Below are positions 1 through 64,000 of a stretch of 64,000 nt of DNA, piece after piece. The position numbers and the translations under genes were made by a program. The stretch is taken from contig CAVUKB010000007.1 in assembly GCA_963741955.1 (NCBI GenBank), positions 960,001 to 1,024,000 on the forward strand, read 5' to 3'. Under the pieces are notes generated by a model. The model saw only the letters and a list, made by a program, of their open reading frames with translations. It was not told the origin of the DNA and ran no database searches. Each line of letters opens with the position of its first letter. Position 1 is the first letter of the stretch. Origin of the DNA: an uncultured Acidobacteriota bacterium. GTDB taxonomy: Bacteria > Acidobacteriota > Thermoanaerobaculia > Gp7-AA8.

Positions 1-1068
1 GATCGTTCCGAAGGCTCCTTCGCGCCACAGCCACCCCTCGGTCTCTCGCGCCACGCGGTCCATCGTCTCCACCGCCTTGACCGGGAACGCTCCCGAGGCC
101 GTCTCGGCCGAGAGCATCACCGCGTCGGCGCCGTGCATCACCGCAGTCGAGACGTCCGAGACCTCTGCCCGCGTCGGACGCGCATTCGTCACCATCGACT
201 CGAGCATCTGCGTCGCCACGATCACCGGACGCGCCTTCTCCCGTGCGAGATCGATCAGCTGCCCCTGGACGATCGGCACGGTCTCGGCCGGGAGCTCGAC
301 GCCGAGGTCTCCGCGCGCGACCATGAGAGCGTCGGAAGCGTCGGTGATCGCGTCGATCTCCCGGAGCGCTTCCGGCTTCTCGATCTTGGAGATGATCGGT
401 ACCGCGCGACCACTCGCGTTCACCAGCTCGCGCAGCTCGTCGACGTCGCTGCGGCGGCGGACGAACGAGAGGGCGAGAAGGTCGACCCCGAGCGCGATCG
501 CGAACTCCGCGTCGTCGCGGTCTTTCGGGGTGAACGAGGCGGCGGAGACGGCGACGTCGGGGAGGTTCATCCCCTTGCGATTCTTCAGCGTCCCTCCCTG
601 AATGACGTCGCACGCGATCTCGGTCCCCTCGATGGACGCCACCACGAGCTCGAGATTGCCGTCGTCGAGGAGGATGTGGTTGCCGGGAGAGACGTCGCGG
701 GCGAGCGGCTCGTACTGCGAGGGGATGAGCCCCTGGTCGCCGGGAACGTCCCGCGTGGTGACGACGACGCGCGAACCGGAGGCGAGCTCGATCGATCCTT
801 CCTTGAATGTACCGCAGCGGATCTTCGGACCGCAGAGGTCGGCGAAGACTGCGATCGGTCGGCGAAGGCGTTCGGCGGCCTCGCGAACGATTCGGTAGGC
901 GAGGGTGTGGGAGTCGTGGTCGCCGTGGGACATGTTGAGGCGGAAGACGTCCGCGCCGGCGAGGATGAGACGCTCGACGACGCCGGGGTCGCACGATGCC
1001 GGCCCGATGGTCGCGACGATCTTCGTGCGGCGCTTCTTCAGCCCCTGACGGGTGAGCTCGACCGGCAT
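1..1068 (-). CDS. pyk: Pyruvate kinase (3' end runs off the window)
   Basis: Manual minus-strand translation: RRTKIVATIGPAS...FRLNMSHG...DLCGPKIR...ARGDLGVE...ATQMLESM...RPTRAEVSDV. ATG at 1068 with AGGAG upstream. Not in the ORF track because it is open at the edge. Confidence 0.95.
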   Translation of the reverse strand, partial: MPVELTRQGLKKRRTKIVATIGPASCDPGVVERLILAGADVFRLNMSHGDHDSHTLAYRIVREAAERLRRPIAVFADLCGPKIRCGTFKEGSIELASGSRVVVTTRDVPGDQGLIPSQYEPLARDVSPGNHILLDDGNLELVVASIEGTEIACDVIQGGTLKNRKGMNLPDVAVSAASFTPKDRDDAEFAIALGVDLLALSFVRRRSDVDELRELVNASGRAVPIISKIEKPEALREIDAITDASDALMVARGDLGVELPAETVPIVQGQLIDLAREKARPVIVATQMLESMVTNARPTRAEVSDVSTAVMHGADAVMLSAETASGAFPVKAVETMDRVARETEGWLWREGAFGTI

Positions 1069-1161
1069 CGCGGTACTCCTCTCGGCACTCTGTTGTGCGC
1101 CAAGAGTAGCAAAACGGTGGTTCGACCGTCCCGGTCGCATCGCCGGCGGGGATTTCCCGAT

Positions 1162-1330
1162 GGGGTGCGGATCCTCCGATCCGCCGCGCGGAATGAGTTT
1201 CGGAGCGGGTCGAGAGGAGGTCGGTGGCAGAAGAGATACGGCTGGCGGCGCGACGCTCCGCGCTCAGCCGCAGTCTCCGTCTTGCACGCGTCGACACGAT
1301 CTTCGCGGCGGATCAGAGGATCCGCACCCC
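1162..1330. repeat. Inverted REP-like doublet (REPIN-like)
   Basis: ggggtgcggatcctccgatccgccgcg (1162-1188) is the reverse complement of cgcggcggatcagaggatccgcacccc (1304-1330) with 1 mismatch in 27. Each unit is internally palindromic. Confidence 0.8.
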
Positions 1331-1622
1331 TCGGGTGCGGCCGCGTCCTCGCCGAGGAGTGGCATTCGGAGAGTCGATCGCGCCGTGCCGACAGCTCGGT
1401 CGCGATCGATGCTCCCGAAGTTCGCTGAGCCGTGCGCGCACCAGAAATTTCCGTCCGGGAGGCGCTACGGACATCAGCGACGGATGAACGCGCTTCGCGC
1501 CAGAGTTCACGCTTGCGCTCCGCGCGCCTCGTCCATACGCGGCGTCATCCGCCGTAACCGTACAGGGTCACGACGACGTCTCGGGCGAGAGCGTCAGGGC
1601 GCGGGCTTCGATCGGTCGCGGT

Positions 1623-2453
1623 CTACTGCTTCACCAGCTCCACGCGCCGGTTCATCGCCCGCCCTTCATCCGTCCCATTCGAGCCGACCGGCGCGAACGG
1701 GCCGTTGCCGAACCCGCGTAGACGCGCCGGCGCGACTCCCGCGGTGACCAGCGCCCGGATCACGGAGTCGGCGCGATCCTGCGAGAGCTTCAGATTCGAG
1801 TCGACGCTGCCGACCGTGTCGGTGTGGCCGACCACGAAGACTTTCAGTCCCGGATCGCCCTTCAGCAGTTTTGCGATCTCTCCCACCGCGTTCGCCGACT
1901 CGGGCTTCAACTCGGCTTTGCCGGTATCGAAGTAGATTCCATTCACCGCGGTGTGCCCGGTCGTCTTCAGGTCGTTTGCGAGAGCCGCGGCGTCCGCGAC
2001 GATGACCTGCTCCATCGCCTTAGGCCTGACGATCCGGATCCAGATCTTTCCGTTCCCCTTCTCGGCCTGGGCCCAGATCTCGCGTCCGTCGGCCGTGATG
2101 GTGCCGTTCACCCACCAGGTCGGGTTCACCCCCTGGATCTTCGCTCCGATCTTCCGGAGCGCGTTCTCGTAATTGCGCACCACTTCGAGTGCGGTGCGCT
2201 CGTCCTCGCGCCGGTCGACGGTGTACGTGATGAACGTCAGTTCCCCTTCCACCCTCCGTTTCGGAGGCTTGACGGTAAAGAAGTCGTAGGAGTCGAACGC
2301 CTTCTTCTCGCACTTTTCGATTCGGTAGTTCGGCATGCGGGTGGGGAACAGCGCATCGTCTTTGCAGCCTTTCGCATCGCCGGTCTGCGCGGCGGCCGGA
2401 AGGGCCAGCACCAATGCGGCCAGAATGAGCAGACACTTCTTTCCCGGTTTCAT
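1623..2453 (-). CDS. OmpA-family (peptidoglycan-binding C-terminal domain) exported protein
   Basis: Signal peptide MKPGKKCLLILAALVLALPAAA. C-terminal IYFDTGKAEL...VVGHTD...NLKLSQDRA...NRRVELV OmpA motifs. Confidence 0.9.
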   Translation of the reverse strand: MKPGKKCLLILAALVLALPAAAQTGDAKGCKDDALFPTRMPNYRIEKCEKKAFDSYDFFTVKPPKRRVEGELTFITYTVDRREDERTALEVVRNYENALRKIGAKIQGVNPTWWVNGTITADGREIWAQAEKGNGKIWIRIVRPKAMEQVIVADAAALANDLKTTGHTAVNGIYFDTGKAELKPESANAVGEIAKLLKGDPGLKVFVVGHTDTVGSVDSNLKLSQDRADSVIRALVTAGVAPARLRGFGNGPFAPVGSNGTDEGRAMNRRVELVKQ

Positions 2454-2667
2454 CACGCACCTTCTCCTCTCGACGGGTTCGTCGAAGCGGCGCCGCCCGG
2501 GAACGCGACACCATGGCAAATCAACTGCTCATTGTAAGTCCGCACGCGCTTCGGGGGCTGGAGTTGGAGGCGAACGTCGCGGATCGTGTGGTGGGAGGCA
2601 CGCGGGGCGGGGCTACGGTTTCCGCCGCGGTGTGATTTGCGAGGAGGTTCGGGTTGATGGCGAAAGA

Positions 2668-2752
2668 GGGCTTCGCTTCTTCCGGGAGTGGGGGCGATGC
2701 GAAGGATGCGCATGAGCCGTGGTCGGCGCGGCGGATTACAAATCCGCACTCC
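2668..2752. repeat. REP-like element copy
   Basis: Ends in gcggcggattacaaatccgcactcc. Related copies at ~5611-5694, ~5963-6044, ~12045-12127 and ~36023-36102. Confidence 0.75.
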
Positions 2753-2897
2753 GCGGTAGTTGGCAACCGACAAGTGCGAATTCCTCGGCGGTGGTGACCT
2801 TATTGAGCAATTCAAGCAATTGCTTGACGATGGTCGATTGAACTGCACGGCTACCGCTCGTCGACGAGCCCGAGGTACGATAGATTCCTGGAGGTTG

Positions 2898-3158
2898 ATG
2901 ATGTCCGGTGAGATGCTCGACACCTCTCCCGATGCGAGGTGCGTCTATTTCGAAAGGCTTGCGGAAATGACCCCTTCGGAGCGGCTCGCCTTGATGAGAT
3001 CGGGCAATCGGATGATTCGCGGAATCGTCGAAGCGGCAATTCGAAGCGAGCACCCGGATATCTCGGAGGAAGAACTGCGAACCCGCGTCGCAGTGCGATT
3101 CTACGGGCGGGAAACCGTTGCGCGGGTGCTTGGAGACCTGCCGGCGGACGCCAGGTGA
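2898..3158 (+). CDS. Small protein, putative partner/antitoxin of the downstream nucleotidyltransferase
   Basis: GGAGG RBS before ATG 2898/2901. Sequence MLDTSPDA...MTPSERL...HPDISEEELR. Stop overlaps the next gene's GTG. Confidence 0.65.
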   Translation: MMSGEMLDTSPDARCVYFERLAEMTPSERLALMRSGNRMIRGIVEAAIRSEHPDISEEELRTRVAVRFYGRETVARVLGDLPADAR

Positions 3159-3736
3159 GCTCGGCGGACGATGCCACGGCCGTTGCCGTACGTGTCGCAC
3201 GCTCTCTCGAGCGGGCAGGAATCGAATACGCGGTGGGTGGTAGCGTAGCAGCGAGCGCTCACGGCGAGCCGCGCGCCACACGCGATCTCGATTTTGCCAT
3301 TCGTCTCACTCCCCAGCTGATTCCGGCCTTCTTGAATGCCCTCGGTCCGGATTTCTCGGCAGACGAGGCCTCTTTCCGGCAGGCGATCCGAACCGGACGT
3401 GCGGTGAACGTTTTCTACCTCCCATTTTTCACGAAGATCGACTTCTTTGTTCGAGGTGACGCCGACTACGATCGTGCCGAGTTCTCGAGACGGATCCAGA
3501 TCGAAATCGCGCCGGGCGAGCAGATATTCGCCTCGAGCGCCGAGGACAACCTCCTCTGGAAATTGCGCTGGTACCGCATGGGGAACGAAGTTTCCGAGCA
3601 GCAATGGCGCGACGTCCTCGGTCTGATTCGTGTCAGTGGCGCGAGGATGGACGAGGAGTATCTCCGCCGATGGGCGATCCGGCACGGCATCGGCGATCTG
3701 CTGGAGCGGGCGTTGCGCCAGTCAGAGTCCCCGTAG
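3155..3736 (+). CDS. Pol-beta-like nucleotidyltransferase (AbiEii/DUF6036-like), putative toxin
   Basis: GGSVAASAHGEPRATRDLD motif (GG/S...DxD). GTGA overlap with the upstream gene. Confidence 0.75.
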   Translation: MSSADDATAVAVRVARSLERAGIEYAVGGSVAASAHGEPRATRDLDFAIRLTPQLIPAFLNALGPDFSADEASFRQAIRTGRAVNVFYLPFFTKIDFFVRGDADYDRAEFSRRIQIEIAPGEQIFASSAEDNLLWKLRWYRMGNEVSEQQWRDVLGLIRVSGARMDEEYLRRWAIRHGIGDLLERALRQSESP

Positions 3737-3835
3737 GCTGCAGATTGGCGCCTTCCCTGGGAATATCACGTTCGTGGTGTGCGGCACGATTCGCCTGGAC
3801 CCAGTTCGGCATGTTGCGAGGCTTATCATGGGTCT

Positions 3836-5530
3836 ATGCCGCGAGCAACTCCGTTTCGTCTCGCGCGGCTCGTCTGCCTTGCCGTGCCGTTTCTTCTCAT
3901 TTTCCTCGTCGGATGCGCGTCAACGTCCACGGCTCCCCCGGAGCCCCCGGCGGTTGCGGATCTGGTGATCACGAACGCGAACGTCTTCACCGGCGACCCC
4001 GCGCGGCCTCATGCGCAGGCGGTCGCGATTCGAGACGCGAAGATCGTCGCGGTCGGTGATGACGCGGCGGTCGATCCGTTCGTCGTAGCATCGACGGAAG
4101 TGCTCGACGCTGGCGGTCGCCTGATGATTCCCGGTCTGAACGACGCGCACGTGCATTTCGGCGCGCGACCGGGCGGCTTCCGGCTCGAGCTCCCGTCGCC
4201 CGAGCCGACTCTCGACGAGGTGGTCGCCGCGCTGCGTCGCGTGGTCGCAACTGTGCCGCCCGGCGGATGGATCTACGGAGAGATCGGCGAGCGCGTGCTT
4301 GGCGACCCGGAGGCCACGCGCGATCTCTTCGACTCGATCGTGGGCGATCGGCCGCTGTTCCTGGAGGCCTACACCGGTCACGGCATTCTTCTCGACAGCG
4401 CATCACTGCGCGCACTCGGAATCGCGGAGGACGAGACCGACCCGATGGGAGGGACCTACGATCGCGACGCGAACGGCCGGCTGACCGGGAAGCTCGAGGA
4501 GTACGCGTGCTACGTCGCGAACCAACGGCTCACCGCGCTCGCGACGGACGCCGAGCGGCGCGACGCGCTCGCCGATCTCGCAAATCGTGCCGTTCGATAC
4601 GGCCTCACCACGCTGCAGGTGATGCCGTGGCTCCCGCTCGACGAATTCGTTTCTCTCGACACCCGCGCCGCGGTTCCGCTCCGGACCCGGGTGATGCAGC
4701 TCGCGACGACCACGCCGCAGCGCTGGAACACGGTGGACTACGCCCGCCGGCCCGCGTCGTTGCCGCCCCTTCTGACCGTGTCGGGAACGAAATGGATCCT
4801 CGATGGAACGCCGGTCGAGCGCGGCGCGGCGATGCGTCGTCCGTACGCTGACGAACCTTCAACGACCGGACGGCTCAACTTCGCGCCGGAGACTCTTCGC
4901 GAGATGCTCCGCGAGATCGGCGCGCGGCGCGATCAGCCGCTCGTCCATGCGGTCGGCGATCGGGCGATCGACACCTACCTCGACGCGCTGGAGGCGACCG
5001 GTGGTCCGGAGCTCTGGCGCCCACTGCGACCGCGCATCGAGCATGGCGACTTCCTCATTCATCCCGAACAGCTCGACGCCGTGCGTGCCCTCGGCGCGAT
5101 CGTCGTCCAGAATCCCTCGCACTTCATGGGCGACTTTCTCGCGCCGCGCTATGGCGCAGAGCTCGCGCACGCGGCGCAGCCGATGCGCACGCTGCTGCGG
5201 GATGAAATCCCTCTCGCGCTCGGATCGGACGGGCCTCTCAATCCTTTCCTGAACATCATGTTCGCCACGATGCACCCGGCGAATCCCGAAGAAGCGCTGA
5301 CGCGAGAGGAAGCGGTCGTCGCGTATACGCGGGGATCGGCGCGCGCTGAGCTCCGGGAGAACGAGCTCGGGACGATCGCTCCCGGGATGCTCGCGGATCT
5401 CGCCGTTCTCTCCCAGGACATCTTCGCGGTTCCTCCGCAGCGGCTCCCGGCGACCGAGAGCGTTCTGACGATCGTCGACGGGCGGATCGTCTGGGAGGCG
5501 GCGGGGACGGTCACGCGCCGGCAGCGATGA
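3836..5530 (+). CDS. Amidohydrolase (YtcJ/amidohydrolase-3 family), probable lipoprotein
   Basis: PGLNDAHVH, HAVGD, RIEHGD, LGSDGP, GTIAPGMLADLAVL motifs. Lipobox LVGC. Confidence 0.9.
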   Translation: MPRATPFRLARLVCLAVPFLLIFLVGCASTSTAPPEPPAVADLVITNANVFTGDPARPHAQAVAIRDAKIVAVGDDAAVDPFVVASTEVLDAGGRLMIPGLNDAHVHFGARPGGFRLELPSPEPTLDEVVAALRRVVATVPPGGWIYGEIGERVLGDPEATRDLFDSIVGDRPLFLEAYTGHGILLDSASLRALGIAEDETDPMGGTYDRDANGRLTGKLEEYACYVANQRLTALATDAERRDALADLANRAVRYGLTTLQVMPWLPLDEFVSLDTRAAVPLRTRVMQLATTTPQRWNTVDYARRPASLPPLLTVSGTKWILDGTPVERGAAMRRPYADEPSTTGRLNFAPETLREMLREIGARRDQPLVHAVGDRAIDTYLDALEATGGPELWRPLRPRIEHGDFLIHPEQLDAVRALGAIVVQNPSHFMGDFLAPRYGAELAHAAQPMRTLLRDEIPLALGSDGPLNPFLNIMFATMHPANPEEALTREEAVVAYTRGSARAELRENELGTIAPGMLADLAVLSQDIFAVPPQRLPATESVLTIVDGRIVWEAAGTVTRRQR

Positions 5531-5610
5531 GCGGAGCACGTCCCGCTCAGTTACCCGCGAGTGGGCCTGCACGGACCAGACGTCTCCATTGTTCAAAGCC
5601 ATCACAGAAG

Positions 5611-6044
5611 GCTTCGCTTCTGCCGGGATCGCGGGTGATGCGGCAGCCGCGCATGCGCCGCGCTTCGTCGCGGCGGATTGCGAATCCGCACCCCACGCGT
5701 CGAACGTGATCCCGCCGAGGAGTGCGGATCCCGCTCGGCGGGATCCGCGGCGAGAATCGTGTTGTACGCGACGAAGAGGGGAGTTGTGGTTTTCGCGAAG
5801 CGTCGGAGATTTCGGCGAGCCCGCTCCGCTTCTGCCACATGGCGAGGGGCGGCACGGCTTCCGCCGTGCCGGCCGCGGCGGAAGCCGCGGCGGCCCTCGG
5901 CGCGCGAAGGGCGCGTCTTCCTTGGAGTGTGTACGCGACGCGTCGGTGATTTCGGCGAGCCCGCTCCGCTGCTGCCGGGATCGCGGTGATGCGGCAGCCG
6001 CGCACGCGCCGCGATTCGCGCGGCGGATTGCGAATCCGCACTCC
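5611..6044. repeat. Cluster of REP-like elements
   Basis: Two ~85-bp copies ending gcggcggattgcgaatccgca(c/ct)cc (to 5694 and 6044), an inverted-type copy at ~5719, and a duplicated cgtcggNgatttcggcgagcccgctccgct (~5801, ~5941). Confidence 0.75.
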
Positions 6045-6113
6045 TCGGTCGTCTACGGACTGCTGAGGTCGCGGTTTCACGATTCTTGCATTCTCCGCGA
6101 TAGAATGCGCGGG

Positions 6114-6560
6114 ATGACAGTGACGCACGGCAGCACCGTCCTGCGCCGGCGTTTCGTGCGGGTGATCACGCGCCGCGCCGGTTCTTCGACCGGCACGACT
6201 TCCGTGGTTGCAGCGGCACGTCTCGCCCACGAGGAACTGATCGCCGCCCTCAGCCCGCTCATCGGTGGGGTCGCGGTCGAGGCGCTGTGGGAACGGGCAT
6301 TCGTGCTGGTCCAGAGGGAGTATCCAGCCGAGGAGCGGAGAGGCGAGAACCATACGCCGGATGAACCCTTTGCCCGGGTCACTCTCTGGCTGGAGAGGCA
6401 GGACGAAACCATCGCGACTGACGCTGCGGCTGCGATCTTCGCGACGTTTGCGGAATTGCTCGCCGCACTGATCGGGGAACCACTCACGACGCGCTACCTG
6501 AAAAAGGCGTATGGCGGCGTGTTTTCCATCAACGGGCCGCCAGGGAGGAAGAACAGATGA
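6114..6560 (+). CDS. Small helical hypothetical protein translationally coupled to the KaiC-like ATPase
   Basis: 3' part of ORF 5589-6560 (LSPLIGGVAVEALWERA...LLAALIGEPLTTRYL). ATGA overlap with the next gene. TAGAAT 7 nt before ATG 6114. Confidence 0.7.
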   Translation: MTVTHGSTVLRRRFVRVITRRAGSSTGTTSVVAAARLAHEELIAALSPLIGGVAVEALWERAFVLVQREYPAEERRGENHTPDEPFARVTLWLERQDETIATDAAAAIFATFAELLAALIGEPLTTRYLKKAYGGVFSINGPPGRKNR

Positions 6561-8059
6561 CGGACAAAGTCCCGATCCGGCAGCTCCGGACCACTGTGCC
6601 GGGGCTCGACGAGATAGTGGGCGGAGGCCTGCCGGAGTTCTCCTTCAATCTCATCGTCGGTCCGCCCGGCTCGGGCAAGACCACCCTCGCGCACCAGATC
6701 ATGTTCGGGCTCGCCACACCGGAGCGTCGAGCCGTGTATTTCACGGCCACGGGCGAACCTTCGCTGAAGATGCTGCGTTACCAGCAGCAGTATGACTTCT
6801 TCGATCTGGATCGCGTCGACAAATCGATCCGTTTCATCAGCGTCCAGCAGGACATCGTGAACGGAACGCTGGATCAGCTCTTCCAGAGAATCGTCGGGGA
6901 GGTCGAGACGACCGGCCCCGGACTGGTGTTCGTCGATTCCTTTCGCACGATCATGCAGATGTCCGAGAGATCGCAGAACGGAGAGCTGACCGGGGCGCAG
7001 AGCGTCGTGCAGCAACTTGCGATCCGGATGGCCGGATGGCAGGCCACGACGTTTCTCATCAGCGAACATCACACGGAAGCAGAACACGATCCGGCCTTCA
7101 CGGTGGCGGACGGGCTGTTGTGGTTGCACCAGAGTCTGGACCGCAATTCGATGGTCCGGAAAATCGAGGTGAAGAAAATGCGCGGGCAGGCGCCTGTCCC
7201 CGGCCTGCACACGTTCCGGATCACGAGCGAAGGCATCAACGTATTCCCGCGCGTCATCGTCGGTCCTCCCGACGCGCGAGGGCACGAGTCGCGCAAGCGT
7301 CTCGCGTTCGACATCGATCAGTTGGACGAGATGCTCGGCGGCGGCATTCCCGAGGGGTACTCCGTGCTGGTCGCCGGTCCTTCCGGTTCGGGTAAGAGCG
7401 TTCTGGCGACGGAGTTCATCATGGCCGGGATTCGCAACGACGAGCCCGGCGTCCTCGCCGTTTTCGAGAAACGTCCCTACGAGTATTCGCAGACGCCCCC
7501 GGGGGGTCGCGCGTTCGGACAGATGGTTCGGCAGGGGAAAGTCGGGATCATTCATTCGCGCCCGCTCGATCTCTCCATCGACGAGGCCCTGTACGAGATC
7601 GTCGAGCAGATTCAGCGCCTCAAAGCCCGCCGGCTGGTCGTCGATTCGCTTTCCGGGTTCGAGCTGGCTCTCGCGCCGACGTTTCGGGAGGAGTTTCGCG
7701 AATCGCTGTACCGCATGGTCGCCGTATTGACGGGGATGGGCGTGACGCTGATGATGACCGCCGAGCTGGAGGACAGTTACACCGACCTTCGCTTCAGCCC
7801 GCACGGTACGGCGTTCCTCACGGACGTCATCATCATGCAGCGCTACATCGAGCTGAAGGGTTGCCTGGAGCGGGTGATGTCGGTGGTGAAGGTGAGAGGC
7901 AGCGGACACAGCAAAGAGATCCGAGCTTTCGAGATCAACAGGACCGGCATTGTGATGGGCGAGCCTCTGACGGACTACGATGGTCTCCTCACGGGTCATC
8001 CCGCCGAGAAGGCGATTGCTGCTCCTCCGGGAAAGAAATCGCGAACGCGAAGGAGGTGA
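6557..8059 (+). CDS. KaiC/RAD55-like tandem RecA-fold ATPase
   Basis: Two Walker A motifs (GPPGSGKT, GPSGSGKS), VDS Walker B in both halves, and KMRG/KVRG motifs. Confidence 0.9.
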   Translation: MTDKVPIRQLRTTVPGLDEIVGGGLPEFSFNLIVGPPGSGKTTLAHQIMFGLATPERRAVYFTATGEPSLKMLRYQQQYDFFDLDRVDKSIRFISVQQDIVNGTLDQLFQRIVGEVETTGPGLVFVDSFRTIMQMSERSQNGELTGAQSVVQQLAIRMAGWQATTFLISEHHTEAEHDPAFTVADGLLWLHQSLDRNSMVRKIEVKKMRGQAPVPGLHTFRITSEGINVFPRVIVGPPDARGHESRKRLAFDIDQLDEMLGGGIPEGYSVLVAGPSGSGKSVLATEFIMAGIRNDEPGVLAVFEKRPYEYSQTPPGGRAFGQMVRQGKVGIIHSRPLDLSIDEALYEIVEQIQRLKARRLVVDSLSGFELALAPTFREEFRESLYRMVAVLTGMGVTLMMTAELEDSYTDLRFSPHGTAFLTDVIIMQRYIELKGCLERVMSVVKVRGSGHSKEIRAFEINRTGIVMGEPLTDYDGLLTGHPAEKAIAAPPGKKSRTRRR

Positions 8060-8061
8060 CG

Positions 8062-9000
8062 ATGACGGAACACCGTAAACAAAAGATGCCGCCCCCTCCT
8101 GATGACCAGAGGCGCGAGCAGGAGCAGGTGGGCCGGTCGCGGAAAGACGCGGCCGCCGCGAAGGAGGAGCGCGAGAACCGATTCCAGACTGTCGCCAGCG
8201 TCCGGGCGGAGTTCGAAGCGCTGACGAAGGCCCTCCGCGAAGCGAACGGGCATCTCGTGATGGCCAACCTTCGATCGCAAACGCTTGCCGAGCAGATGAA
8301 TGAGTTGTACGAAGAAGCAAGGCGCGCCATTCAGGCGAAAGACGATTTCTTCAGCACGATCTCGCACGAGTTGCGAACGCCTCTCACGTCGATCAAGGGG
8401 TGGGCGGATCTGCTGGCAGAAAGTCAGGACGTCGCGATAATCACCGAGGCGGCGCGCTCGATTGCCGCCAGCGCCGCGACGCAGGCCCGGCTCATCGATG
8501 ACCTGCTCGACGTCTCCAGAATCATGACCAACAAGTTCGCGATCGCCGAAGCGAGGTTGGACCTGGCGACGGTGATCGACGCCAGCGTGAGCGGAATCTG
8601 GCCCATCGCCATGGAGAAAGGCGTCTCGCTGAGAAAGCAGGTGACGGAGTCCGTTTTCGTCCAGGGTGACGAGGCGCGGCTGAGTCAGGTGCTCTCGAAC
8701 CTTCTGACCAACGCCATCAGATTCACTCCAGCCGATGCGCTGATCGAGATCCGTCTGTCGCGCGAGGGCTCGTTCGGGATCATCGATGTGTCCGACACGG
8801 GGGAGGGGATCTCGGCGGAGTTCCTCCCGTCGGTCTTCGATCGACGCGCCCAGGCCACCGAAAGACGCTTCGCCGGGCTGGGCCTCGGGCTGACCATCGT
8901 CAAGCACATCGTGGAGCTCCATCGCGGCTCGGTCACGGTGAGAAGCGAAGGGGAAGGGAAGGGCGCGACATTCACCGTTCGCATTCCGTCCTTGACATAG
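8062..9000 (+). CDS. Cytoplasmic sensor histidine kinase (coiled coil + HisKA + HATPase)
   Basis: ISHELRTPLT H-box, NLLTNAIRF N-box, DTGEGI, GLGLGL. AGGAGG RBS. Confidence 0.9.
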   Translation: MTEHRKQKMPPPPDDQRREQEQVGRSRKDAAAAKEERENRFQTVASVRAEFEALTKALREANGHLVMANLRSQTLAEQMNELYEEARRAIQAKDDFFSTISHELRTPLTSIKGWADLLAESQDVAIITEAARSIAASAATQARLIDDLLDVSRIMTNKFAIAEARLDLATVIDASVSGIWPIAMEKGVSLRKQVTESVFVQGDEARLSQVLSNLLTNAIRFTPADALIEIRLSREGSFGIIDVSDTGEGISAEFLPSVFDRRAQATERRFAGLGLGLTIVKHIVELHRGSVTVRSEGEGKGATFTVRIPSLT

Positions 9001-9021
9001 CCGCGATGAGTGTGGCCGCAC

Positions 9022-9592
9022 TTCGCCTTTTCGGATCGTTGATCGATCCGCTCACGCAACTCGACGCGCGAGTCGGGACTCCCAAAGTTTGGTAAACCGT
9101 GCGTGACGCGCGAGTGGGTGCGTTTCACCAAACTTTTGGAGCTGCGCTGCGAAGACGATCCCGATGTCGGCACACGAGCCGCTCGAAGCTCGACCCCGGA
9201 TCCTTGAAAGTTCGGCCACGATGCTCGGCGACGATGTGGCCGAACTTTCGAGGACCACGGTTCGCCATTCGGGCAGCTGATCGAGCCGTTCACGCAGTTC
9301 GCCCCGCGAATCCGAACTCCAAAAGTTTGGTAGACCGTGCGTGACGCGCGAGTGGGTGCGTTTCACCAAACTTTTGGAGCTGCGCTGCGAAGACGATCCC
9401 GATGTCGGCACACGAGCCGCTCGAAGCTCGACCCCGGATCCTTGAAAGTTCGGCCACGATGCCTGGCCACGGTGTGGCCGAACTTTCAAGGACCAGGGTC
9501 CGCCTTTCGGACCGTTGATCGATCCGTTCACGCAGCTCGATCCGCGAATCCGGGCTCCCAAAGTCTTGGAAACCGTTCCAGACGCGCGAGTC
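9022..9592. repeat. Tandem repeat of 238-bp period (~2.4 copies) with internal hairpins
   Basis: Anchor tcc(c/a)aaagt at 9080, 9318 and 9556. Internal inverted repeats ccaaagtttggt...accaaacttttgg and ccttgaaagttcggccac...gtggccgaactttc. Confidence 0.9.
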
Positions 9593-9733
9593 ACCCTTTT
9601 CGAGCGATGGACCGAATGCCCGCAAGTTTCTCGGCTCCCTTCTCCAGAGTCGTCCAGGCCTGATGGTGTAGACTGGCCACGTGGTGGCGACTTTCCCTCT
9701 TCCCTCTCGTCCCGTCTACCATCAAGGAGAATT

Positions 9734-11455
9734 ATGAGCTCGCGCAGAAATTGGGTTCTCTTCGTCTCGGTCACGTTGTTCGTCCTGTTCGGCACCCCGG
9801 TATTCGCCGGCTTCTCGGGAACCGACCTGATTCTCCCCGCCGCGGGGCGCGTCCTCGGGGCAGGAGGTTCGGAGTTCCTCACCACGGGGTGGGTGACGAA
9901 CCCAAACGACGAGGCCGTCGACGTGCAGTACCAGTTCCTCGAAGCGGGCCAGGCAAATCCCAACCCGGTCACGGTGACCGACACCTTGAGCGCGGGGCAG
10001 ACGAAGACCTACGAGAACCTCGCGGAGACGCTCTTCGGCAGGAACGGCGTCCTCGGCGCGGTGAGGGTACGGTCGTCCGCGCGGATCCTCGCCTCTGCGC
10101 GCATCTACAGTCAGGCGCCCGGGGCCACGATCGCGAACACCAACGGCGCCTACTTTGCGGCGGTGCCGTCGAGCTTCGCCATCGGTCAGGGCGAACAGGC
10201 GTCGCTCCAGGGGGTCAGCCAGACCGCCGACTTCCGCTACAACTTCTTGATGGTGGAAGTGAGCGGAGTGCAGACCCTCGTGCAGGTTCGTCTGCGAGAC
10301 GGTGCTGGAGGGGAGCTGGCAACGAAGACCTACTCGCTGCGCCCCTGGGAGCAGATGCTCGTGAGCACGAGCGATCTCGCGCCCGGGATCATGGTGGACG
10401 GCGGCCGGATCGATGCGACGGTGGTAAGCGATCAAGGGCGCGCCATCCTCGCAGGATCGCTCGTCGCCAACGGCAGCCAGGACGCCACGGGGTTCGAGAT
10501 GAGCTTCAAGAGCGATCTGCTCGCTGAGAACGCACAGCGCGTCGTCTCGCTCAACGATCTGAGCGGCGTGCTCACGCTGACGGGAGGCCCCGGCGTCACG
10601 ATCACGCCGTCGGGAAGCAACATCAACATTGATGCGACCGGGGCGATCGGCCCGATGGGTCCCAGGGGACCGGCGGGACCAACGGGAGCTACGGGAGCGA
10701 CGGGTCCCATTGGACCCGCCGGAGCGATTGGACCGGCAGGTCCGGCAGGTCCGGTAGGAGCTACAGGAGCGACGGGTCCCATTGGACCAGCCGGAGCGAT
10801 TGGCCCGGCAGGCCCGGCAGGCCCGGCAGGGGCTACAGGAGCGACAGGTCCAGCGGGCCCGGCAGGCCCGGTAGGGGCCACAGGGGCGACAGGTCCTATC
10901 GGACCCACCGGCGCCACGGGACCGATCGGACCCACGGGTGCAACGGGCGCAACAGGTGCAACGGGACCCACCGGGGCAACCGGCGCCACGGGACCCATCG
11001 GACCCGCCGGGCCCGCCGGGGCCAACGGACTCATCGACTTCGCGCAGTTCTATGCGCTGATGCCTCCCGACAATGCCGCACCCGTTGCCCCTGGTACAGC
11101 TGTAGGATTTCCACAGGATGGGCCCAGCAGCGGCTCCGGGGTCATCGCCCGGATCAGTAGTTCCTCGTTCAATCTGGCCAGCATCGGGGTCTATCAGATT
11201 CAGTTTCTCGTGAGTGTGAGTGAGCCCGGACAGTTCGTGGTGACTTTGAACGGCGTCGAGCTCCCGTACACGGTCTTCGGCCGCGCGACGGGCACGAGCC
11301 AGATTGCAGGAAGCTGTCTCGTGGAGACGAGCGCGATCAACTCCATACTCACCATCCAAAACCCGGTGGGAAGCAGCACGGCGCTGACCGTTACACCGGT
11401 TGCCGGTGGAGTCGATCCTGCTGCCGCAAGTCTCGTGATCACACAGATCAAGTGA
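9734..11455 (+). CDS. Exported collagen-like protein with a BclA/C1q-like C-terminal domain
   Basis: AAGGAG RBS and signal peptide. About 43 uninterrupted G-X-Y triplets (10640-11029). Beta-rich C-terminus [23 protein letters not shown]...ASLVITQIK. Confidence 0.85.
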
Positions 11456-11493
11456 CTGTTTGTCGTCGATGATCGCCTGGCGATCTCGTACGG

Positions 11494-11612
11494 GTGGCCG
11501 ACCTTTCAAGGACCACGGTCTGCCATCCGGACCGTGGATCGATCCGCTCACGCGGCTCGACCCGCGAGTCGGGGCTCCCAAAGTTCGGTAAACCGAGCGT
11601 GACGCGCGAGTG
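11494..11612. repeat. Partial direct copy of the 238-bp repeat
   Basis: gtggccgacctttcaaggaccacgg...ctcccaaagttcggtaaaccgagcgtgacgcgcgagtggg matches 9236-9356 and 9474-9592. Confidence 0.85.
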
Positions 11613-11657
11613 GGGCCTCTCGAGCCAGACGTCGCCACTGTCCGACGTCCTCGCAGG

Positions 11658-12127
11658 AAGGCTTCGCTTCTGCCGGAGGGATGGTCTCGATCCGATCTGA
11701 ACACGACTGTCGAGGCGGATCAGAGGATCCGCGCCCCTCGGCGGCGTTCGTTTTGGGGTGCGAATCCTCCGATTCGCCGCGTAGACCTTGTTAGATACGA
11801 TGAAGACGGCGGCTGCGGCTGGACGCGGAGCGTTCGAGGTCATCGCGGAAAGGCTTCGCTTCTGCCGGAGGGATGGTCTCGATCCGATCTGAACACGACT
11901 GTCGAGGCGGATCAGAGGATCCGCGCCCCCTCGGCGACGTTCGTTTTGGGGTGCGAATCCTCCGATTCGCCGCGTAGATCTTGATAGATACGATGAAGAC
12001 GGCGGCTGCGGCTGGACGCGGAGCGTTCGAGGTCATCGCAGGAAGGCTTCGCGATTGCCCGGATCGTGGTGATACGACTGCCGCGCCTGAGCCGCGCTCG
12101 GCGCGGCGGATTACAAATCCGCACTCC
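11658..12127. repeat. Tandem REPIN-like array (192-193-bp period, 2 copies) plus a terminal REP copy
   Basis: aaggcttcgc at 11658, 11850 and 12043. Each unit carries gcggatcagaggatccgc and ggggtgcgaatcctccgattcgccgcg, the same family as 1162-1330. Confidence 0.9.
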
Positions 12128-12168
12128 AGAGGGATGCGACCTGGACGATCGTACCAACTCGATTCACT

Positions 12169-15100
12169 CTACTTCGATGAGGTCTTCTCCTCGGTCACGA
12201 TCAGCGCGGGGATCTTCGCTTCCGCTGCCATCGCGTTGAACGCGGGAAGGTCCGTCTTCCACACCGCGTCGATCTTCGCCAGCTCCGCGTCGATCTTCTG
12301 GTCGATCTCCTTCTTCACCGCGATCTGCTGCGCCGTCGGGGCGTTGTCTCCGACCGCAGCCGACGATCCGACTTCCGCGAGCTTGTTGTTCAACTTGATC
12401 GGGAAGTTCAGCGGATCTTCTTCCGCCTTGTTCTTCGTCTGGTACAGAGCTTCTTCCACCGCAGTCATCTTCTTGTCGATGTCCTTCGCCGTGTCGAGGA
12501 GCTTCTTCGCATCCTCGCGACCGGCGAGCCTCGTCTTCAGCTCGTCGAGCTGCGCGCGCACTTCGCGGATCTTCTTCACCGTGTCGTTCACGGTGGAGAG
12601 TCTGTTGCGCACGTCCATGAGAAACGCGAACTGCGCCTCGAGGTCCGCCTGCGTCGCGGACGAGCGCGGATCGGCAACCACCGTGAACGGCGCAGTGGCG
12701 GTCTTGTCGCCCACCGTGAGTCGCGCGGTATACGTCCCGGGGACGATCTTCGGTCCTTGCGTCTCGCCGCCCCAGAGGATCATTCCCTTGAACTCGTCGG
12801 CGTCCGGATAACGGAGATTCCAGACGAAACGGTTCATCCCCGGCACCACGTCCTTCAGTTTGTCCTTCTCTTTCTCTCCCGTCACGACGTGCCCTTCCTT
12901 CTCCCCGGGCACCGCCGCCTCGGCTTCTTCGCCCTTCTCCGCGGCGGCGGCCGCGGGAGACGGCGTTCCGTTCCCCATCGCCACCGCGACTTCCTTCGGC
13001 GCCTTCTCTCCTGCTTTGCCGCTGAATTCGCGGATCGCCTTGCCGTCCTGGTCGAGGAACGCGAGCTTCACGTCGGTCCCCTTCTTCACGCCGTCGAGCC
13101 AGTAGTGGACGACGACGCCGTTCGGAGGGTTCGTCCCCTGGTTGTGCGGCGCGCGGTATCCGAACGCCTGAAGCCGGATCGTGGGGTCAGGTGTGAAGAT
13201 GTGCATCGAATCGGCGGCGATCCCGTCGTTCATCTGGCGCAGCACGCCGAGGTCGTCGAGAATCCAGAAGCCGCGCCCCTCGGTGGCGGCGATGAGATCG
13301 TTGCCGTGCACCAGGAGATCGGTGACCGGAGTGATGGGGAGTTTCAGCTGCAACGGCTGCCACTTCGCGCCATCGTCGAACGAGACCCACACCCCTTTCT
13401 CCGTCCCTGCGTAGAGGAGCCCTTTGCGCTTCGGGTCGACGCGCACCACGCGGGTGAACTGATCGCGGTCGATGCCGCCGTCGATGCGGCTCCAGCTCTG
13501 ACCGTAATCAGTGGTCTTGTAGAGATACGGCTGGCCGTCGTCGGACTTGTACATCGTGCCGGCGACGTACGCCGACCCTGCGTCCCACGGGCTCGCGTCG
13601 ATCGCATTGATCATGATCCACTGCGGCATTCCCTTCGGAGTGACGTCGGCCCAGTGGGCGCCGCCGTCGCGGGTGACGTGAATCATGCCGTCGTCGGAAC
13701 CGGCCCAGAGGACCTTCGCATCGAGCGGTGACTCGGCGACCGCGAAGATCGTGCCGTAGTACTCGACGCTGGTGTTGTCCTTCGTGATCGGGCCGCCGGT
13801 CGGTCCCATCTTCGACGTGTCGTTGCGGGTGAGGTCGGGACTGATCTTCGTCCAGCTCGCGCCAGCGTCGCGGGACTCGAGGAGAACCTGCGACGCGGCG
13901 TACAGGACGTTCGGATCGTGCTTCGACGTGAGGATGGGGAAGTTCCACTGGAACCGATGCGCGAGATCCGCGTCGCCCCACCCCATCGGATTGTCGGGCC
14001 ACGGGTTGATGTCGCGCACCTCGCCGGTGCGATGGTTGAGCCGGATCAGGAGTCCGCCGTACGAGCCGCCGTAGACGACGTCGGGATCGTCCGGTTTGGC
14101 GACGATGTAGCCGCTCTCGCCGCCGGCGGTCGGCTCCCAGTCGTCCTCACCGATTCCCGGACCGGTGGAGCGGCTGCGGATCCGCAGCGCGCTGTTGTCC
14201 TGCTGCGCGCCGAGGAGCCGGTAGGGGAAGGCGGTGTCGGTGGAGACGCGGTAGATCTGCGCGGTGGGCTGGTTGTCTTCGGTGGTCCAGTTCGCGCCGC
14301 CGTCGACGGTGACGTTCACGCCGCCGTCGTTCGCTTCGATCATCCGGAGCGGGTCGTCGGGGGCGATCCAGAGGTCGTGGTTGTCTCCGTGCCGGGTGCG
14401 GATGGAGCTGAACGTCTTCCCGCCGTCCTTCGATTTGAGGAAGCGGACGTTGACGGCATAGACCGTCTCTTCGTCCTTCGGGTCGGCGAAGACGCGGCTG
14501 TAGTACCAGGCGCGCTGGGTCAGGTCGTGGCTGTCGCTGACCTTCTTCCAGCTCCTGCCTGCATCCTGGGAGCGGAAGAGGCCTCCCTCTTTCGCTTCGA
14601 CGATGGCGTAGAGGTTGTCGTGATTGGTCGGGGAGACGGTGATGCCGATCTTCCCGATCGGACCCTTCGGCATCCCGGGATGTCCGGTGAGGTCGGTCCA
14701 GGTGTCGCCCCCATCGGTGGACTTCCACAGACCTGACCCCTCACCGCCGCTCTCGAAGGAGTACGCGGTGCGGCGGACGCGCCAGGTGGTGGCGTAGAGA
14801 ATGCGGGAGTTGGTGGGATCGAGAATGAGATCGTCCGCACCGGCGTCGGGGCCGACGTAGAGTACGCGCTGCCAGTTCTTTCCGCCGTCTCTGGAGCGGT
14901 AGACGCCGCGCATCGGGTTGGGGCCGAAGAGGTGTCCGATCGCGGCGACGTAGACGAGATCGGGGTCGTGCGGGTCGATGCGGATGCGTCCGATGTGGCG
15001 GGAGTCGTCGAGTCCGACGTGGGTCCACGTCTTCCCGGCGTCGACGGATTTCCACACGCCGCTCCCGGCGGTGACGTTGCCGCGGACGGTCTCCTCGCCG

Positions 15101-15462
15101 GTGCCGGCATAGACGACGTTGGGGTCGGAATCCGCGACGGCGACGGCGCCGATCGAGCCGCCGAAGAAGCCGTCCGAGACGTTCGTCCAGTTCTCGCCGC
15201 CGTCGGTGGTCTTCCAGACCCCGCCGCCGGAAGAGCCGAAGTAGTAGACGTTCGGCTGGGAGGGGAGGCCGGTGACCGCGTCGGCGCGGCCGCCGCGGTA
15301 GGGTCCGATCTCGCGCCACTGGAGCGACTCGAAGAGGGCGGGATCGACGGCGGCTTTGGCGGAGTCCTTCGCGCTCTTCGCCGGGCGCGCGAGCGCGGGA
15401 AGGGCGAGAAGCATCAGGAGGGCGAATGTGGATACGACGGAACGTCGAACGGAAGGCATCAT
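12169..15462 (-). CDS. Secreted BNR/VPS10 (sortilin-like) beta-propeller 'glycosyl hydrolase'
   Basis: Signal peptide, WREIGPYRGGR, many xSxDGGxxW BNR motifs, and a C-terminal coiled coil. AGGAG RBS. Confidence 0.9.
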   Translation of the reverse strand: MMPSVRRSVVSTFALLMLLALPALARPAKSAKDSAKAAVDPALFESLQWREIGPYRGGRADAVTGLPSQPNVYYFGSSGGGVWKTTDGGENWTNVSDGFFGGSIGAVAVADSDPNVVYAGTGEETVRGNVTAGSGVWKSVDAGKTWTHVGLDDSRHIGRIRIDPHDPDLVYVAAIGHLFGPNPMRGVYRSRDGGKNWQRVLYVGPDAGADDLILDPTNSRILYATTWRVRRTAYSFESGGEGSGLWKSTDGGDTWTDLTGHPGMPKGPIGKIGITVSPTNHDNLYAIVEAKEGGLFRSQDAGRSWKKVSDSHDLTQRAWYYSRVFADPKDEETVYAVNVRFLKSKDGGKTFSSIRTRHGDNHDLWIAPDDPLRMIEANDGGVNVTVDGGANWTTEDNQPTAQIYRVSTDTAFPYRLLGAQQDNSALRIRSRSTGPGIGEDDWEPTAGGESGYIVAKPDDPDVVYGGSYGGLLIRLNHRTGEVRDINPWPDNPMGWGDADLAHRFQWNFPILTSKHDPNVLYAASQVLLESRDAGASWTKISPDLTRNDTSKMGPTGGPITKDNTSVEYYGTIFAVAESPLDAKVLWAGSDDGMIHVTRDGGAHWADVTPKGMPQWIMINAIDASPWDAGSAYVAGTMYKSDDGQPYLYKTTDYGQSWSRIDGGIDRDQFTRVVRVDPKRKGLLYAGTEKGVWVSFDDGAKWQPLQLKLPITPVTDLLVHGNDLIAATEGRGFWILDDLGVLRQMNDGIAADSMHIFTPDPTIRLQAFGYRAPHNQGTNPPNGVVVHYWLDGVKKGTDVKLAFLDQDGKAIREFSGKAGEKAPKEVAVAMGNGTPSPAAAAAEKGEEAEAAVPGEKEGHVVTGEKEKDKLKDVVPGMNRFVWNLRYPDADEFKGMILWGGETQGPKIVPGTYTARLTVGDKTATAPFTVVADPRSSATQADLEAQFAFLMDVRNRLSTVNDTVKKIREVRAQLDELKTRLAGREDAKKLLDTAKDIDKKMTAVEEALYQTKNKAEEDPLNFPIKLNNKLAEVGSSAAVGDNAPTAQQIAVKKEIDQKIDAELAKIDAVWKTDLPAFNAMAAEAKIPALIVTEEKTSSK

Positions 15463-15875
15463 CGGAATCTCCTGCGCGGTTCGGTGTCGGCGGCGTGAAC
15501 CGCGCTCGACACTATACCGCGTGCGAATCATCCGGTTTCCGATTTTAGGTTCACGCCGGAGATCCGTGCGTTCCGCTGTCGACGCGGAGTCGAAATTCCC
15601 GCAGGTCGCGCGAGCACACGGTGCTGCGTATGGGGAACGTGAGCCGGCTCGCGAGGCTCAGTCGTCGGTGTCGCCGATTTCAGCGGCGCGGCGGAAGACG
15701 TCTCGTATTTCATTCGCGCGCGACGCTGCACGATGGGTCTCCCCGCGGTCGACACCGTTCTGTTGAACTGCGGACGGCGCGTGATACGCTCTTCGTTTCA
15801 TCCCATGCCCGACTCCCGCCGGCGGATCCCCGTTCGGCACCGGATCGTGCTGAGTGCAGTTCCGCGGAGGTCTCG

Positions 15876-18800
15876 ATGAACATCAGGCTCAACTCGCCGC
15901 TGATCCGAACTCTGACGCTCGTGACCTTCGCGCTCACGGTTGGGGCGACCGCCCGCGCTGAAGCTCCATACTTCAGCAAGGCCTTTTCGCCTCAGGTCAT
16001 CGGGCCGGGAAGCGTGAGCACGCTGACCTTCACCATCAGTACCGCGGGGGAAGATTTTCCTGCGCCTGCCGACGATCTTGCCTTCACCGATGCGCTTCCT
16101 GCCGGGATGACTCTCGCGGCGCCGGCGATGGCCGGAACCGACTGTGCCGGAGGGGCGGTGAGTGCCCCCGACGGCGGATCGACGATCGGCTTCTCCGGTG
16201 GCCGGCTCGGGGTGGGGCTTCAGTGTCACGTCTGGGCCAACGTCACCGCTTCGACAGCCGGCACCTATACCAACGTGTCCGCCTCTCTGACGTCGGATCA
16301 GGGTGACAGCGGGACTGCCGCGGCGGACCTTACGGTGAGCTCGAGCCTCCCCCGATTCACCAAGGACTTTTCCCCTTCGACCGTGACCTTGAACCACGCC
16401 TCGACCCTGACGTTCACCATCGACGACTCCGCGATCCCGGCGTTCGTTGTCAGTCTCGGTTTTACGGACAATCTTCCGGCCGGTCTCCAGGTGGCCAGTC
16501 CGGCCAACGTCGTGAACACGTGCGGAGGCGCCGTCACCGCCACGGCCGGATCGAGCAGCATCTCTTTCGCAGGGGGATTTCTCGCCGCCAATGCGATCTG
16601 TTCGATCGCCGTGGACGTGATCCCGGTGCTCGCCGGGCAGATGGACAACGTGACCAGCGCCCTCACTTCGACCGCTGGAAATGGCGGAAAGGCATCGGCG
16701 TCGCTGCAGGTGCAGCAGAACGTTCTGGTCAAGGCGTTCACCGACGATCCGGTCGCGCCCGGAACGATGGGAACTCTGCAGTTCACGGTGACGAACTTCA
16801 ATCGATCCGACGCGATGAGCGGCGTTGCGTTCACGGACGATCTCGACGCGGCACTGAGTGGAATGGCTGCCGTCGGTCTCCCGCAGAACGACGTCTGCGG
16901 AGCGGGTTCCTCGCTCAGCGGCACCAGTCTGGTCAGTCTCACCGGGGGAACTCTCGGTGCAGGCGAATCCTGCACGTTCAGCGTGCCGTTCCAGGTGCCT
17001 GCTTCGACGAGCGCCGGAAGCTACGTGAATACCACCAGCTCCGTGTCGTACACAGTGGGGGGCGTGGGGCAGACGGGTCCCCCCGGATCCGATACGCTGC
17101 AGGTCGTCGCTTATCCATTGCTGACCAAGACGTTCACCGACGATCCGGTGGCTGCCGGCGGGACGGCGACGATGGAGTTCACGATCACCAATTCCGACCC
17201 GACGAATGCCGCCAGCGCGATCACGTTCACCGACAATCTGGCGAACATGCTCGCGGGAACGACCATCAATATGCTTCCCGCATCCGGGTTCTGTGGTGGC
17301 GGCTCGACCGCCATCCAGTACTCGCCGGCACCTGGAGAGTTCGGGCTGTTGGTGCAGGGCGCCTCGCTTCCGGCAGGAGGGAGTTGCACGTTCGATGTGG
17401 TTCTGAACGTTCCCGCAGGTGCAACGGCGGGAACGTACACGAACACGACCGCCCCGATCACGGCGACGGTCAACGCCACCAGCGTGACCGGCAAATCGGC
17501 CAGTGACGACCTCGTCGTCGCCTCGGCACCGCTGCTGAGGAAGAATTTCATCGACGATCCGGTCGAAGCCGGCAACACGGGAACCCTTCGGTTCACGCTC
17601 ACCGCGAACGCGAACGCGACGGGGAGCGTGACCGGAATCGGCTTCACCGACGACCTCGACGCCACCCTCTCCGGACTGGTGTCGACCGGCTTGCCTGTCG
17701 ACGGGTTCTGCGGCGCGGGTTCGACGTTGACCGGGACGTCGGTTCTGACGATGTCGGGCGGCATGCTGGCTCCCGGCGAGACGTGTACGTTCGACGTCGT
17801 GTTTCAGGTCCCCGCGGCTGCCTCGCCTGGAAGCTACACGAACACGACCAGCACCGTCAGTGCGATCGAGCTCGGTCTGCCGGTCACTGGAGCCGCCGCC
17901 AGCGACAGCCTGGTCGTGAGCAGACTTCAACTCACGAAGACGTTCGTCGGCGACCCGGTCGCCGCAGGAAGCAGCGTGGTGCTTCATTTCGACCTGACCA
18001 ACCAGAGCTCTCTCGGCGATTACACCAACATCGCTTTCACGGACAATCTCAGCTCCGCTCTCGCCGGACTGACGGCCACGGGGCTCCCGCTCAACGACGT
18101 CTGCGGTGTCGGCTCACAGATCACCGGCACCACCACTCTCGTATTCACCGGCGGCTCCGTCCCCGCTGGGAGCAGCTGTTCGTTCGACGTACCGCTGCAG
18201 GTGCCCGCGGCCGCCAGTGCCGGCGACTATTTCAACACCACCAGTGCCGTTGCCGCGGACTTCAATGCCAATCCTCAGACACTTTCGCCGGCGTCGGACG
18301 TTCTCTCGATCCGCGATCCGCTGACGCTGATGAAGGAATTCACGGACGACCCGGTCGCGCCGGGGGACACCGTCACGCTGCAGTTCACCATCTACGACAA
18401 CGTGGCCCAACCGGCGACCGGTATCAGCTTTACCGACGATCTCGACGCCGCGCTCTCAGGACTGGTCGCGGTCGGACTGCCGATGAACGACGTCTGCGGC
18501 GCGGGGTCGGTCCTGAGCGGAACCAGCGTGATCTCCCTGACCGGCGGCAATCTGCCGGCTTCCGGCACGTGCACGTTCCAGCTCACGCTTCAGGTTCCCG
18601 CGTCGGTTCCCGCGGGAACGTCTCCGGTCAACACCACCAGCCAGATCAGCGGGACGGTGGGCGGGAATTCATTCTCCGGTGCAGCGGCCTCGGACACGCT
18701 TCTCCTCGACTTCATCACGTTCGGTAAGGCGTTCGCCGGCGCCATCGGTGCAGGAGGAACGGTCGATCTGACGTTCACCATCGACAATCTCGATCCCTCG

Positions 18801-20729
18801 AATCCGGTCAGCGCCCTGAGTTTCACCGACGACCTCGGCGCGATGCTCAGCGGAGCCGTTGCGGTGGGACTCCCGATGAGCGACGCCTGCGGCGCAGGCT
18901 CGACGCTCTCCGGAACGTCGGTGCTGACACTGACCGGCGGCTCACTCGCCGCCGGTGGGACCTGCACCATCACCGTTCCGGTCCAGATTCCGGCGGCAGC
19001 GGCTCTCGGACCGTACACCAATACGAGCAGTGAGTTGCAGAGCGCGGGACTTCACGTGGCGGCACCCGCCACGGCGGTCCTCACCATCGAGCCGCCCCCG
19101 CTGTTCAGCAAGAGCTTCGCTCCCGCATCGATCCTGCCGGGCCAGCCGAGCACCCTGACGTTCACGATCGACGACTCGGCTGCCACAAACGCGGCCGGCG
19201 CCCTCGATTTCTCCGATGCTCTCCCTGCGGGCCTGACCGTCGCCACGCCGGCGAACGCTTCCACGACCTGCACCGGAGGAACTCTGACCGCAGCGTCGGG
19301 GAGCGGCTCGGTGAACTATGCCGGAGGGAGCGTCGCGGCGGGGTCGTCGTGCACTGTGCAGGTCGACGTCACCGCGAGCGCTGCCGGGTCGTACACGAAC
19401 GTCTCGGGTCCGCTCACCTCGTCATTCGGATCGAGTGGCACGGCGACGGCGAGCCTCCTCGTCTCGGAGGTCACGTTCGCGAAGTCATTCGTTCCCGGAC
19501 TCGCCCATGCCGGCGACACGATCCAGATGTCGTTCACTCTGACCAATCTCGATCCAGGCAACGCCGTTGCGAATCTCTCGTTCGGTGACGACCTCAACGC
19601 GATGCTCACTGGCGCGGTGGTCGCGGGTCTGCCGATGAACGACGTCTGCGGCGTCGGGTCGACTCTGTCGGGGACGTCGAACGTGACGCTGACCGGAGGC
19701 TCGCTCGCCGCCGGCGGAAGCTGCATCATCACGGTGCCGGTGCAGGTCCCTGCTGCTGCCGCTCTCGGAACCTACACCAATACCACCAGTGATCTTCTCC
19801 GCAGCGGGGTGCATCTCGCGAATCCCGCGTCGGCGAACCTCATCGTGGCGCTCGTACCGGCGTTCACCAAGACGTTCGCGCCAGCCGTGATCCCTTCGGG
19901 TCAGGTCAGCACCCTGACCTTCACGATCGACAACTCTGCGAGCGGAATTGCCGCGGACAACCTGGAGTTCAGCGATTCATTGCCCGCCGGGATGGTCATT
20001 GCGTCCCCAGCGAATGCCGCCACGACCTGCACTGGCGGGACCCTGACCGCCACCGCGGGGAGCGGCTCCGTGAGCTACAGCGGAGGAAGCGTTGCTGCAG
20101 CCGCGACGTGTACGGTGCAGACCGACGTGACGGCGAGCGGAGCCGGAACGTTCAGCAATACCTCCGGCGCGCTGACCTCGTCGCTCGGGTCGAGCGGCAC
20201 CGCGACGGCGGATCTCATCGTCTCACAGGTGACGTTCACGAAGTCGTTCTCTCCGACCGCCGTCCACCCCGGCGACACGGTGCAGCTCTCGTTCACTCTG
20301 ACCAACCTCGATCCGACCAACGCCGTTTCGGATCTCAGCTTCAGCGACGACCTCGATGCGATGATTCCCGGGCTGGTTGCGACGGGACTCCCGCAGAGCG
20401 ATGTCTGCGGCGCCGGATCACAGCTCAGCGGAACCTCTGTGGTCACCCTGACCGGAGGAACCCTACCCGCCGGCGGCCTCTGCACGTTCGCCCTGAATCT
20501 GGTCGTACCTGCAGGCACCGCCGATGGCACGTATGTCAATCACACCAGCAGCCTGACGTTCCGTGCCGGAGGTTCTCCCGTCGATGCAGGACCGGCGAGC
20601 GTCGCCGCGGCGAACCTGCAGGTCTCGACCGCAGTGATCGGAATTCCGGCTCTGAGCACGCACATGCTTCTACTGCTCGGGCTCCTGATGTCCATGGCTG
20701 CGCTACTGGTGGTGAATTTTCGGAAATGA
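15876..20729 (+). CDS. Large surface protein with 12 Ig-like/DUF11-like repeats and an IPTL-CTERM-type sorting signal
   Basis: GGAGG RBS and signal peptide. 12 units starting xxKxF...TLxFT, with FTDxL and two Cys each. C-terminus IPALSTHMLLLLGLLMSMAALLVVNFRK. Confidence 0.85.
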   Translation: MNIRLNSPLIRTLTLVTFALTVGATARAEAPYFSKAFSPQVIGPGSVSTLTFTISTAGEDFPAPADDLAFTDALPAGMTLAAPAMAGTDCAGGAVSAPDGGSTIGFSGGRLGVGLQCHVWANVTASTAGTYTNVSASLTSDQGDSGTAAADLTVSSSLPRFTKDFSPSTVTLNHASTLTFTIDDSAIPAFVVSLGFTDNLPAGLQVASPANVVNTCGGAVTATAGSSSISFAGGFLAANAICSIAVDVIPVLAGQMDNVTSALTSTAGNGGKASASLQVQQNVLVKAFTDDPVAPGTMGTLQFTVTNFNRSDAMSGVAFTDDLDAALSGMAAVGLPQNDVCGAGSSLSGTSLVSLTGGTLGAGESCTFSVPFQVPASTSAGSYVNTTSSVSYTVGGVGQTGPPGSDTLQVVAYPLLTKTFTDDPVAAGGTATMEFTITNSDPTNAASAITFTDNLANMLAGTTINMLPASGFCGGGSTAIQYSPAPGEFGLLVQGASLPAGGSCTFDVVLNVPAGATAGTYTNTTAPITATVNATSVTGKSASDDLVVASAPLLRKNFIDDPVEAGNTGTLRFTLTANANATGSVTGIGFTDDLDATLSGLVSTGLPVDGFCGAGSTLTGTSVLTMSGGMLAPGETCTFDVVFQVPAAASPGSYTNTTSTVSAIELGLPVTGAAASDSLVVSRLQLTKTFVGDPVAAGSSVVLHFDLTNQSSLGDYTNIAFTDNLSSALAGLTATGLPLNDVCGVGSQITGTTTLVFTGGSVPAGSSCSFDVPLQVPAAASAGDYFNTTSAVAADFNANPQTLSPASDVLSIRDPLTLMKEFTDDPVAPGDTVTLQFTIYDNVAQPATGISFTDDLDAALSGLVAVGLPMNDVCGAGSVLSGTSVISLTGGNLPASGTCTFQLTLQVPASVPAGTSPVNTTSQISGTVGGNSFSGAAASDTLLLDFITFGKAFAGAIGAGGTVDLTFTIDNLDPSNPVSALSFTDDLGAMLSGAVAVGLPMSDACGAGSTLSGTSVLTLTGGSLAAGGTCTITVPVQIPAAAALGPYTNTSSELQSAGLHVAAPATAVLTIEPPPLFSKSFAPASILPGQPSTLTFTIDDSAATNAAGALDFSDALPAGLTVATPANASTTCTGGTLTAASGSGSVNYAGGSVAAGSSCTVQVDVTASAAGSYTNVSGPLTSSFGSSGTATASLLVSEVTFAKSFVPGLAHAGDTIQMSFTLTNLDPGNAVANLSFGDDLNAMLTGAVVAGLPMNDVCGVGSTLSGTSNVTLTGGSLAAGGSCIITVPVQVPAAAALGTYTNTTSDLLRSGVHLANPASANLIVALVPAFTKTFAPAVIPSGQVSTLTFTIDNSASGIAADNLEFSDSLPAGMVIASPANAATTCTGGTLTATAGSGSVSYSGGSVAAAATCTVQTDVTASGAGTFSNTSGALTSSLGSSGTATADLIVSQVTFTKSFSPTAVHPGDTVQLSFTLTNLDPTNAVSDLSFSDDLDAMIPGLVATGLPQSDVCGAGSQLSGTSVVTLTGGTLPAGGLCTFALNLVVPAGTADGTYVNHTSSLTFRAGGSPVDAGPASVAAANLQVSTAVIGIPALSTHMLLLLGLLMSMAALLVVNFRK

Positions 20730-20951
20730 CCCGGAGAGAGCGCCGCGTACGCGGGCTTCCAGGAGGGTCGACCCGTAGCAGGTCGACGGTCGCCTCTCCC
20801 TCTCCCTCCCGGCGAGGCGGCCGGAGATGGACGTTCGCCGATCGGTCGGCCCCGCGGTGAAGGACACGGCGTCACCACGACCGACGATCGTCCGCGCGAG
20901 CGGATTCCGTTTGCGCGTGTCGTCGGCGGAAGGGACGGTACAATCCACTCC

Positions 20952-21746
20952 ATGCGCCTGTTGCCACTCGCAGTCGCGATCTTCCTCGCCACAGGCTCGT
21001 CGTCGCATCCTCCGGCGTCGCCGCTGCGGGTGATGACGTACAACATCCACGCGGGGAAGGACGCCGGCGGGGTCGACAATCTCGCGCGCGTCGCCGACGT
21101 GATCGCGAAGAGCGATGCGGAGATCGTTCTCCTCCAGGAGGTCGACCGGAACACGGCCCGCTCGGGAAACGTCGACCAGGCGGCCGAGCTCGAGCGGCTT
21201 ACCGGCTTCCACGCCGCGTTCGGAAAGTCGCTCGACTACCAGGGAGGAGAGTACGGGATCGCCATCCTCTCGCACTGGCCGATCACCCGGGCGACGACGG
21301 TGCATCTGCCGGTCGAGCCGACGCAGACGCGCGCGGGTGAATCGACCGAGCCGCGTGTCGCGCTGGTGATCGAGACGAAGACGCCGCTCGGCGCGCTCAC
21401 CGTCGTCGATACACATCTCGACGCATCGCGTGACGACCGCTACCGGCTCCAGGAAGTGCGCGAGCTCGTGTCGCTGGTGGGAGAGCAGAAGTCGTCGGAC
21501 ATCCTCGTCGGAGGTGACTTCAACTCGACTCCGACCAGCCGGATTCACGAAGTGATGATCGGGTCGGGACTCCGCGACGCATGGTCCGAATGCGCGAGCG
21601 CGGGTGAAGGCGCGACGTATCCCGCCGACACTCCCCGCGAGCGCATCGACTACCTCTACCTCGGCGACGCGTTTCACTGCGCGGCGGCGACCGTTCTCGA
21701 GACCCGGGCTTCGGACCATCGCCCGCTACTCGTCGAGCTGAGGTGA
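20952..21746 (+). CDS. Exported endonuclease/exonuclease/phosphatase family protein
   Basis: MTYNIH, LQEVD, THLD, GGDFN, RIDY and SDH motifs. Signal peptide. Confidence 0.9.
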   Translation: MRLLPLAVAIFLATGSSSHPPASPLRVMTYNIHAGKDAGGVDNLARVADVIAKSDAEIVLLQEVDRNTARSGNVDQAAELERLTGFHAAFGKSLDYQGGEYGIAILSHWPITRATTVHLPVEPTQTRAGESTEPRVALVIETKTPLGALTVVDTHLDASRDDRYRLQEVRELVSLVGEQKSSDILVGGDFNSTPTSRIHEVMIGSGLRDAWSECASAGEGATYPADTPRERIDYLYLGDAFHCAAATVLETRASDHRPLLVELR

Positions 21747-21877
21747 CTTCCGGCATCTGAGCGGCCAGGCTCCGCCACGCATGCATCGTTTTTTCTGAAC
21801 GCACAGAACGACCCTGTCGTGATTCGCGCGTTGATCCGGGATGGGAGACCGCCCTCAAGGCTCACACTCTTCGGCGA

Positions 21878-22378
21878 CTACTGCACGTCTTCGGACGCCC
21901 TCGGGTCGAACTGCGGAAGAAGGCGGTCACGGTCGTACGGTGGCGTTTCTTTCGGCGGGAGTGGCCGGTCGTCTTCCCGGAAGCTCTCCCGCTCGTCCTC
22001 GTCGGCGTAGTAACGGAGATAGATCTCGATGTCTTCTTCGCTGCAGCCGCCGATCGGACTGTAGAACCAGCCGCCCATCGGTGAGCCCGGAAGAATGGTC
22101 TCTTCCACGAGCACATGACCGACCAGATAGCGGTAAAGCTCACGGTCGCTGAGGTGGTTCGTCGACTCGACATAGATGCCGATCTCCGCCATCGCCTTCA
22201 GAATCGCCCAGAGGCGTTCGTAAAGCTTCGCGTCGTCGAGCGAGGTCTCGTCGGGGATCTCCACGCCGCGCGCGCGGAGGACCTCGATCGGCCTCTCCCC
22301 CTCTTCCTCGCCATCGTAGAAGCGGTCGATCCGCTCGATCTCTTCGATCGGATCATACTCGTCGTCGTTCGATTTCAT
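21878..22378 (-). CDS. Acidic hypothetical protein
   Basis: Protein-like composition, GAGG RBS, STNHLSDRELYRYL segment. Confidence 0.7.
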   Translation of the reverse strand: MKSNDDEYDPIEEIERIDRFYDGEEEGERPIEVLRARGVEIPDETSLDDAKLYERLWAILKAMAEIGIYVESTNHLSDRELYRYLVGHVLVEETILPGSPMGGWFYSPIGGCSEEDIEIYLRYYADEDERESFREDDRPLPPKETPPYDRDRLLPQFDPRASEDVQ

Positions 22379-22559
22379 CTCGTCACCTCGACGCGAGCTT
22401 CCCTCGGGTCGGTCGTCCAGTCAAGTGTTCTACTCCTCGTGGAATTTCCAGCCGAATGCGAATCACCTCTTCGCGCTGTTCGACCCGAACCACCCGAAAA
22501 CCGTGATTCGAAAGGAGAGAGCTGACCCCGGGACCTCGCGTGATCCTCGCGACCAGCGA

Positions 22560-23354
22560 TCAGGCAGCCGGCGCGGCCTGCTGTCTCGTACCGAGACGAA
22601 TCGCTTTCACGACGGCGATGATCCCGAAGATTACGAAGACCAACGCCCAGATCAGGGCGAGGATGTCGACGACGATCGCTCCGATCGCGTCGGTGATGCT
22701 GACGAGGAAAGAAGGGACGATTCCGTGCAGGAACGCGATCAGAATCGATGCGATGATGGAGGTCGCGTACATCACGAGAAGTCCGTATTGTCTAACGAAG
22801 CGCTGCTGGGCCAGGAGAAGGCACGCGCCGGCTCCGAGCTTCAGGAAAAGGATGAGAGAGAGGATGACGGCGGCTCCACCGCGGTCGAACGATCCGTAAA
22901 GTGCCATATACGCGATCGTTCCGAACGGGACGGCGAGAAAAAGGGTCAGCCGGACGGTCAGCTCGATGAGCAGGACAGGAATCTTCATCAGCGTCGCGAC
23001 AAGGACGAGGAACCCGGCGATCAGACCGATCAGCCCCTGAGTGCGGCCGTGAATGCGGTCTCCAACGACGATCGGAAGGGCAAGAAGGACAACGGTGAGT
23101 AGAAAGAGTCCATCCACGTAAGCCATGGTGTGAATGGCGAGACCGGGAGGGGTGTCGTGGGGTGTCGTCGCATCGCTCAGGTTCTTTTGGAGCTCCTGCT
23201 GTTCTTCGGGAGTCAAGCCCGCCAGATTGGCCGGCGCCGTTCGGGGAGGAGGGGGAACCTGCAGAAGAAGCGTCTCTCCGAGCTCCATGAGCACGGCCAG
23301 TGCGATCAGGACGAGAGCTAAGAACAGGAACGGCTTGCGCATCGAGTCGATCAT
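22560..23354 (-). CDS. Polytopic (~6-7 TM) membrane protein, last gene of the CIS-associated run
   Basis: Multiple long hydrophobic segments. ATGA overlap with the upstream lipoprotein gene. GGAGG RBS. Confidence 0.8.
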   Translation of the reverse strand: MIDSMRKPFLFLALVLIALAVLMELGETLLLQVPPPPRTAPANLAGLTPEEQQELQKNLSDATTPHDTPPGLAIHTMAYVDGLFLLTVVLLALPIVVGDRIHGRTQGLIGLIAGFLVLVATLMKIPVLLIELTVRLTLFLAVPFGTIAYMALYGSFDRGGAAVILSLILFLKLGAGACLLLAQQRFVRQYGLLVMYATSIIASILIAFLHGIVPSFLVSITDAIGAIVVDILALIWALVFVIFGIIAVVKAIRLGTRQQAAPAA

Positions 23355-23770
23355 CGGTCCTCCGCGACGAGACCGCAGTCGGCGCACCGTATGAACAAAG
23401 AGCCTCCGTCTCGCCGGATCGGGATGTGGGCAGGATCTTCCGGAGTAACCTTCATTCGAATGGCGTCACTGCTCCCCGCCGGGGTGTATCGGATCTCTGC
23501 CTCGCTGCCGGCCACCAGATGCAGGTGCGCTTTCCTGATCATCGACGAGGATTTCGCGACGGTCGCAACGCATCGGCCATCGACGTTCAGCAATCCCCCG
23601 ACCGCACAGGGGCCGGAGATCTCCGACATCCTGACCGGCCTGGAAGGGGCGATGCGTGCCAGTGTCTTCAGAATCCGTGGCGGATGTCGAACGTCGATCG
23701 TCCGCGAGTCGCCTCCACAAGCGACGGCGAGCGCGATCAGACTGATGGCGAGGAAGACATGACGTCGCAT
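23351..23770 (-). CDS. Putative lipoprotein (CIS-associated)
   Basis: MRRHVFLAISLIALAVAC lipobox signal, with four further Cys. GGAGG RBS. Confidence 0.7.
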   Translation of the reverse strand: MRRHVFLAISLIALAVACGGDSRTIDVRHPPRILKTLARIAPSRPVRMSEISGPCAVGGLLNVDGRCVATVAKSSSMIRKAHLHLVAGSEAEIRYTPAGSSDAIRMKVTPEDPAHIPIRRDGGSLFIRCADCGLVAEDR

Positions 23771-23785
23771 CGTCCCTCCCGATCG

Positions 23786-23992
23786 TCAATGGTGCATGAT
23801 GAGTCCGGCGATGCTCGAGCCGATGACGACCAGCCCGATCACGACCATCAGGATCGTGTATCCGGGTGAACTGGCCGGCACCGCACCGCTCTCTCCTCTC
23901 GCGTTGCGAACGATGAGCGGCCCCCACTTGAAAATTCCGGCGAGGATGAAAACCACGCCGACGACGATTCCTATGATTGCTCCGACGACCAT
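23786..23992 (-). CDS. Small 2-TM membrane protein
   Basis: 68 aa with two hydrophobic helices. Strong AGGAGGAGG RBS. Confidence 0.7.
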   Translation of the reverse strand: MVVGAIIGIVVGVVFILAGIFKWGPLIVRNARGESGAVPASSPGYTILMVVIGLVVIGSSIAGLIMHH

Positions 23993-24005
23993 GCCTCCTC
24001 CTTCC

Positions 24006-24188
24006 TCATTTGGCTGCGATCATGATGATGCCGCCGACGACGAACGCTGCACTGAGCAGACCCTCGATGACCCGCAGAGCCGTGCTGTTGACGGCGTGTC
24101 CCTGTACGAATGCCGGAATGAACATGAAGATGGAATTGGCAATCCCGAACAGCCCGATCAGAATGAATACGATCCCGATGATGATCAT
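24006..24188 (-). CDS. Small 2-TM membrane protein
   Basis: 60 aa with two hydrophobic helices. GGAGG RBS. Confidence 0.7.
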   Translation of the reverse strand: MIIIGIVFILIGLFGIANSIFMFIPAFVQGHAVNSTALRVIEGLLSAAFVVGGIIMIAAK

Positions 24189-24309
24189 CTGCTTCCTCCC
24201 GTTCAGAACACGTCCCTAATCGCCGGTCACCCGTCATTCGAGTGGAGACGGCACCCGTAGTATCCTTCCATCGGCGCGGTCACACGGTCCAGGTATCGAC
24301 CTCTCGCGC

Positions 24310-25335
24310 TCAGTGAGACGGTAAGGTCATGCTCTTCTCCCTGAATATCTCGGCCTGTCTCTTCAAGAGTGGCGACATCTCTGAAATGTGTGGATCGAGG
24401 AGCCAGGGGTGGAACCGATTCTGTGCGATCACCACGGTCACATGACTCTGCCTGGCGACCTTCGAACCGGCCGGCGGTCTCAGGCCGATCACGGTTCCGA
24501 ACGATCCGTTCGCCACCACCGGAATGGGATCGGGAATGAGGCCGGCCTGATAGATCCGGAGCATTGCGGTGTCTCCCTTCAGGCCGTTGACCCGCGGGAC
24601 TGCAACTTCGTCTGCGACTTCCTCTTCCGAGACCGCCTGCTCGAGCCGAGCGGCCTCGGCATCCGAGAGTCGAGTCGCTTCGTCTTTCGCGAGATCGAGA
24701 GCGACCTGGCGGCGTGTCGCGACGGTCAATGTCACCAGACTGCCTTTCCCGGTCCTCTCGCCCTCACCGGGACTCTGATCGAGCACGATTCCTGCATCGA
24801 CTGTAGCGTCCTTCCGTCCGTCGAGGCCGACCTGAAATCCGGTTTCCTGTAGAGTTCTGATCGCGGCGATGAACGGCTCCCCGTTGACGCCCGGTACTAC
24901 TTTTCTCTGAAGCAGGTACCACACACTGATTCCGACCACGATCAGCACGACGGCGGCAGCGACCCAGATCCACCATAGTGACCTCTGGCCTTCGGCCACC
25001 TTGAAGTGGACCGTCGGACCCTCGTCGTACTCTTCGCCCGTCCTGCGAAGCGCCGAAGTCATGTCGAAGCGGAAGGCGTAAGTGCCGGCCTTGGTTCCCT
25101 GCGGGACCGCCACGTTCACGTCGAACTGATTGACTCCATTCGGCGTGAAGTCACGTTCGCTGTCTCCAGCGATGGTCAACCATTCCGCTTTGGTCGATCC
25201 CTGCGCGACGACTTTGGCCATGGCGCGATCGATCTGGCCGCTCACATTGGTGACCGTATATGCAACGGTCGTCTTCCCCGTAGCGTCCAGAGTCAGTGAC
25301 TGTGAGGGTGTGGTGATTGTGTATTTATGCGCCAT
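24310..25335 (-). CDS. Single-pass membrane protein: N-terminal Ig-like domain, TM, two PASTA-like domains
   Basis: TM WWIWVAAAVVLIVVGISVWYLL. PASTA-like VPGVNG...GIVLDQSPGEG...VTLTVA and VPRVNG...GTVIGLRPPAGSKV...VTVVIA. Confidence 0.8.
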   Translation of the reverse strand: MAHKYTITTPSQSLTLDATGKTTVAYTVTNVSGQIDRAMAKVVAQGSTKAEWLTIAGDSERDFTPNGVNQFDVNVAVPQGTKAGTYAFRFDMTSALRRTGEEYDEGPTVHFKVAEGQRSLWWIWVAAAVVLIVVGISVWYLLQRKVVPGVNGEPFIAAIRTLQETGFQVGLDGRKDATVDAGIVLDQSPGEGERTGKGSLVTLTVATRRQVALDLAKDEATRLSDAEAARLEQAVSEEEVADEVAVPRVNGLKGDTAMLRIYQAGLIPDPIPVVANGSFGTVIGLRPPAGSKVARQSHVTVVIAQNRFHPWLLDPHISEMSPLLKRQAEIFREKSMTLPSH

Positions 25336-25380
25336 GGCGGTTCTCCTGATCTCTCATTCGAGTTCATTCGTCGTGTCGCC

Positions 25381-26196
25381 TCATCCCAGCACTCGCCGGC
25401 TGGCAGCCAGAGCGTTGTCTCGGGCGGTCTGGTCGCGCGTCGCGGGAGGGACACAGACGTGATCGTCCGGCGACGCGTCCCGCCAAACGAACCCTTGGCG
25501 GCAGGAGTCCGGCCCCCAGGGCCCTCCATGAGGCGACCGGCGGCCGGCCGCGAGCTCGTTGTCGCGCGCTGCCTGCGCTCGCGTCTGAGGGGTGACGCAG
25601 ACGTGATCTTCGGGGAAGGCTTCACGCCAGACGAATCCTGTCTTGCAGGTATCCGGTCCATACGGAAGAACCGGAATCACTCTCGCCGGGTCGAATGTAT
25701 GAGTCGGGCCCGACGGCGGCGCAGGTACCGGGTCGGGGATCGGTGCGGGCCCCGGAGGATGCGGTCGAAAGGCGAGGTAACCTCCGACTCCCAGGACCAC
25801 GATTACGAGCGCTGCCGCGACCCAGATCCACCACCGGCTGTCGGGCTTCTTCGCGGTTGCACTCGCCGCGAACTTCACGATCGGCCCCTCTTCATGGTCT
25901 TCACCGGTTTTGCGTGCGGAGACGACGTCGAGGCGAAAGGCATACGAGCCGGCTGGTGTGCCGGAGGGGAGCTCGATGGCGACCACGTATTGATTCACTC
26001 CATTCACCGCGAACTCGCGGTCGCTCTCCCCTGCGATTGTCAACCAGGCGGCCTGCGTGGCGGCCTGTGGGACGACCAGAGCCATTCCGCGCTCCGGTGC
26101 CCCACTGACGTTGGTCACGGTGAATGCAATCTCGCCTTTACCGTTCGCGTCGAGCTGAATCGATTCTTGCGGTGTGGTGATCGTGAATTTGCGCAT
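25381..26196 (-). CDS. Single-pass membrane protein: N-terminal Ig-like domain, TM, Pro linker, duplicated Cys-rich repeat
   Basis: N-terminus paralogous to 24310-25335. TM WWIWVAAALVIVVLGVGGYL. Two GPDxCxxGFVWRxAxPxDHVCV repeats. Confidence 0.8.
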   Translation of the reverse strand: MRKFTITTPQESIQLDANGKGEIAFTVTNVSGAPERGMALVVPQAATQAAWLTIAGESDREFAVNGVNQYVVAIELPSGTPAGSYAFRLDVVSARKTGEDHEEGPIVKFAASATAKKPDSRWWIWVAAALVIVVLGVGGYLAFRPHPPGPAPIPDPVPAPPSGPTHTFDPARVIPVLPYGPDTCKTGFVWREAFPEDHVCVTPQTRAQAARDNELAAGRRSPHGGPWGPDSCRQGFVWRDASPDDHVCVPPATRDQTARDNALAASRRVLG

Positions 26197-26717
26197 CACT
26201 CCTCCCTGCTGGGACGTGTGACGTCGATCGTGCACGTCACATAGGCTGGTTTCTCCATCGCGACGATTCTTTCAATCAGATCGCGATGGGTCGTGGCTTC
26301 GGCCGGAATGTGGAGGTCGAAGTGGAACGGTCTCGTTCCTTCCTCGATGACGAATTCTCGACTGCCGGTGGCAACTGCGAGGATCTCGAGCAGCCCCTTG
26401 GTCGTGCCGCGCCACTTCCCGAGACGAGCCGCGGCGGCGACCAGCTCGCGCAGGCGCCCGGTCCCGGCACTGATACCGGCGGTGCCATCGGAGCGAAGCT
26501 CGAGGATCGGCTCCAGGCCGAGCCAGGACGCGAGAACGGGGACGAATGCATCCGGCGCGGTGAACGGGTTCAGCACGGCGCTGAATGTGGAGAGCACCCG
26601 TTCCGATGGGGCGTGCATCGATTCCATCACCCCGAGCAGTGCGGCAAGGGGAGGAGAGAAGTCCACCGTGCGCCGGATCACGGTCGGAAGGAGCTGGGCG
26701 ATCTGCTCCTGCTTCAT
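26196..26717 (-). CDS. CIS baseplate wedge / phage tail protein I-like
   Basis: LNPFTAPDAFVPVLASWLG, WRGTTKGL and EKPAYV motifs typical of P2 gpI-like proteins. Overlaps the baseplate J stop. Confidence 0.8.
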   Translation of the reverse strand: MKQEQIAQLLPTVIRRTVDFSPPLAALLGVMESMHAPSERVLSTFSAVLNPFTAPDAFVPVLASWLGLEPILELRSDGTAGISAGTGRLRELVAAAARLGKWRGTTKGLLEILAVATGSREFVIEEGTRPFHFDLHIPAEATTHRDLIERIVAMEKPAYVTCTIDVTRPSREE

Positions 26718-29284
26718 CCGTTCTGCTCCCCTTCGACCACGATGTCGATCTGGTGCTCCGCCGTGCAGAAGAGCCAGGTGGAAGGAATGGTGACCTTGTC
26801 CGTGAACGCGGGTGACGAGCAGGGTTGAAACGTCGTGCCCCCGTCGACGCTCCGGTAGACCCCGCGGGGCCCGGCTGCCAGGAGCCAGTGTCCGGAAGGA
26901 TCGACCGCGACGGCGTAGACCGGCTCGAAACGCGTCAACTCCTGAATGGGGAGATTCGAGGAGACCTCGCTCGTGCTCCATCGTGCATTCGGCACCGACG
27001 TGTCGAGTGTGGCGACGCCGGCGCGTTGTGTCGCGGCATGAACGACCGAGCCGTAAAAGGCGAGGGACTGGCAACTTCCTCCATCCCACCCCTCGGAGAA
27101 CGGGACCCACTCTCCGCCTCCCTCCGGCGTTTCCCAGATGCGCCAGCGATGACAGCCCTTCCCCACCGCGCCGGGCGCGGCAACGCCCGCCCAGAGAAAG
27201 GCGTTCGGTCCTTCACTCTGCGTGGCCAGGACCCGTATGTCTTCTCCACTCAGTCCGATCGGCCGGAACGTGCCGGGGCGTCCGTTCTCGTTGGAGAGGT
27301 AGATTCCTCCGGTGTTGCGCGCTGCGACTGCGACGCTCGTCGCCCCCAGAGCACCGACGGAGGCCGCGACGCTCCAGAACCCGAGGTCCTGATTCGCAGA
27401 GTCGACCAGCACCTGGACCGCCGTCGCTCCTTCCTGCATCGAGAGCTCGTACAGACCCTTGATCGTGGCGAGCAGAAGGACCGGAGATCCATCCCGGCGA
27501 GTCCATTCGATGTCGTCCACTCCGTGTGCGATGTTCACGCTCTCCCGCCAGGTCTCACCGCAGTCGGTGGAGATGCGCACCACGGACGATTTGCGATCCC
27601 GGGCGACGCTGATTGCGGTAACCAGCCCCGGCGCCGCCGGATGCGACTCGATCATCGAAGCGTTCTCGCCCGGAAAGCGGCCGGACGTCTCCCATCCTTC
27701 GCCGGAGTCGGTGGTGCGGAAGAAGGAGTCCCCTGCCGCGGCATAGAAGGTCCGCGGCTGGTATGCGTCCGTGGCGACGCTGTTGACGTCTCGCTCCGGA
27801 ACCCGATCCACGACCAGCCGGACGTCATCCGCATATCGCACGGCGGGATCCGCGAGGAGAAGGTCGTAGATGTGGCCGATGCGAAGCGGGTCGCCGAAAT
27901 GCCACCCGGTCACCCTCCGTGGTGACGGAAGAGGAGTCAGGGTCTGGTGCAGTCGATCGATGATCCTCTCATGAACGCGAGCCGGATCTTCACCGCGGCG
28001 AATCACCACGTGGGCTTCGACCCGAATCGGTTTACAGCGCGCCCATGCCGCAACGACCTTCGTCCCCAACGGGCGGCGTTCATCGAGTGCGTGCTGCGCA
28101 CGATGCAGAGCCTCGTCAGTCTGATACTCGGCGAGAACCGCTTCGGTGACGCCCGCGCGACGCGCCTCGATCGGAATGCTCGGGACCATGAGCACCTCCA
28201 CCGTTCCAGGGCGGGCGTGCCTCCAGAGGTCTGCGCTGGTCAGGGCGATGGCTCGCTCGATGGCCCCGGACGAATTGGCCGCCACCCGCTCGAAATCGCG
28301 CGCCGTGACCGCTCGCTCGAGTGAGTGCAGCTCCTGGGGGCCACGCAACATCGCGTTCTCGTCGGACTCTGCATCGCGTCCGCCGACCGCCGGAGCAGGA
28401 TTGGTCACCTTGACCAGCGGGATCGCGTCCTTCAACACGGTGAGGGAATTCGCGACCACGTTTCCCGCGGCACCGCCGCCGCGGCGGTACCACAGCCGGA
28501 TCTCGGCCCCGCTGTCCGGAATCGCTCCCAGGGTTCCCGCGGTCTCGGCCAGCGTGTTGTCGGGTCTGCGCGCATGCACGGCCGACGCGAACGTGATGGT
28601 TCCGGCGAGCCGGTCCGTGATGTAGACGTAGGGGTCGCCGCCGGTCTCGGCGAAACTGGGAACCTCTCTCCACACCCGATAGCGCTTCCCTTCGTATGCG
28701 CGGATCGACGCACGGTCCGGCGCTTCCGCATCCTCGATCTGCACGCCGACCACGAGGTCGAGGTCATCACCGGTCGGCGCCACGATCGGCGGACGTTTCG
28801 CGCGGACGCGCAGTCCAGGCAGGCCACTCCCGACTCCGGCCAGCTCCGCGTCGACGTGATCGCAGTGGTATGCGACGACGTCGCCGGCTGCCGTGCCGGG
28901 AGCCAGCTCGAGCGGCTCGGAGGTGGTGAAGACCGGCGCCGATGACGTCCCGCTGCGTGCCAGCGTGATCCGAGTTCCGCGCGGGATCGTCACTCCGCCG
29001 CCTTCCTTCTCCCGCGTGAATCGAAGCCGGACCATCGCTGCGGAAGGCGGCCGCAGCGTCACGCCGACGAGACGAAGAAACTCGATGTACGCGCTCGCCG
29101 GCAGCTGGTTCAGCCGATACAGCATCACCTCGGTCAGATAGGCGAAGACATCGACCAGCACCATTCCGGGGTCGCTCACGGACCTGTCGGTCCAGTCCGG
29201 CGCCAGCCGGTCGATGACCTTGTTCGCCTCGATGACGAGCTGGTCGAATGTTCGATCGTCGAGTTTCGGTGGCGAGAGCGGCAT
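26714..29284 (-). CDS. CIS baseplate J-like (Afp11-like) protein with an inserted BNR beta-propeller
   Basis: MPLSPPKLDDRTF...WTDRSVSDPG, GGGAAGNV, GGRDAES and RAVTARDFE. BNR motifs RTTDSGEGW, ISTDCGETW and RSVDGGTTF. Confidence 0.9.
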   Translation of the reverse strand: MPLSPPKLDDRTFDQLVIEANKVIDRLAPDWTDRSVSDPGMVLVDVFAYLTEVMLYRLNQLPASAYIEFLRLVGVTLRPPSAAMVRLRFTREKEGGGVTIPRGTRITLARSGTSSAPVFTTSEPLELAPGTAAGDVVAYHCDHVDAELAGVGSGLPGLRVRAKRPPIVAPTGDDLDLVVGVQIEDAEAPDRASIRAYEGKRYRVWREVPSFAETGGDPYVYITDRLAGTITFASAVHARRPDNTLAETAGTLGAIPDSGAEIRLWYRRGGGAAGNVVANSLTVLKDAIPLVKVTNPAPAVGGRDAESDENAMLRGPQELHSLERAVTARDFERVAANSSGAIERAIALTSADLWRHARPGTVEVLMVPSIPIEARRAGVTEAVLAEYQTDEALHRAQHALDERRPLGTKVVAAWARCKPIRVEAHVVIRRGEDPARVHERIIDRLHQTLTPLPSPRRVTGWHFGDPLRIGHIYDLLLADPAVRYADDVRLVVDRVPERDVNSVATDAYQPRTFYAAAGDSFFRTTDSGEGWETSGRFPGENASMIESHPAAPGLVTAISVARDRKSSVVRISTDCGETWRESVNIAHGVDDIEWTRRDGSPVLLLATIKGLYELSMQEGATAVQVLVDSANQDLGFWSVAASVGALGATSVAVAARNTGGIYLSNENGRPGTFRPIGLSGEDIRVLATQSEGPNAFLWAGVAAPGAVGKGCHRWRIWETPEGGGEWVPFSEGWDGGSCQSLAFYGSVVHAATQRAGVATLDTSVPNARWSTSEVSSNLPIQELTRFEPVYAVAVDPSGHWLLAAGPRGVYRSVDGGTTFQPCSSPAFTDKVTIPSTWLFCTAEHQIDIVVEGEQNG

Positions 29285-29704
29285 TCAGGATTCCTCCCCC
29301 GTCAGTGACATCGAGATGGCGATCTCGTCGACCCGTCGTGTGGCGCGGACGCGGTATTCCAGGCGGATGTCGAGCCTGGCCGGTTCGAACGGGTTCCGGC
29401 CGGCGTCGATCTCCGTGATCTCCACCCGTGGCTCGAACCTTTCGATGGCCTGCCGCACGTAGTGAATCGCGAGCCCTGCAGTGGTGTCGTCGTTCGGCCA
29501 GAACATCAGCCGATTGAGGCTGCAGCCGTAGGCCGGACGCATCACCCGCTCGCCATTGCGGGTGGTGAGCAGCAGCAGAATCGCCTGCCGTACGGCCGCC
29601 TGATTCGAAGTCATCGTGACGCCACCGGTCGGAGAGACGTGAAGTCCGGGGCTCTCGTCGTCGAGGTCCGGATGCGAGAATTCGAGCGTGCGGTACATTC
29701 TCAT
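29285..29704 (-). CDS. GPW/gp25 family baseplate protein (Afp9-like)
   Basis: VRQAILLLLTTRNGERVMRPAYGC...AIERFEPRV. Confidence 0.9.
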   Translation of the reverse strand: MRMYRTLEFSHPDLDDESPGLHVSPTGGVTMTSNQAAVRQAILLLLTTRNGERVMRPAYGCSLNRLMFWPNDDTTAGLAIHYVRQAIERFEPRVEITEIDAGRNPFEPARLDIRLEYRVRATRRVDEIAISMSLTGEES

Positions 29705-30045
29705 GCTGGTTGCTCCGAGACGAACGACTGCCCGGCCTGCCGCACTTCGTACCTCACGACGCCGGGAGGGGTCCCGTCCGTGAAGCCGGTAACCTCGTCG
29801 AGACAGATTCGCCGTCCCTCGATGAGCAGAAGCGGCGAGTATCCGGTGATGACAGTCAGAGTCATCGTGCACGGCTTGATGGTCGGAGCGGTATTCGGAC
29901 ACCCCGAGATCGAACGGTTCTCGGGATCGCGCTCGACCAGCACCTTGCGTAGCCCGATCGTGACCAGATCCTGTGTGGCCTCGATCTTCACGTGTCCCAG
30001 CTCGTGTGTGCAGACGATGGCGGCGTCTTCGGTCAGAAGGAGCAT
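29701..30045 (-). CDS. PAAR-like (DUF4280-type) spike tip protein
   Basis: 114 aa directly after VgrG, with the metal-binding pattern CTH...GCP...KPC. Confidence 0.7.
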   Translation of the reverse strand: MLLLTEDAAIVCTHELGHVKIEATQDLVTIGLRKVLVERDPENRSISGCPNTAPTIKPCTMTLTVITGYSPLLLIEGRRICLDEVTGFTDGTPPGVVRYEVRQAGQSFVSEQPA

Positions 30046-30047
30046 GC

Positions 30048-31538
30048 TCAACTCCCCCTCTCGAAATTCACCAGGCTGCCGCGCACGGTGATGGTGTGTC
30101 CCGACGCGTCGAGCTCGAGATCTCCGCTGGCGTGGATGGTGAGCTTCTCGGGCGCCAGCTCGACGTAGCTTCCCCCTTCGTCCTGCATCCGGATCGACCG
30201 GGAGAGATCGTCGAACATCAGCTTCTGTCCGCCGGGAGTGAGAAGACTGCATCGCCTCACCCGGCCCCCTTCGATGCCCGAGTCGGGTGGGCCATCGGGA
30301 TACAGTCCTCCGATCACGAAGCCGATCCCGGGCTCACCTCGAGGGAACATCGCCACCACGCGATCCTCCACGTCCGGAAGGGAGATCCATCCCTTGGCCG
30401 TGCCGGCACCGGTGGTGAGCACCGGCAGCCACTCGGTCTCGAGATCACCGCACGTCGGAAGGGACAGCTTCACGCGTCCGCGGCGCTCCGGGTCCTCCAC
30501 GCTCGTGACCACGCCGATGACCGCAGTGGCGGCGCGAGCGGTCGTGCGCGCGCGCGGCATTTCGCTCGAGATCCGAGAGATGAAGCCGTGCGCACGGCTG
30601 ACGATGTGATCGACCGTGGTGACGACCGCGCGATGGCCGTCGCCGTCCGTCACTCCCTCCACCTCCACCGCCGCTCCCGGTGTGAGCTCTGGATCTCCGA
30701 CGCAGGTTGCCCAGAGCCCCACCTCGCCTGCGGCGCGTCGCGCGAGGTCGCCGTTCGCGAGAGCTGACGCCTGTGCCTCGTCCGACAGCAGCTCGTCGGT
30801 CAGTGTCCGTTCGGTCGCCGCAACGGTCGCGAGCTCCTGTGGTACGGTCCGCGCGCGCTCGACACGCGCGTCATGCACCTCGACGAGACAGGGGTCCCAA
30901 CCGATGACCGTCACGCTGTCACATACGGTCTCCGCATTGAGCTCCAGGCGGACCTCGCGAAGGTTCTCGCCGAGCGTGAGCGGTCGTACGTCGTCGCCGG
31001 CCTGAAGCGGGAAGAGGCGGAGCGTGTCTCGTTCCACGAAGAAGTAGAGAGCGGAGCGCTCGCAGACGTCGGTGAGAAAATCGAGATCGGTTTGCCGATT
31101 CTGGATCAATCGTGTGAACGAGGGACCGTCAGGTCCCCGCACATCGAGTCCAAGGGGAGCCACGAGCTCTCGCGCGAGCGAGCCGGCAGTGAACCGGACC
31201 TGCGCCGCTACCCGCTGGGTCTTGCGCAGCCGATGCAGCACGTCATACGCGCGGAGCCGTACCTTCCGTCCCTCCGCGCGAGTCCACGAGTGCTCGAGTG
31301 CCGTGACCTCTCCGGAGAAGAGGGGAGGACGATCGCCGATCGTGACCTCCAGGGCCGCGCCGATCGAAGGAGCCGGCCCCCTCTCGCCGAGGACCTCCGA
31401 GAATGTGATCTCACAGGCCGTGGCGAGGGAGAGACGCTGGCGCACGAGAATAGAGGTCAACGCGTTGGCCCATCCGGCCGGTACGGCCGAGCCATCGAGT
31501 GCGATGTGAACCGCGGGAAGTGTCGCAACTGCGGTCAT
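30048..31538 (-). CDS. vgrG: VgrG/gp27-gp5-like spike protein (Afp8-like)
   Basis: QNRQTDLDFL gp27-like hub, OB-fold motif IGVVTSVEDPERRGRVKL...LPDVEDRVVAMF, and a short beta-helix C-terminus. Confidence 0.9.
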   Translation of the reverse strand: MTAVATLPAVHIALDGSAVPAGWANALTSILVRQRLSLATACEITFSEVLGERGPAPSIGAALEVTIGDRPPLFSGEVTALEHSWTRAEGRKVRLRAYDVLHRLRKTQRVAAQVRFTAGSLARELVAPLGLDVRGPDGPSFTRLIQNRQTDLDFLTDVCERSALYFFVERDTLRLFPLQAGDDVRPLTLGENLREVRLELNAETVCDSVTVIGWDPCLVEVHDARVERARTVPQELATVAATERTLTDELLSDEAQASALANGDLARRAAGEVGLWATCVGDPELTPGAAVEVEGVTDGDGHRAVVTTVDHIVSRAHGFISRISSEMPRARTTARAATAVIGVVTSVEDPERRGRVKLSLPTCGDLETEWLPVLTTGAGTAKGWISLPDVEDRVVAMFPRGEPGIGFVIGGLYPDGPPDSGIEGGRVRRCSLLTPGGQKLMFDDLSRSIRMQDEGGSYVELAPEKLTIHASGDLELDASGHTITVRGSLVNFERGS

Positions 31539-32239
31539 GCTCTCTCCAGCTCGTCGCGTGGCGGCATCCGGAGCAACTCTCCTGGAGTCAACCGCAGTGG
31601 ATCCTCGACGCCGTTGAGTGCTGCGATCGCTTTCCACAGAGAGGCGTCTCCGTAATAGCGATAGGCGATCTCGTCGAGACGTGCGACGGCAGGCGATTCG
31701 GAGGTCTCTCGAGGAGACTCAGGCGCGATTTCGTGGACGTGCGTCTCCTCCGGGCTTCCTGCCAGGAGGGGAGTCGGCGGCTCTGCCGAATTGTCGTCCT
31801 CGACGCGCAGGAGTCTCATCCGCAGCCACGAGCGCCCCGGTGCACCTTCGCCGTCGAACGACTCCAGCCGCTCTGCAATCGCGGCGATGACCGCACGCAC
31901 ATTCCACGTCTTTCCCCACACCAGGCGGACGAAGCGCGCGTTGCTCGCTCTCGAGTCGCCGTACGCTTCGCTCAGTCGCCAGAGCGGCCGGGTCAGTGTG
32001 CGGACGTCGGTGACCGGAGCAGGTCCCTCGGCGAGAGAGACGTCGAAGAGGAGATCGACGGTCAGCTCCGTCGTCCCGCCTCCACTCTGCAGCAACGGGT
32101 CGTCGATCACGCCTGGTTGGCTTCCCGCGCCGAGCAGAGGTCGAATGCCCGCCCAGCGCCGTATCACCACACTCTCAGGGTTGAGCATGCAGGCGATCCG
32201 TTCGCCGGTCTGTTCGACGAGAAACGCTACGCGGTCCAC
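31535..32239 (-). CDS. CIS tube initiator with LysM-like C-terminus (Afp7-like)
   Basis: CMLNPE, LTVDLLFD, VRLVWG and RLDEIAYRYYGDASLWKAIAALNGVEDP. Confidence 0.85.
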   Translation of the reverse strand: MDRVAFLVEQTGERIACMLNPESVVIRRWAGIRPLLGAGSQPGVIDDPLLQSGGGTTELTVDLLFDVSLAEGPAPVTDVRTLTRPLWRLSEAYGDSRASNARFVRLVWGKTWNVRAVIAAIAERLESFDGEGAPGRSWLRMRLLRVEDDNSAEPPTPLLAGSPEETHVHEIAPESPRETSESPAVARLDEIAYRYYGDASLWKAIAALNGVEDPLRLTPGELLRMPPRDELERA

Positions 32240-33189
32240 GCGGTCCCCCGTTGCTCTTCATCGAGACGCCGCAGATGTTCGCCGTCAACCGCGCCCTCCT
32301 CGCGGTCCCTGATGGTCGTCGGGATGAAAGGAGGGAGGTCCGGGAGCGCCGGCCACCGGTCGTTCAGGTCCGGTGGCGGAGGCAGCTCCGTCACCGCCCG
32401 GCGGGACCGAACCGGCGGAGCGGTGTCGACCGACGGCCACTGCAGACGCGGAGGCTCCGGTTCCGGAGCGGAAAGGGAGAGCGACATGGACGTGCGAGAA
32501 GTCCCGGCACTCGAGGCAAGAGGCGGCACTTCTTCTGCGGGATTCGACCGGGTCGCGGTGGGCGTCTGCGCCGGCGCTTCCGTGTGCAATCGCGGAGGTT
32601 CGGTGCGGGGCGCCGGTTCAGGCTTCCGTGTTCGTGGCAGTGTCGAAGCATCTCGGGGCAGAGGCGGCTTCGCCGTTGTGTGCTGCTGCTGGTTCCGCGG
32701 TGAATCCGGAGGGACGGAGTCCCCCCGGGTGGCGCGGGACCGCGCTTTCAGAAACGTCGCGATGCGAGGGGGGCGAGAAGCACGATCCCGTACGACGGCG
32801 GGAGATCCGTCTCTACGTGTTCGTGGCTCGTCCGAGTGTTCTTCGCGATCGCCGGTTGCTCTCGAGAGTCGAAAGATCCGCATCGACGTTTTCGATGAGG
32901 GGCGAGGCGTGTTACATCGCCTCTCGGGAGTGGATGTCGACGGACCCGGATTCGGCGGCTCGGGCCGGAATCGTGGCGGTACAGGAGACGCCGGACCACC
33001 CTCGTACTTCAACAGCTGCGGCGCGCTCCTGCGCACGCGCTCGAGCCAGCGTTCCGGCGGCCCGGCGTCGAACGACGTCGGCGATGGATCGGCGGGAGGT
33101 GAGGGGCGCTCCTCGAGCGCCTCCAAGCCGCGTATGAGTGCACGCCGCAGAGCGCGGCGCAGTGCGAGCCAGAGATCGTGACCGCTCAT
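32227..33189 (-). CDS. Pro/Arg-rich low-complexity CIS protein (possible tape-measure analogue)
   Basis: Overlaps both neighbouring genes. Mostly disordered, with ordered-looking ends GPPERWLERVRRSAP and WPALPD...HLRRLDEEQRG. Confidence 0.65.
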   Translation of the reverse strand: MSGHDLWLALRRALRRALIRGLEALEERPSPPADPSPTSFDAGPPERWLERVRRSAPQLLKYEGGPASPVPPRFRPEPPNPGPSTSTPERRCNTPRPSSKTSMRIFRLSRATGDREEHSDEPRTRRDGSPAVVRDRASRPPRIATFLKARSRATRGDSVPPDSPRNQQQHTTAKPPLPRDASTLPRTRKPEPAPRTEPPRLHTEAPAQTPTATRSNPAEEVPPLASSAGTSRTSMSLSLSAPEPEPPRLQWPSVDTAPPVRSRRAVTELPPPPDLNDRWPALPDLPPFIPTTIRDREEGAVDGEHLRRLDEEQRGTAWTA

Positions 33190-33680
33190 GCCACCGCTCC
33201 TCCTGCCGGTGCCACGCGCTCGAGGGTCTCGTAGACGATGGTCATCGACTCGATCGCGATCTCGCGCGCCATCGCGTCGAGAGGGGCGGCGTTCCACCTC
33301 GAAACCCACGCCTGCGCCAGATTCCAGCGCATCACTTCGCGTGCACCATCGCTGTCGTAGAGGACGATCGAGACGTTGCGCCGCTCGACCTTCCCATTGA
33401 CGCCGCTCAGCATCCAGTTCCACAGATCTGCGGAACTGGTTAGCCCGTAACGGAGCGTGATGTCGGCGTACTCGACGGGCCCGGGGATCCGTCGCACGAT
33501 CCGGCTCCGTCCCTCGGCATAGCGGATCGCATGCACCGATGCCCCCATCCCGCTGCATTCAGTGAACGCGGCGTCCGCAACGCCCTGGATCTCGACTCGA
33601 AAGTTGTAGCCGCGGTAAGGATCATTGACCGTACCGGTGTTTCCTTTGCTCGCGTTCTTGGTCGCGTCCTGATCAGGCAT
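33186..33680 (-). CDS. CIS inner tube protein (T4 gp19/Afp1-5-like)
   Basis: DPYRGYNFRVEI...FTECSG...ITLRYG...WNLAQAWVSRW...IAIESMTIVYE. Confidence 0.93.
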   Translation of the reverse strand: MPDQDATKNASKGNTGTVNDPYRGYNFRVEIQGVADAAFTECSGMGASVHAIRYAEGRSRIVRRIPGPVEYADITLRYGLTSSADLWNWMLSGVNGKVERRNVSIVLYDSDGAREVMRWNLAQAWVSRWNAAPLDAMAREIAIESMTIVYETLERVAPAGGAVA

Positions 33681-34917
33681 TGCCGCCCTCCTGTTCCACC
33701 TGCGCGCCGGCCGCGCTCTGGCCGATTCGGAAGATCACGAACTCCGCGGGTTTGACCGGCGCCACGCCGATCCGGATCACCACCATTCCCGCGTCGACCA
33801 CCTCGGGCGGATTCGTCTCCCGGTCGCATTGCACGAAGAAGGCTTCGTCCGGGGTCGCGCCCGCAAGGGCTCCCGCTCTCCAGAGCAGCATCAGGAAGGC
33901 GCGCACGTCGCGCCGGATCTGCTGCCAGAGCGGATCGCCGTTGGGCTCGAACACAACCCATCGGGTGCTTCGCTCGATCGATTTCTCGATCATGCAGAAG
34001 AGCCTGCGGACGTTGAGGTAGCGCCATTCGCTTCCGGGGGGCGCGATGGTGCGTGCTCCCCAGATCAGAATTCCGTCGGGATCGAACGAGCGGATGCAGT
34101 TCACGCCGTTCGCGTTGAGGTTGCCCTGCTCCGCGTGTGTGACGGTGTAGGTCAGGCCGGTCGCGCCGCGCAGAGTCTTGTTGGCCGGTGCAACGTGGAC
34201 CCCGCGCTCTGCATCGGTGCGCGCCCACACGCCGGCGATATGTCCGGAGGGGAACATCTCGATCGTGTTCGCAGGTGCGAAAGGGTCAGGTGCGAACAGG
34301 TTCGGGAAATAGACCGTCCCCATCCCGGTGGCCGAGGCGCGCGGTCGCGCACCGGACGAGGCTTCCCGTTCCGAAGCTGGCGGGGGCGTGTCGTCGCTTC
34401 CGGACCGCGTCTTCTTTGAGCTGGCGGTGGCCGATGCCACCTTCGTCAGAAGATCGAGATCGCGGATTCCGGATGGTGAGTCGAAAATCGCGACGCGATC
34501 CTTCATCTTCTCGCAGTGAGAAAGGATCGCTTCGTAGCTCGCCGCGTCGGTGTAGCCGGGAGCGGCGACGATGGCCACACTGTCGACCTCCTCGAGTACG
34601 TCGACGCCCTTCCGTCCCGACGCATCGCCGACGAGCTGATTCTCGGGGCCGACATTGACCACGTAGCAGAGTCGGCCGCCGTTCTGGAAAAATCCGAAAA
34701 CAGCGTTCGACAGCGGCGTGCTCGTCGCATCGGGAGACGCGAGCTCCTTGCGGAACTGTGACCAGTTGGTGATCGCCACCGCCTCGTTCACACGCGCGCG
34801 CGCGTTCGGAGCCTGGCCGACGAAGCCCGCGGTGCTGGTTCCGACCCCTTCGATCGGGCGCGCGCCCGTCGATACCTCCTCGACGTAGATCCCGGGAGTC
34901 AAGTACGAAGTCGCCAT
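33673..34917 (-). CDS. CIS contractile sheath protein (Afp2/3/4-like)
   Basis: YLTPGIYVEEV, FFQNGG, PSGHIAGVWARTDAERGVHVAPAN, WRYLNVRRL, WVVFEPN and PVKPAEFVIFRI. Confidence 0.95.
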   Translation of the reverse strand: MATSYLTPGIYVEEVSTGARPIEGVGTSTAGFVGQAPNARARVNEAVAITNWSQFRKELASPDATSTPLSNAVFGFFQNGGRLCYVVNVGPENQLVGDASGRKGVDVLEEVDSVAIVAAPGYTDAASYEAILSHCEKMKDRVAIFDSPSGIRDLDLLTKVASATASSKKTRSGSDDTPPPASEREASSGARPRASATGMGTVYFPNLFAPDPFAPANTIEMFPSGHIAGVWARTDAERGVHVAPANKTLRGATGLTYTVTHAEQGNLNANGVNCIRSFDPDGILIWGARTIAPPGSEWRYLNVRRLFCMIEKSIERSTRWVVFEPNGDPLWQQIRRDVRAFLMLLWRAGALAGATPDEAFFVQCDRETNPPEVVDAGMVVIRIGVAPVKPAEFVIFRIGQSAAGAQVEQEGGNA

Positions 34918-35589
34918 TCATCCCTCCAATGCACTCTCGTCGAGCGCGACGCGAAGTCTTTCGCCCGGACTGGTCCGAACCGTCATGACCTGGCCCCTGG
35001 CACGTATGACCACCGAGACAGGCCTGTCCGCTGGAATGGTGGGGAAGTGAAACGAGCCGTTCTCGTCCGTCCTTCCGTAGAGCTGGAGGGCGGGAACCTC
35101 GATCTTCGCGCCGGCGATCGCCGTATCGTCCGGTCCGAAGACGTCGCCGGCGAGCGACGCGGTCTGAGTCCCTTCGACGACCAGCGGATGACGGACGAGT
35201 GGTGCTCGCTCTTCGGGACGCTCTACACGCAGAGGAACGCGAACCACGAAAGCGGGTCGGGGTGCGATGTGGAACGCGTTCCAGAGGTCGAGCGGGAGTG
35301 GATCGAGTGAGACCTTCCACGACGTCACGTCCATTGCGGCGAACGCCAGCGTTCCGAGCCAGTCGTGGCTCTTCGGGACGTCGCCTCCCGACGTCGTCAC
35401 CAGATACTCCAGGATCAGCTCCCGCGGTGGGCGTCGCGAGGTACGGGGCGCCGGGACCGGCACCATCGACAATAGAGTGATGTGGACTGCGGGAGATTCG
35501 TCCATTGAGGGAGGCGCCACATCCACATCCAGGTCGGGCACGATGCTCTTCGCCCATTCCACCAGTTGCCGGTCCGTTTCGCCGATCAC
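34918..35589 (-). CDS. Putative CIS cap/terminator (Pvc16/Afp16-like) fused to a carboxypeptidase-regulatory-like domain
   Basis: First gene of the operon, GTG with GGAG RBS. LEYLVT and LWNAF...RPAF segments, then C-terminal GDVFGPDDTAIAGAKIE...TDENGSFHF. Confidence 0.65.
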   Translation of the reverse strand: MIGETDRQLVEWAKSIVPDLDVDVAPPSMDESPAVHITLLSMVPVPAPRTSRRPPRELILEYLVTTSGGDVPKSHDWLGTLAFAAMDVTSWKVSLDPLPLDLWNAFHIAPRPAFVVRVPLRVERPEERAPLVRHPLVVEGTQTASLAGDVFGPDDTAIAGAKIEVPALQLYGRTDENGSFHFPTIPADRPVSVVIRARGQVMTVRTSPGERLRVALDESALEG

Positions 35590-36022
35590 GTGTTCTCCAT
35601 TCGAGATCCTGGGGTGCGTTCGCAAACGGATCGCGTCCGGGCTTTGTGTGGCCGGGACCCACCCCGTCTCGCGAGCCTCGTCAGGCGCCGGTGTGCCACC
35701 GTCTGGACCTACGTCTCGTGAGAGGTGCGTACGACGGTCGAGCCGAAGGCCTCATACCCCTGAGTCCGTCCAGGGCAAACGGCTGAATTCCCACCCTGAC
35801 GCGCCGCCCGTGAGCGTCATGAATATTTGCTATCCGTACAAACTGGGGTGAGACGCGGAGATCTTCAAGGAGAAAAAGTTGGTGTAACCTGCTGAATTCG
35901 AGCTGCGACTTCAGCGCGGGCCGCGTGTGGGCGCTTTCCCTCGGTGTGGGGGCGCGTGTGGAGCGAACTCATACACGCGAATCGTCAGGACTCGCGCCCA
36001 TTGCCGATACCATCGAATCGAT

Positions 36023-36102
36023 GCCGCTTCTGCCACCGACCCGGGCGATGCTGCGGTCGGGCACGCGCCGCGATCCGCGCGGCGGATTACGAATCCGCAT
36101 TC
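36023..36102. repeat. REP-like element copy
   Basis: Ends gcggcggattacgaatccgcattc. Confidence 0.7.
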
Positions 36103-36221
36103 AGGGCGGCATCCATGCTTCCTCCGCTCCCCTCGGCTACCACGTCGCGCTGTGCAACCCACAACCCCATCCGCGCGACTGGAATCGGCCCGAGTCGAAG
36201 TTGGTTGAAAGTAAAGAATTT

Positions 36222-36230
36222 TGCTAGAAT
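36222..36230 (+). promoter_or_regulatory. Extended -10 promoter (TGcTAGAAT) for a probably leaderless vapBC mRNA
   Basis: tgctagaat 6 nt before ATG 36237, in AT-rich context, with no SD. Confidence 0.6.
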
Positions 36231-36236
36231 TACACC

Positions 36237-36506
36237 ATGCCTCTGAACATCAAGAATCCGGAAGTGGAACGTCTCGTGACGGAGCTCGCGGTCGAGACCG
36301 GCGAATCGAAGACTGAGGTAGTTCGGAGGGCGCTGCAGGAACGGCGGGCACGGCTCGCGCACGGTCGTCGCGTCGCGGACCTGAAGAGCATCCGAAACTT
36401 CCTCGAGCGGGAGATATGGAATCAGGTGCCTCGTTCACTTCAGGGACGACGGCTTTCGAAGAGAAAAGCCGAGAAGATTCTTGGATACGGGCGTGATGGA
36501 GTCTAG
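36237..36506 (+). CDS. vapB: Type II antitoxin VapB (Rv0623/PSK-like)
   Basis: MPLNIKNPEVERLVTELA...GESKTEVVRRAL, immediately upstream of the PIN toxin. Confidence 0.9.
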   Translation: MPLNIKNPEVERLVTELAVETGESKTEVVRRALQERRARLAHGRRVADLKSIRNFLEREIWNQVPRSLQGRRLSKRKAEKILGYGRDGV

Positions 36507-36511
36507 CCGGC

Positions 36512-36901
36512 GTGATCGTCGTCGACAGCTCCGCTCTTCTCGCGATCATCTTCCGGGAGCCGGAGCATGACCGCATCCTGGAACGGTTGATTGGTGAGGA
36601 TGGCGCAGGCATCCCGGCACCGACCCTCCTCGAAGCGAGCATTGTCGCGTCATCCCGGCTCGGACGCGACGCGTCGGCGCTGATCCACAATCTCCTCGAG
36701 GAGCTCGAGATTGCGGTGATTCCGTTCGACGAGCGTCACGCGAGATCCGCACTCTCCGCATGGTTGCGGTTCGGCGAGAGACGACACCCCGCGGATCTCA
36801 ATTTCGGGGATTGCATTGCGTATGCAGTGGCGCAGAGGGCGGGGATGCCACTCCTGTGCGTCGGAGGCGACTTTCCGAGGACGGATCTCGAGCTCGCGTG
36901 A
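36512..36901 (+). CDS. vapC: Type II toxin VapC (PIN RNase)
   Basis: MIVVDSSALLAI...E...LNFGDCIAYA...GGDF. Confidence 0.93.
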   Translation: MIVVDSSALLAIIFREPEHDRILERLIGEDGAGIPAPTLLEASIVASSRLGRDASALIHNLLEELEIAVIPFDERHARSALSAWLRFGERRHPADLNFGDCIAYAVAQRAGMPLLCVGGDFPRTDLELA

Positions 36902-37226
36902 CGCAGTGAGCGTTCTCCGGCCGGGACCGTCGGTCACGAGGCGCCGCCGGTGCGCGCACTCTCGAGAATGGCTTGCGGGCGTGCGCGTCGTATCCGGATT
37001 CGTACGCGACGAGGCGGTCAGAGATGTCCTGGGTGCGGGGTGAGTGCGCTGCCGCGTTCGTTCTGTATGGACCGCCCGGTGCAGAATATTCTTCGTCAGA
37101 TGAGCCTATTCGCAGAATGAAGGTCGCTCGACGCGCCACCCACGCGCATTTTATTGCGTGCACCCGCTCGTGGCCGCGGGTCGCATCTCGGCACGGCCGC
37201 GTGCTCCCCGTCAAATCGAGGACCGC

Positions 37227-37433
37227 TCAACGCCCGCGTCGCCACGGCTCCTGCTGAGCGTTCATCTCCTCGATCGAGCGATAACGGTAGACGCCGGGAG
37301 GAAAACGAAGCCGGCTCGTCCGCTGCCCGAAATCCCAGACTCTCTCGATCGCGCGAGCCAGCTCCGGGGAGCCGGGCTGCCGCCAATGCGGCCGATTCAT
37401 TTCGTCGACGGAGCGAAATTTGCGGATCGGCAT
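37227..37433 (-). CDS. Small protein coupled to the nucleotidyltransferase
   Basis: TGATG overlap with the upstream gene. Internal repeat KFRSVDEM / RYRSIEEM. Confidence 0.65.
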   Translation of the reverse strand: MPIRKFRSVDEMNRPHWRQPGSPELARAIERVWDFGQRTSRLRFPPGVYRYRSIEEMNAQQEPWRRGR

Positions 37434-37903
37434 CAGTCCTCCTCCAGAGAAAAACGTTCCCGCAGCAGTTCCGCGTCGGCGCGGTCCTGCAGGCGAGTCG
37501 TTCCTTTCTTCATCTCATAGAGAGTTCTCGGACTCACCACCGACACGGTCAGCTCGTCGAGGGGGATGCGCACGATCTCGAGATCGGGAAACCGGAACGC
37601 ATCACCGAGTCGGGTCAGAATGTCGACGTGAAACGTTCCTTCCGGCGGGATGTACTGGACGGCAGGGTAATCGCCCAGCAGGTCGTCGGCTGAGATCTCT
37701 GAGATGGAGTCGTCGTCGAACACCGCAGCGAGAGCTCGCTTGAGCCGCTCGACGTTTTCGATGGTGGGATCGATGAAGAGATCGAGGTCGTCCGTGAATC
37801 GTGCAAGTCCGTGGAGGTTGAGTGCCGCACCTCCGAAAACGGCATAGTGCACTCTCTCGCTCTCGAGAGCGTGCAGCAACCTTTTTGTGAGCGCGAAGTC
37901 CAT
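37433..37903 (-). CDS. Nucleotidyltransferase (AbiEii/DUF6036-like)
   Basis: FGGAALNLHGLARFTDDLD motif and C-terminal MKKGTTRLQDRAD. Confidence 0.8.
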   Translation of the reverse strand: MDFALTKRLLHALESERVHYAVFGGAALNLHGLARFTDDLDLFIDPTIENVERLKRALAAVFDDDSISEISADDLLGDYPAVQYIPPEGTFHVDILTRLGDAFRFPDLEIVRIPLDELTVSVVSPRTLYEMKKGTTRLQDRADAELLRERFSLEED

Positions 37904-38125
37904 CAAGGGACATCATACGCGAACAGGAATCAACTCCAGTCGGCTGGAATCGCTCCAGCGGTCGCAGACCGGAACCCGTGTCGGAGCCGGGAGTTGGATT
38001 CCGGTTCGGGCATGCACTGGATCATCGCGTCGAGTCGTCGGCGCTGCGCGCTTCATCGAGAAGATCGCAGAGCAGCTCGAGCCGCGGGCGGGTCATGTGC
38101 GAAAGCGTCTGCTTGACCGCGGAGT

Positions 38126-38908
38126 TCAGTGCGTCAGTGCCTGGTTCACGCGCGTCCAGTCGACCGACTTCAGCATCTCCTGAATCCGGTCCTCCGCGCC
38201 GTGCAGTTCGATCACCACGTTCTCGAGGTACGGAGCGGCGGCGGGATGAACGAAATGGAAGTCGTAGAGGTGGTCCGGTTCGTTCTTGCGCGCCGTCTTC
38301 CAGTTGCCGAACACGAGGAGATAACAGTTCGGGATGTCGACTCCGCACACTTCGCCGGAGACCTTGCGGGCGATCACGTCGGGGAGCAGCGACGGGGTGG
38401 TCGAATCGAGAGCGGCGGCGTCGACGTTCGGGCTGTTCGCGCAGACGTCGATCGTCACTTCGCTCAGTTGCTCCATCCGCGCGTTGAGGGGGGCGAGCGC
38501 TTTCCATTCCGCGCTGGTGTCCTTCCCGTCCTTCGTCTTCGCGACGACCGCATCGGTGAGCGCTTTCGAGCGGTCGACGAGCGGTTTCAGGATCTGGTTG
38601 AACCGCGGCGAGTCCTGGACGACCGCCCAGGTTCGCGAGCCGCCGATGCAGTTGTCGAGCGGTACTCCGGGGTCGACCGAGATGCTGACGTCACTCGCGT
38701 CCGCGGGAAGGTCGTCGTCCTCCACCTGCCAGCTCGGATCGACGAAGCGGTCGAGAAGTGGCGTCATTACGCCGATGAACCGGTTCAGCACCCTTGCCTC
38801 GGCCGGTGTCGGCGCGCGGCGGCTCTGTGCGTGGCTGCTCGGAACGGCGATGAATGCGAGGAGCGCAGCCGCTCCCAGCGTGCTCACGAAACGAGGACCT
38901 CTGGCCAT
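38126..38908 (-). CDS. Secreted hypothetical protein
   Basis: AGGAGG RBS, signal peptide ending SSHA, four Cys. Confidence 0.7.
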   Translation of the reverse strand: MARGPRFVSTLGAAALLAFIAVPSSHAQSRRAPTPAEARVLNRFIGVMTPLLDRFVDPSWQVEDDDLPADASDVSISVDPGVPLDNCIGGSRTWAVVQDSPRFNQILKPLVDRSKALTDAVVAKTKDGKDTSAEWKALAPLNARMEQLSEVTIDVCANSPNVDAAALDSTTPSLLPDVIARKVSGEVCGVDIPNCYLLVFGNWKTARKNEPDHLYDFHFVHPAAAPYLENVVIELHGAEDRIQEMLKSVDWTRVNQALTH

Positions 38909-39133
38909 GGATCCGCCTCCTGACCTCCTCTCCCGGAGCGATGACGAAGGCCCCCCGACCTTTCGTGTTCCGTGAGAAATCGTAGCACGTCTGTACGCAC
39001 ATGGTCCTCGCCCGGCGGTCTGTTCATGATTCTGCCTCCGAACCGCCACGTCAACCTCGCCCCCGGTGGAGCAGTAGTTCGTGTCGTTGTGCTACTGACG
39101 AGTGCTGGCCTCGCGCCTGCAGCCCGTTCCGCG

Positions 39134-40582
39134 TCACGCCGTGTGGACGCGGTTGCGACCGGCGCGCTTGGCTTCATACATCGCCTGGTCGGCGCGGTCC
39201 ATGGCGGAGCGCAGCGATCCTTCGAAGGGGTCGATCGAGACCACGCCGAAGCTTCCAGTAATCTTCTCCACTCCTTTGATACTGCTCCAATCCGCTTCTT
39301 CGAGCGCGAGACGCAAACGCTCCGCGACATTCTGCGCGGTGTCGACGTCAGTGGCGGGAAGGAGGACCGCGAATTCTTCGCCGCCGATCCTTCCGATCAC
39401 TTCTCCTTCGCGGAGCACGCCGCGGCAGAGCGAGCCGACCCGGGCGAGTACGCGGTCCCCGACGGCATGTCCGAGCTGATCGTTCACTTCCTTGAACCTG
39501 TCGACGTCGAGCGCCACGAGTGCGAGCGGAGCTCCCGCGCGCCGCGACCGCAGCCGTTCGCGCTCCGCGATCTCGAAAAAGATCGGCCGGCTGAACGCTC
39601 CGGTCAGAGGATCGAATCTCACCATGTCCCGCAGTCGTTGATTATCGGCATACAGACGCGGCACGGTGAGGTTGAACAGAGAGATTCCTGCGATGGCGAT
39701 CATTCCGGCCTGGAGGTTGAACGCATCCTCTTTCGTTCCGAAGAATGCTGCCGCGACCGCCACGACGCCTGCGAGGATCGCCACCGCCGCTACCGACCGC
39801 ACTGCCCCCTCCGTGTGCGCGATCCAGGTGAGGGGAACGAGCAGGACGTACACCGTGAGGGCAACCGGAATGTACAGTCCGGAGAGCGTTCCGAGGGCTG
39901 CCAGCGCGAGAGCGAGAGCGGCGGACGCGAGCAGCTTCAGCCCGAAGACGGGAAAGAGCGTGGTGGGGCTTCCGACCCGCCGCAGCCCTTCCAGCCATCC
40001 CGACGACTGCAGACCGAGAAGGATTGCGGCCCGGTCCGACAGGACGACGAAAAGCGGTGCGAGCGTCACCACGGCGACCAGGTCCCCGATCCCCCACGGG
40101 ATCCCGTCGCGCTGGAGACTGATCTGGGACGTCGGCTGGGTGAGAGCGATGCTCGTGATGCCGGCGATGGCCGCGAGCGTGGCGGCGAGCGTGGCGAACA
40201 CCAGGAATCCGAGCACTGCCCGGGGAGTGCCGAATCTCTCCTCACCGTACAGACGATTGAACAGAGAGGCTCCGAGCCAGTATGCGAGGGAGTGGGCGAG
40301 ACCGAACGCGACTCCGGAAACGATCTGTGTCGCCCAGCTGCTCGGTGGACCGTACAGAGAGGTGTTCTCGAATGTCGTGACCACCGCAGCCGCAATCACG
40401 GCAACCGCCGCGGACGGCCCCATGGTGAGGAACATGGCGAAGCTCAGACCCGCGGGAGGAAACCAGAGGCTGGCGAACGGAGTCTGAGAGAGAACCCGTC
40501 CCCATTGCCAGACGCCGACCCACGCGGCGGCGAGGCCGAGCTGGAGCCACCAGAACCGGGTCGATCTGAAGGACGTGCGCAT
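39134..40582 (-). CDS. MASE1-type membrane diguanylate cyclase
   Basis: SLWFPPAG multi-TM N-terminus. DPLTG, DVDRFKEVNDQLGHAVGD and RIGGEEF. Confidence 0.9.
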   Translation of the reverse strand: MRTSFRSTRFWWLQLGLAAAWVGVWQWGRVLSQTPFASLWFPPAGLSFAMFLTMGPSAAVAVIAAAVVTTFENTSLYGPPSSWATQIVSGVAFGLAHSLAYWLGASLFNRLYGEERFGTPRAVLGFLVFATLAATLAAIAGITSIALTQPTSQISLQRDGIPWGIGDLVAVVTLAPLFVVLSDRAAILLGLQSSGWLEGLRRVGSPTTLFPVFGLKLLASAALALALAALGTLSGLYIPVALTVYVLLVPLTWIAHTEGAVRSVAAVAILAGVVAVAAAFFGTKEDAFNLQAGMIAIAGISLFNLTVPRLYADNQRLRDMVRFDPLTGAFSRPIFFEIAERERLRSRRAGAPLALVALDVDRFKEVNDQLGHAVGDRVLARVGSLCRGVLREGEVIGRIGGEEFAVLLPATDVDTAQNVAERLRLALEEADWSSIKGVEKITGSFGVVSIDPFEGSLRSAMDRADQAMYEAKRAGRNRVHTA

Positions 40583-40922
40583 CGCGACGAAACAGACGCA
40601 GAACCGCGAGGCGGTTCGCAGTCACCCGAACAGTCTAGCCCGGATTTCTCACGCCGTCCCGAACGGAGCTCAGCGGTCCAGGACCGTGACGGAAAAAAGA
40701 GAGGATGGGTACGGCGAGCCGGCGCAGGTGCGGCGCGTCGGGACGGACCGAGCGCCGGCGAAAGGGAGAATCGTCGACGGCGAAGAGAGTTGCGAAGTGA
40801 GATTCGCGAAAAAGGGGCCGATCAGAGAAGCGTGCCGCACCGGCGTGACGAGCAGCGTCACGAACCGGTGCGGCGCGGCGAGAACCCGGAGTGGATCATG
40901 CGCCGCCTGGTGTTGAGATTCG

Positions 40923-43900
40923 TCAGCGGTTCGCCTTCTCCATCCGCATCTGGGTGAGTCGTGCGTCGATGGCGCGGAGAAGCGCCGAGTGCGCGGCGGC
41001 GAGCGCGCCAGCCGGCGCGTTGCCGCGGAGGGCCTTCTCGAATGCGGCGGTTTTCTCGCGGAGACCGAGGCGATCATCCTTCTCCCTGACGATGCTCTTC
41101 ACTGCGTTGCCGATCGCGCCACGATTTCTCTCCAGCAGGACCCGGTACGTCTTCTCATCGACCGAGCGTCTCGTGCTGAGATCCTCGAATCCCTTCAATG
41201 CGGCCTCGGCCGCCCTGATCCGGAAGCCCTTCACCATCCGGGTGAAGGTGATCGCATGTTCGGCGACGTTCTCCGCGAAGACGTCATCCGGTTTTTCGGA
41301 TCGAAGGCCGATGACGAATCCGGAGGCGGGAGCGACCGGCCCGAACTCGGTGAAGGTGACGGGAAAGACCCGCCCCGGCTTCGCGTCGAACGCACCGAAT
41401 GTCAGCTCGAGCCAGCGGCTCTCACCCGGCTTCATTCGAGCGAAGACGAGCTCGCCCTGACATCCCATCTCCTGTCGCTCCCCATCGACTCGTCCGATGA
41501 TGTGGAGCAGCCGGCAGATCTCCGGAGTGAGCTCGTAGAGGAGGTGCATGTCGCGCATCTTCGCCTGGCTGTTGCGGACGATGGCATACGCGGAGAGTCC
41601 GGCGGCGCCGGTCCCGGAGACGGTATCGATGTTTCGCTGTGCTTTGTTGTTGTCGATGGTGATCAGGGGGTCTGCCGGCCCCGGGGTCTGGCCGAGAAGA
41701 CTCGGCGCCTGCATCGGGTCAGTCGCCGCGTTGATCTCCACTCCGAGACAGACGTGGATCGAGGCGGAACTGTCGAGGTGCCACGGCACACCGGTGGCGA
41801 GGGTCTTCGTCAGGTCCATGGCGTTGAACGTGAGCGTTTGCGGACCTCCGACTGCGGAATAGCTCGTGCCGAGTCCGAAGTCCGCTACGTAGAACTGTGC
41901 CGTCACATCGGTCGGCGACACCGTGGGCGCGGCCGGAGCGCGGCGCGAGACCCGTACGAACGCCCAGTTGTCGCCTGCTGTACCGGTTCCCTTGCGGGCG
42001 AGATCGCCCTGCATCCAGTCATTGACCGGCGCGTTCGGAGGGGAAGCGGTCTGCTGACTCCAGACGTCACTGGTGTGGTAGAAGACGGGGTTTGTCGAGG
42101 GCTCGGCGCCGCTGTCGTGATTGGAGGCGCTGACGGTCCAGTCGCGAACGAAGAAGTCCGAAGGCTGTACCAGGGCATCTGCGTAGACGTTGATGCCGGG
42201 GCCGGGAGCGGTGACTCCCGGGGGAGGTGTGGCCGAGGCCCACGCGACGTAGTGGCGTCCGGCGATGGCGGCGTTTCCGTTGTAGTCGCCGTACTTCGGG
42301 CAGCCCAAGCCGGTCACGCAGCTCTCGCCCACCGGACATCCTCCGCCCGAGAAGTCGCAGGGTGCATTGGAGCCGCCGCCGATACCATTCCGGCAGCGGC
42401 CCGCCAGTTGCGGCTGGGTTGTGCACGTCTCGGAATCGTTCGTGCTGCGCGGGTTGCACGGCCACGAGGAGCATTGAGTATCCGTCACCTGGGAGATGTC
42501 GATCTGGGGTCCGGCGACCAGATTGCCTCCCTTGACCGCCGCGCTTCCTCCGAAATAGCGGGTCTGATCGTTCGTGGACGTGGCCATGGAGCGGTCGTAC
42601 CACGCGACGTATGCGACGCCGCCATAGGCGGAGAGCCAGGGCATGAAGCGCCTCCCCGTGACGGCGTTGTTCACCACGACCGAGCGAGGGAAGGTCGAGC
42701 CGCCGTTCATCGAATCGGCGACCATCACGTTCTCGTTGCCTCCGCCGGTGGAGGTTGCCCACGCGAAGTAGACGTGATTCGGGTCGAGATCGTCGACGGC
42801 GGCGGTCGGGCTGCTGAGAATGTTACCGCTGTTGCAACGGTCGAGGCCGGGCACCGGACAGACGACGGTGGTGAACGCAGCGACGGTCACCGGGAACCCC
42901 ACCTGCTGGACCAGGCCGGAGCTGCAGGAGCTGAACTTGTTCAGCATCGCGTTTCCGCCGTTGCGGTATGAGACGTAGACGAAGCCGTCGCTGCCGACGG
43001 TGACTCGGGGGAAGTCACCGGAGCCGACGTTCACGGTGGTGGTCCATGTGGCGGCACTGTCGGATGAGCAGGTCAGACGCATCGTCACGAATCCCGAAGC
43101 GATGGAAGAACAGCTCGTGGCCGTACCGCTGGGAGTGAAGTTCCGCCAGGCCGCGTAGAGCTGGTCATTTCCTCCGACGCTGTTGAATCGATCGGCGGCG
43201 ATGTGCTCCTGATCGGGAAAGCAGATCGATCCGGTATTGGGGCAGACGACCGAGTGGCTGGTGAAAGTGAAGAGCTGACCCCCATTGGTAGAGACCGAGA
43301 CGCTGTTGGAGCAGCCGGTCACTCCTCCGGCCGCGGCGGTACCGTTGGGGTATCCGATGAAGCCCCAGTACATGTTGCCGGAGGCGCCGAGCGCCAGCGA
43401 GGGATCGCCATCGGCGGGAAATCCGGCGGGCGAGCCCGCACCGCCGAGATTGAACGTCCCACCGCCATTACTGGACCATGCGCCGCCGGCGTTCGTGGCG
43501 AGAGCGACGTTCTGGCCGTTCGCGGAGGCGACGATCTCGAGCTCACCCAGGCCGGCACGCCCGTTGATCGGAACGCCGACTACGGTTTCGCCCGTTCCGC
43601 CAGTCGGTCGTGAACTTTCCCGGTTCGGACCTCCCTGCGGCGCCGGCGACGTCGCGGGTGGAGGAGTGGCTTCGGCCCGCCGCCTCTGCAGTTCGAGCGC
43701 TTCGCGGGCCGAGATCTTCTCGTTGCCGGGTCGTGAAGGACGGGCGGTGCGTCCGATTGCCAGTGCTTCATCCGCGACGCTCAGCGGGACACCGGGGCGA
43801 AGAGTCGTCTCCATGCGGATCAGGCGGTCGGCCGCTGCGATCGCGGTGGTCACCCAGATCGTATCCTGTGTGACGAGGGGTCGACCCTCCTTCTCGTCTT

Positions 43901-44261
43901 CACGACCGGTGGTGGGAAATGGGTAGCGGTAGACGCGCTCGTAAGCCGGCCAGCCGGCGATGATTCCGAACTTTCCCGTCTCCGGTTGCTCGAGGGCGAT
44001 CTGAGAGAGACGGTTCAGTGCATCGGTATGATCGAGTCGTGGCTCGAACGTGACGAGCATGTGAGCATCGACGGCGCCCTTTTCTTCTCCGGGTCGAACC
44101 AGCTCGATCGCATTGCGGGTTCGATCGCTGAGCACCCAGTACGGAGGAACGGTCAAGGATACGACGTCGTCCAGGCGAACCTCCTTTCCCTGTTGAGCCG
44201 CGAGGGGGAGAGTAAGGGAGAAGAACGCGAGGAAGGCAACGAGAGGACGCAGGATACGCAT
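40923..44261 (-). CDS. Large secreted Cys-rich sialidase/BNR-like beta-propeller protein
   Basis: Signal peptide, BNR-like SSNGGGTF, STNGGQLF, SMNGGSTF, then GDYNG and NNKAQRN. Many paired Cys. Confidence 0.75.
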   Translation of the reverse strand: MRILRPLVAFLAFFSLTLPLAAQQGKEVRLDDVVSLTVPPYWVLSDRTRNAIELVRPGEEKGAVDAHMLVTFEPRLDHTDALNRLSQIALEQPETGKFGIIAGWPAYERVYRYPFPTTGREDEKEGRPLVTQDTIWVTTAIAAADRLIRMETTLRPGVPLSVADEALAIGRTARPSRPGNEKISAREALELQRRRAEATPPPATSPAPQGGPNRESSRPTGGTGETVVGVPINGRAGLGELEIVASANGQNVALATNAGGAWSSNGGGTFNLGGAGSPAGFPADGDPSLALGASGNMYWGFIGYPNGTAAAGGVTGCSNSVSVSTNGGQLFTFTSHSVVCPNTGSICFPDQEHIAADRFNSVGGNDQLYAAWRNFTPSGTATSCSSIASGFVTMRLTCSSDSAATWTTTVNVGSGDFPRVTVGSDGFVYVSYRNGGNAMLNKFSSCSSGLVQQVGFPVTVAAFTTVVCPVPGLDRCNSGNILSSPTAAVDDLDPNHVYFAWATSTGGGNENVMVADSMNGGSTFPRSVVVNNAVTGRRFMPWLSAYGGVAYVAWYDRSMATSTNDQTRYFGGSAAVKGGNLVAGPQIDISQVTDTQCSSWPCNPRSTNDSETCTTQPQLAGRCRNGIGGGSNAPCDFSGGGCPVGESCVTGLGCPKYGDYNGNAAIAGRHYVAWASATPPPGVTAPGPGINVYADALVQPSDFFVRDWTVSASNHDSGAEPSTNPVFYHTSDVWSQQTASPPNAPVNDWMQGDLARKGTGTAGDNWAFVRVSRRAPAAPTVSPTDVTAQFYVADFGLGTSYSAVGGPQTLTFNAMDLTKTLATGVPWHLDSSASIHVCLGVEINAATDPMQAPSLLGQTPGPADPLITIDNNKAQRNIDTVSGTGAAGLSAYAIVRNSQAKMRDMHLLYELTPEICRLLHIIGRVDGERQEMGCQGELVFARMKPGESRWLELTFGAFDAKPGRVFPVTFTEFGPVAPASGFVIGLRSEKPDDVFAENVAEHAITFTRMVKGFRIRAAEAALKGFEDLSTRRSVDEKTYRVLLERNRGAIGNAVKSIVREKDDRLGLREKTAAFEKALRGNAPAGALAAAHSALLRAIDARLTQMRMEKANR

Positions 44262-44945
44262 GAAGATCCTCCACAATCGGCCGGTCGTCGGGGATCGGGC
44301 GGACGGACCGGGAGGTCGCGAGATCCGGACGGCCGAGATCGACGACTGAGTGTCAGGCGTCGCATCGCTTCGCGGTGACGGGCGACGCCACGGGCGGTGC
44401 GAGCAATTGTTCAGGTGATGAGAACAAGCTCGGTGCTCCGTCGCCGACTGGCAACTGGGAACAGTTGGTAGATCCCGCTATTCGTTGGTTGGATCCGCTG
44501 TCGCCGCAGAGATCACCGTTGCGGTTCGCATACGGCCGAGTTCACGCGCAAACGGCTCGGTTCGTGCGCCGGTGATGAGGAGGAGACTCTTGACCGGGAC
44601 GACGTTGCAATCATCGACGCCGGGGAGGGAGGGCGGCCTCCCGCTCACGCCTGCCGGCCTCCGCGTCGCCCGCGAGGATCACTTCCGATGGACGTCGTCT
44701 GAAGGATCTCGGCCAGAAGACCGGATGGCCCGAACTCAAGGGGCACTGTGGGTGTTCACAGAGCCGATGCGCGGAGTGACTGCGCATCTGCCGCAGGTGT
44801 CGTCTCGTTGCGTTCTGAAGGCGATCTGCGCGGCCAAATTCGTTTGGATTTGAGGTGCATAGCGGTGGCTACTCGCCGAAGATCCGGACGGATTTGGACC
44901 GCTGATCCGCTTTCGCAGTAGGACTGTTTCTACCGCGCAGACTCC

Positions 44946-45128
44946 TAGCCCGCATTTCTCACACCATCTCTGCTGCGGAGCCGGATAGCGGCCTGTCTGC
45001 TGCGTTGAGCTCCGCTCCGGCTCCTCGACATAGTCACCGCTATGCCTTCGTCGCCGAAGCTGCGCGCGCCTTGCATCCAGGCCACTCTCCGCCTCCTCGC
45101 GACGAGACGGTATGAGAAATGCGGGCTA
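44946..45128. mobile_element. ~183-bp MITE-like long hairpin element
   Basis: Terminal inverted repeats tagcccgcatttctcacacc / ggtatgagaaatgcgggcta (19/20). The arms continue to pair imperfectly inward. Confidence 0.7.
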
Positions 45129-45148
45129 ACCGGATCGGGAGGCGAACC

Positions 45149-45949
45149 TCACCGCTTCGCGATGGTGATGCCGCCGTTGGTGGTCTTCAGCTCGAGGAGC
45201 GGTCCGCCGCCGTTGATGGTTCCTTCGAGCCGGGTCCGACTGAAATTGGTCGAAGTGATCGGGAAGTCGGTGGAGATCGCTCCGTTCGTCGTTCCTGCAT
45301 CGACCTCACCGCGGTAGCCTTCCGGCAGCGCCACGTGGATCCGTCCGTTCGTGGTGTGGAAGCGCATCGGCTTCGCTCCGGAGATCTGACGCAACTCGGC
45401 ATGAATGGAGCCGTTGGTCGTTTGCGCGCTCACGGATCCGGCGAGATTGGCGACTTCGATCGAGCCGTTCGTCGTCTCGAACTTCAACTCACCCGAAAGG
45501 TCCTTCGCTTCGACCCGTCCGTTGACCGTCTCCACCTGGACGTCGAATGACGAGGGGACCGTGACTTCGTAACGGACCTCATAGTCGACGTTCGAGCCGG
45601 AGAGCCAGTCGAGGAATCCGCCCCCCGATCCGTGCGGCCGTCGGGTCTCGACCACCAGCCCGCCGTCCTTCGGCGTGACTTCGATCTTCAGCTCCTTCAT
45701 CGCGTCGCGTGCCGCGTCGCCGTGCGCCTTGATGACTTTCTCGGCCCGGATGCGCACCGAAGGACGCTCCCAGGACGAGAGGTGGATCGAGCCGTTCTCG
45801 TTCGAGAGGACGAGGTGGGCTCCCGGTTTGACCGGGTAGCTCTGGTCGAAGTTTTCGGTGAGGGTCTCCGCCGAGAGTGTCGCGGCGGTGGTTACGACGG
45901 CGAGGGCGATACCGATGCCCCGCAGCCGGGCGCGTCGAAGAGTTCGCAT
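45149..45949 (-). CDS. DUF4097 (adhesin-like beta-strand repeat) exported protein
   Basis: Signal peptide and repeated xTxNGxI motifs. GGAGG RBS. Confidence 0.88.
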   Translation of the reverse strand: MRTLRRARLRGIGIALAVVTTAATLSAETLTENFDQSYPVKPGAHLVLSNENGSIHLSSWERPSVRIRAEKVIKAHGDAARDAMKELKIEVTPKDGGLVVETRRPHGSGGGFLDWLSGSNVDYEVRYEVTVPSSFDVQVETVNGRVEAKDLSGELKFETTNGSIEVANLAGSVSAQTTNGSIHAELRQISGAKPMRFHTTNGRIHVALPEGYRGEVDAGTTNGAISTDFPITSTNFSRTRLEGTINGGGPLLELKTTNGGITIAKR

Positions 45950-46039
45950 GAGTCACCTCCTGTTGGAGGAAGGTACGGAATCGGGAGCGGCGAGGTTTCA
46001 GATCACGGGCGCAAACCGCTCGACCCGCGTGGGCGAGAG

Positions 46040-49000
46040 TCAGGAGCTCTCGGCGAGGATGGCCGAAAGAGTCTGCAGGAGTGTGGCGGCGGAGTAGGGC
46101 TTCGAGAGAAGCGTCTGGATCCCGAGACTTTTCGCGGTCGCCACGTTTTCGCCCGCCGCGAGGCCGCTCGTGCCGATGATCGCCAGCGCAGGGTTGATTT
46201 TCCGGAGCACACGGATCGTGGCGGGACCATCCATGACCGGCATCATCATGTCGATGATCACCAGTCGGATCCGTCCCTGCACCTTCGCGTAGAGTGAGAT
46301 CGCTTCGGCGCCGTCGGCGGCGACCAGCGCGCGGTACCCGAATGCTTCCAGCGTCTGCTGGGTCACTTCCCGGACCGCGATCTCGTCGTCGACGACCAGA
46401 ATGAGCTCTCCGCGACCGGCGGGAAGCTCGGTCTCTCCAGGGAGCGAGGAATCGGTCGCACGAGAGCGGACGGAGGGGAGGTAGACGGTGAATCGGGATC
46501 CCCGACCGGGATCGTTGTAAACGCGCATGAAGCCGCCGTGACTTCGGACGATGGCCAGCGAAGTCGAAAGCCCGAGCCCCGTCCCTTTCCCGATCTCCTT
46601 GGTGGTGAAGAAAGGCTCGAAGATCTTGTCCAGAATCTCGGGAGGAATTCCGGGACCCGTGTCTTCGACGTCGATCTCGACGTAGCTTCCGGGAGCGGCT
46701 CCGGAAACCATCCCCGCATAGTTCTGGTCGATCTCGACGTTCTTGGCGGAAAGAGCCAGAGTCCCACCGGTCGGCATGGCGTCGCGAGCGTTCACGGCGA
46801 GATTCATGATGACCTGATGGAGCTGAGTCGGACGCCGCTGACGGTCCAGAGATCCGGCGATATGTCGGTCGTCACGTGGATGGTCTTGAGGAAGGTGTCG
46901 TTGACGATCTTCGCAATTTCCGAGAGGAGTTTTCCCGCGTCGACCTCGATCCGTCGACCTTCCACTCCGCGGGCGAACGCGAGGACCTGCTTGACCATGT
47001 TTGCGCCACGCCGGACTCCGGCCATCATTCTGGCCAGTGTCTCTCGGCGTTTCGGATCGGTCTCGCCGCGGGAGAGGACGTCGATCGACATCATGATCGG
47101 CGCGAGGACGTTATTGAGATCATGGGCGATTCCTCCCGCCAGTGTCCCGATGCTCTCCATACGCTGGGCGCGGAGGAACTGCTCCTCGAGACGTTTGCGC
47201 TCGGTGATGTCCTCGAGCACGACCATGGTTCCCACCGGGCTACCCGCGTCATCGCGGATCGCACCCGAACTGATGCTGGCCTGGATCCGCTCTCCGTTCC
47301 TCTTCTGGCGGGCCTGAATCTCGCTGAGCACGGGACCCTGACCGACGACACGCGCGATCATGGCGAGAAACTCCTCGCGAACTTCTTCCGGAACGCTCGG
47401 ACAGAATCGTCCGATGGCCTCTTCCGGACTCCAGCCGAACATTCGCCGCGCTCCTTCGTTCCATTCGGTGACCCGACCTTCGAGATCGAGTCCGAGGATG
47501 GCCACCGGCGCGGCGTCGAAGATCGTCTGGAGAGTCTCCTTCGCCTTTCGCAGTCCCTCCTCGGCGAGTTTCCGTTCGGTGATGTCCTCGAGCATTCCGA
47601 TGATGAAGCGAGGCCCGGTGTCGTCGCGCACGAGAGTGGAGGTGAGAAATCCCCACATCCAGCTTCCATCCTTCCGGCGGTAGCGTTTCTCCATCTGAAA
47701 CCGGTCGAGCGTTCCCTCGACCATCTCGTCCCACGTCTCGCGATCGATCCGGTAATCGTCCGGATGGCTCACGTCGGACACGGTCATTCCCCGCAGCTCC
47801 TCCACGTCGTATCCGAACATCCGGGCGAGAGCCGCGTTCGAGCGGAGGATCGTGCCGTCGACGTGATCGACGATCGCCAGCCCGATTCCCGCTCGCTCGA
47901 AGATGGCGCGGAACTGTGCCTCGCTATGGGCCAGAGCGATGGCGGCTCTCTTGCGCTCGGTCGTCTCGCGGAAGACTCCCTGCACCGCGACCGGCTTTCC
48001 CTCCTCGAGCACCAGGCTGCTCAGGACCTCGACCCAGATCAGGGATCCGTCGTTGCGGCGAAGCCGGAACTCCATCAGCTCCCCGTCGGAACCGGTTCGG
48101 AGGATCTGTCTCATTCCTGCGCCGGCCCTCGCCAGATCGTCGTCGTTCGTGACGAGGTGGGAGAAATCGAGAGATCTGATCTCGTCGAGCGAGTAGCCGA
48201 AGGCCCGGAGTGCGGCCGGATTCGCGTCGAGAAAGTGACCCTCGAGATCGCACACGAAGACTCCGTCGAGGGAACGGTCGAACAGCGCGCGGTAACGCTC
48301 CGCGGTGCTCCGGCTTCGGAGCTCGGCCTCCTTCCGGCGGGTGATGTCCTCGAGGACGGTGATGAAGTAATTCGGCTTGCCGGCGGCGTCACGCAGCAGT
48401 CTGGTGGCCAGACTGACCCACACGGTCCGGCCATCTTTGCGACGGTACCGCTTCTCCATCGCGGCCTGTTCGGTGTCGCCGGAGAGCAACGCGTCACGCT
48501 CGTTCATCGTACGTTCGATGTCTTCGATCACCGTCAGCTCGGTGAACGACATTCCGATCAGCTCCTCCCGCGAGTATCCGACGATCCCGCAGAAGCGGTC
48601 GTTGACCAGAAGGAGGCGGCCGGTGGGCGAGACGTGAGCAATGCCGACCGCCGCCTGTTCGAACGTTGCGCGGAAGCGCTCCTCACTCTCCCGGAGCGCT
48701 CGCGCGCTGGCCTCGCGCTCGATGGCGTAGCGCACGACCCGGGCCACCACGCCCTCGCCGATTCGCCTCTTCGGAAGATAATCCTGCGCTGCTGCACGGA
48801 TCGCATGAAGGGCGACGACGTCATCGTCGTTTCCGGAGAGAACGACGATCGGTGTGCCGGTCGCCGCATCCTTCAACTGCAGCAGGCTATCCAGGCCCTG
48901 ACTGTCGGGAAGATTCAGGTCGAGCACCAGAGCGTCGTACTTTCTCTGGCCGAGTTTAGAGAGGGCATCGTGGAGAGTTTCCACGTGTGCCACGCCGAAC

Positions 49001-49095
49001 GACGTTCCCGTCGAGTCCTCCAGATCCTGCCGAATGATGAACGCGTCGCTCGGACTGTCTTCGATCAGCAGAACGCGAAGCCCTTCAGCGTCCAT
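46040..49095 (-). pseudogene. Hybrid kinase REC-4xPAS-HisKA-HATPase-REC split by a 1-bp frameshift near 46832 (pseudogene or sequence error)
   Basis: The upstream frame ends LWTVSG-VRLSSIRSS*. Adding one base restores GDPTQLHQVIMNLAVNARDAM, continuous with ORF 46040-46807. Confidence 0.85.
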
Positions 49096-49546
49096 GAACG
49101 CTCCCGAGCGGAAGGCGGGCGACCTGCAGCCAGAATCGCTCGATCGAGCGGATTGCGTCGGCGAAGGCATCGAACCCGAATGGCTTGAACACGTAACAAT
49201 TGGCGTGCAATGCGTAGGCATTGTTCACGTCGGCATCGCGCCGGGACGTGGTCAGAACCACCACCGGAATCTCTTTCAGCCCGGGATCGGTCTTGATCTG
49301 CTCGAGGAGGGCGTGTCCTCCCATGCGGGGAAGGTTCAGATCGAGCAGGATCAGGTCGGGACGCGCGGCTTCGACGTAGCGTCCTTCGCGCCGGAGGAAC
49401 TCCAACGCCTCGATGCCGTCTTCGGCGACGTGCATCTCATGTGCGATCCCACAGTCGCGAAGCGCTTCACCCGTCAGCATCACGTCGGTCGCGTTGTCTT
49501 CGACCATCAGAATGAGCACGCGGTGCGTACCGCTCCCGTCGTTCAT
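49085..49546 (-). CDS. Single-domain response regulator (Rcp1-like)
   Basis: VEDN, PDLILLDLNLPRMGG, VVVLTTS, YALHANCYVFKP and IERFWL. Confidence 0.9.
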   Translation of the reverse strand: MNDGSGTHRVLILMVEDNATDVMLTGEALRDCGIAHEMHVAEDGIEALEFLRREGRYVEAARPDLILLDLNLPRMGGHALLEQIKTDPGLKEIPVVVLTTSRRDADVNNAYALHANCYVFKPFGFDAFADAIRSIERFWLQVARLPLGSVHGR

Positions 49547-50691
49547 CGTTCCGTCCCCCCGCCGGGAAGGAGGAACGAGAACGTCGAACCTTCGCCGGGT
49601 GTCGAATCCACCCAGATACGCCCGCCGTGACGCTCGATCACTTTTCTGCAGATTGGCAGACCGACGCCGGTCCCGGGATACCGGGCGCGGGGATGGAGGC
49701 GCTGAAAGAGGCCGAAGATTTTCTCCAAGAACCGGGTCTCGATTCCGATGCCGTTATCGGCGACCGAGATGATCCATCCCTCCCGCTCCCGTTGCGCGGA
49801 AATATGGATCTTCAGAGGGCATTCGCTGCGGAACTTGATCGCGTTGCCGATCAGATTCTCGAAGACCTGGGAAAGCTGACGACGATCTCCCGACACGACG
49901 GGCAGCTCTCCGCGAGTGACGACGGCACCGGTCCGGGCGATGGTGGCGGCGAGTGAAGACAATGCCCGGTCGAGCGCCCCGTCAAGATCGACCCGCCTCT
50001 TCTCCAGGTGCGGCCGTCCCACGCGCGAATACTCGAGCAGGTCCTCGATCAGGTTCTGCATGCGCATGCTGCTCTCGACGGCGAGGGAGATCAGCTCCCG
50101 GGCGTCCGTGTTCAGCTGCGGGCCGTGGCGCTTCTGGAGCAACTCGACGCAGCCGACCACGCCACGGAGCGGTTCCTGCAGGTCGTGTGATGCGACGAAG
50201 GCGAATTGTTCCAGCTCGGCGTTCGACCGAGCCAGCTCTTCGGTCCTGCGCCAGGCTTCCGCCTCCAGGCGCTTTCGGTCCGTGATGTCGCGGGCGATCT
50301 TCGAGGCTCCGACCACCCGGCCCGTCTCATCGTGAATCGGCGAGATCGTGACCGAGACGTCGATCGGCTCCCCATTTTTCCGGAGCCGCACGGTCTCGTA
50401 GTGGACCACGTGCTCGCCGCGCGCGATTCGGCTCAGAATGTTCTGCTCCTCGCCGTGGCGGTCGGACGGGAAGAGGATCAGGATCGGCTTTCCGACGATC
50501 TCGGCCGCGGTGTATCCGAAAATTCTTTCGGCAGCCGGATTCCAGCTGGTGACGACTCCGTCGAGCGTCTTACTGATGATTGCATCGTCCGAAGATTGGA
50601 TGATGGACGCGAGATGGAGGCCTTCGATTCCCGCGGCCGCGGGCCGGGGGTCCGGCCTCGAGGAATACGACTTCTTTGCGGTACGCCTCAT
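49543..50691 (-). CDS. PAS sensor histidine kinase
   Basis: PAS IIQSSDDAIISKTLDG, then SNAELEQFAFVASHDLQEPLR, NLIGNAIKF and GTGVGL. Confidence 0.9.
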   Translation of the reverse strand: MRRTAKKSYSSRPDPRPAAAGIEGLHLASIIQSSDDAIISKTLDGVVTSWNPAAERIFGYTAAEIVGKPILILFPSDRHGEEQNILSRIARGEHVVHYETVRLRKNGEPIDVSVTISPIHDETGRVVGASKIARDITDRKRLEAEAWRRTEELARSNAELEQFAFVASHDLQEPLRGVVGCVELLQKRHGPQLNTDARELISLAVESSMRMQNLIEDLLEYSRVGRPHLEKRRVDLDGALDRALSSLAATIARTGAVVTRGELPVVSGDRRQLSQVFENLIGNAIKFRSECPLKIHISAQREREGWIISVADNGIGIETRFLEKIFGLFQRLHPRARYPGTGVGLPICRKVIERHGGRIWVDSTPGEGSTFSFLLPGGGTER

Positions 50692-50954
50692 GTCGCCGCC
50701 GAGTGAGTCGGGTCCGGAAGGGGTTCGATGCCGTCTCCTGCGTGCTCGGCCCGATCCACATCCATCATGCGCGCACGAGTCTTGACGGTCAAGCGACGCG
50801 GAACGGCACGGCACTCCTCTGTACGCGGCCGGTCCCGACGACACTGCACAGGACGAGAATTGTCGGGCTCATCTGCTGACGATTCATCTCCCGAGATCTC
50901 GTGGCCATTCGCGATGTCGCGAAGGATGCCGGTGTGAGCGAGCGGCGATCCGGA

Positions 50955-53357
50955 TCAGTTGCGCGTCAGCACGTCGTGCATGAGATTGATGGCCACTCGT
51001 TTCGGGGCTTCGGGGAGTTTGAGCGTCGAGTCGACGCTGCCGCTCTGATTGCCGATCAGGAGTGCCGCGCCGACTTTCACTCGCTGGTCGCGGCCGAATT
51101 CGAGATAGATCGGAACGACGGTTCGGAAGGTCGGGGAGACTTCGGATTGGGTGATCGTTCCGTGGATGCGATACATCCCGTCGGGCTGCTTTTCCGCTGT
51201 GAGTTTCGATTCCAGTGAGGGGACATCCGTCCCGTACACCCACTGGTCGAAGAAATACTGCATGCTGCCGGTTCCGGCCGCCATCTGTGGCGTCATGGCC
51301 CTTTCCACGAATTTCTGGAAATCGGCGGTGGAAGGACTCTTCCCGTTTTCGGTGGCCACGAAGTCCTGGAGCATCCTGGCGAACGCCTCGTCGGGATTGG
51401 CGGCGTGGGGGTCGCGCATGAGCATTCGGAGCATGTGGAGCACATATGCCCCTTTCGAGTAGACGATCGTCGAATAGGCCCCGGGCGTCCATTGTGTCGA
51501 CAGACGTACGCCGTCCGTGATCGGTCCGGCTTCCTCAGCCGGACGCCCGCTTCGTTTGTCGAAGATCTCCTGTCGTCTGCGTTCCCAGTACCTGTCGCTG
51601 GAACCGGGTCCTTCGGTCAACTCGAGCACGAGCGCCGATGTGAATTCCGCAAAGCCCTCGGAGAGCCACTGATCACGGTAGGACTGCCATCCGACCTCGT
51701 GGCCCCACCACTGATGGGCGAGCTCGTGCCATCCGACCATCTTCGCGAACTCGTTCATATCCGTCATGCCGCGTGGCCCGAGGTGCTCTCCCATCATCGC
51801 CCGATCGACGCCGGCCGTGAGCGCGAGGCCGGGAAGATAGATCAGCGACGGCCATGACTGTCCGAAGCTCCATTCCGCCTGCTGGGTCACAGAGATGGGC
51901 GAGTACGGTGCGGTACCGAAGAAAACTCTTCCCACGCGCGTGGCGTTCTGAGCGTCGGCCATCGTGTCGCGCGCCTTTTTTGCGAAACTCCTCTCGGTGT
52001 AGACGTCGATCTCCACGCCTGCTTCCTTGTCGACGCGATGAATCTTTTCGAATCGGCCGTAGTTGAACCCTGCGATCCGCATCGGTTTCTCGCTCTCCCA
52101 GACCATGATCCGCCGGCCGCTTTCGGTCGTGTCGCTGGCCAGTTGACCGGTGGCGACGAGATCGTGGCGGGCGGGAAAGCGAAACGTGAGCTCGTACGAT
52201 GCAGTGTCGGCGAACGTTCCGACGTTCGGATACCAGCTCGACCGCGCACGGACCGAGTAGCTTCCGAGCCCGACCGGCCGCAACACGTCGGATCCCTCGT
52301 ACCGGATGTTCAGCTTCACCTCCCGTCCTTCGGCAAGCGGTTCGGGGAACACCACGGCCGCGTCGGCATCGGCCGCCATTTCGGTGAAGATGCGGGCGAA
52401 CCAACCTTTCTCGAAGTCTTCCTGGACGATCCCGAGCTCGACGTCCTTCCCGCCGATGGTCGCCGTTGCCTGACCGATTCGAAGTTTCGGGAGGATGTGC
52501 AAGGGGAGGACCCGGAGACCGGGTCGAGTCGTGCGGAGCGTAATGGTCGTGTCGCCGGTGATCGAGGTGTTGGAGGCGATGGTCGTGTCGACGACATAAT
52601 CGGTCGCATCGACGGGAAACTGCAGCGGCTTCCCGTGTCCGGCGGGCCATCCTTTACGGGATGAGGCGAGATACCAGAAGCCACCGTTGTTCTGGTCGAG
52701 TGAGAGGAGCGCCGACTCTTCGCCTCCGAACGATGCGAAGCTCGCGGTGACATTGCCGATCCCGAGTGGATCGACTGCGATGAGCGCTGGAGCGTATTTG
52801 TGCCCGTCGACCGGCGCGAGGAACACGCCGGATGACGGATTCGCGTCGAGAATGTCGCGGAGGATTCGAAGGTGGAGATTGATTTCGTAGTCTTTCCGCT
52901 GTCGCTCGAGGTACTCCCTGTAGATGTGGACCGCGGCCGGATCAGCGGGTCCGGTGGTCATGCGGCCAATCGACGCAATGTCGAACGCAGTGCGATCCGA
53001 GAAGAGAAGAACGAGGGAGTCGAACGTGTCGGAGAGTGCCCGGACATTCGGATCGCCGAGCACCACACCGAGGTGGCGACGCTCGGATTCGTTCGCGGGG
53101 ACGAGCTCATAGCTGCCTTCTCCGATGAAGACGGCGCCGAATGTGTGGCCGTCCACCGGAGCGAGGAAGTGGAAACTTCCCGTTCGGAAGTGGAACTGGA
53201 ACGCGTCGCGCGTGAGACCGAAGCCCTCCACTGCGACGATCCGGCCGTCGGGAAGCGCCGCGCGCAGGCTCTGGTACTCCGGAATCTCGGCCGGGAATGC
53301 GGAGAAGGTGAAGAGGAGCGAGAGAAACAGCAGTGCATGGGGCGCAAATCGGCGCAT
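50955..53357 (-). CDS. M1-family (gluzincin) aminopeptidase, exported
   Basis: HELAHQWWG...WLSEGFAE and VYSKGAYVLHMLR. Signal peptide. Confidence 0.9.
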   Translation of the reverse strand: MRRFAPHALLFLSLLFTFSAFPAEIPEYQSLRAALPDGRIVAVEGFGLTRDAFQFHFRTGSFHFLAPVDGHTFGAVFIGEGSYELVPANESERRHLGVVLGDPNVRALSDTFDSLVLLFSDRTAFDIASIGRMTTGPADPAAVHIYREYLERQRKDYEINLHLRILRDILDANPSSGVFLAPVDGHKYAPALIAVDPLGIGNVTASFASFGGEESALLSLDQNNGGFWYLASSRKGWPAGHGKPLQFPVDATDYVVDTTIASNTSITGDTTITLRTTRPGLRVLPLHILPKLRIGQATATIGGKDVELGIVQEDFEKGWFARIFTEMAADADAAVVFPEPLAEGREVKLNIRYEGSDVLRPVGLGSYSVRARSSWYPNVGTFADTASYELTFRFPARHDLVATGQLASDTTESGRRIMVWESEKPMRIAGFNYGRFEKIHRVDKEAGVEIDVYTERSFAKKARDTMADAQNATRVGRVFFGTAPYSPISVTQQAEWSFGQSWPSLIYLPGLALTAGVDRAMMGEHLGPRGMTDMNEFAKMVGWHELAHQWWGHEVGWQSYRDQWLSEGFAEFTSALVLELTEGPGSSDRYWERRRQEIFDKRSGRPAEEAGPITDGVRLSTQWTPGAYSTIVYSKGAYVLHMLRMLMRDPHAANPDEAFARMLQDFVATENGKSPSTADFQKFVERAMTPQMAAGTGSMQYFFDQWVYGTDVPSLESKLTAEKQPDGMYRIHGTITQSEVSPTFRTVVPIYLEFGRDQRVKVGAALLIGNQSGSVDSTLKLPEAPKRVAINLMHDVLTRN

Positions 53358-53622
53358 TGAAACCTCTCGATTCGGAATCAGCTGCAGGCCGATTCTACGA
53401 TGGGGATCGTGCCGCGCATTGTGATGCCGATCTCAGGAGTGTGTTCGGGCCGGCGAGGCGGTACGGCGGGGCTTCCGCAGAGTACTTCCGCGTCGCGCGG
53501 ATGGATACGCTGCCGCGCGGAGGGATTTTGATTTCCGCACTCCGCCGCTACTCGAATGGAAGCGACCGCTCATTGCTTCGGCAGCCGGACTGTTTCCGCC
53601 GCACGTGAGCCGTTCCCGTCGA

Positions 53623-54693
53623 TCACGCCACGCCGGCGTCGTCCAGTGCCTGGTCGAGATACCTCGCGGCGCTGACCAGGCCGAGATGAGTGAAGGCCTG
53701 GGGGAAGTTGCCGAGGTATCTCCCTGTGCCGTCCATCTCTTCGGCGAACAGGCCGACGTGGTTCGAGTAGCCGTGCATCTTTTCGAAAAAGAGGCGGGCG
53801 GTCTGGATGTCTCCGGCTCGGGCCAGACATTCGACGTACCAGTAGGAGCACATGCAGAAGGTTCCCTCTGTGCCGGCCAGCCCGTCGGAAGCCGCCTCCT
53901 CGACCCGGTAGCGATAAACGAGCGAGTCGTCCACGAGTTGGTGGCCAATGCCGGAGAGAGTGGAGCGCCATCGCGGATCCTTCGAAGAGACCAGACCGAC
54001 CATCGCCATGAAGAGTGTCGACGCATCGAGCGTGTCGGCTCCTTTGTGCTGGATGAATGCCTGACGCTTTTCGCTCCAGAAGTTTTCGTAGATCTCGCGG
54101 TAGATCCGATCACGCATGTCGTGCCACGCGACGAGCGGGGAGGGGAGTGAGCGGCGCCGGGCGATCCGCGACGCGCGGTCCAGTGCGACCCACGACATGA
54201 TCCGCGAGTAGAGGAACTCCTGCTGTCCGCCGCGAACTTCCCAGATTCCCTCGTCCTTACGCTCCCAGTTGCTCGCGATCCACTCCACCGAGCGGCTGAA
54301 CTTCTTCCACTGGTCGTAAGAGACGGGCTCGACGTACTGGTCGTAGAGGTCGATCATGTACATCAGCTCTCCATAGATGTCGAGCTGGAGTTGACCGGCT
54401 GCGCCGTTGCCGATCCGGACCGGAGACGAGCCTTTGTATCCCTCGAGGTGATCGAGGGTCTCCTCTTCGAGGTTGCTCCGCCCGTCGATGCCATACATGA
54501 TCTGCAGCTTTCCGTCGGGGGAGCCTTCGTAACGGTCCTCGATCCAGCGGACGAATCGCTCCGCCTCGTCATCGAAGCCGAGAGAGATCAGGCTCGCTGC
54601 CGTGAGTGAGCCATCGCGGATCCAGGTGAAGCGGTAATCCCAGTTCCGCTCTCCGCCGACCATCTCGGGGAGGCCGAACGTCGCGGCGGCGGC
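53623..54693 (-). pseudogene. 5'-truncated glycoside hydrolase family 15 (trehalase/glucoamylase-like)
   Basis: AAAATFGLPEMVGGERNWDYRFTWIRD, QLDIYGE, GIWEVRG and GNFPQAFTH. In-frame stop at 54706-54708, and the N-terminal domain is absent. Confidence 0.8.
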
Positions 54694-54970
54694 AGGTGGG
54701 ATCGATCACGCTTCCAAAGTGACTCGTCCACCGGCCGGATTCACCTCGTCCCGACGGCTTCGCCCCCGCCGCCTCCCATGGATGGTCGATTCGTGGTCGA
54801 ACTGCGGGTTTCCACAATCCGCGCCGCGGCTCTCTCCGGACAACTGATTCGGAAGATGAGCGGGCGGCGCACGGCGCGAATCGGCGGCAACCGCCACTTC
54901 CATACGTGAGTCTGAGTCGTACCCTCCAATCAGGCGAACAGGATCCACTTCAGCAATAAGGAAGCGAGTC

Positions 54971-55159
54971 AACCCGGACTATTCACGGGACCTCTGCTGC
55001 GGAGCGCGATCCGGGCCTCTCTGCGACGTCAGACGACGATTTTGCTTCTCAACGTAGTGCAGCGAAAACGCCTCCTCGCAAAATCGCCATCTACCTTGCA
55101 TCCATTCCGCTTTGCGGGATCGCACTCCTCGCGACGAAATCCGGTGAATAATCCCGGTT
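54971..55159. mobile_element. ~189-bp MITE-like long hairpin element related to 44946-45128
   Basis: Ends aacccggactattcacggga / tccggtgaataatcccggtt (17/20 inverted). Shares internal ctctgctgcggagc, ccttgcatcca and ctcctcgcgacga with the other copy. Confidence 0.65.
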
Positions 55160-55259
55160 AAAGGAAACTCCTCGTCCGGTCCGGGCCCGGAATTCGCACT
55201 TCACCCGAGGCGAGTCGAGCATCGAGCTCGACGGAGGATGAAATTCGAGGTCGTATTCG

Positions 55260-56465
55260 TTGAAAAGGGTCATTGCTGCAGCAGTCTTCTTCACCTTCTT
55301 CGCCGCACTCGCAAGTGCTTCGAACCTCCCGGGATTTCGCGCGGAAAAAGTCGCGGGCACGTCGGGATTTCTCACCTCGCTGACCTTCGACTCGAAGGGT
55401 CAGATCTTCTATTCGATCACTACCGGTGAGATCTACCGCCTCGACGGCGAAGTGAGCGTCGAGCTGACGAAGGTTCCGACAGTCAGCCTCGGGGACGCGA
55501 ATCTTCTCGGCATCGCGATCCTGGACGACGATCACGTCGTCGCGCACTACGTCAGTCCCGATCTGACCACCGACGTTCTTTCCAAGGTGGACCTGCGAAA
55601 CGGAGACGAGCAGTGGATCACCCGCTTTCCTTGCGACGACGGCCGGCCGTGCTCGAGCGAGCATCACGGCGGCAATCCGACCGTCGCTCCGGACGGGAGC
55701 ATCTACTTCGGAATAGGAGATTACGGCGGAGGGATCCGCGCGCAGTACGTCGAGTATCCGGCGGGAAAGATCTACCGGATCTCGCCTGAAGGGGAGGCGA
55801 CGCAGTTCGCGCGCGGGGTGCGGAATCCGTACGACATGGTCTGGGATCCCGCCCTGCAACGTCTCATCGTCGGAGACAACGGGGCCGTCGGAGACGACGA
55901 GATCACGATCGCTGCCCCCGACGACAACCTCGGATGGCCGGTGATCTCGGGCTACCAGGCCGAGAGCGGAATGGTGACGCCTGCGTACGTCTTCCCGGAG
56001 ACGGTCGCGCCGACCGGCGTCGCACTCCTCAGCGCGAGAGGGGCATTTCCGGGAGGGCTGGTCGTCGCCTCGTTCGTGACTCACGCGCTCTACTACTTTC
56101 CCGATCTCGCTCCGCGGCCGCTTGCCGATCCGATTCCGCTGGTGATCGGATTCGATGCTCCGGTGATCGACGTCGCGCAGTCTCCCTCTGGAGCGATCTA
56201 CTTCGGAACACCCACCGCGATCTATCGTCTCGACGTCCCCGCGAGGGGCGACTGCAATGGCGATGGACGGATCGACGGAGCGGATCTCGACGCGCTCCTC
56301 CATGAGATCGGCGATGGGGACGGGACGGCGACGCTCTCGGCTCAGGACGGCTCGTTCTCCGGGAGCTGGGGATGCGACGTCGACGGAAACGGGTCGATCG
56401 ACATGACCGACTTCTACGCACTCGCGAAGGAAGTCGGGAAAAAGTGGCGCGGTGTGAGGCGGTGA
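55260..56465 (+). CDS. Glucose/sorbosone (PQQ-dependent sugar) dehydrogenase-like protein with a dockerin-like C-terminus
   Basis: HHGG...PDGSIYFGIGD, GVRNPY and NLGWP. GDCNGDGRIDGAD and DVDGNGSIDMTD EF-hand-like repeats. Confidence 0.8.
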   Translation: MKRVIAAAVFFTFFAALASASNLPGFRAEKVAGTSGFLTSLTFDSKGQIFYSITTGEIYRLDGEVSVELTKVPTVSLGDANLLGIAILDDDHVVAHYVSPDLTTDVLSKVDLRNGDEQWITRFPCDDGRPCSSEHHGGNPTVAPDGSIYFGIGDYGGGIRAQYVEYPAGKIYRISPEGEATQFARGVRNPYDMVWDPALQRLIVGDNGAVGDDEITIAAPDDNLGWPVISGYQAESGMVTPAYVFPETVAPTGVALLSARGAFPGGLVVASFVTHALYYFPDLAPRPLADPIPLVIGFDAPVIDVAQSPSGAIYFGTPTAIYRLDVPARGDCNGDGRIDGADLDALLHEIGDGDGTATLSAQDGSFSGSWGCDVDGNGSIDMTDFYALAKEVGKKWRGVRR

Positions 56466-56921
56466 GAGAGGCGGATCTCCCGTCGGAGCTGGTGGAGCGT
56501 TCTCCTCAGGAACAGTGCCGCGAACGCACCGCCGTCGGCTTCGATGACGACATCATTTGCTATGGATTGAGCGGACGCCTTTGCTCAGAGACGGTGGGGG
56601 TAGGCAGAATGGTCAGCGGCTCCGACGTCGATCTCAATTGCGCGAATTGCCATGGAGCGATCGGGTATCGCTCCCGGAACCGGTGTCGTAGCCGGTGTGG
56701 ATCGCGGCTTCGATGGCGACTTTATTTGCGCGATTTGAAACCCGCCGTTGAGGATACGGGTCGTTTGAAATATCAGAGCGCTCGATTCTCCGCTTACCGA
56801 GAGACGACCTCACGCGACAAGCGCCACGACTGCGATCTGCATTTTTCGCATTGGCCGCGGTCGCGATGAACCTGGTGTTCTCGCCACCGCCATCCGGCCA
56901 TCCCTTCTCCGACCGGATCGG

Positions 56922-57347
56922 CTAGGGGCACGCTCCGGGACCGTCGAAGATGATCTTCCATGTTCCGTCCGCCTGTTTCTGCCAGATCGACGAGTAGTAG
57001 CCGAGGAGTTTTCCTTCCGGGTCGTGAATCGGACCGGTCGACAGGGCCAGGTCTCCAGCGGCGTTGGTGACGACCCGCTCCGGTTCCCAGCTGAACGGAG
57101 GGGTCTGTTTCTTCAGGTACTCCGACCAGACCTGGCGAATCTCCGCCTTTCCGGAGAGATCTCGCCTGGCGGAGAGGAAGTGAGCGTCGTCGGCGACGAA
57201 TGCGAAGAAGGCGTCGGCGTCGCGATCCGCGAACGCTTTCGCGAAAGCGATCTCGGTGTTGCGGGCTTCGCTCGCCGGCTCGGCGGCGAGGAGGATCGCA
57301 GGAAAGAGGATGAAGAGGACCCCCGAAAGCGCGGCCATTCTTTTCAT
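56922..57347 (-). CDS. NTF2-like/DUF4440 exported protein
   Basis: Signal peptide, EIAFAKAF, GDLALSTG and SIWQKQADGTWKIIFDG. Confidence 0.85.
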   Translation of the reverse strand: MKRMAALSGVLFILFPAILLAAEPASEARNTEIAFAKAFADRDADAFFAFVADDAHFLSARRDLSGKAEIRQVWSEYLKKQTPPFSWEPERVVTNAAGDLALSTGPIHDPEGKLLGYYSSIWQKQADGTWKIIFDGPGACP

Positions 57348-57559
57348 GGGAGAGATCATGGTCGGGTCCGGGAGAGGTGGCGGAGACGATCCGGTGAACG
57401 TGCAGCGGCCGTGAGTTGAGAAATGCGGGTCAGCCGCCCGGTTCAGCCGGCGCGGATGAAGAGCGCGGCGAGGGGGAAGGATAGTCGGTTCAACGGCGAC
57501 GGAGGGAGTCGGGGAGCGCCGACGGACGACCCGCCGGCGTCCCATGAGGAGCGTGTGCG

Positions 57560-57991
57560 TCAGGCCTCGGCCCGGGCGCAGGTCTCGTCGAACGACTGGA
57601 CCAGCTCGCGAGCCACGTCGTGGGCCTCGCGACCCTCGATGTTGTGGCGCTCCCAGATCCGGGCGACTTCGCCATCGCGGAGAAGCGCGATCGACGGAGA
57701 CGACGGGCGGTATCCGGTGAAGTAGGAGCGGGCGTGCCTGGTCGCTTCGACGTCGTTTCCGGCGAAGACGGTGATCATCTCGTCCGGAAGGCACTTTGCG
57801 GATTCGAGTGCCATCGCGACGGCGGGCCGGGCCATGCCGGCTGCGCAGCCGCAGACGGAATTGACCACCACCAGGACGGTCCCTTTCCTTTTCCCGAGAA
57901 CCTGCTCGACCTCTTCGGCGGTGCGGGTCTCTTTGATTCCGATGCTGGTGAGCTCTTCGCGCATCGGCTGAACCAATCTCTCATCGTACAT
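57560..57991 (-). CDS. Bacilliredoxin BrxA/BrxB (YphP/YqiW) family
   Basis: LVQPMREEL, VNSVCGCAAGMARP, TVFAG, PSSPSIAL and RHNIEGR. Confidence 0.92.
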   Translation of the reverse strand: MYDERLVQPMREELTSIGIKETRTAEEVEQVLGKRKGTVLVVVNSVCGCAAGMARPAVAMALESAKCLPDEMITVFAGNDVEATRHARSYFTGYRPSSPSIALLRDGEVARIWERHNIEGREAHDVARELVQSFDETCARAEA

Positions 57992-58068
57992 GGGCGATAC
58001 CTCCTTCCTGCGTCGCGAACAACGGAGCGGCGCAGCGGATTATTCGCCCGGCCGGCCCCGGGAAAACT

Positions 58069-58611
58069 TCAGCTCGCCGGTGGTCCGGGGACGATCACTC
58101 CGCACCCGACCCGCGGTCCCGCGTTCCCTGAGGGTTGCGAAACGAAGTCGTCCGGATCGGCATGCACCACGACTGCGCGACCGGTGATCGAGCGGGGCCC
58201 GTCGGTCACGGTGATCGAGCTGGTGGTCATGCTGGTGTGCACCTCGCCGTTCGCGTTGGCGGTGACGTTGCCGAGATCGCCGGCGTGATGTGTCGCCGCC
58301 GCGGGGCTGCCGTGCGGGGCGCCGGTGGGATTGAAATGCCCCCCCGCCGACGTCGCGTCGGCCGCGCTGCAGTCACCCTTTTCGTGAACGTGAAATCCGT
58401 GCTCACCGGGCGTGAGTCCGGTCAGGTCGACGTCGACCCGGACCTGGTTCTCGCCGAGCTGCGTGAACCGGACGGTGCCCTGCACGTCCGAGCCGCTCTT
58501 CGGCTCGATGCTGGCGGTCGCCGTGGGAGCGGGCGCGCGGTGCGTGGCGCATCCGAGGGCGAGGAACAGACCCGCGAGGGAGAGGAGAGAGAAGAGGGGG
58601 AGCTTTCTCAT
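58069..58611 (-). CDS. sodC: Cu/Zn superoxide dismutase lipoprotein
   Basis: HGFHVHEKGDC, SAGGHFNP, HAGDLGN and GNAGPRVGCG. Lipobox LALGC. Confidence 0.93.
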   Translation of the reverse strand: MRKLPLFSLLSLAGLFLALGCATHRAPAPTATASIEPKSGSDVQGTVRFTQLGENQVRVDVDLTGLTPGEHGFHVHEKGDCSAADATSAGGHFNPTGAPHGSPAAATHHAGDLGNVTANANGEVHTSMTTSSITVTDGPRSITGRAVVVHADPDDFVSQPSGNAGPRVGCGVIVPGPPAS

Positions 58612-58791
58612 GGTGAACCTCCGCATGCGTTCGTCGTGCGATGTGCAGACCTGACCCGCAGGAAGGCATGCAAGCATCGGACCTCGATGGGGTGCGACAA
58701 TTGTAGACTGTGGAGGTTCGCGAATCCACGATCCTCTCGAATCCGTCGGATGACGACGCTCTTTCTCGCCGCTCACCGCTCACCGCTCGCG

Positions 58792-59181
58792 TCACGCGTA
58801 CACCGTCACCTGCCGGGATCGCGGTCCGTCGAGCTCGACGAAGTAGACCCCCTGCCAGCGCCCCAGCTCCAGCCGTCCATCGCGGTACGGGATCTGGAGC
58901 GATACGCCGATGATCGACGAAAGAAGGTGGGCATCCGAGTTTCCTTCCCCGTGGTCGAAGCGGACGTCCGGAATCATCGCGCGGAGGGCCCGGACGAGGT
59001 CCGACGGGACGTCGGGATCCGCGTTCTCGTTGATGGTCAGCGCGGCCGTGGTGTGCGGAGTGAAGACGGTACAGATTCCGTCGCCTCCGGCGACCTTCGC
59101 GAGCGCGTCCTGCACCTCGTCGGTGATGATGACGATCTGGATCGATTCGGCGGTCCTCACGGTGAAGGTGTGAGATTTCAT
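58792..59181 (-). CDS. yjbQ: YjbQ/UPF0047 family protein
   Basis: HTTAALTINENADPDV, HGEGNSDAH and LGRWQGVYFVELDGPR. Confidence 0.92.
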   Translation of the reverse strand: MKSHTFTVRTAESIQIVIITDEVQDALAKVAGGDGICTVFTPHTTAALTINENADPDVPSDLVRALRAMIPDVRFDHGEGNSDAHLLSSIIGVSLQIPYRDGRLELGRWQGVYFVELDGPRSRQVTVYA

Positions 59182-59245
59182 GAGGAAAGCATAACCACTT
59201 CGGACCTCGCGATCCGAAAATCGAAATCGCTCGCGGGCTCGGCCT

Positions 59246-59251
59246 TATAAT
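59246..59251 (+). promoter_or_regulatory. Consensus -10 box (TATAAT) for a probably leaderless FHA operon mRNA
   Basis: TATAAT 6 nt before ATG 59258, with no SD. Confidence 0.6.
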
Positions 59252-59257
59252 CCGAGC

Positions 59258-60376
59258 ATGCTCAGAGTGGTGGTCGAGAAGCGCGGAGAGCTCCTCCGGG
59301 ACGAGGTTTTTCCCGGAGATCTGATCGTGGTCGGACGCGATCCGGCATGTGATCTTCTCCTCGACGACTCGTTCGTCTCGGCCCGGCACCTCGTGATCAG
59401 GCATGATGCGGACGCGAGGGACTTCCGGCTGTTCGATCAGAGCGTCAATGGGACGTTCTACGACGACCAGAGAGTGAGCACGCTCCGCTTCGACGCGCCG
59501 ACCCGGATTCGGATCGGGAACTTCGCCCTCACTCTGATCCCGGTGCGGCATTCCGATACCGCAGAGGCGCCGGTGGATCTCTATGCACCGACGGTACAGG
59601 AGCGGATCCCGACGGAAGAAGCTCGAATGCCGACGATGCCGCATCGCCAGATGCCGGCGCCGCTGATCGCCGGAGAGGTCGAACTGAGGACAAGCTCGGT
59701 GAACGGAGAGGTCCGCACTCTGGTCTTCGCCGGATCGGTCCTGATCGGCCGTTCCCCGGAGTGCGATCTACGGTTCGAGTCGCGCGAGATCTCACGGCGT
59801 CATTGCATGATCTCTCCGGGAGAGAGCGGATACCTCGTGAGACGGCTCTCCGACAGGAATCCGGTCGAAGTGAACGAGCGCTCCCTCGCGCCGGGAGAGA
59901 GCATGCCCCTTCGCGACGGAGACGTGATCAGACTCTGCGACGAGGAGCTCCTCTTCCTTCACCCGGCGACGCAGAGCAGCCGGGCGGCGAAGATGCAGCT
60001 GGCCCGCGAAGCGGCTCCGAATCTCGATCTGGTGGTCACCCCGCGCAGCTGCTCGGACGGATCGATCCGCGCGTTCGACGTGATCGGCTTTCTCGGCGTG
60101 AAGACCGCGCAGAAATTCGAAGAACAGATGCTGATGAATGTCGGGATGTCCGGCCGGGTGCTGGTGGATCTCGGCTACCTGGTCGGCATCGACAGCGCGG
60201 GAATCGCCACTCTCGGCCGGGTGATTCGCGACGCGGAACGGAGGAACGTTCCGATTCAGCTGATCCGGGTCACCCCGCGCATCGCGGATCTCATAGCCCT
60301 CTCGCCGCTCGAACCGGTGCTGAGCGGGTACATCTCGAATACGGAAGACACTGCGATCCGACGCCTGATCGCCTGA
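59258..60376 (+). CDS. FHA-FHA-STAS domain protein
   Basis: VGRDPACD...VSARH...SVNGT and IGRSPECD...ISRRH. C-terminal VDLGYLVGIDSAGIATL STAS motif. Confidence 0.85.
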   Translation: MLRVVVEKRGELLRDEVFPGDLIVVGRDPACDLLLDDSFVSARHLVIRHDADARDFRLFDQSVNGTFYDDQRVSTLRFDAPTRIRIGNFALTLIPVRHSDTAEAPVDLYAPTVQERIPTEEARMPTMPHRQMPAPLIAGEVELRTSSVNGEVRTLVFAGSVLIGRSPECDLRFESREISRRHCMISPGESGYLVRRLSDRNPVEVNERSLAPGESMPLRDGDVIRLCDEELLFLHPATQSSRAAKMQLAREAAPNLDLVVTPRSCSDGSIRAFDVIGFLGVKTAQKFEEQMLMNVGMSGRVLVDLGYLVGIDSAGIATLGRVIRDAERRNVPIQLIRVTPRIADLIALSPLEPVLSGYISNTEDTAIRRLIA

Positions 60377-60385
60377 GGAGCCCTC

Positions 60386-62053
60386 TTGCCATTCTTCTGC
60401 ATCGCGTGCAAATCGAGTATCGAGCCCGATTTCAAGGCCTGCCCCTTCTGTGGTGAGCCGATCACCGACTTCCTCCGGCAGTATCTCGAGACTCCGATCG
60501 ACGGGAAGTACCAGATCCTGGGGCGGCTCGGCGTGGGCGGAATGGGTGAGGTGTACAAGGTCCTCCACCTCCATCTGAACTCGGTGCGGGTGATCAAAAT
60601 GATGCGCGCCAGTCTGATGAAAGAGGAAGTCGCGCACGAGCGCTTCACGCGCGAAGCGCGACTGGCCACCCGCATTCATCACCCGAACGTTGCGACGCTT
60701 TTCGATTTCTCCACTCTCCCCGACGGCTCCTACTACATGGTGTGGGAGTACATCGAAGGGACGAACCTGACCGAAGTCCTGCGCACCCGCGGCTGCGTCT
60801 CCCCACGCTATGCCGCGATCATCGGCCGGGAGGCGCTGCTCGGACTCGATGCGATCCATCGCGCCGGAGTGGTCCATCGCGACGTCAGCCCGGAGAACCT
60901 GATGATCACCCGCGACGAGGAGGGGGTGGAGAGGGTGAAGATCATCGACCTCGGCATCGCCAAGCAATGGGGAGACGCCGTCGACGACAAGACCAAGACC
61001 GGTATGTTCGTCGGGAAGTGGAAGTACTGCTCGCCGGAACATCTCGGAATGCTGAAGGAAGGGGAGCGGATCGACGGGAGGGCCGACATCTACTCGTTCG
61101 GCATCGTCATGTACGAGATGCTGACCGGCGCGGCTCCCTTCATCGCCGACACTCCCCACCGTTACCTCCTGGCACACGCCACGGAGACCCCGAAGCCTCT
61201 CACCGTCACCAACCCCGGAGTTTCCCCATCGTCCGAGCTGGAGGCGATCGTCTTCAGGGCCCTCGAGAAGGATCGGAACAAGCGCTATCCGACCGCGCGC
61301 GAGATGGCGAGGGCAATCGAGGCGGTGATCCCGTCGCTGCCGGAAGTGGCAGCGGTACCGATCGCGCCCGATTACCTGGACGAGACCACGGCCGAGCATC
61401 AGGCGCCGGGCGGGGCTTCGACCACTCTCGCGGCCACGAGAGCAGCCATCGAAGCCGGCGAGACCGTACGCTCGCAGGACCTGATCGCGACGGTCGAGAC
61501 CTCGAGCGAACGGGAGGCCGCACTCCCGGAGAGCGGATCGGAGGAAGTGACATCCGAGTGGCGCTCGTTCGGCACGAAGACTCTGGCCGGGGAGCCGCAG
61601 ATCGCCCATGCCGCGGAGCCGCAGATCTCTGCGAAGTTCCTGCTGTGGGGCGGCGCGATCGCGGCGGTCGTACTGATCGCAGTGGTGCTCGCGGGAATGA
61701 TGATCCGTCACAACACTACCGCGGCCTCGATGAAGGAACCCGCGGAGGCGGCCTCGATCGTCGCGCCGACGCCGGTGAAGCGAGCGCCGCTTTCGATCAA
61801 CGCGTTTCCGTGGGCGGAGATCGAATCGATCCGCGAGGCGAGCTCCGGGAAAGCGATCCCTCTTCCGGAGAAGCCGGTCACTCCTGCGGTGATCGACCTT
61901 CCGCCGGGACGGTACGAGATCGTGGTGAGGAATCCCGCCGCGGCGAACGACGTGACGCGCACCGTCGAGGTGACTGCCGGAGGCGGTGCGGTGACGTTCC
62001 AGCTCACTGATCCTTCTCGAGCGTCTCTGCCCGATTTCGGAGGAAGCCGATGA
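60386..62053 (+). CDS. Hanks-type Ser/Thr kinase with N-terminal zinc ribbon, TM and a PEGA-like extracytoplasmic domain
   Basis: CIAC...CPFC, LGVGGMGEVY, HRDVSPEN, DLGIAK, YCSPE and DIYSFG. TM FLLWGGAIAAVVLIAVVLAG. TTG start with GAGGAG RBS. Confidence 0.9.
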   Translation: MPFFCIACKSSIEPDFKACPFCGEPITDFLRQYLETPIDGKYQILGRLGVGGMGEVYKVLHLHLNSVRVIKMMRASLMKEEVAHERFTREARLATRIHHPNVATLFDFSTLPDGSYYMVWEYIEGTNLTEVLRTRGCVSPRYAAIIGREALLGLDAIHRAGVVHRDVSPENLMITRDEEGVERVKIIDLGIAKQWGDAVDDKTKTGMFVGKWKYCSPEHLGMLKEGERIDGRADIYSFGIVMYEMLTGAAPFIADTPHRYLLAHATETPKPLTVTNPGVSPSSELEAIVFRALEKDRNKRYPTAREMARAIEAVIPSLPEVAAVPIAPDYLDETTAEHQAPGGASTTLAATRAAIEAGETVRSQDLIATVETSSEREAALPESGSEEVTSEWRSFGTKTLAGEPQIAHAAEPQISAKFLLWGGAIAAVVLIAVVLAGMMIRHNTTAASMKEPAEAASIVAPTPVKRAPLSINAFPWAEIESIREASSGKAIPLPEKPVTPAVIDLPPGRYEIVVRNPAAANDVTRTVEVTAGGGAVTFQLTDPSRASLPDFGGSR

Positions 62054-63450
62054 AGCGGCTCGTCGCGCTCTTCCTGATGCTGCTCGTCGCAGCGCCGCTC
62101 GTCGCGGCCGACCGCTGGTGGGATCACTACAAACGCGGTCTCGCCGCCGCGCAGTCGAACGAGTGGGACGCCGCGAAAGCCGAGATGCAGAAGTCGATTG
62201 CGCTCGAACCGAACGAGAACGCGTCGGCGCGCGCGAGAAACGAATACCTGGTCTACGTACCTCATTTCTGGCTCGGTCTCGCGCGGTACAAAGGCGGCGA
62301 TGTCGACGGTGCGATCCGGGAGTGGGAGATCTCGAGATCGCAGGGAGTGATTCAGAAGACGAAGTACTTCGCGGACCTCCAGGCGTGGACGTCGAGGGCG
62401 GAGTCGGATCGGGCACGCGAAGCCGTGGCACCGGTCACGGAAGTGCGGAAGAGCGCCGAGGGAGCGGTGTCCGCAGCGATTGCGGCGCAGGCGGATGCGA
62501 TGGCTGCGGGAGCGGATCGGAGCAACTCGTTCCGGAGCGCACAGCAGAAACTCTCCCAGGCGGTACAGCAGCTCAATCAGGCGGGTACCGGCGCGGCCGG
62601 CTTCCGCTCGGCGGCGGCGTCCGCGAATGCGGCCCGGGATCTTTTCGTCAGTGCGGCGCGCGACGCGAACGCGCGCCGGGCGAGACCCGCAGTGGTCGCG
62701 CCGCCGACTGCGCCGGCGCAACCGGCGGCCACGGCATCGGCCGGGGAGACTCCCGCGGCCGGCGCGACGACCGGCACGACCGTGACCGTTCCCGCTCCGA
62801 ACCCCCTTCCGCCGGTCGAATCGACGGCGGTCGCGGATGCGCGCATCGCAGTGCAGCAGCTCCGAAGGAGCGTGATCGAGAATCGCGACGAGGCGGCGCA
62901 GGACCGCACGAGCGCGAAGGAGTCGAGAGAGCTCTCGAATCTCGCCGACCGATGGGATGCGGAGCTCGCGACCGCGAGCGACGATGCAGCGATCCGCATT
63001 GCCGATGCGGCGGATCAGAGGCGGGAGACTTTCAGCAAGCGGCTGGCCGCGCTCTCGTCGCCGTCGGCGGAACCGGCTTCGGAACACGCCCGGACCAGAG
63101 CGGCGGCGGCCACTCCGCGCGACGCTCGCCGGGAGGTCGACCCGAAGGTGCTCGCGGAAATGAAGAAGGCGTTCGTCGCGTACGGGAAGGGAGATCTCGG
63201 CGGGTCGAAGAAGATTCTCGATCGCCTCGTCGCGTCCGGTGAAGCGCCGGGACCCGCATTGATGCTTCGGGGATGCGCGCGCTATACGAGCGGGATTCTC
63301 GGACGCAACGGCGAGGAGATCGAAGGCGCTCGCCGCGATTTTCGGAAGGCACTGACGGTCGATCCGCGGCTGAAGCTCGACTCGAACGTGTTTTCGCCGA
63401 AGCTGGTGGCGTTTTTCGATCAGATTCGAAGCGAGGCGAAACAGAAGTAA
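62050..63450 (+). CDS. Exported TPR-containing protein
   Basis: Signal peptide and TPR-like helices at both ends (HFWLGLARYKGGD; ARRDFRKALTVDP). ATGA overlap with the kinase. Confidence 0.8.
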   Translation: MKRLVALFLMLLVAAPLVAADRWWDHYKRGLAAAQSNEWDAAKAEMQKSIALEPNENASARARNEYLVYVPHFWLGLARYKGGDVDGAIREWEISRSQGVIQKTKYFADLQAWTSRAESDRAREAVAPVTEVRKSAEGAVSAAIAAQADAMAAGADRSNSFRSAQQKLSQAVQQLNQAGTGAAGFRSAAASANAARDLFVSAARDANARRARPAVVAPPTAPAQPAATASAGETPAAGATTGTTVTVPAPNPLPPVESTAVADARIAVQQLRRSVIENRDEAAQDRTSAKESRELSNLADRWDAELATASDDAAIRIADAADQRRETFSKRLAALSSPSAEPASEHARTRAAAATPRDARREVDPKVLAEMKKAFVAYGKGDLGGSKKILDRLVASGEAPGPALMLRGCARYTSGILGRNGEEIEGARRDFRKALTVDPRLKLDSNVFSPKLVAFFDQIRSEAKQK

Positions 63451-63743
63451 GAGTTCGCGCAGCGCGAACGTCCGTCCCCGGAAAGTCGAGCATCGAGGCC
63501 GGAGCCGTTGCGTCGGAGTCGCCACGGGTGCGCCGTTGCATCCACTCTCCATTCCGCCGGGCCCGAGTGTGAGACCCCCGAAAATCGGCACCTGGCGCGA
63601 GTTGTGCCCCGTTCGCTTCTCCTTTATCATGCGCGCTCTTCTCTCCGCCCCACCGTGGGCCGAGCGGGGCGCGAACGATGACGGTTCAGGGCGTCTCCAT
63701 CCGGTGGTGAGCGGGCACGAACTCGATCCGAAGGAGCTCGATC

Positions 63744-64000
63744 GTGAGTACGCAGGTGATTCTCTACGCAGTTCTCGGCTGCGGCGTCGCCGCGCTGATC
63801 TTCGCATTTCTCCGAACCACCTGGATCAACCGGCAGGACGCCGGCAACGAGACGATGGTCCGCATCGCGGGACACATCCGCGAAGGCGCGATGGCATTCC
63901 TGGGACGTGAATACCGCGTCCTCGCCATTTTCGTGCTCGTCGCAGCGGCTCTCCTCGCATGGGCCAACGCGGGGAGACCCGAATCGTCGTGGCTGATCGG
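63744..64000 (+). CDS. hppA: Membrane-bound H+/Na+-translocating pyrophosphatase (5' part)
   Basis: Manual translation from GTG 63744 (AAGGAG RBS): ...DAGNETMVRIAGHIREGAMAFLGREYRVLAIF, the typical HppA N-terminus. Confidence 0.85.
   Translation, partial: MSTQVILYAVLGCGVAALIFAFLRTTWINRQDAGNETMVRIAGHIREGAMAFLGREYRVLAIFVLVAAALLAWANAGRPESSWLI

What the first reader, a model, noticed from the sequence alone, without database searches (positions are those of the whole stretch)
22560..35589. Minimal contractile injection system with its own envelope module: candidate new membrane-tethered CIS
Seen: 16 co-oriented genes, most overlapping or abutting. Ten are phage-tail-like CIS genes (cap-like, one sheath, one tube, Pro-rich, initiator, VgrG, PAAR-like, gp25, baseplate J, wedge). 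They run straight into six genes that all encode membrane or lipoproteins. No AAA+ ATPase (Afp15), tail fibre (Afp13), capsid, terminase, integrase, lysis enzyme, TssJLM or ClpV is recognisable in the locus. Established: Afp/PVC/MAC eCIS are released by lysis, whereas the Amoebophilus T6SS-iv, the Anabaena thylakoid-anchored tCIS and the Streptomyces cytoplasmic CIS (with membrane protein CisA) work attached to membranes. Inference: this particle docks on the inner membrane through a dedicated trans-envelope complex unrelated to TssJLM, and may fire in response to periplasmic signals.
Basis: partly seen in the sequence, partly recalled or inferred. Interest (0 to 1): 0.9.

Follow-up and report, generated by a model that had tools for sequence, protein, structure and literature searches.

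The report
Compact injection system with membrane sensors
A soil acidobacterium carries a stripped-down phage-tail-like injection machine that, in six bacterial phyla, travels with its own membrane proteins, many bearing a cell-wall-sensing domain, which suggests a so far undescribed way of docking or triggering such machines from inside the cell.

Summary
Sixteen co-oriented minus-strand genes (22560-35625) encode ten contractile-injection-system (CIS) parts, followed by six membrane proteins or lipoproteins.

The closest solved relative of the sheath, baseplate J, wedge and cap is the cytoplasmic CIS of Streptomyces coelicolor. This locus differs from it in four ways:
- a short 414-aa sheath;
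- a J protein fused to an Asp-box propeller;
- no AAA+ ATPase and no tail fibre in the cluster;
- two clade-specific membrane families.

**Family 1 (g11/g12)** is bitopic: a cytoplasmic Ig-like domain, one membrane helix, then a variable outer domain (PASTA in 29 of 59 members). It is encoded where fibres usually lie.

**Family 2 (g16)** is a ~260-aa polytopic protein with no Pfam family and no PDB fold match.

Both families follow this CIS clade across six phyla. A search starting from g16 returned 80 metagenome loci. None of them had at least 6 kb on both sides without CIS genes.

The three small genes g13-g15 are lineage-specific, so a six-gene trans-envelope complex is not supported.

Most likely this is an intracellular CIS recruited to, or triggered at, the inner membrane by cell-wall-sensing adaptors, analogous to but not homologous with CisA or tCIS Cis13. 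I found no description in print. I rate it a new variant of a known kind.

The parts
34918..35625 (-). g01, cap / tail terminator (Cis16/Afp16-like) with a C-terminal Ig-like domain. The likely true start is the GTG at 35589.
   Evidence: A profile of 12 homologues hits the PDB 9gts Pvc16-N cap protein at E 3.1e-7. CarboxypepD_reg matches residues 158-218 at E 4.2e-6, below the Pfam cut-off. The homologue consensus starts near residue 13.
33673..34917 (-). g02, the single sheath protein, 414 aa (short form).
   Evidence: Phage_sheath_1 and Phage_sheath_1C. Best PDB hits are the 534/539-aa Streptomyces CIS sheaths, E 6.4e-98. It is the only Phage_sheath_1 match in the genome.
33186..33680 (-). 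g03, inner tube protein.
   Evidence: Phage_T4_gp19, E 8.5e-37.
32227..33189 (-). g04, Pro-rich low-complexity protein at the position that a tape-measure or plug gene occupies in phage tails. Function is inferred only.
   Evidence: No Pfam family. ATG at 33189 preceded by an AGGAGG run. Only weak, partial matches in relatives; the tube-to-initiator interval ranges from about 0.2 to 1.4 kb between loci.
31535..32239 (-). g05, tube initiator (Cis7/Afp7-like) with a LysM-like C-terminus.
   Evidence: CIS_tube, E 2.4e-9. PDB 9gtp_P 'LysM domain-containing protein' at E 1.8e-6 and 9rce_H at 1e-6.
30048..31538 (-). g06, VgrG-like spike encoded as one contiguous ORF.
   Evidence: Phage_base_V E 5.5e-17; Phage_GPD E 2.3e-6, below its cut-off. 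Start at 31538.
29701..30045 (-). g07, 114-aa probable spike-tip protein (PAAR/DUF4280-like; a lead only).
   Evidence: No Pfam or PDB sequence hit. Atlas: nearest clusters are unnamed 113-aa proteins (0.97). More distant clusters carry PAAR_motif (11% of members) or DUF4280 (22%). Structure resembles the N-termini of TNT/AHH toxin fusions, TM 0.79-0.80 by query.
29285..29704 (-). g08, gp25-like baseplate wedge protein.
   Evidence: GPW_gp25, E 2.2e-23. Start at 29704.
26714..29284 (-). g09, baseplate J (Cis11-like) fused to a C-terminal Asp-box/BNR-like propeller of about 370 aa.
   Evidence: Baseplate_J E 1.1e-17. Sortilin-Vps10 E 1.6e-5 over residues 495-597, below its cut-off. PDB 9gtp_1K at E 1.9e-62 covers residues 113-490 only. 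Three Asp-box-like motifs were read by eye in the translation. The full length is conserved in 21 homologues.
26196..26717 (-). g10, wedge protein (P2 gpI / Cis12-like).
   Evidence: Tail_P2_I E 3.7e-6. PDB 9gtp_E at E 1.6e-6. Start at 26717.
25381..26196 (-). g11, bitopic adaptor: cytoplasmic Ig-like N-domain, one TM helix, Pro-rich linker, then two Cys-containing repeats outside.
   Evidence: TM at residues 119-145. N-domain is 53% identical to that of g12. No Pfam family. Full-length homologue in L037.
24310..25335 (-). g12, bitopic adaptor: cytoplasmic Ig-like N-domain, one TM helix, then PASTA domains outside.
   Evidence: PASTA E 5.9e-18, two stretches. AF2 model pLDDT 91: beta-sandwich 1-113, helix 121-144. 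Foldseek finds PapD/MSP/ASH-like folds, best E 1.1e-6.
24006..24188 (-). g13, 60-aa two-helix membrane hairpin; lineage-specific.
   Evidence: Translation and hydropathy. Homologue found only in L019, E 1.8e-14. Shine-Dalgarno-like run before the ATG.
23786..23992 (-). g14, 68-aa two-helix membrane hairpin, paralogue of g13; lineage-specific.
   Evidence: TM segments 1-29 and 37-69. g13 vs g14 E 1.6e-6.
23351..23770 (-). g15, putative lipoprotein of 139 aa; lineage-specific.
   Evidence: Hydrophobic N-terminus at residues 4-23 followed by a cysteine (the lipobox was read by eye). Homologues only in L020 (E 6e-10), L097 (147 bits) and weakly L170.
22560..23354 (-). g16, 264-aa polytopic membrane protein (7-8 helices) of an unnamed family found only beside this CIS clade.
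   Evidence: No Pfam family. AF2 pLDDT 80. No PDB fold match by Foldseek at E <= 0.001. 532 representative proteins at E <= 0.001 among 1.84 billion. Linkage evidence.

Best explanation
The locus encodes a compact contractile injection system of a distinct clade whose closest solved relative is the cytoplasmic CIS of Streptomyces.

**Shown**
- The clade has about 12 conserved genes: cap, one short sheath, one tube, a variable Pro-rich gene, a LysM tube initiator, VgrG, a spike-tip protein, gp25, a J-propeller fusion, a wedge protein, one to three bitopic adaptors, and one polytopic membrane protein.
- The two membrane families occur only with this clade in everything I searched.

**Inferred mechanism**
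- The particle is built in the cytoplasm without an Afp15-type ATPase.
- The adaptors (g11/g12) sit in the inner membrane, with a folded Ig-like domain in the cytoplasm and a variable sensor domain, often PASTA, in the periplasm.
- The cytoplasmic domain binds the periphery of the baseplate, probably J. This brings the particle to the membrane and couples firing to the state of the cell wall.
- g16 is a membrane partner of unknown role, possibly a docking site, a conduit or a target.
- With no recycling ATPase, firing is a single shot. I think it punctures the producer's own envelope: most likely self-directed death or lysis under envelope stress, as in Streptomyces, and less likely outward delivery as in a T6SS.
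- g13-g15 are local additions of this lineage.
For: **Closest solved relative**
- The sheath, J, wedge and cap all find the S. coelicolor CIS structures (9gtp/9gts) as their best PDB sequence match; the tube initiator has 9gtp_P as a close second after 9rce_H. The entries are identified in the data-availability passage of PMC12237407.

**Linkage of g11/g12 to the clade**
- 21 of 21 genome loci that reach beyond the wedge gene carry a g11/12-like gene there. By record title these loci come from six phyla.
- Of 60 loci holding J, 53 have at least one such gene: one copy in 37, two in 14, three in 2.

**Linkage of g16 to the clade**
- Of 80 loci retrieved through g16, 0 have at least 6 kb on both sides and no CIS genes; 39 hold CIS core genes.
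- g16 keeps its proximity through rearrangement: same strand in 13, opposite strand in 23, and upstream of the cap gene in L172/L175/L176.
- The g16 profile hits 2 of 401 Acidobacteriota genomes, the same two that carry the orthologous sheath.
- None of 56 more distant CIS loci has a g16 match by tblastn or HMM. For the g11 N-domain they give no tblastn match and only marginal HMM hits, E 0.002-0.07.

**Adaptor architecture**
- The AF2 model of the g12 N-domain has pLDDT 91: a beta-sandwich followed by a TM helix.
- There is no signal peptide, and Lys-rich residues precede the helix across the family alignment. This points to an N-in topology.
- PASTA is present in 29 of 59 members.

**Predicted contact with the baseplate**
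- J plus the g12 N-domain gave a verdict of weak support: score 0.46, best of 3 controls 0.01.
- The mark was reached by 58 of 80 solved complexes and 2 of 110 mismatched pairs. At 0.60 or under it was reached by only 7 of those 80 solved complexes and by both of the mismatches that passed.
- The runs agree in at least 92% of contacts, and the partner's pLDDT is at least 81.

**Precedents in print**
- tCIS Cis13 binds the baseplate with its N-terminus and has a TM helix at aa 122-154 (PMC8894136; passages read).
Against: - The complex prediction is only weak support. By the tool's own calibration such a pass is more often wrong than right unless the guess was already likely.
- There are no expression or localisation data; only DNA runs hold the stretch.
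- A BNR-type propeller on J and an Ig-like domain on the cap are also what one would expect of receptor-binding decorations on a released particle.
- g16 is on the opposite strand in 23 of 36 loci, so it is often not co-transcribed with the CIS genes.
- Neither membrane family is universal. L173 and L166 show no g11-like gene in the sequence available, and L036 has no g16 within 4.7 kb.
- No conserved effector gene was found, so what the system delivers is unknown.
- An Afp15-like ATPase encoded elsewhere in the genome is not excluded. There are 45 AAA matches genome-wide, and I classified only the one in the window, which is KaiC-like.
Confidence: 0.55

Rival explanations
1. It is an ordinary extracellular CIS or tailocin released by lysis. 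The J propeller and the cap Ig-like domain act as receptor binders in place of fibres. The membrane proteins serve release, immunity or regulation rather than docking.
For: J carries an Asp-box/BNR-like propeller (sub-threshold Sortilin-Vps10 match). The cap carries a CarboxypepD_reg-like domain. Such domains often bind glycans on particle surfaces (my own knowledge). R-type tailocins also lack an AAA+ ATPase, as stated in PMC12210884 (passage read).
Against: No holin, endolysin or other lysis gene is conserved within up to 10 kb in 17 loci. The closest solved relative is a cytoplasmic CIS. The conserved bitopic proteins sit at the fibre position, and their conserved domain is on the cytoplasmic side. 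The J to N-domain contact reached the tool's mark, weakly.
Confidence: 0.2
2. It is a permanently anchored, outward-firing machine that works like a T6SS. g11/12 and g16 form an inner-membrane dock from which the tube is fired into neighbouring cells.
For: The linkage evidence is the same as for the best explanation. There is a conserved polytopic partner that could form a conduit. Carriers include predatory or social Myxococcota.
Against: No conserved periplasm-spanning or outer-membrane component was found; g15 is not conserved. There is no recycling ATPase in the cluster. There is no conserved effector or immunity pair. The nearest characterised relatives act within the producer (PMC12237407; PMC12998442).
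Confidence: 0.2
3. The membrane genes are unrelated passengers that merely travel on the same mobile island as the CIS.
For: The locus is flanked by toxin-antitoxin genes typical of islands: VapB/PIN and AbiEii-like. g13-g15 are indeed not conserved. g16 is often convergent with the CIS genes.
Against: Linkage persists at 25-45% protein identity across six phyla and through changes of order, strand and copy number, while no other flanking gene is conserved. The g16 family was never found away from the CIS where the contig allowed a test.
Confidence: 0.05

Closest known systems
Streptomyces coelicolor cytoplasmic CIS (CIS-Sc, subtype IId) with the membrane protein CisA
   Same: It is the best PDB sequence match for the sheath (E 6.4e-98), J (1.9e-62), wedge (1.6e-6) and cap (profile, 3.1e-7). 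Both have a single contiguous VgrG and a single J gene. Neither has fibre genes. [quoted passage not shown]
   Different: The sheath is about 120 aa shorter. J carries an extra C-terminal propeller. No Cis15 ATPase lies in the cluster. The adaptor N-terminus is a folded Ig-like domain, whereas CisA's is described as largely unstructured. The outer domain is PASTA or another domain, not a substrate-binding-protein-like domain. There is an additional conserved polytopic protein. Carriers are mostly diderm and span six phyla. I did not compare CisA's sequence directly, because none was at hand.
Thylakoid-anchored CIS of Anabaena (tCIS), anchor protein Cis13
   Same: The gene at the fibre position encodes a protein whose N-terminus binds the baseplate and whose TM helix lies at about residue 120-150. 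It ties the particle to an internal membrane (PMC8894136).
   Different: The tCIS sheath is a much weaker match (7b5h, E 8e-50). Cis13 is a fibre-like trimer with a triple helix, not an Ig-like sandwich. tCIS also uses a Cis12 extension and a Cis19 crown. The membrane in question is the thylakoid.
Roseiflexus/Deinococcota intracellular CIS lineage (ISME J 2026, PMC12998442)
   Same: It lies within or next to subtype IId, is intracellular, has no close cisA homologue, and occurs in Chloroflexota and Deinococcota, phyla that also hold members of the present clade.
   Different: The Roseiflexus cluster includes an ATPase gene (figure legend read). No membrane adaptor is reported for it. I did not compare the sequences.
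Afp/PVC/MAC extracellular CIS and R-type tailocins
   Same: They share the phage-tail-like core: sheath, tube, LysM initiator, VgrG, gp25, J and cap.
   Different: The present clade has no Afp15 ATPase, no Afp13 fibre, one sheath gene instead of three, and no lysis cassette. PVC and Afp sheaths are weaker matches, E 6e-51 to 2e-46.

Membership tests
Phage-tail-like contractile injection systems (Afp/PVC superfamily, as in Chen et al. 2019) | Sheath, tube, LysM tube initiator, VgrG spike, gp25 and baseplate J | tested here: met
   Pfam matches for all six.
Phage-tail-like contractile injection systems (Afp/PVC superfamily, as in Chen et al. 2019) | Afp16-like cap / tail terminator | tested here: met
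   The profile of 12 homologues hits the 9gts Pvc16-N protein at E 3.1e-7. The single sequence gives only E 0.019.
Phage-tail-like contractile injection systems (Afp/PVC superfamily, as in Chen et al. 2019) | Afp15-like AAA+ ATPase in the cluster (present in more than 85% of dbeCIS loci, PMC6899500) | tested here: not met
   No further conserved gene within up to 10 kb in 17 loci. The only AAA match in the window is a KaiC-like gene 14.5 kb away. A copy elsewhere in the genome is not excluded.
eCIS subtype IId / Streptomyces-type cytoplasmic CIS | Closest sequence relationship of the structural proteins to IId members | tested here: inconclusive
   The best solved matches are S. coelicolor CIS proteins. 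No phylogeny with dbeCIS reference sequences could be made. In a J N-domain tree, 47 clade members separate from only 4 usable outgroups.
eCIS subtype IId / Streptomyces-type cytoplasmic CIS | Single afp11 copy and a single contiguous afp8 ORF (PMC6899500) | tested here: met
   One J gene and one VgrG ORF.
eCIS subtype IId / Streptomyces-type cytoplasmic CIS | CisA homologue downstream of the baseplate genes | tested here: inconclusive
   A bitopic protein occupies the same position and has the same inferred topology. Its domains differ from the published description of CisA. The g11-N profile finds nothing in the actinobacterial loci L042-L048, L067 and L089. CisA itself was not available for a direct comparison.
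eCIS subtype IId / Streptomyces-type cytoplasmic CIS | Free-floating cytoplasmic particles that fire inside the producer | not testable with these tools
   Needs cryo-ET and genetics.
Type VI secretion system (i-iii) | TssJLM membrane complex, ClpV, TssB/C sheath | tested here: not met
   The sheath is of the Phage_sheath_1 type. No gene in the locus matched these families in Pfam. The rest of the genome was not searched for Tss families.
Thylakoid-anchored CIS (tCIS) | Cis13 fibre-like anchor with a TM helix, Cis12 extension, Cis19 crown | tested here: not met
   The wedge protein g10 is only 173 aa. The anchor-like proteins have an Ig-like fold, not a fibre fold. Cis19 was not searched for.
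R-type tailocin / defective prophage tail | Tail fibres, tape measure, lysis cassette, phage regulators | tested here: not met
   None is conserved in 17 loci. The flanks hold toxin-antitoxin, GGDEF and surface-protein genes. g04 might be a tape-measure analogue, but it matches no family.

The most novel reading that the evidence does not exclude
This would be a widespread, so far unclassified CIS lineage, with hundreds of diverged members in public data and carriers in at least six phyla. Firing would be gated by a cell-wall sensor. PASTA-bearing (or otherwise tipped) bitopic adaptors would grip the propeller-decorated baseplate from the cytoplasmic side and, together with a dedicated polytopic membrane protein, turn peptidoglycan damage into a single suicidal or outward shot. 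That would make it a 12-gene, ATPase-free, signal-coupled injection machine, distinct from T6SS, eCIS, tCIS and the CisA system.
Probability: 0.35. Interest if true: 0.85.

Novelty: new variant of a known kind. Interest (0 to 1): 0.72.

Why it matters
How intracellular CIS meet a membrane and what tells them to fire is an open question. The Streptomyces work names CisA but could not show a direct contact, and the Roseiflexus work notes that no cisA homologue exists there.

This clade offers a simpler and more tractable answer:
- a folded cytoplasmic domain that can be tested for baseplate binding;
- a known sensor domain (PASTA) that points to a concrete trigger, namely cell-wall fragments;
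- carriers in cultured Myxococcus and Corallococcus strains.

It is also about the smallest conserved gene set seen for a CIS (about 12 genes, no ATPase). That bears on what is minimally needed to assemble one.

Surveys that require or key on an Afp15/Cis15 ATPase would tend to miss this clade or file it with phage tails. The filtering rules are described in PMC6899500 and PMC12210884.

Tried and rejected
**Steps that led nowhere**
- The search for homologous proteins with the g12 N-domain gave only 7 hits. The word index was too insensitive, so I used locus scans instead.
- Foldseek of the g16 model against the PDB gave nothing at E <= 0.001. The pdb_via_wide library was not on the machine.
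- The Atlas look-alikes of g16 are unnamed Actinomycetota membrane-protein clusters at 0.89-0.91, a lead only. The g16 HMM found nothing in the 56 distant CIS loci, actinobacterial ones included.
- I looked for a Cis15-like ATPase in an actinobacterial locus to use as a probe. The Walker-A ORF of L067 had no Pfam family, so I dropped the idea. The genome's 45 AAA matches were not classified, apart from the KaiC-like one in the window.
- The promoter/terminator scan gave no more sites than the shuffles did, so it says nothing about operon structure.
- Sequencing runs: no RNA holder was listed. One soil-metagenome DNA run holds the stretch.
- The J N-domain tree had only 4 usable outgroup sequences out of the 56 distant loci, because their tblastn matches are fragmentary. 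It is not a test of subtype.

**Literature**
- Searches found no paper describing this clade. No paper holds both 'contractile injection' and 'PASTA domain'.

**Rejected**
- The idea that all six membrane genes form one conserved module.

**Unpublished genome**
- G030 appears only as a row with a long-sheath match.

Full report
**What is there**

The window is part of a 5.4-Mb, 63% G+C genome, 99.1% complete. Its closest named relatives are Thermoanaerobaculia, phylum Acidobacteriota (record titles). One soil-metagenome DNA run holds the stretch.

Between 22560 and 35625, sixteen ORFs lie on the minus strand. A codon-usage model trained on 1018 long ORFs of the genome ranks these frames first over most of the stretch; it is weak at junctions, over g04 and over g13-g15. 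Start-codon analysis shows 4-nt start/stop overlaps or abutting genes at most junctions. The only sizeable gap is 121 nt, between g12 and g13.

**The CIS core**

Pfam names the sheath, tube, CIS_tube initiator, VgrG, gp25, baseplate J and P2-gpI wedge.
- The first gene is a cap. A profile of 12 homologues hits the Pvc16-N cap protein of PDB 9gts at E 3.1e-7.
- The 114-aa gene after VgrG has no Pfam or PDB sequence match. It looks PAAR/DUF4280-like only through Atlas look-alikes.
- The Pro-rich gene matches nothing.
- The genome has a single Phage_sheath_1 match.

**Nearest known system**

By sequence against all PDB chains, four structural proteins find the S. coelicolor CIS structures first: the sheath (E 6.4e-98, against 5.8e-51 for Pvc2 and 8e-50 for the Anabaena tCIS sheath), J (1.9e-62), the wedge (1.6e-6) and the cap. 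The LysM initiator has 9gtp_P (1.8e-6) as a close second after 9rce_H (1e-6). The paper's data-availability section names 9GTP and 9GTS as that system.

The differences are clear:
- The sheath has 414 aa against 534-539 aa.
- J has about 370 extra C-terminal residues. They carry three Asp-box-like motifs (read by eye) and a sub-threshold Sortilin/BNR match.
- There is no ATPase in the cluster.

**The clade and its spread**

A scan of one genome per species with a J alignment returned 79 loci. Twenty-three of them (L018-L040) match J over its full length, propeller included. By record title they come from Acidobacteriota, Myxococcota (including cultured Myxococcus and Corallococcus strains), Pseudomonadota, Cyanobacteriota, Chloroflexota and Deinococcota.

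These loci share gene order and a short sheath. Within 41 relatives, only G014 has a close orthologue of the sheath. Five other genomes of the same taxonomic family (G014 itself among them, on another contig) carry a different, long-sheath CIS.

**The membrane genes**

g11 and g12 are paralogues with the same plan. A 110-residue N-domain is followed by one TM helix and then an outer part: two PASTA stretches in g12, two Cys-containing repeats in g11.
- The AF2 model of the g12 N-domain is confident (pLDDT 91). It is a beta-sandwich of the PapD/MSP/ASH kind.
- No signal peptide is present, Lys-rich residues precede the helix across the family, and PASTA is an extracytoplasmic domain (my own knowledge). 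Together these put the Ig-like domain in the cytoplasm.

g16 is a 264-aa protein of 7-8 helices with no Pfam family and no PDB fold match by Foldseek. g13 and g14 are paralogous two-helix hairpins. g15 looks like a lipoprotein.

**Test of linkage, starting from the CIS**
- In all 21 of the L018-L040 loci that reach beyond the wedge gene, a g11/12-like gene follows it. Two contigs end earlier.
- g16 is present in 14 of the 23. Eight of the nine without it end within about 1 kb of the last adaptor gene or earlier. L036 runs on for 4.7 kb without it.
- All-against-all clustering of the ORFs of 17 loci found no other conserved gene within up to 10 kb. The remaining clusters are antisense shadows of the real genes.
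- None of the 56 more distant CIS loci from the same scan (Cellulomonas, Kofleriaceae and others) has a tblastn match to g11, g12 or g16. The g16 HMM finds nothing there either. The g11-N HMM gives only marginal hits, E 0.002-0.07.

**Test of linkage, starting from the membrane protein**

A metagenome scan with the g16 alignment returned 80 loci. They sort as follows:

| Outcome | Loci |
|---|---|
| CIS core genes present | 39 |
| Only a g11/12-like gene, on a short contig | 9 |
| Less than 6 kb on both sides, cannot be judged | 32 |
| At least 6 kb on both sides and no CIS genes | 0 |

- g16 is on the same strand as the wedge gene in 13 loci and on the opposite strand in 23, at a distance of 0.5-7.4 kb.
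- In L172, L175 and L176 it lies upstream of the cap gene.
- In 401 Acidobacteriota genomes the g16 profile hits only G000 and G379. These are the two genomes with the orthologous short sheath in the same sample.
- An exhaustive profile search found 532 representative proteins at E <= 0.001 (305 at <= 1e-30) among 1.84 billion. The best 150 listed are stand-alone proteins of about 195-335 aa.

Across all 60 loci that hold J, 53 have one to three adaptor genes and 51 have g16. There are exceptions: L173 and L166 show no adaptor gene in the sequence available.

g13 has a homologue only in L019. g15 has homologues only in L020, L097 and, weakly, L170.

**Outer domains of the adaptors**

Of 59 full-length family members, 29 carry PASTA. 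Others carry Ig-like, CBM96 or lectin-like domains, or nothing that Pfam names. Five also match ASH/HYDIN/Cep192 Ig models. A conserved inner domain joined to a variable outer domain is the pattern expected of an adaptor that links one constant partner to different signals.

**Does the adaptor touch the baseplate?**

The complex prediction of full-length J (21-row alignment) with g12 residues 1-118 (26 rows) gave a verdict of weak support.
- The score was 0.46 (three runs: 0.45, 0.51, 0.46); the best of 3 controls was 0.01.
- The mark was reached by 58 of 80 solved complexes and 2 of 110 mismatched pairs. At 0.60 or under it was reached by only 7 of those 80 solved complexes and by both mismatches that passed.
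- The runs agree in at least 92% of contacts, and the partner's pLDDT is at least 81.

This fits the hypothesis but does not establish it.

**Comparison with what is known**
[quoted passage not shown] It is encoded where fibres usually lie, is needed for contraction, and is predicted to bind Cis11 (PMC12237407). Its N-terminus is described as largely unstructured and its outer domain as substrate-binding-protein-like, so the likeness here is one of role and position, not of fold.
- tCIS Cis13 of Anabaena binds the baseplate with its N-terminus and has its TM helix at aa 122-154 (PMC8894136). The layout is the same, but the protein is fibre-like.
- The Roseiflexus/Deinococcota intracellular CIS has an ATPase gene and no cisA homologue (PMC12998442).
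- Survey papers define eCIS partly by Afp15, or filter on Cis15 (PMC6899500; PMC12210884). That may explain why this clade has not been singled out.

**Verdict**

It is not supported for a six-gene trans-envelope complex.

I place it as a new variant of a known kind: a membrane-adaptor-coupled intracellular CIS. Three things remain unknown: whether it is tethered or only recruited, in which direction it fires, and what it delivers.

**Limits**

There are no expression data, no direct comparison with CisA, no reference phylogeny, and the supplementary tables of the survey papers were closed.

Noticed in passing
window 36237-36901 (+) and 37433-37906 (-): Directly upstream of the cap gene lie a VapB-like antitoxin (Rv0623-like/RHH) with a PIN-domain toxin gene, and an AbiEii-like nucleotidyltransferase toxin fragment. 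This flank is typical of a genomic island.
   Followed up: partly
window 15621-20729 (+), 12169-15657 (-), 20730-21746 (+): Downstream neighbours are a 1702-aa protein with 12 DUF7933 stretches plus DUF11/NEW3 repeats, a 1162-aa BNR/Sortilin-repeat protein, and an endonuclease/exonuclease/phosphatase-family protein. None is conserved beside the CIS in other genomes.
   Followed up: partly
window 21878-22378 (-): A strongly acidic 166-aa ORF lies just after g16 on the same strand. It has no Pfam family and no match in any related locus. It could be a lineage-specific cargo or unrelated.
   Followed up: no
window 6557-8059 (+): A KaiC-like double P-loop ATPase. It is the only AAA-type match near the locus and is not an Afp15-like protein.
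   Followed up: yes
window 39134-40582 (-): A MASE1-GGDEF diguanylate cyclase lies 3.5 kb upstream of the CIS.
   Followed up: no
L013/L025 (G379:C6), g16 homologue at L013 4939-5787: The g16 homologue of G379 matches in two pieces, and the tblastn alignment contains a stop. This may be a frameshift, a pseudogene or an assembly error.
   Followed up: no
L172, L175, L176 (metagenome contigs): A variant arrangement in which g16 sits upstream of, and co-oriented with, the cap gene at the head of the CIS operon.
   Followed up: partly
window 25381-25800 (-), C-terminal part of g11: Two roughly 45-residue repeats, each with two cysteines, follow a Pro-rich linker. They match no Pfam family. The same outer domain occurs in a gammaproteobacterial locus (L037 7718-8686).
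   Followed up: no
G002, G004, G008, G019 and G014:C362 (same taxonomic family as the window's genome): These relatives carry a different CIS with a 500-800-aa sheath frame, about 46% identical to the window's sheath over the C-terminal half only. G014 holds both types.
   Followed up: no
L094, L080, L071, L074 (Kofleriaceae CIS loci), ORFs downstream of J: Large ORFs of about 470-740 aa give marginal hits to the adaptor N-domain profile (E 0.002-0.007). This may be a very distant analogue or chance.
   Followed up: no

Follow-up and report, generated by a model that had tools for sequence, protein, structure and literature searches.

What brings cytoplasmic contractile injection systems (CIS) to the membrane, and what sets them off there, is still an unanswered question. 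In the available text of the published reports, CisA is the sole characterised adaptor; its authors detected it in 75 of the 120 actinomycete genomes with a CIS, and the Chloroflexota/Deinococcota lineage is reported to be without close homologues (PMC12237407, PMC12998442). Here the question is raised by two neighbouring genes of an uncultured Acidobacteriota bacterium, found in a stretch of 64,000 nucleotides (the window, by which we mean the whole stretch analysed). Both encode bitopic proteins and both follow the baseplate genes of a CIS operon. We suggest that they are resident inner-membrane proteins, whose common N-terminal domain (N-domain) contacts the CIS baseplate and thus tethers or triggers the particle at the cytoplasmic membrane. 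To this reading we assign a probability of about 0.5. Literature searches for a link between CIS and PASTA domains, or between CIS, Acidobacteria and transmembrane proteins, found no such paper; on CIS membrane anchors they listed only work on CisA, thylakoid-CIS, archaeal systems and T6SS.

Table 1. Features of the CIS locus in the window (coordinates are those of the window).
Feature	Position	Strand	Description
Polytopic membrane protein (P0275)	22560..23387	-	275 aa, no family; conserved just beyond N-domain gene arrays
Small exported/lipoprotein-like protein (P0276)	23351..23770	-	
Bitopic protein 1 (P0001)	24310..25335	-	341 aa; N-terminal beta-sandwich, residues 1-115; TM helix, residues ~120-143
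Bitopic protein 2	25381..26196	-	271 aa from ATG; N-domain and TM as in P0001, Pro-rich linker, two-Cys repeats
cis12 (Tail_P2_I / TIGR02242)	26196..26717	-	best PDB match 9gtp_E (S. coelicolor CIS baseplate, 190-aa chain)
cis11 (Baseplate_J)	26714..29284	-	856 aa
gp25-like baseplate protein (cis9)	29285..29902	-	
VgrG-like spike (cis8)	30048..31637	-	
CIS_tube family protein (tube initiator)	31535..32239	-	
Poorly conserved ORF, tube/tube initiator interval	32227..33180	-	no family found
Inner tube (gp19-like)	33186..33680	-	
Sheath, short	33673..34917	-	414 aa; best PDB matches 8bky/9gtp chains, E 6e-98
First operon gene	34918..35625	-	upstream of the sheath in related loci too; weak CarboxypepD_reg-like C-terminus

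The CIS of the window is compact, Streptomyces-like and probably cytoplasmic. Its closest solved relative is the cytoplasmic CIS of Streptomyces coelicolor (CIS-Sc). Genes for an AAA+ ATPase, a cap or a tape measure were not recognised in the operon, and the first operon gene and the ORF between tube and tube initiator gave nothing in PHROGs, NCBIfam or PDB sequence searches. A search of the bacterium's genome for the cap domain Pvc16_N was blank, as it was in the control genomes, so that this absence carries no weight. Cis11 has an extra C-terminal BNR/Sortilin-like region of ~360 aa, unmatched by the 652-aa S. coelicolor Cis11 chain. The sequence-only reading had placed the bitopic genes directly after the baseplate wedge gene; baseplate genes do lie upstream, but the immediate neighbour is cis12 (P2 gpI-like), not the large wedge gene. 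On the other side, the polytopic P0275 is part of the CIS locus. Weak relatives of P0276 are found between cis12 and the N-domain gene in three related loci (L055, L057 and L080), and two more (L016 and L110) have a small exported protein in the same interval. Neither P0275 nor P0276 is matched in PHROGs or NCBIfam.

The two bitopic proteins are paralogues, and their likeness is far beyond chance. BLASTP aligns residues 4-136 with 77 of 136 positions identical (57%, E 6e-50). The alignment spans the N-domain and runs into the TM helix, with WWIWVAAA in both, and after the TM helix no significant BLASTP alignment is found. This bears out the description of a shared N-terminal part with divergent ends given from the letters alone, and its statement that no signal peptide is present agrees with the absence of any hydrophobic stretch at either N-terminus. 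The two ends themselves are also as first described, PASTA-like in one protein and a duplicated Cys-rich domain in the other. In P0001 two PASTA domains are separated by an acidic helical linker; the family PF03793 matches in two stretches at E 5.9e-18, with 65 bits against a Pfam gathering cut-off of 23.2. Bitopic protein 2 has no PASTA domain. It ends in two copies of a ~45-aa repeat with two Cys each (GPD[TS]C..GFVWR[ED]A...DHVCV..TR.Q.ARDN.LAA.RR), for which the Pfam scan gave no family and Foldseek nothing in the PDB at E<=1e-3 (best VIA wide score Z 3.6). Relatives of this repeat include proteins with signal peptides, and in our preferred reading it would be a disulfide-stabilised outer repeat. 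The start of bitopic protein 2 is most plausibly the ATG at 26196, which shares its A with the TGA stop of cis12 (TGATG); an alternative longer GTG form extends to 26235. Such an overlap of the N-domain start with the cis12 stop is also present in locus L016. In the bacterium's own genome these two are the only N-domain copies.

The N-domain and TM helix are modelled by AF2 with a pLDDT of 94.4, as a beta-sandwich at residues 5-113 and a helix at 121-142; the conserved face of the N-domain includes T8, T27, N30, R61, R89 and D91. Fold searches of the PDB and BFVD gave generic Ig-like sandwiches only, of PapD/ASH/GH123-N and PapD/ASH/NEW3 type; none pointed specifically to a module that binds baseplates, and no match was found in PHROGs or NCBIfam. 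To NPCBM_assoc/NEW3 (PF10633) the window proteins score 17-19 bits, below the cut-off of 24.4, and a few family members reach 24-28 bits. The TM helix has a conserved FPWWI/WWIWV motif and then ~20 apolar residues, and its mean Kyte-Doolittle value over 19 residues is 2.8 (155 proteins). We strongly infer, and favour, the N-in/C-out orientation, because the outer modules are all of extracytoplasmic type (PASTA, disulfide repeat, lectins), because the TM and PASTA part of P0001 can be aligned with the corresponding part of PknB-type kinases (NF033483, E 4.9e-14, although the score falls far short of the model's cut-off), and because the net charge of the TM flanks is +1.35 on the N side against +0.41 on the C side.

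Beyond the window, the N-domain defines a large family without a name, of which 2260 representatives reach E<=1e-3 and 335 reach E<=1e-30. Metagenomes were scanned with a 35-row subset of the 142-row N-domain alignment. The domain is always N-terminal, ahead of one TM helix, and starts within the first ~30 residues in the 150 representatives listed. What it carries outside the membrane is a set of swapped binding modules. By our own count from Pfam, PASTA is present in 73 of the 147 members scanned; others have Tectonin, B_lectin, Laminin_G_3, CBM96, NPCBM, PKD, CARDB, thioredoxin or PD40 domains, and 58 have ectodomains without any family. No enzyme or toxin domain is found among the 147. The catalogue proposed at the outset thus confirms that outer domains are swapped on a common domain. 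Of the idea that the proteins are modular receptors, the bitopic architecture, the favoured orientation and the modularity stand, and the overall view of them as N-in/C-out adaptors is partly supported. The outer domains may sense cues, as first proposed, or may do no more than bind glycans of the envelope.

The family travels with one lineage of CIS, the short-sheath subtype, as is evidenced by synteny with cis12 and by co-occurrence. Among 95 fetched loci, which were picked by sequence patterns and likeness to a window protein and therefore sample the whole family unevenly, the first N-domain copy comes right after cis12 in 44, 16 have no cis12 upstream (7 of them with at least 6.9 kb of upstream sequence) and 35 are untestable with less than 700 bp upstream. 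The proportion is thus 44 of 60 testable loci, half of the gaps being shorter than ~60 bp, and the family occurs mostly at CIS loci; a family mostly away from them would have refuted the sequence-only reading, which thus withstood its own test. All 193 N-domain copies of the fetched loci are co-oriented and come in arrays of 1-5. There are also copies remote from any gene of a CIS. Four of the five genomes with such dispersed copies hold an orthologous cis11 elsewhere (48-49% identity), and one genome that has an N-domain copy, G303, gave no cis11 match with the query used. Three genomes (G606-G608) have 7 copies each, 3-4 of them beside CIS. Of the Actinomycetes, 401 genomes were sampled, and a CIS sheath is present in 62 of them. 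Strong N-domain matches are found in exactly the 3 with a full-length short sheath and in none of the 59 others. Searches of 300 further genomes from the phylum to which the window belongs, and of 300 from the phylum of genome G301, found no family member; with 13 candidates scored per genome this indicates patchiness at most, and since only 10-13 candidates per genome were scored in the genome searches, absence in them is weak evidence.

We suggest the following mechanism. Each bitopic protein would consist of a cytoplasmic Ig-like N-domain, a TM helix with the role of signal anchor, and an ectodomain that is exported. The ectodomains would bind an envelope polymer: PASTA could recognise peptidoglycan or lipid II-type ligands, and the disulfide-stabilised repeat might bind an unspecified ligand. 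The shared N-domain is presumably the part that talks to the CIS particle, and its likeliest partner would be found at the rim of the baseplate wedge, where Cis12, the Cis11 BNR extension or both could be bound. In this view the bitopic proteins stand in for tail fibres and would hold the particle at the cytoplasmic membrane or set it off there, and the exchangeable ectodomains would determine where or when this happens.

A different role is suggested by the Streptomyces proteins Sco4256-4258, which have a single TM, highly similar N-termini and ricin-type C-termini and were published as CIS effectors; according to the part of that paper available, they are restricted to CIS-positive strains and toxic in E. 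coli, and the tubes of the triple mutant are mostly empty, phenocopying CIS mutants (PMC10066040). The bitopic proteins could likewise be cargo, with the N-domain as a loading or recognition module and the TM and lectin-like C-terminus acting on the membrane after firing, to kill the producer or the target. This is a serious rival because such look-alikes were published as effectors. The Streptomyces-type locus that we fetched contains two paralogues of this layout, with ChW and ricin ends, and the N-domain profile aligns to them by hhalign with a probability of 50% (E 1.6e-4, 85 columns, both N-terminal), compared with 14.7% over 35 columns for an unrelated NEW3/DUF11 control protein; the N-domain HMM gives E 1-1.4 on them with hmmsearch, so that homology to the Sco4256-4258 N-termini appears borderline at the sequence level. 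Arrays and dispersed orphan copies also recall the genetics of polymorphic effectors. However, the ectodomains are binding modules that need export (PASTA, disulfide repeat, CBMs), enzyme and toxin domains are missing from the scanned members, and a Sec-inserted bitopic protein is incompatible with a location in the tube lumen. Toxicity in E. coli does not discriminate, because it is reported for CisA as well (PMC12237407, available text), and the lumen cargo of S. lividans was identified, in the published account as available, as a tape-measure-like protein (PMC13277306). Moreover, the genes directly follow cis12 with a stop/start overlap and do not lie in a divergent unit as in the Streptomyces-type locus. 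We consider the cargo role rather unlikely.

Since PASTA ectodomains are classic on bitopic kinases, to which the TM and PASTA part aligns, the proteins might instead be envelope sensors or regulators of PknB- or anti-sigma-like logic, co-regulated with the CIS without binding it and signalling envelope damage to another cytoplasmic partner. Weak sub-threshold matches of the TM region to an anti-sigma model and the copies far from any CIS gene are in line with this. It is nevertheless improbable: the N-domain is a plain Ig-like sandwich without catalytic or DNA/sigma-binding signature, the operon coupling to cis12 is tight, and in the Actinomycetes sample family members were found only in genomes with the short-sheath subtype. 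Very improbable is the notion that the proteins are the tail-fibre equivalents of a released extracellular CIS, with the N-domain plugged into the baseplate, C-terminal modules that bind target cells and a helix that is no membrane anchor. The genes do sit where tail fibres are normally encoded (PMC12237407, as far as its available text goes), and variable C-terminal binding domains recall receptor-binding proteins. But the helix is strongly hydrophobic with a conserved motif, no trimeric fibre-like fold was found, the locus has two more conserved membrane proteins, and the proteins are unlike the soluble, fibrous receptor-binding tail fibres of phages and eCIS (Cis13); PHROGs gave no match.

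The preferred role at the membrane makes the N-domain family a second, much more diverse adaptor candidate. Its well-folded cytoplasmic domain suits binding and structural work, and the natural ectodomain swaps point to the signals involved, PASTA suggesting cell-wall state. We tentatively extend the proposal to a plug-and-play receptor family for cytoplasmic CIS, a possible but doubtful view: the conserved Ig-like plug would attach to the wedge of the baseplate, and firing would depend on the state of the envelope, e.g. on damage to peptidoglycan or lipid II, as read by exchangeable sensor or lectin modules in the periplasm, chiefly PASTA. A genome would then hold several alternative receptors in competition for one machine, some of them encoded off-locus, and Sco4256-4258 would be distant receptors of this class, not cargo. 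The family bears in this way on whether the single-TM effectors of Streptomyces are cargo or membrane partners.

Among known systems, the PASTA Ser/Thr kinases PknB/Stk1 share the layout of a cytoplasmic module, a single TM and extracellular PASTA repeats; the bitopic proteins have no kinase domain, their cytoplasmic module being an Ig-like sandwich. Hbor_38620, which is thought by its authors to fix the baseplate of the haloarchaeal T6SS-like CIS to the membrane, is likewise restricted to a lineage and found together with one clade of CIS. As described in the available text, however, it has six TM helices, a ~150-aa cytoplasmic domain and no variable ectodomain (PMC11566945), and is closer to the polytopic P0275.

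The sequence-only reading had compared the proteins with Streptomyces CisA (SCO4242), a bitopic membrane protein needed for CIS-Sc firing, encoded after the baseplate genes and predicted by its authors to contact Cis11 through its cytoplasmic part (PMC12237407, available text). The positional analogy is apt, because the CIS lineage of the window is closest to CIS-Sc: the proteins described here are also bitopic, their genes come next after the baseplate genes in a CIS-Sc-like cluster, and a sugar-binding-type ectodomain is a further likeness. By architecture they are not CisA homologues, because in the published description available the CisA N-terminus of ~285 aa is largely unstructured, unlike the compact 115-aa sandwich (pLDDT 94), and its ectodomain is different. 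CisA is single copy with no swapped ectodomains reported in that text, whereas arrays and swapped ectodomains are found here. In the Streptomyces-type locus, the protein at the position of CisA (L105:5879-7354) contains a Zn-ribbon and F5/8-like parts, which are absent from the bitopic proteins.

The closest published look-alikes are, as far as the available accounts describe them, Sco4256-4258 and not CisA, a point missed by the earlier reading. Both are paralogous sets in CIS clusters, those of Streptomyces belonging to the most closely related solved lineage, and both combine a conserved N-terminus, one TM and a variable, lectin-type or carbohydrate-binding C-terminus. The first N-terminal domain of the Sco4256-4258 type is a NEW3/Cep192_D3-like sandwich, likewise a sandwich here. 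The N-terminal region is ~215 aa, probably two domains, in the Sco4256-4258 type versus ~115 aa here; the genes form a divergent unit upstream of the sheath there, versus a position after cis12 here; and the C-termini are ricin, ChW or PG_binding_1 versus mainly PASTA in the N-domain family. The role published for Sco4256-4258, in the text available, is that of cargo (PMC10066040), and for the proteins of the window we favour that of resident membrane partners.

The products of 24310-25335 and 25381-26235 are clearly paralogues, judging by their alignment. BLASTP pairs residues 4-136 with 77 of 136 positions identical (57%, E 6e-50); the alignment stops within the common hydrophobic helix WWIWVAAA..., and past this helix no part aligns. 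After the helix P0001, the first bitopic protein, has two PF03793 (PASTA) stretches (65 bits, Pfam scan), and the second protein has a proline-rich linker and then a duplicated ~45-residue repeat that has two cysteines per copy, for which the scan matched no Pfam family. Hence, the arrangement proposed in the sequence-only reading, a common N-terminal domain (N-domain) and TM start followed by two PASTA-like domains in one protein and a duplicated Cys domain in the other, is borne out. The second protein most plausibly starts at ATG 26196, whose A, by sequence reading, is also the last base of the cis12 TGA stop just upstream. The gene pair is a real, well-supported feature.

Bitopic gene pair, neighbouring membrane proteins and contractile injection system (CIS) operon; operon genes are from the Pfam scan
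Feature	Position	Strand	Remarks
P0275, polytopic membrane protein, 275 aa	22560-23387	-	No family (Pfam, NCBIfam, PHROG)
P0276, small lipoprotein-like protein	23351-23770	-	Between bitopic genes and P0275
Single-TM ORF, 68 aa	23786-23992	-	Between bitopic genes and P0275
Bitopic protein 1, P0001, 341 aa	24310-25335	-	ORF; N-domain, TM, then two PASTA stretches
Bitopic protein 2, 271 aa from ATG at 26196	25381-26196 (longest ORF form to 26235)	-	ORF
Tail_P2_I/Cis12	26196-26717	-	
Baseplate_J/Cis11	26714-29284	-	
gp25	29285-29902	-	
VgrG-like spike	30048-31637	-	
CIS_tube protein	31535-32239	-	
ORF without family	32227-33180	-	
gp19-like tube	33186-33680	-	
Sheath, 414 aa	33673-34917	-	
First operon gene	34918-35625	-	Weak CarboxypepD_reg-like end

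The operon showed no recognisable AAA+ ATPase, cap or tape-measure gene. Among solved structures it is nearest, by sequence, to the Streptomyces coelicolor CIS (CIS-Sc): the sheath matches 8bky/9gtp chains (E 6e-98, PDB sequence search), the Cis11 profile 9gtp_1K (E 1e-97, profile positions 118-494) and the Cis12 profile 9gtp_E (E 3.5e-7), 9GTP being the CIS-Sc baseplate according to the data availability section of PMC12237407. Cis11 has ~360 additional C-terminal residues (~495-856) with BNR/Sortilin-Vps10-like, propeller-type repeats; in the 652-aa S. coelicolor chain the match covers residues 265-614, and the extension falls outside it. All 17 aligned orthologues keep this extension, a candidate docking site. 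Just upstream of the operon, 36237-36901 (+) and 37433-37906 (-) hold a two-gene antitoxin/PIN-toxin-like pair, judged from sequence starts alone, and a fragment of an AbiEii-type nucleotidyltransferase toxin (PF08843, E 5e-7).

Searched against 1.84 billion representatives, a profile of seven N-domain+TM sequences (A1) matches 2260 proteins at E<=1e-3, 1692 at E<=1e-10 and 335 at E<=1e-30; among the 150 matches listed, the N-domain match starts within the first ~30 residues and protein length is 152-910 aa. In a 142-row alignment F5, T8, F26, T27, N30, W52, G57, R61, F63, P78, G84, R89, D91, G106, P107, V109 and W122 are near-invariant, and the AlphaFold2 model from this alignment (pLDDT 94.4) has a beta-sandwich at 5-113 and a helix at 121-142. 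Foldseek against the PDB finds only generic PapD-like/ASH/MSP/GH123-N/FixG-type sandwiches (best E 2e-6), the BFVD fold search generic Ig-like domains only, and Pfam sub-threshold NEW3/NPCBM_assoc matches. It is well supported that the N-domain proteins, modular and bitopic, make up a large new family that has no name and is specific to a single sub-lineage of CIS.

The signal-peptide and charge pattern, the cysteine distribution, the extracytoplasmic C-terminal modules and the PknB-type alignment agree, and we therefore strongly infer the N-in/C-out topology, as had been proposed. Among 155 family proteins none starts like a signal peptide, apart from a single borderline case, and the TM helix is strongly hydrophobic (mean 2.8). 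The 15 flanking residues carry a net charge of +1.35 before the TM vs +0.41 after it, with more K+R on the N side than on the C side in 81 proteins, fewer in 30 and as many in 44. The N-domain is cysteine-free in 137/155, and the two-Cys repeat has conserved cysteine pairs. All recognisable C-terminal modules (147 proteins scanned) are of the extracytoplasmic kind, and the TM+PASTA part of P0001 aligns with that of PknB-type kinases.

The predicted variability of the outer domains is confirmed by a Pfam scan of 147 of the 150 top representatives, counted by hand. PASTA follows the TM in 73 (1-8 copies each, with CBM96 and CARDB also found behind PASTA in some), and 15 have other modules: Tectonin, B_lectin, Laminin_G_3, DUF5648, HYDIN/ASH Ig, thioredoxin, DUF11, PKD, NPCBM, CARDB, PD40 or a weak lactophage RBP head. 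No Pfam family is matched in 58, and one has a NEW3 match in the N-domain alone. On the N-domain tree (FastTree, 142 sequences, 118 columns) PASTA/non-PASTA requires at least 40 changes, a count inflated by the short, poorly resolved tree, vs 47.6 ± 3.2 for shuffled labels (40 or fewer in 5/500 shuffles); thus ectodomain type is almost uncoupled from the tree. N-domains are closer within loci (median 72% over HMM columns, 117 pairs) than between loci (45%), and only 16/116 copies have their closest relative in the same locus, in part an effect of near-duplicates among the sampled loci.

The two-Cys repeat (25381-25700, minus; ~45 aa, GPDTC.QGFVWREA..DHVCV.P.TR.QAA.DN..AA.RR) is, judging by its matches, a widespread module with no Pfam family: 591 proteins among 764 candidates match at E<=1e-3, with up to several tandem copies. 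Most begin with signal-peptide-like starts; in some the repeat is joined to SH3_3, ricin, TIR_2 or PASTA, and one protein (P0255) combines it with the N-domain, TM helix and PASTA. Its model (pLDDT 86.5) has a short hairpin and a 17-residue helix per repeat, and fold searches including Foldseek against the PDB gave no structural match.

Scanning one genome per species gave 16 loci (Acidobacteriota MAGs, one Chloroflexia, two Gammaproteobacteria and one Propionicimonas MAG) and a metagenome scan with a 35-row alignment 79 more, annotated by tblastn with the window CIS proteins and HMMs of the N-domain, Cis12 and Cis11. The expected location of the family at CIS loci rather than mostly elsewhere is supported: cis12 is directly upstream of the first N-domain gene in 44/95 loci (gap 15-1388 bp, half below ~60 bp), 35/95 have <700 bp of upstream sequence, too little to judge its position, and 16/95 lack it upstream, 7 of these with at least 6.9 kb of upstream sequence. 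N-domain copies are co-oriented (193/193) in arrays of 1-5. Long gaps are filled by another membrane protein, such as a small protein weakly related to P0276 in L055, L057 and L080; some Pyrinomonadaceae loci have a polytopic membrane protein of 392 aa there (L003:8725-9903). In five genomes with dispersed copies, window Cis11 finds an orthologue elsewhere in four (48-49% identity) and no match in one Chloroflexia MAG; three of the five have 7 N-domain copies each, of which 3-4 adjoin the CIS and the others are scattered. In the genome of the window itself (99% complete) the two copies are the only ones.

The distribution of the family is patchy. With 13 candidates scored per genome, searches were blank across 300 further genomes from the window's phylum and 300 from that of G301. 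Of 401 Actinomycetes genomes, a CIS sheath at E<=1e-20 is present in 62; a full-length, short, window-like sheath (51-54% identity) occurs only in G305, G974 and G891, and strong N-domain matches in exactly these three (E 4e-37 to 2e-18). The other 59 have the longer Streptomyces-type sheath, with N-domain matches absent or marginal in very long ORFs (10 candidates scored per genome throughout).

In P0275 this window-like CIS subtype probably has another membrane component. Its homologues lie just past the last N-domain gene in 17/20 of those cis12-linked loci that extend 4 kb or more downstream, and occur in 2/13 other loci (both cut contigs); actinobacterial loci have them too. In the window, the Propionicimonas locus L016 and L109/L110, the N-domain gene or array is followed first by a small exported protein and then by a polytopic membrane protein, the small protein of L016 and L110 being in the place of P0276. 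Also near the CIS locus are two very large, secreted-type proteins, of 1120 aa with BNR/Sortilin repeats (12169-15531, -) and of 1702 aa with 12 DUF7933 stretches and DUF11/NEW3 domains (15621-20729, +); 9515-11455 (+) encodes a collagen-triple-helix protein whose C-terminal domain is BclA-like.

We suggest, with a probability of about 0.5, that the bitopic proteins are resident in the cytoplasmic membrane and that their cytoplasmic Ig-like domain docks the CIS particle. The docking site would most likely be the wedge periphery, that is Cis12 and/or the BNR extension of Cis11, because of the cis12 stop/start coupling, the gene position usual for tail fibres and the precedent set by CisA. The exported modules may bind envelope polymers, and several alternative ectodomains per genome could position one and the same machine, or set it off, as conditions vary. 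Architecture, fold, family, ectodomain exchange, synteny and co-occurrence with the CIS subtype are established, and binding and function are inferences. Copies far from CIS genes would suit a sensor without physical contact to the CIS, and the tight coupling to cis12 tells against it; we rate it improbable. The gene position would suit a soluble fibre of a released CIS, and the hydrophobic TM helix tells against it; we rate it very improbable.

The main rival, an effector role like that of Sco4256-4258, is unlikely, yet it deserves more weight than these two. Sections of PMC10066040 name Sco4256-4258 CIS-associated effectors, found in 47/94 CIS-positive Streptomyces and toxic in E. coli; with all three deleted, ~85% of tubes are empty and the phenotype is that of CIS mutants. 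For a closely related S. lividans particle, the portion of PMC13277306 on lumen cargo gives a tape-measure-like protein, with no mention there of Sco4256/4257. The window N-domain profile matches the N-terminus of the Sco4256-4258-like family at matching N-terminal positions (50% probability, E 1.6e-4, 85 columns, profile-profile) vs 14.7% over 35 columns for an unrelated NEW3/DUF11 protein of the window; homology is possible. That family has at least 1148 members, the 120 listed almost all named from Streptomyces.

We found no paper linking contractile injection systems with the PASTA domain, or on contractile injection, Acidobacteria, baseplate and transmembrane together. For haloarchaeal T6SS-like CIS, part of PMC11566945 describes a clade-specific 6-TM putative anchor. 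CisA of S. coelicolor, in the relevant parts of PMC12237407, is bitopic, N-in/C-out and encoded after the baseplate genes; it is needed for contraction and function, is not present in purified particles, and is predicted by its authors to contact Cis11 via a largely unstructured 285-aa N-terminus. The suggested likeness to CisA stands for position and topology, but not for N-terminal architecture, and Sco4256-4258, which have one TM, similar N-termini and ricin C-termini, are the nearer look-alike. One Streptomyces-type CIS locus (L105:5879-7354 and L106:203-3119) has both bitopic kinds side by side. Its two Sco4256-4258-like paralogues, next to an AAA+ ATPase gene, have an N-terminal region of ~215 aa, a TM at about residue 220 and a ChW or a ricin C-terminus, and its CisA-position protein has a Zn-ribbon, TM and F5/8-like end. 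The N-domain proteins are a variation on the known idea of CIS-associated single-TM proteins, represented by CisA and Sco4256-4258.
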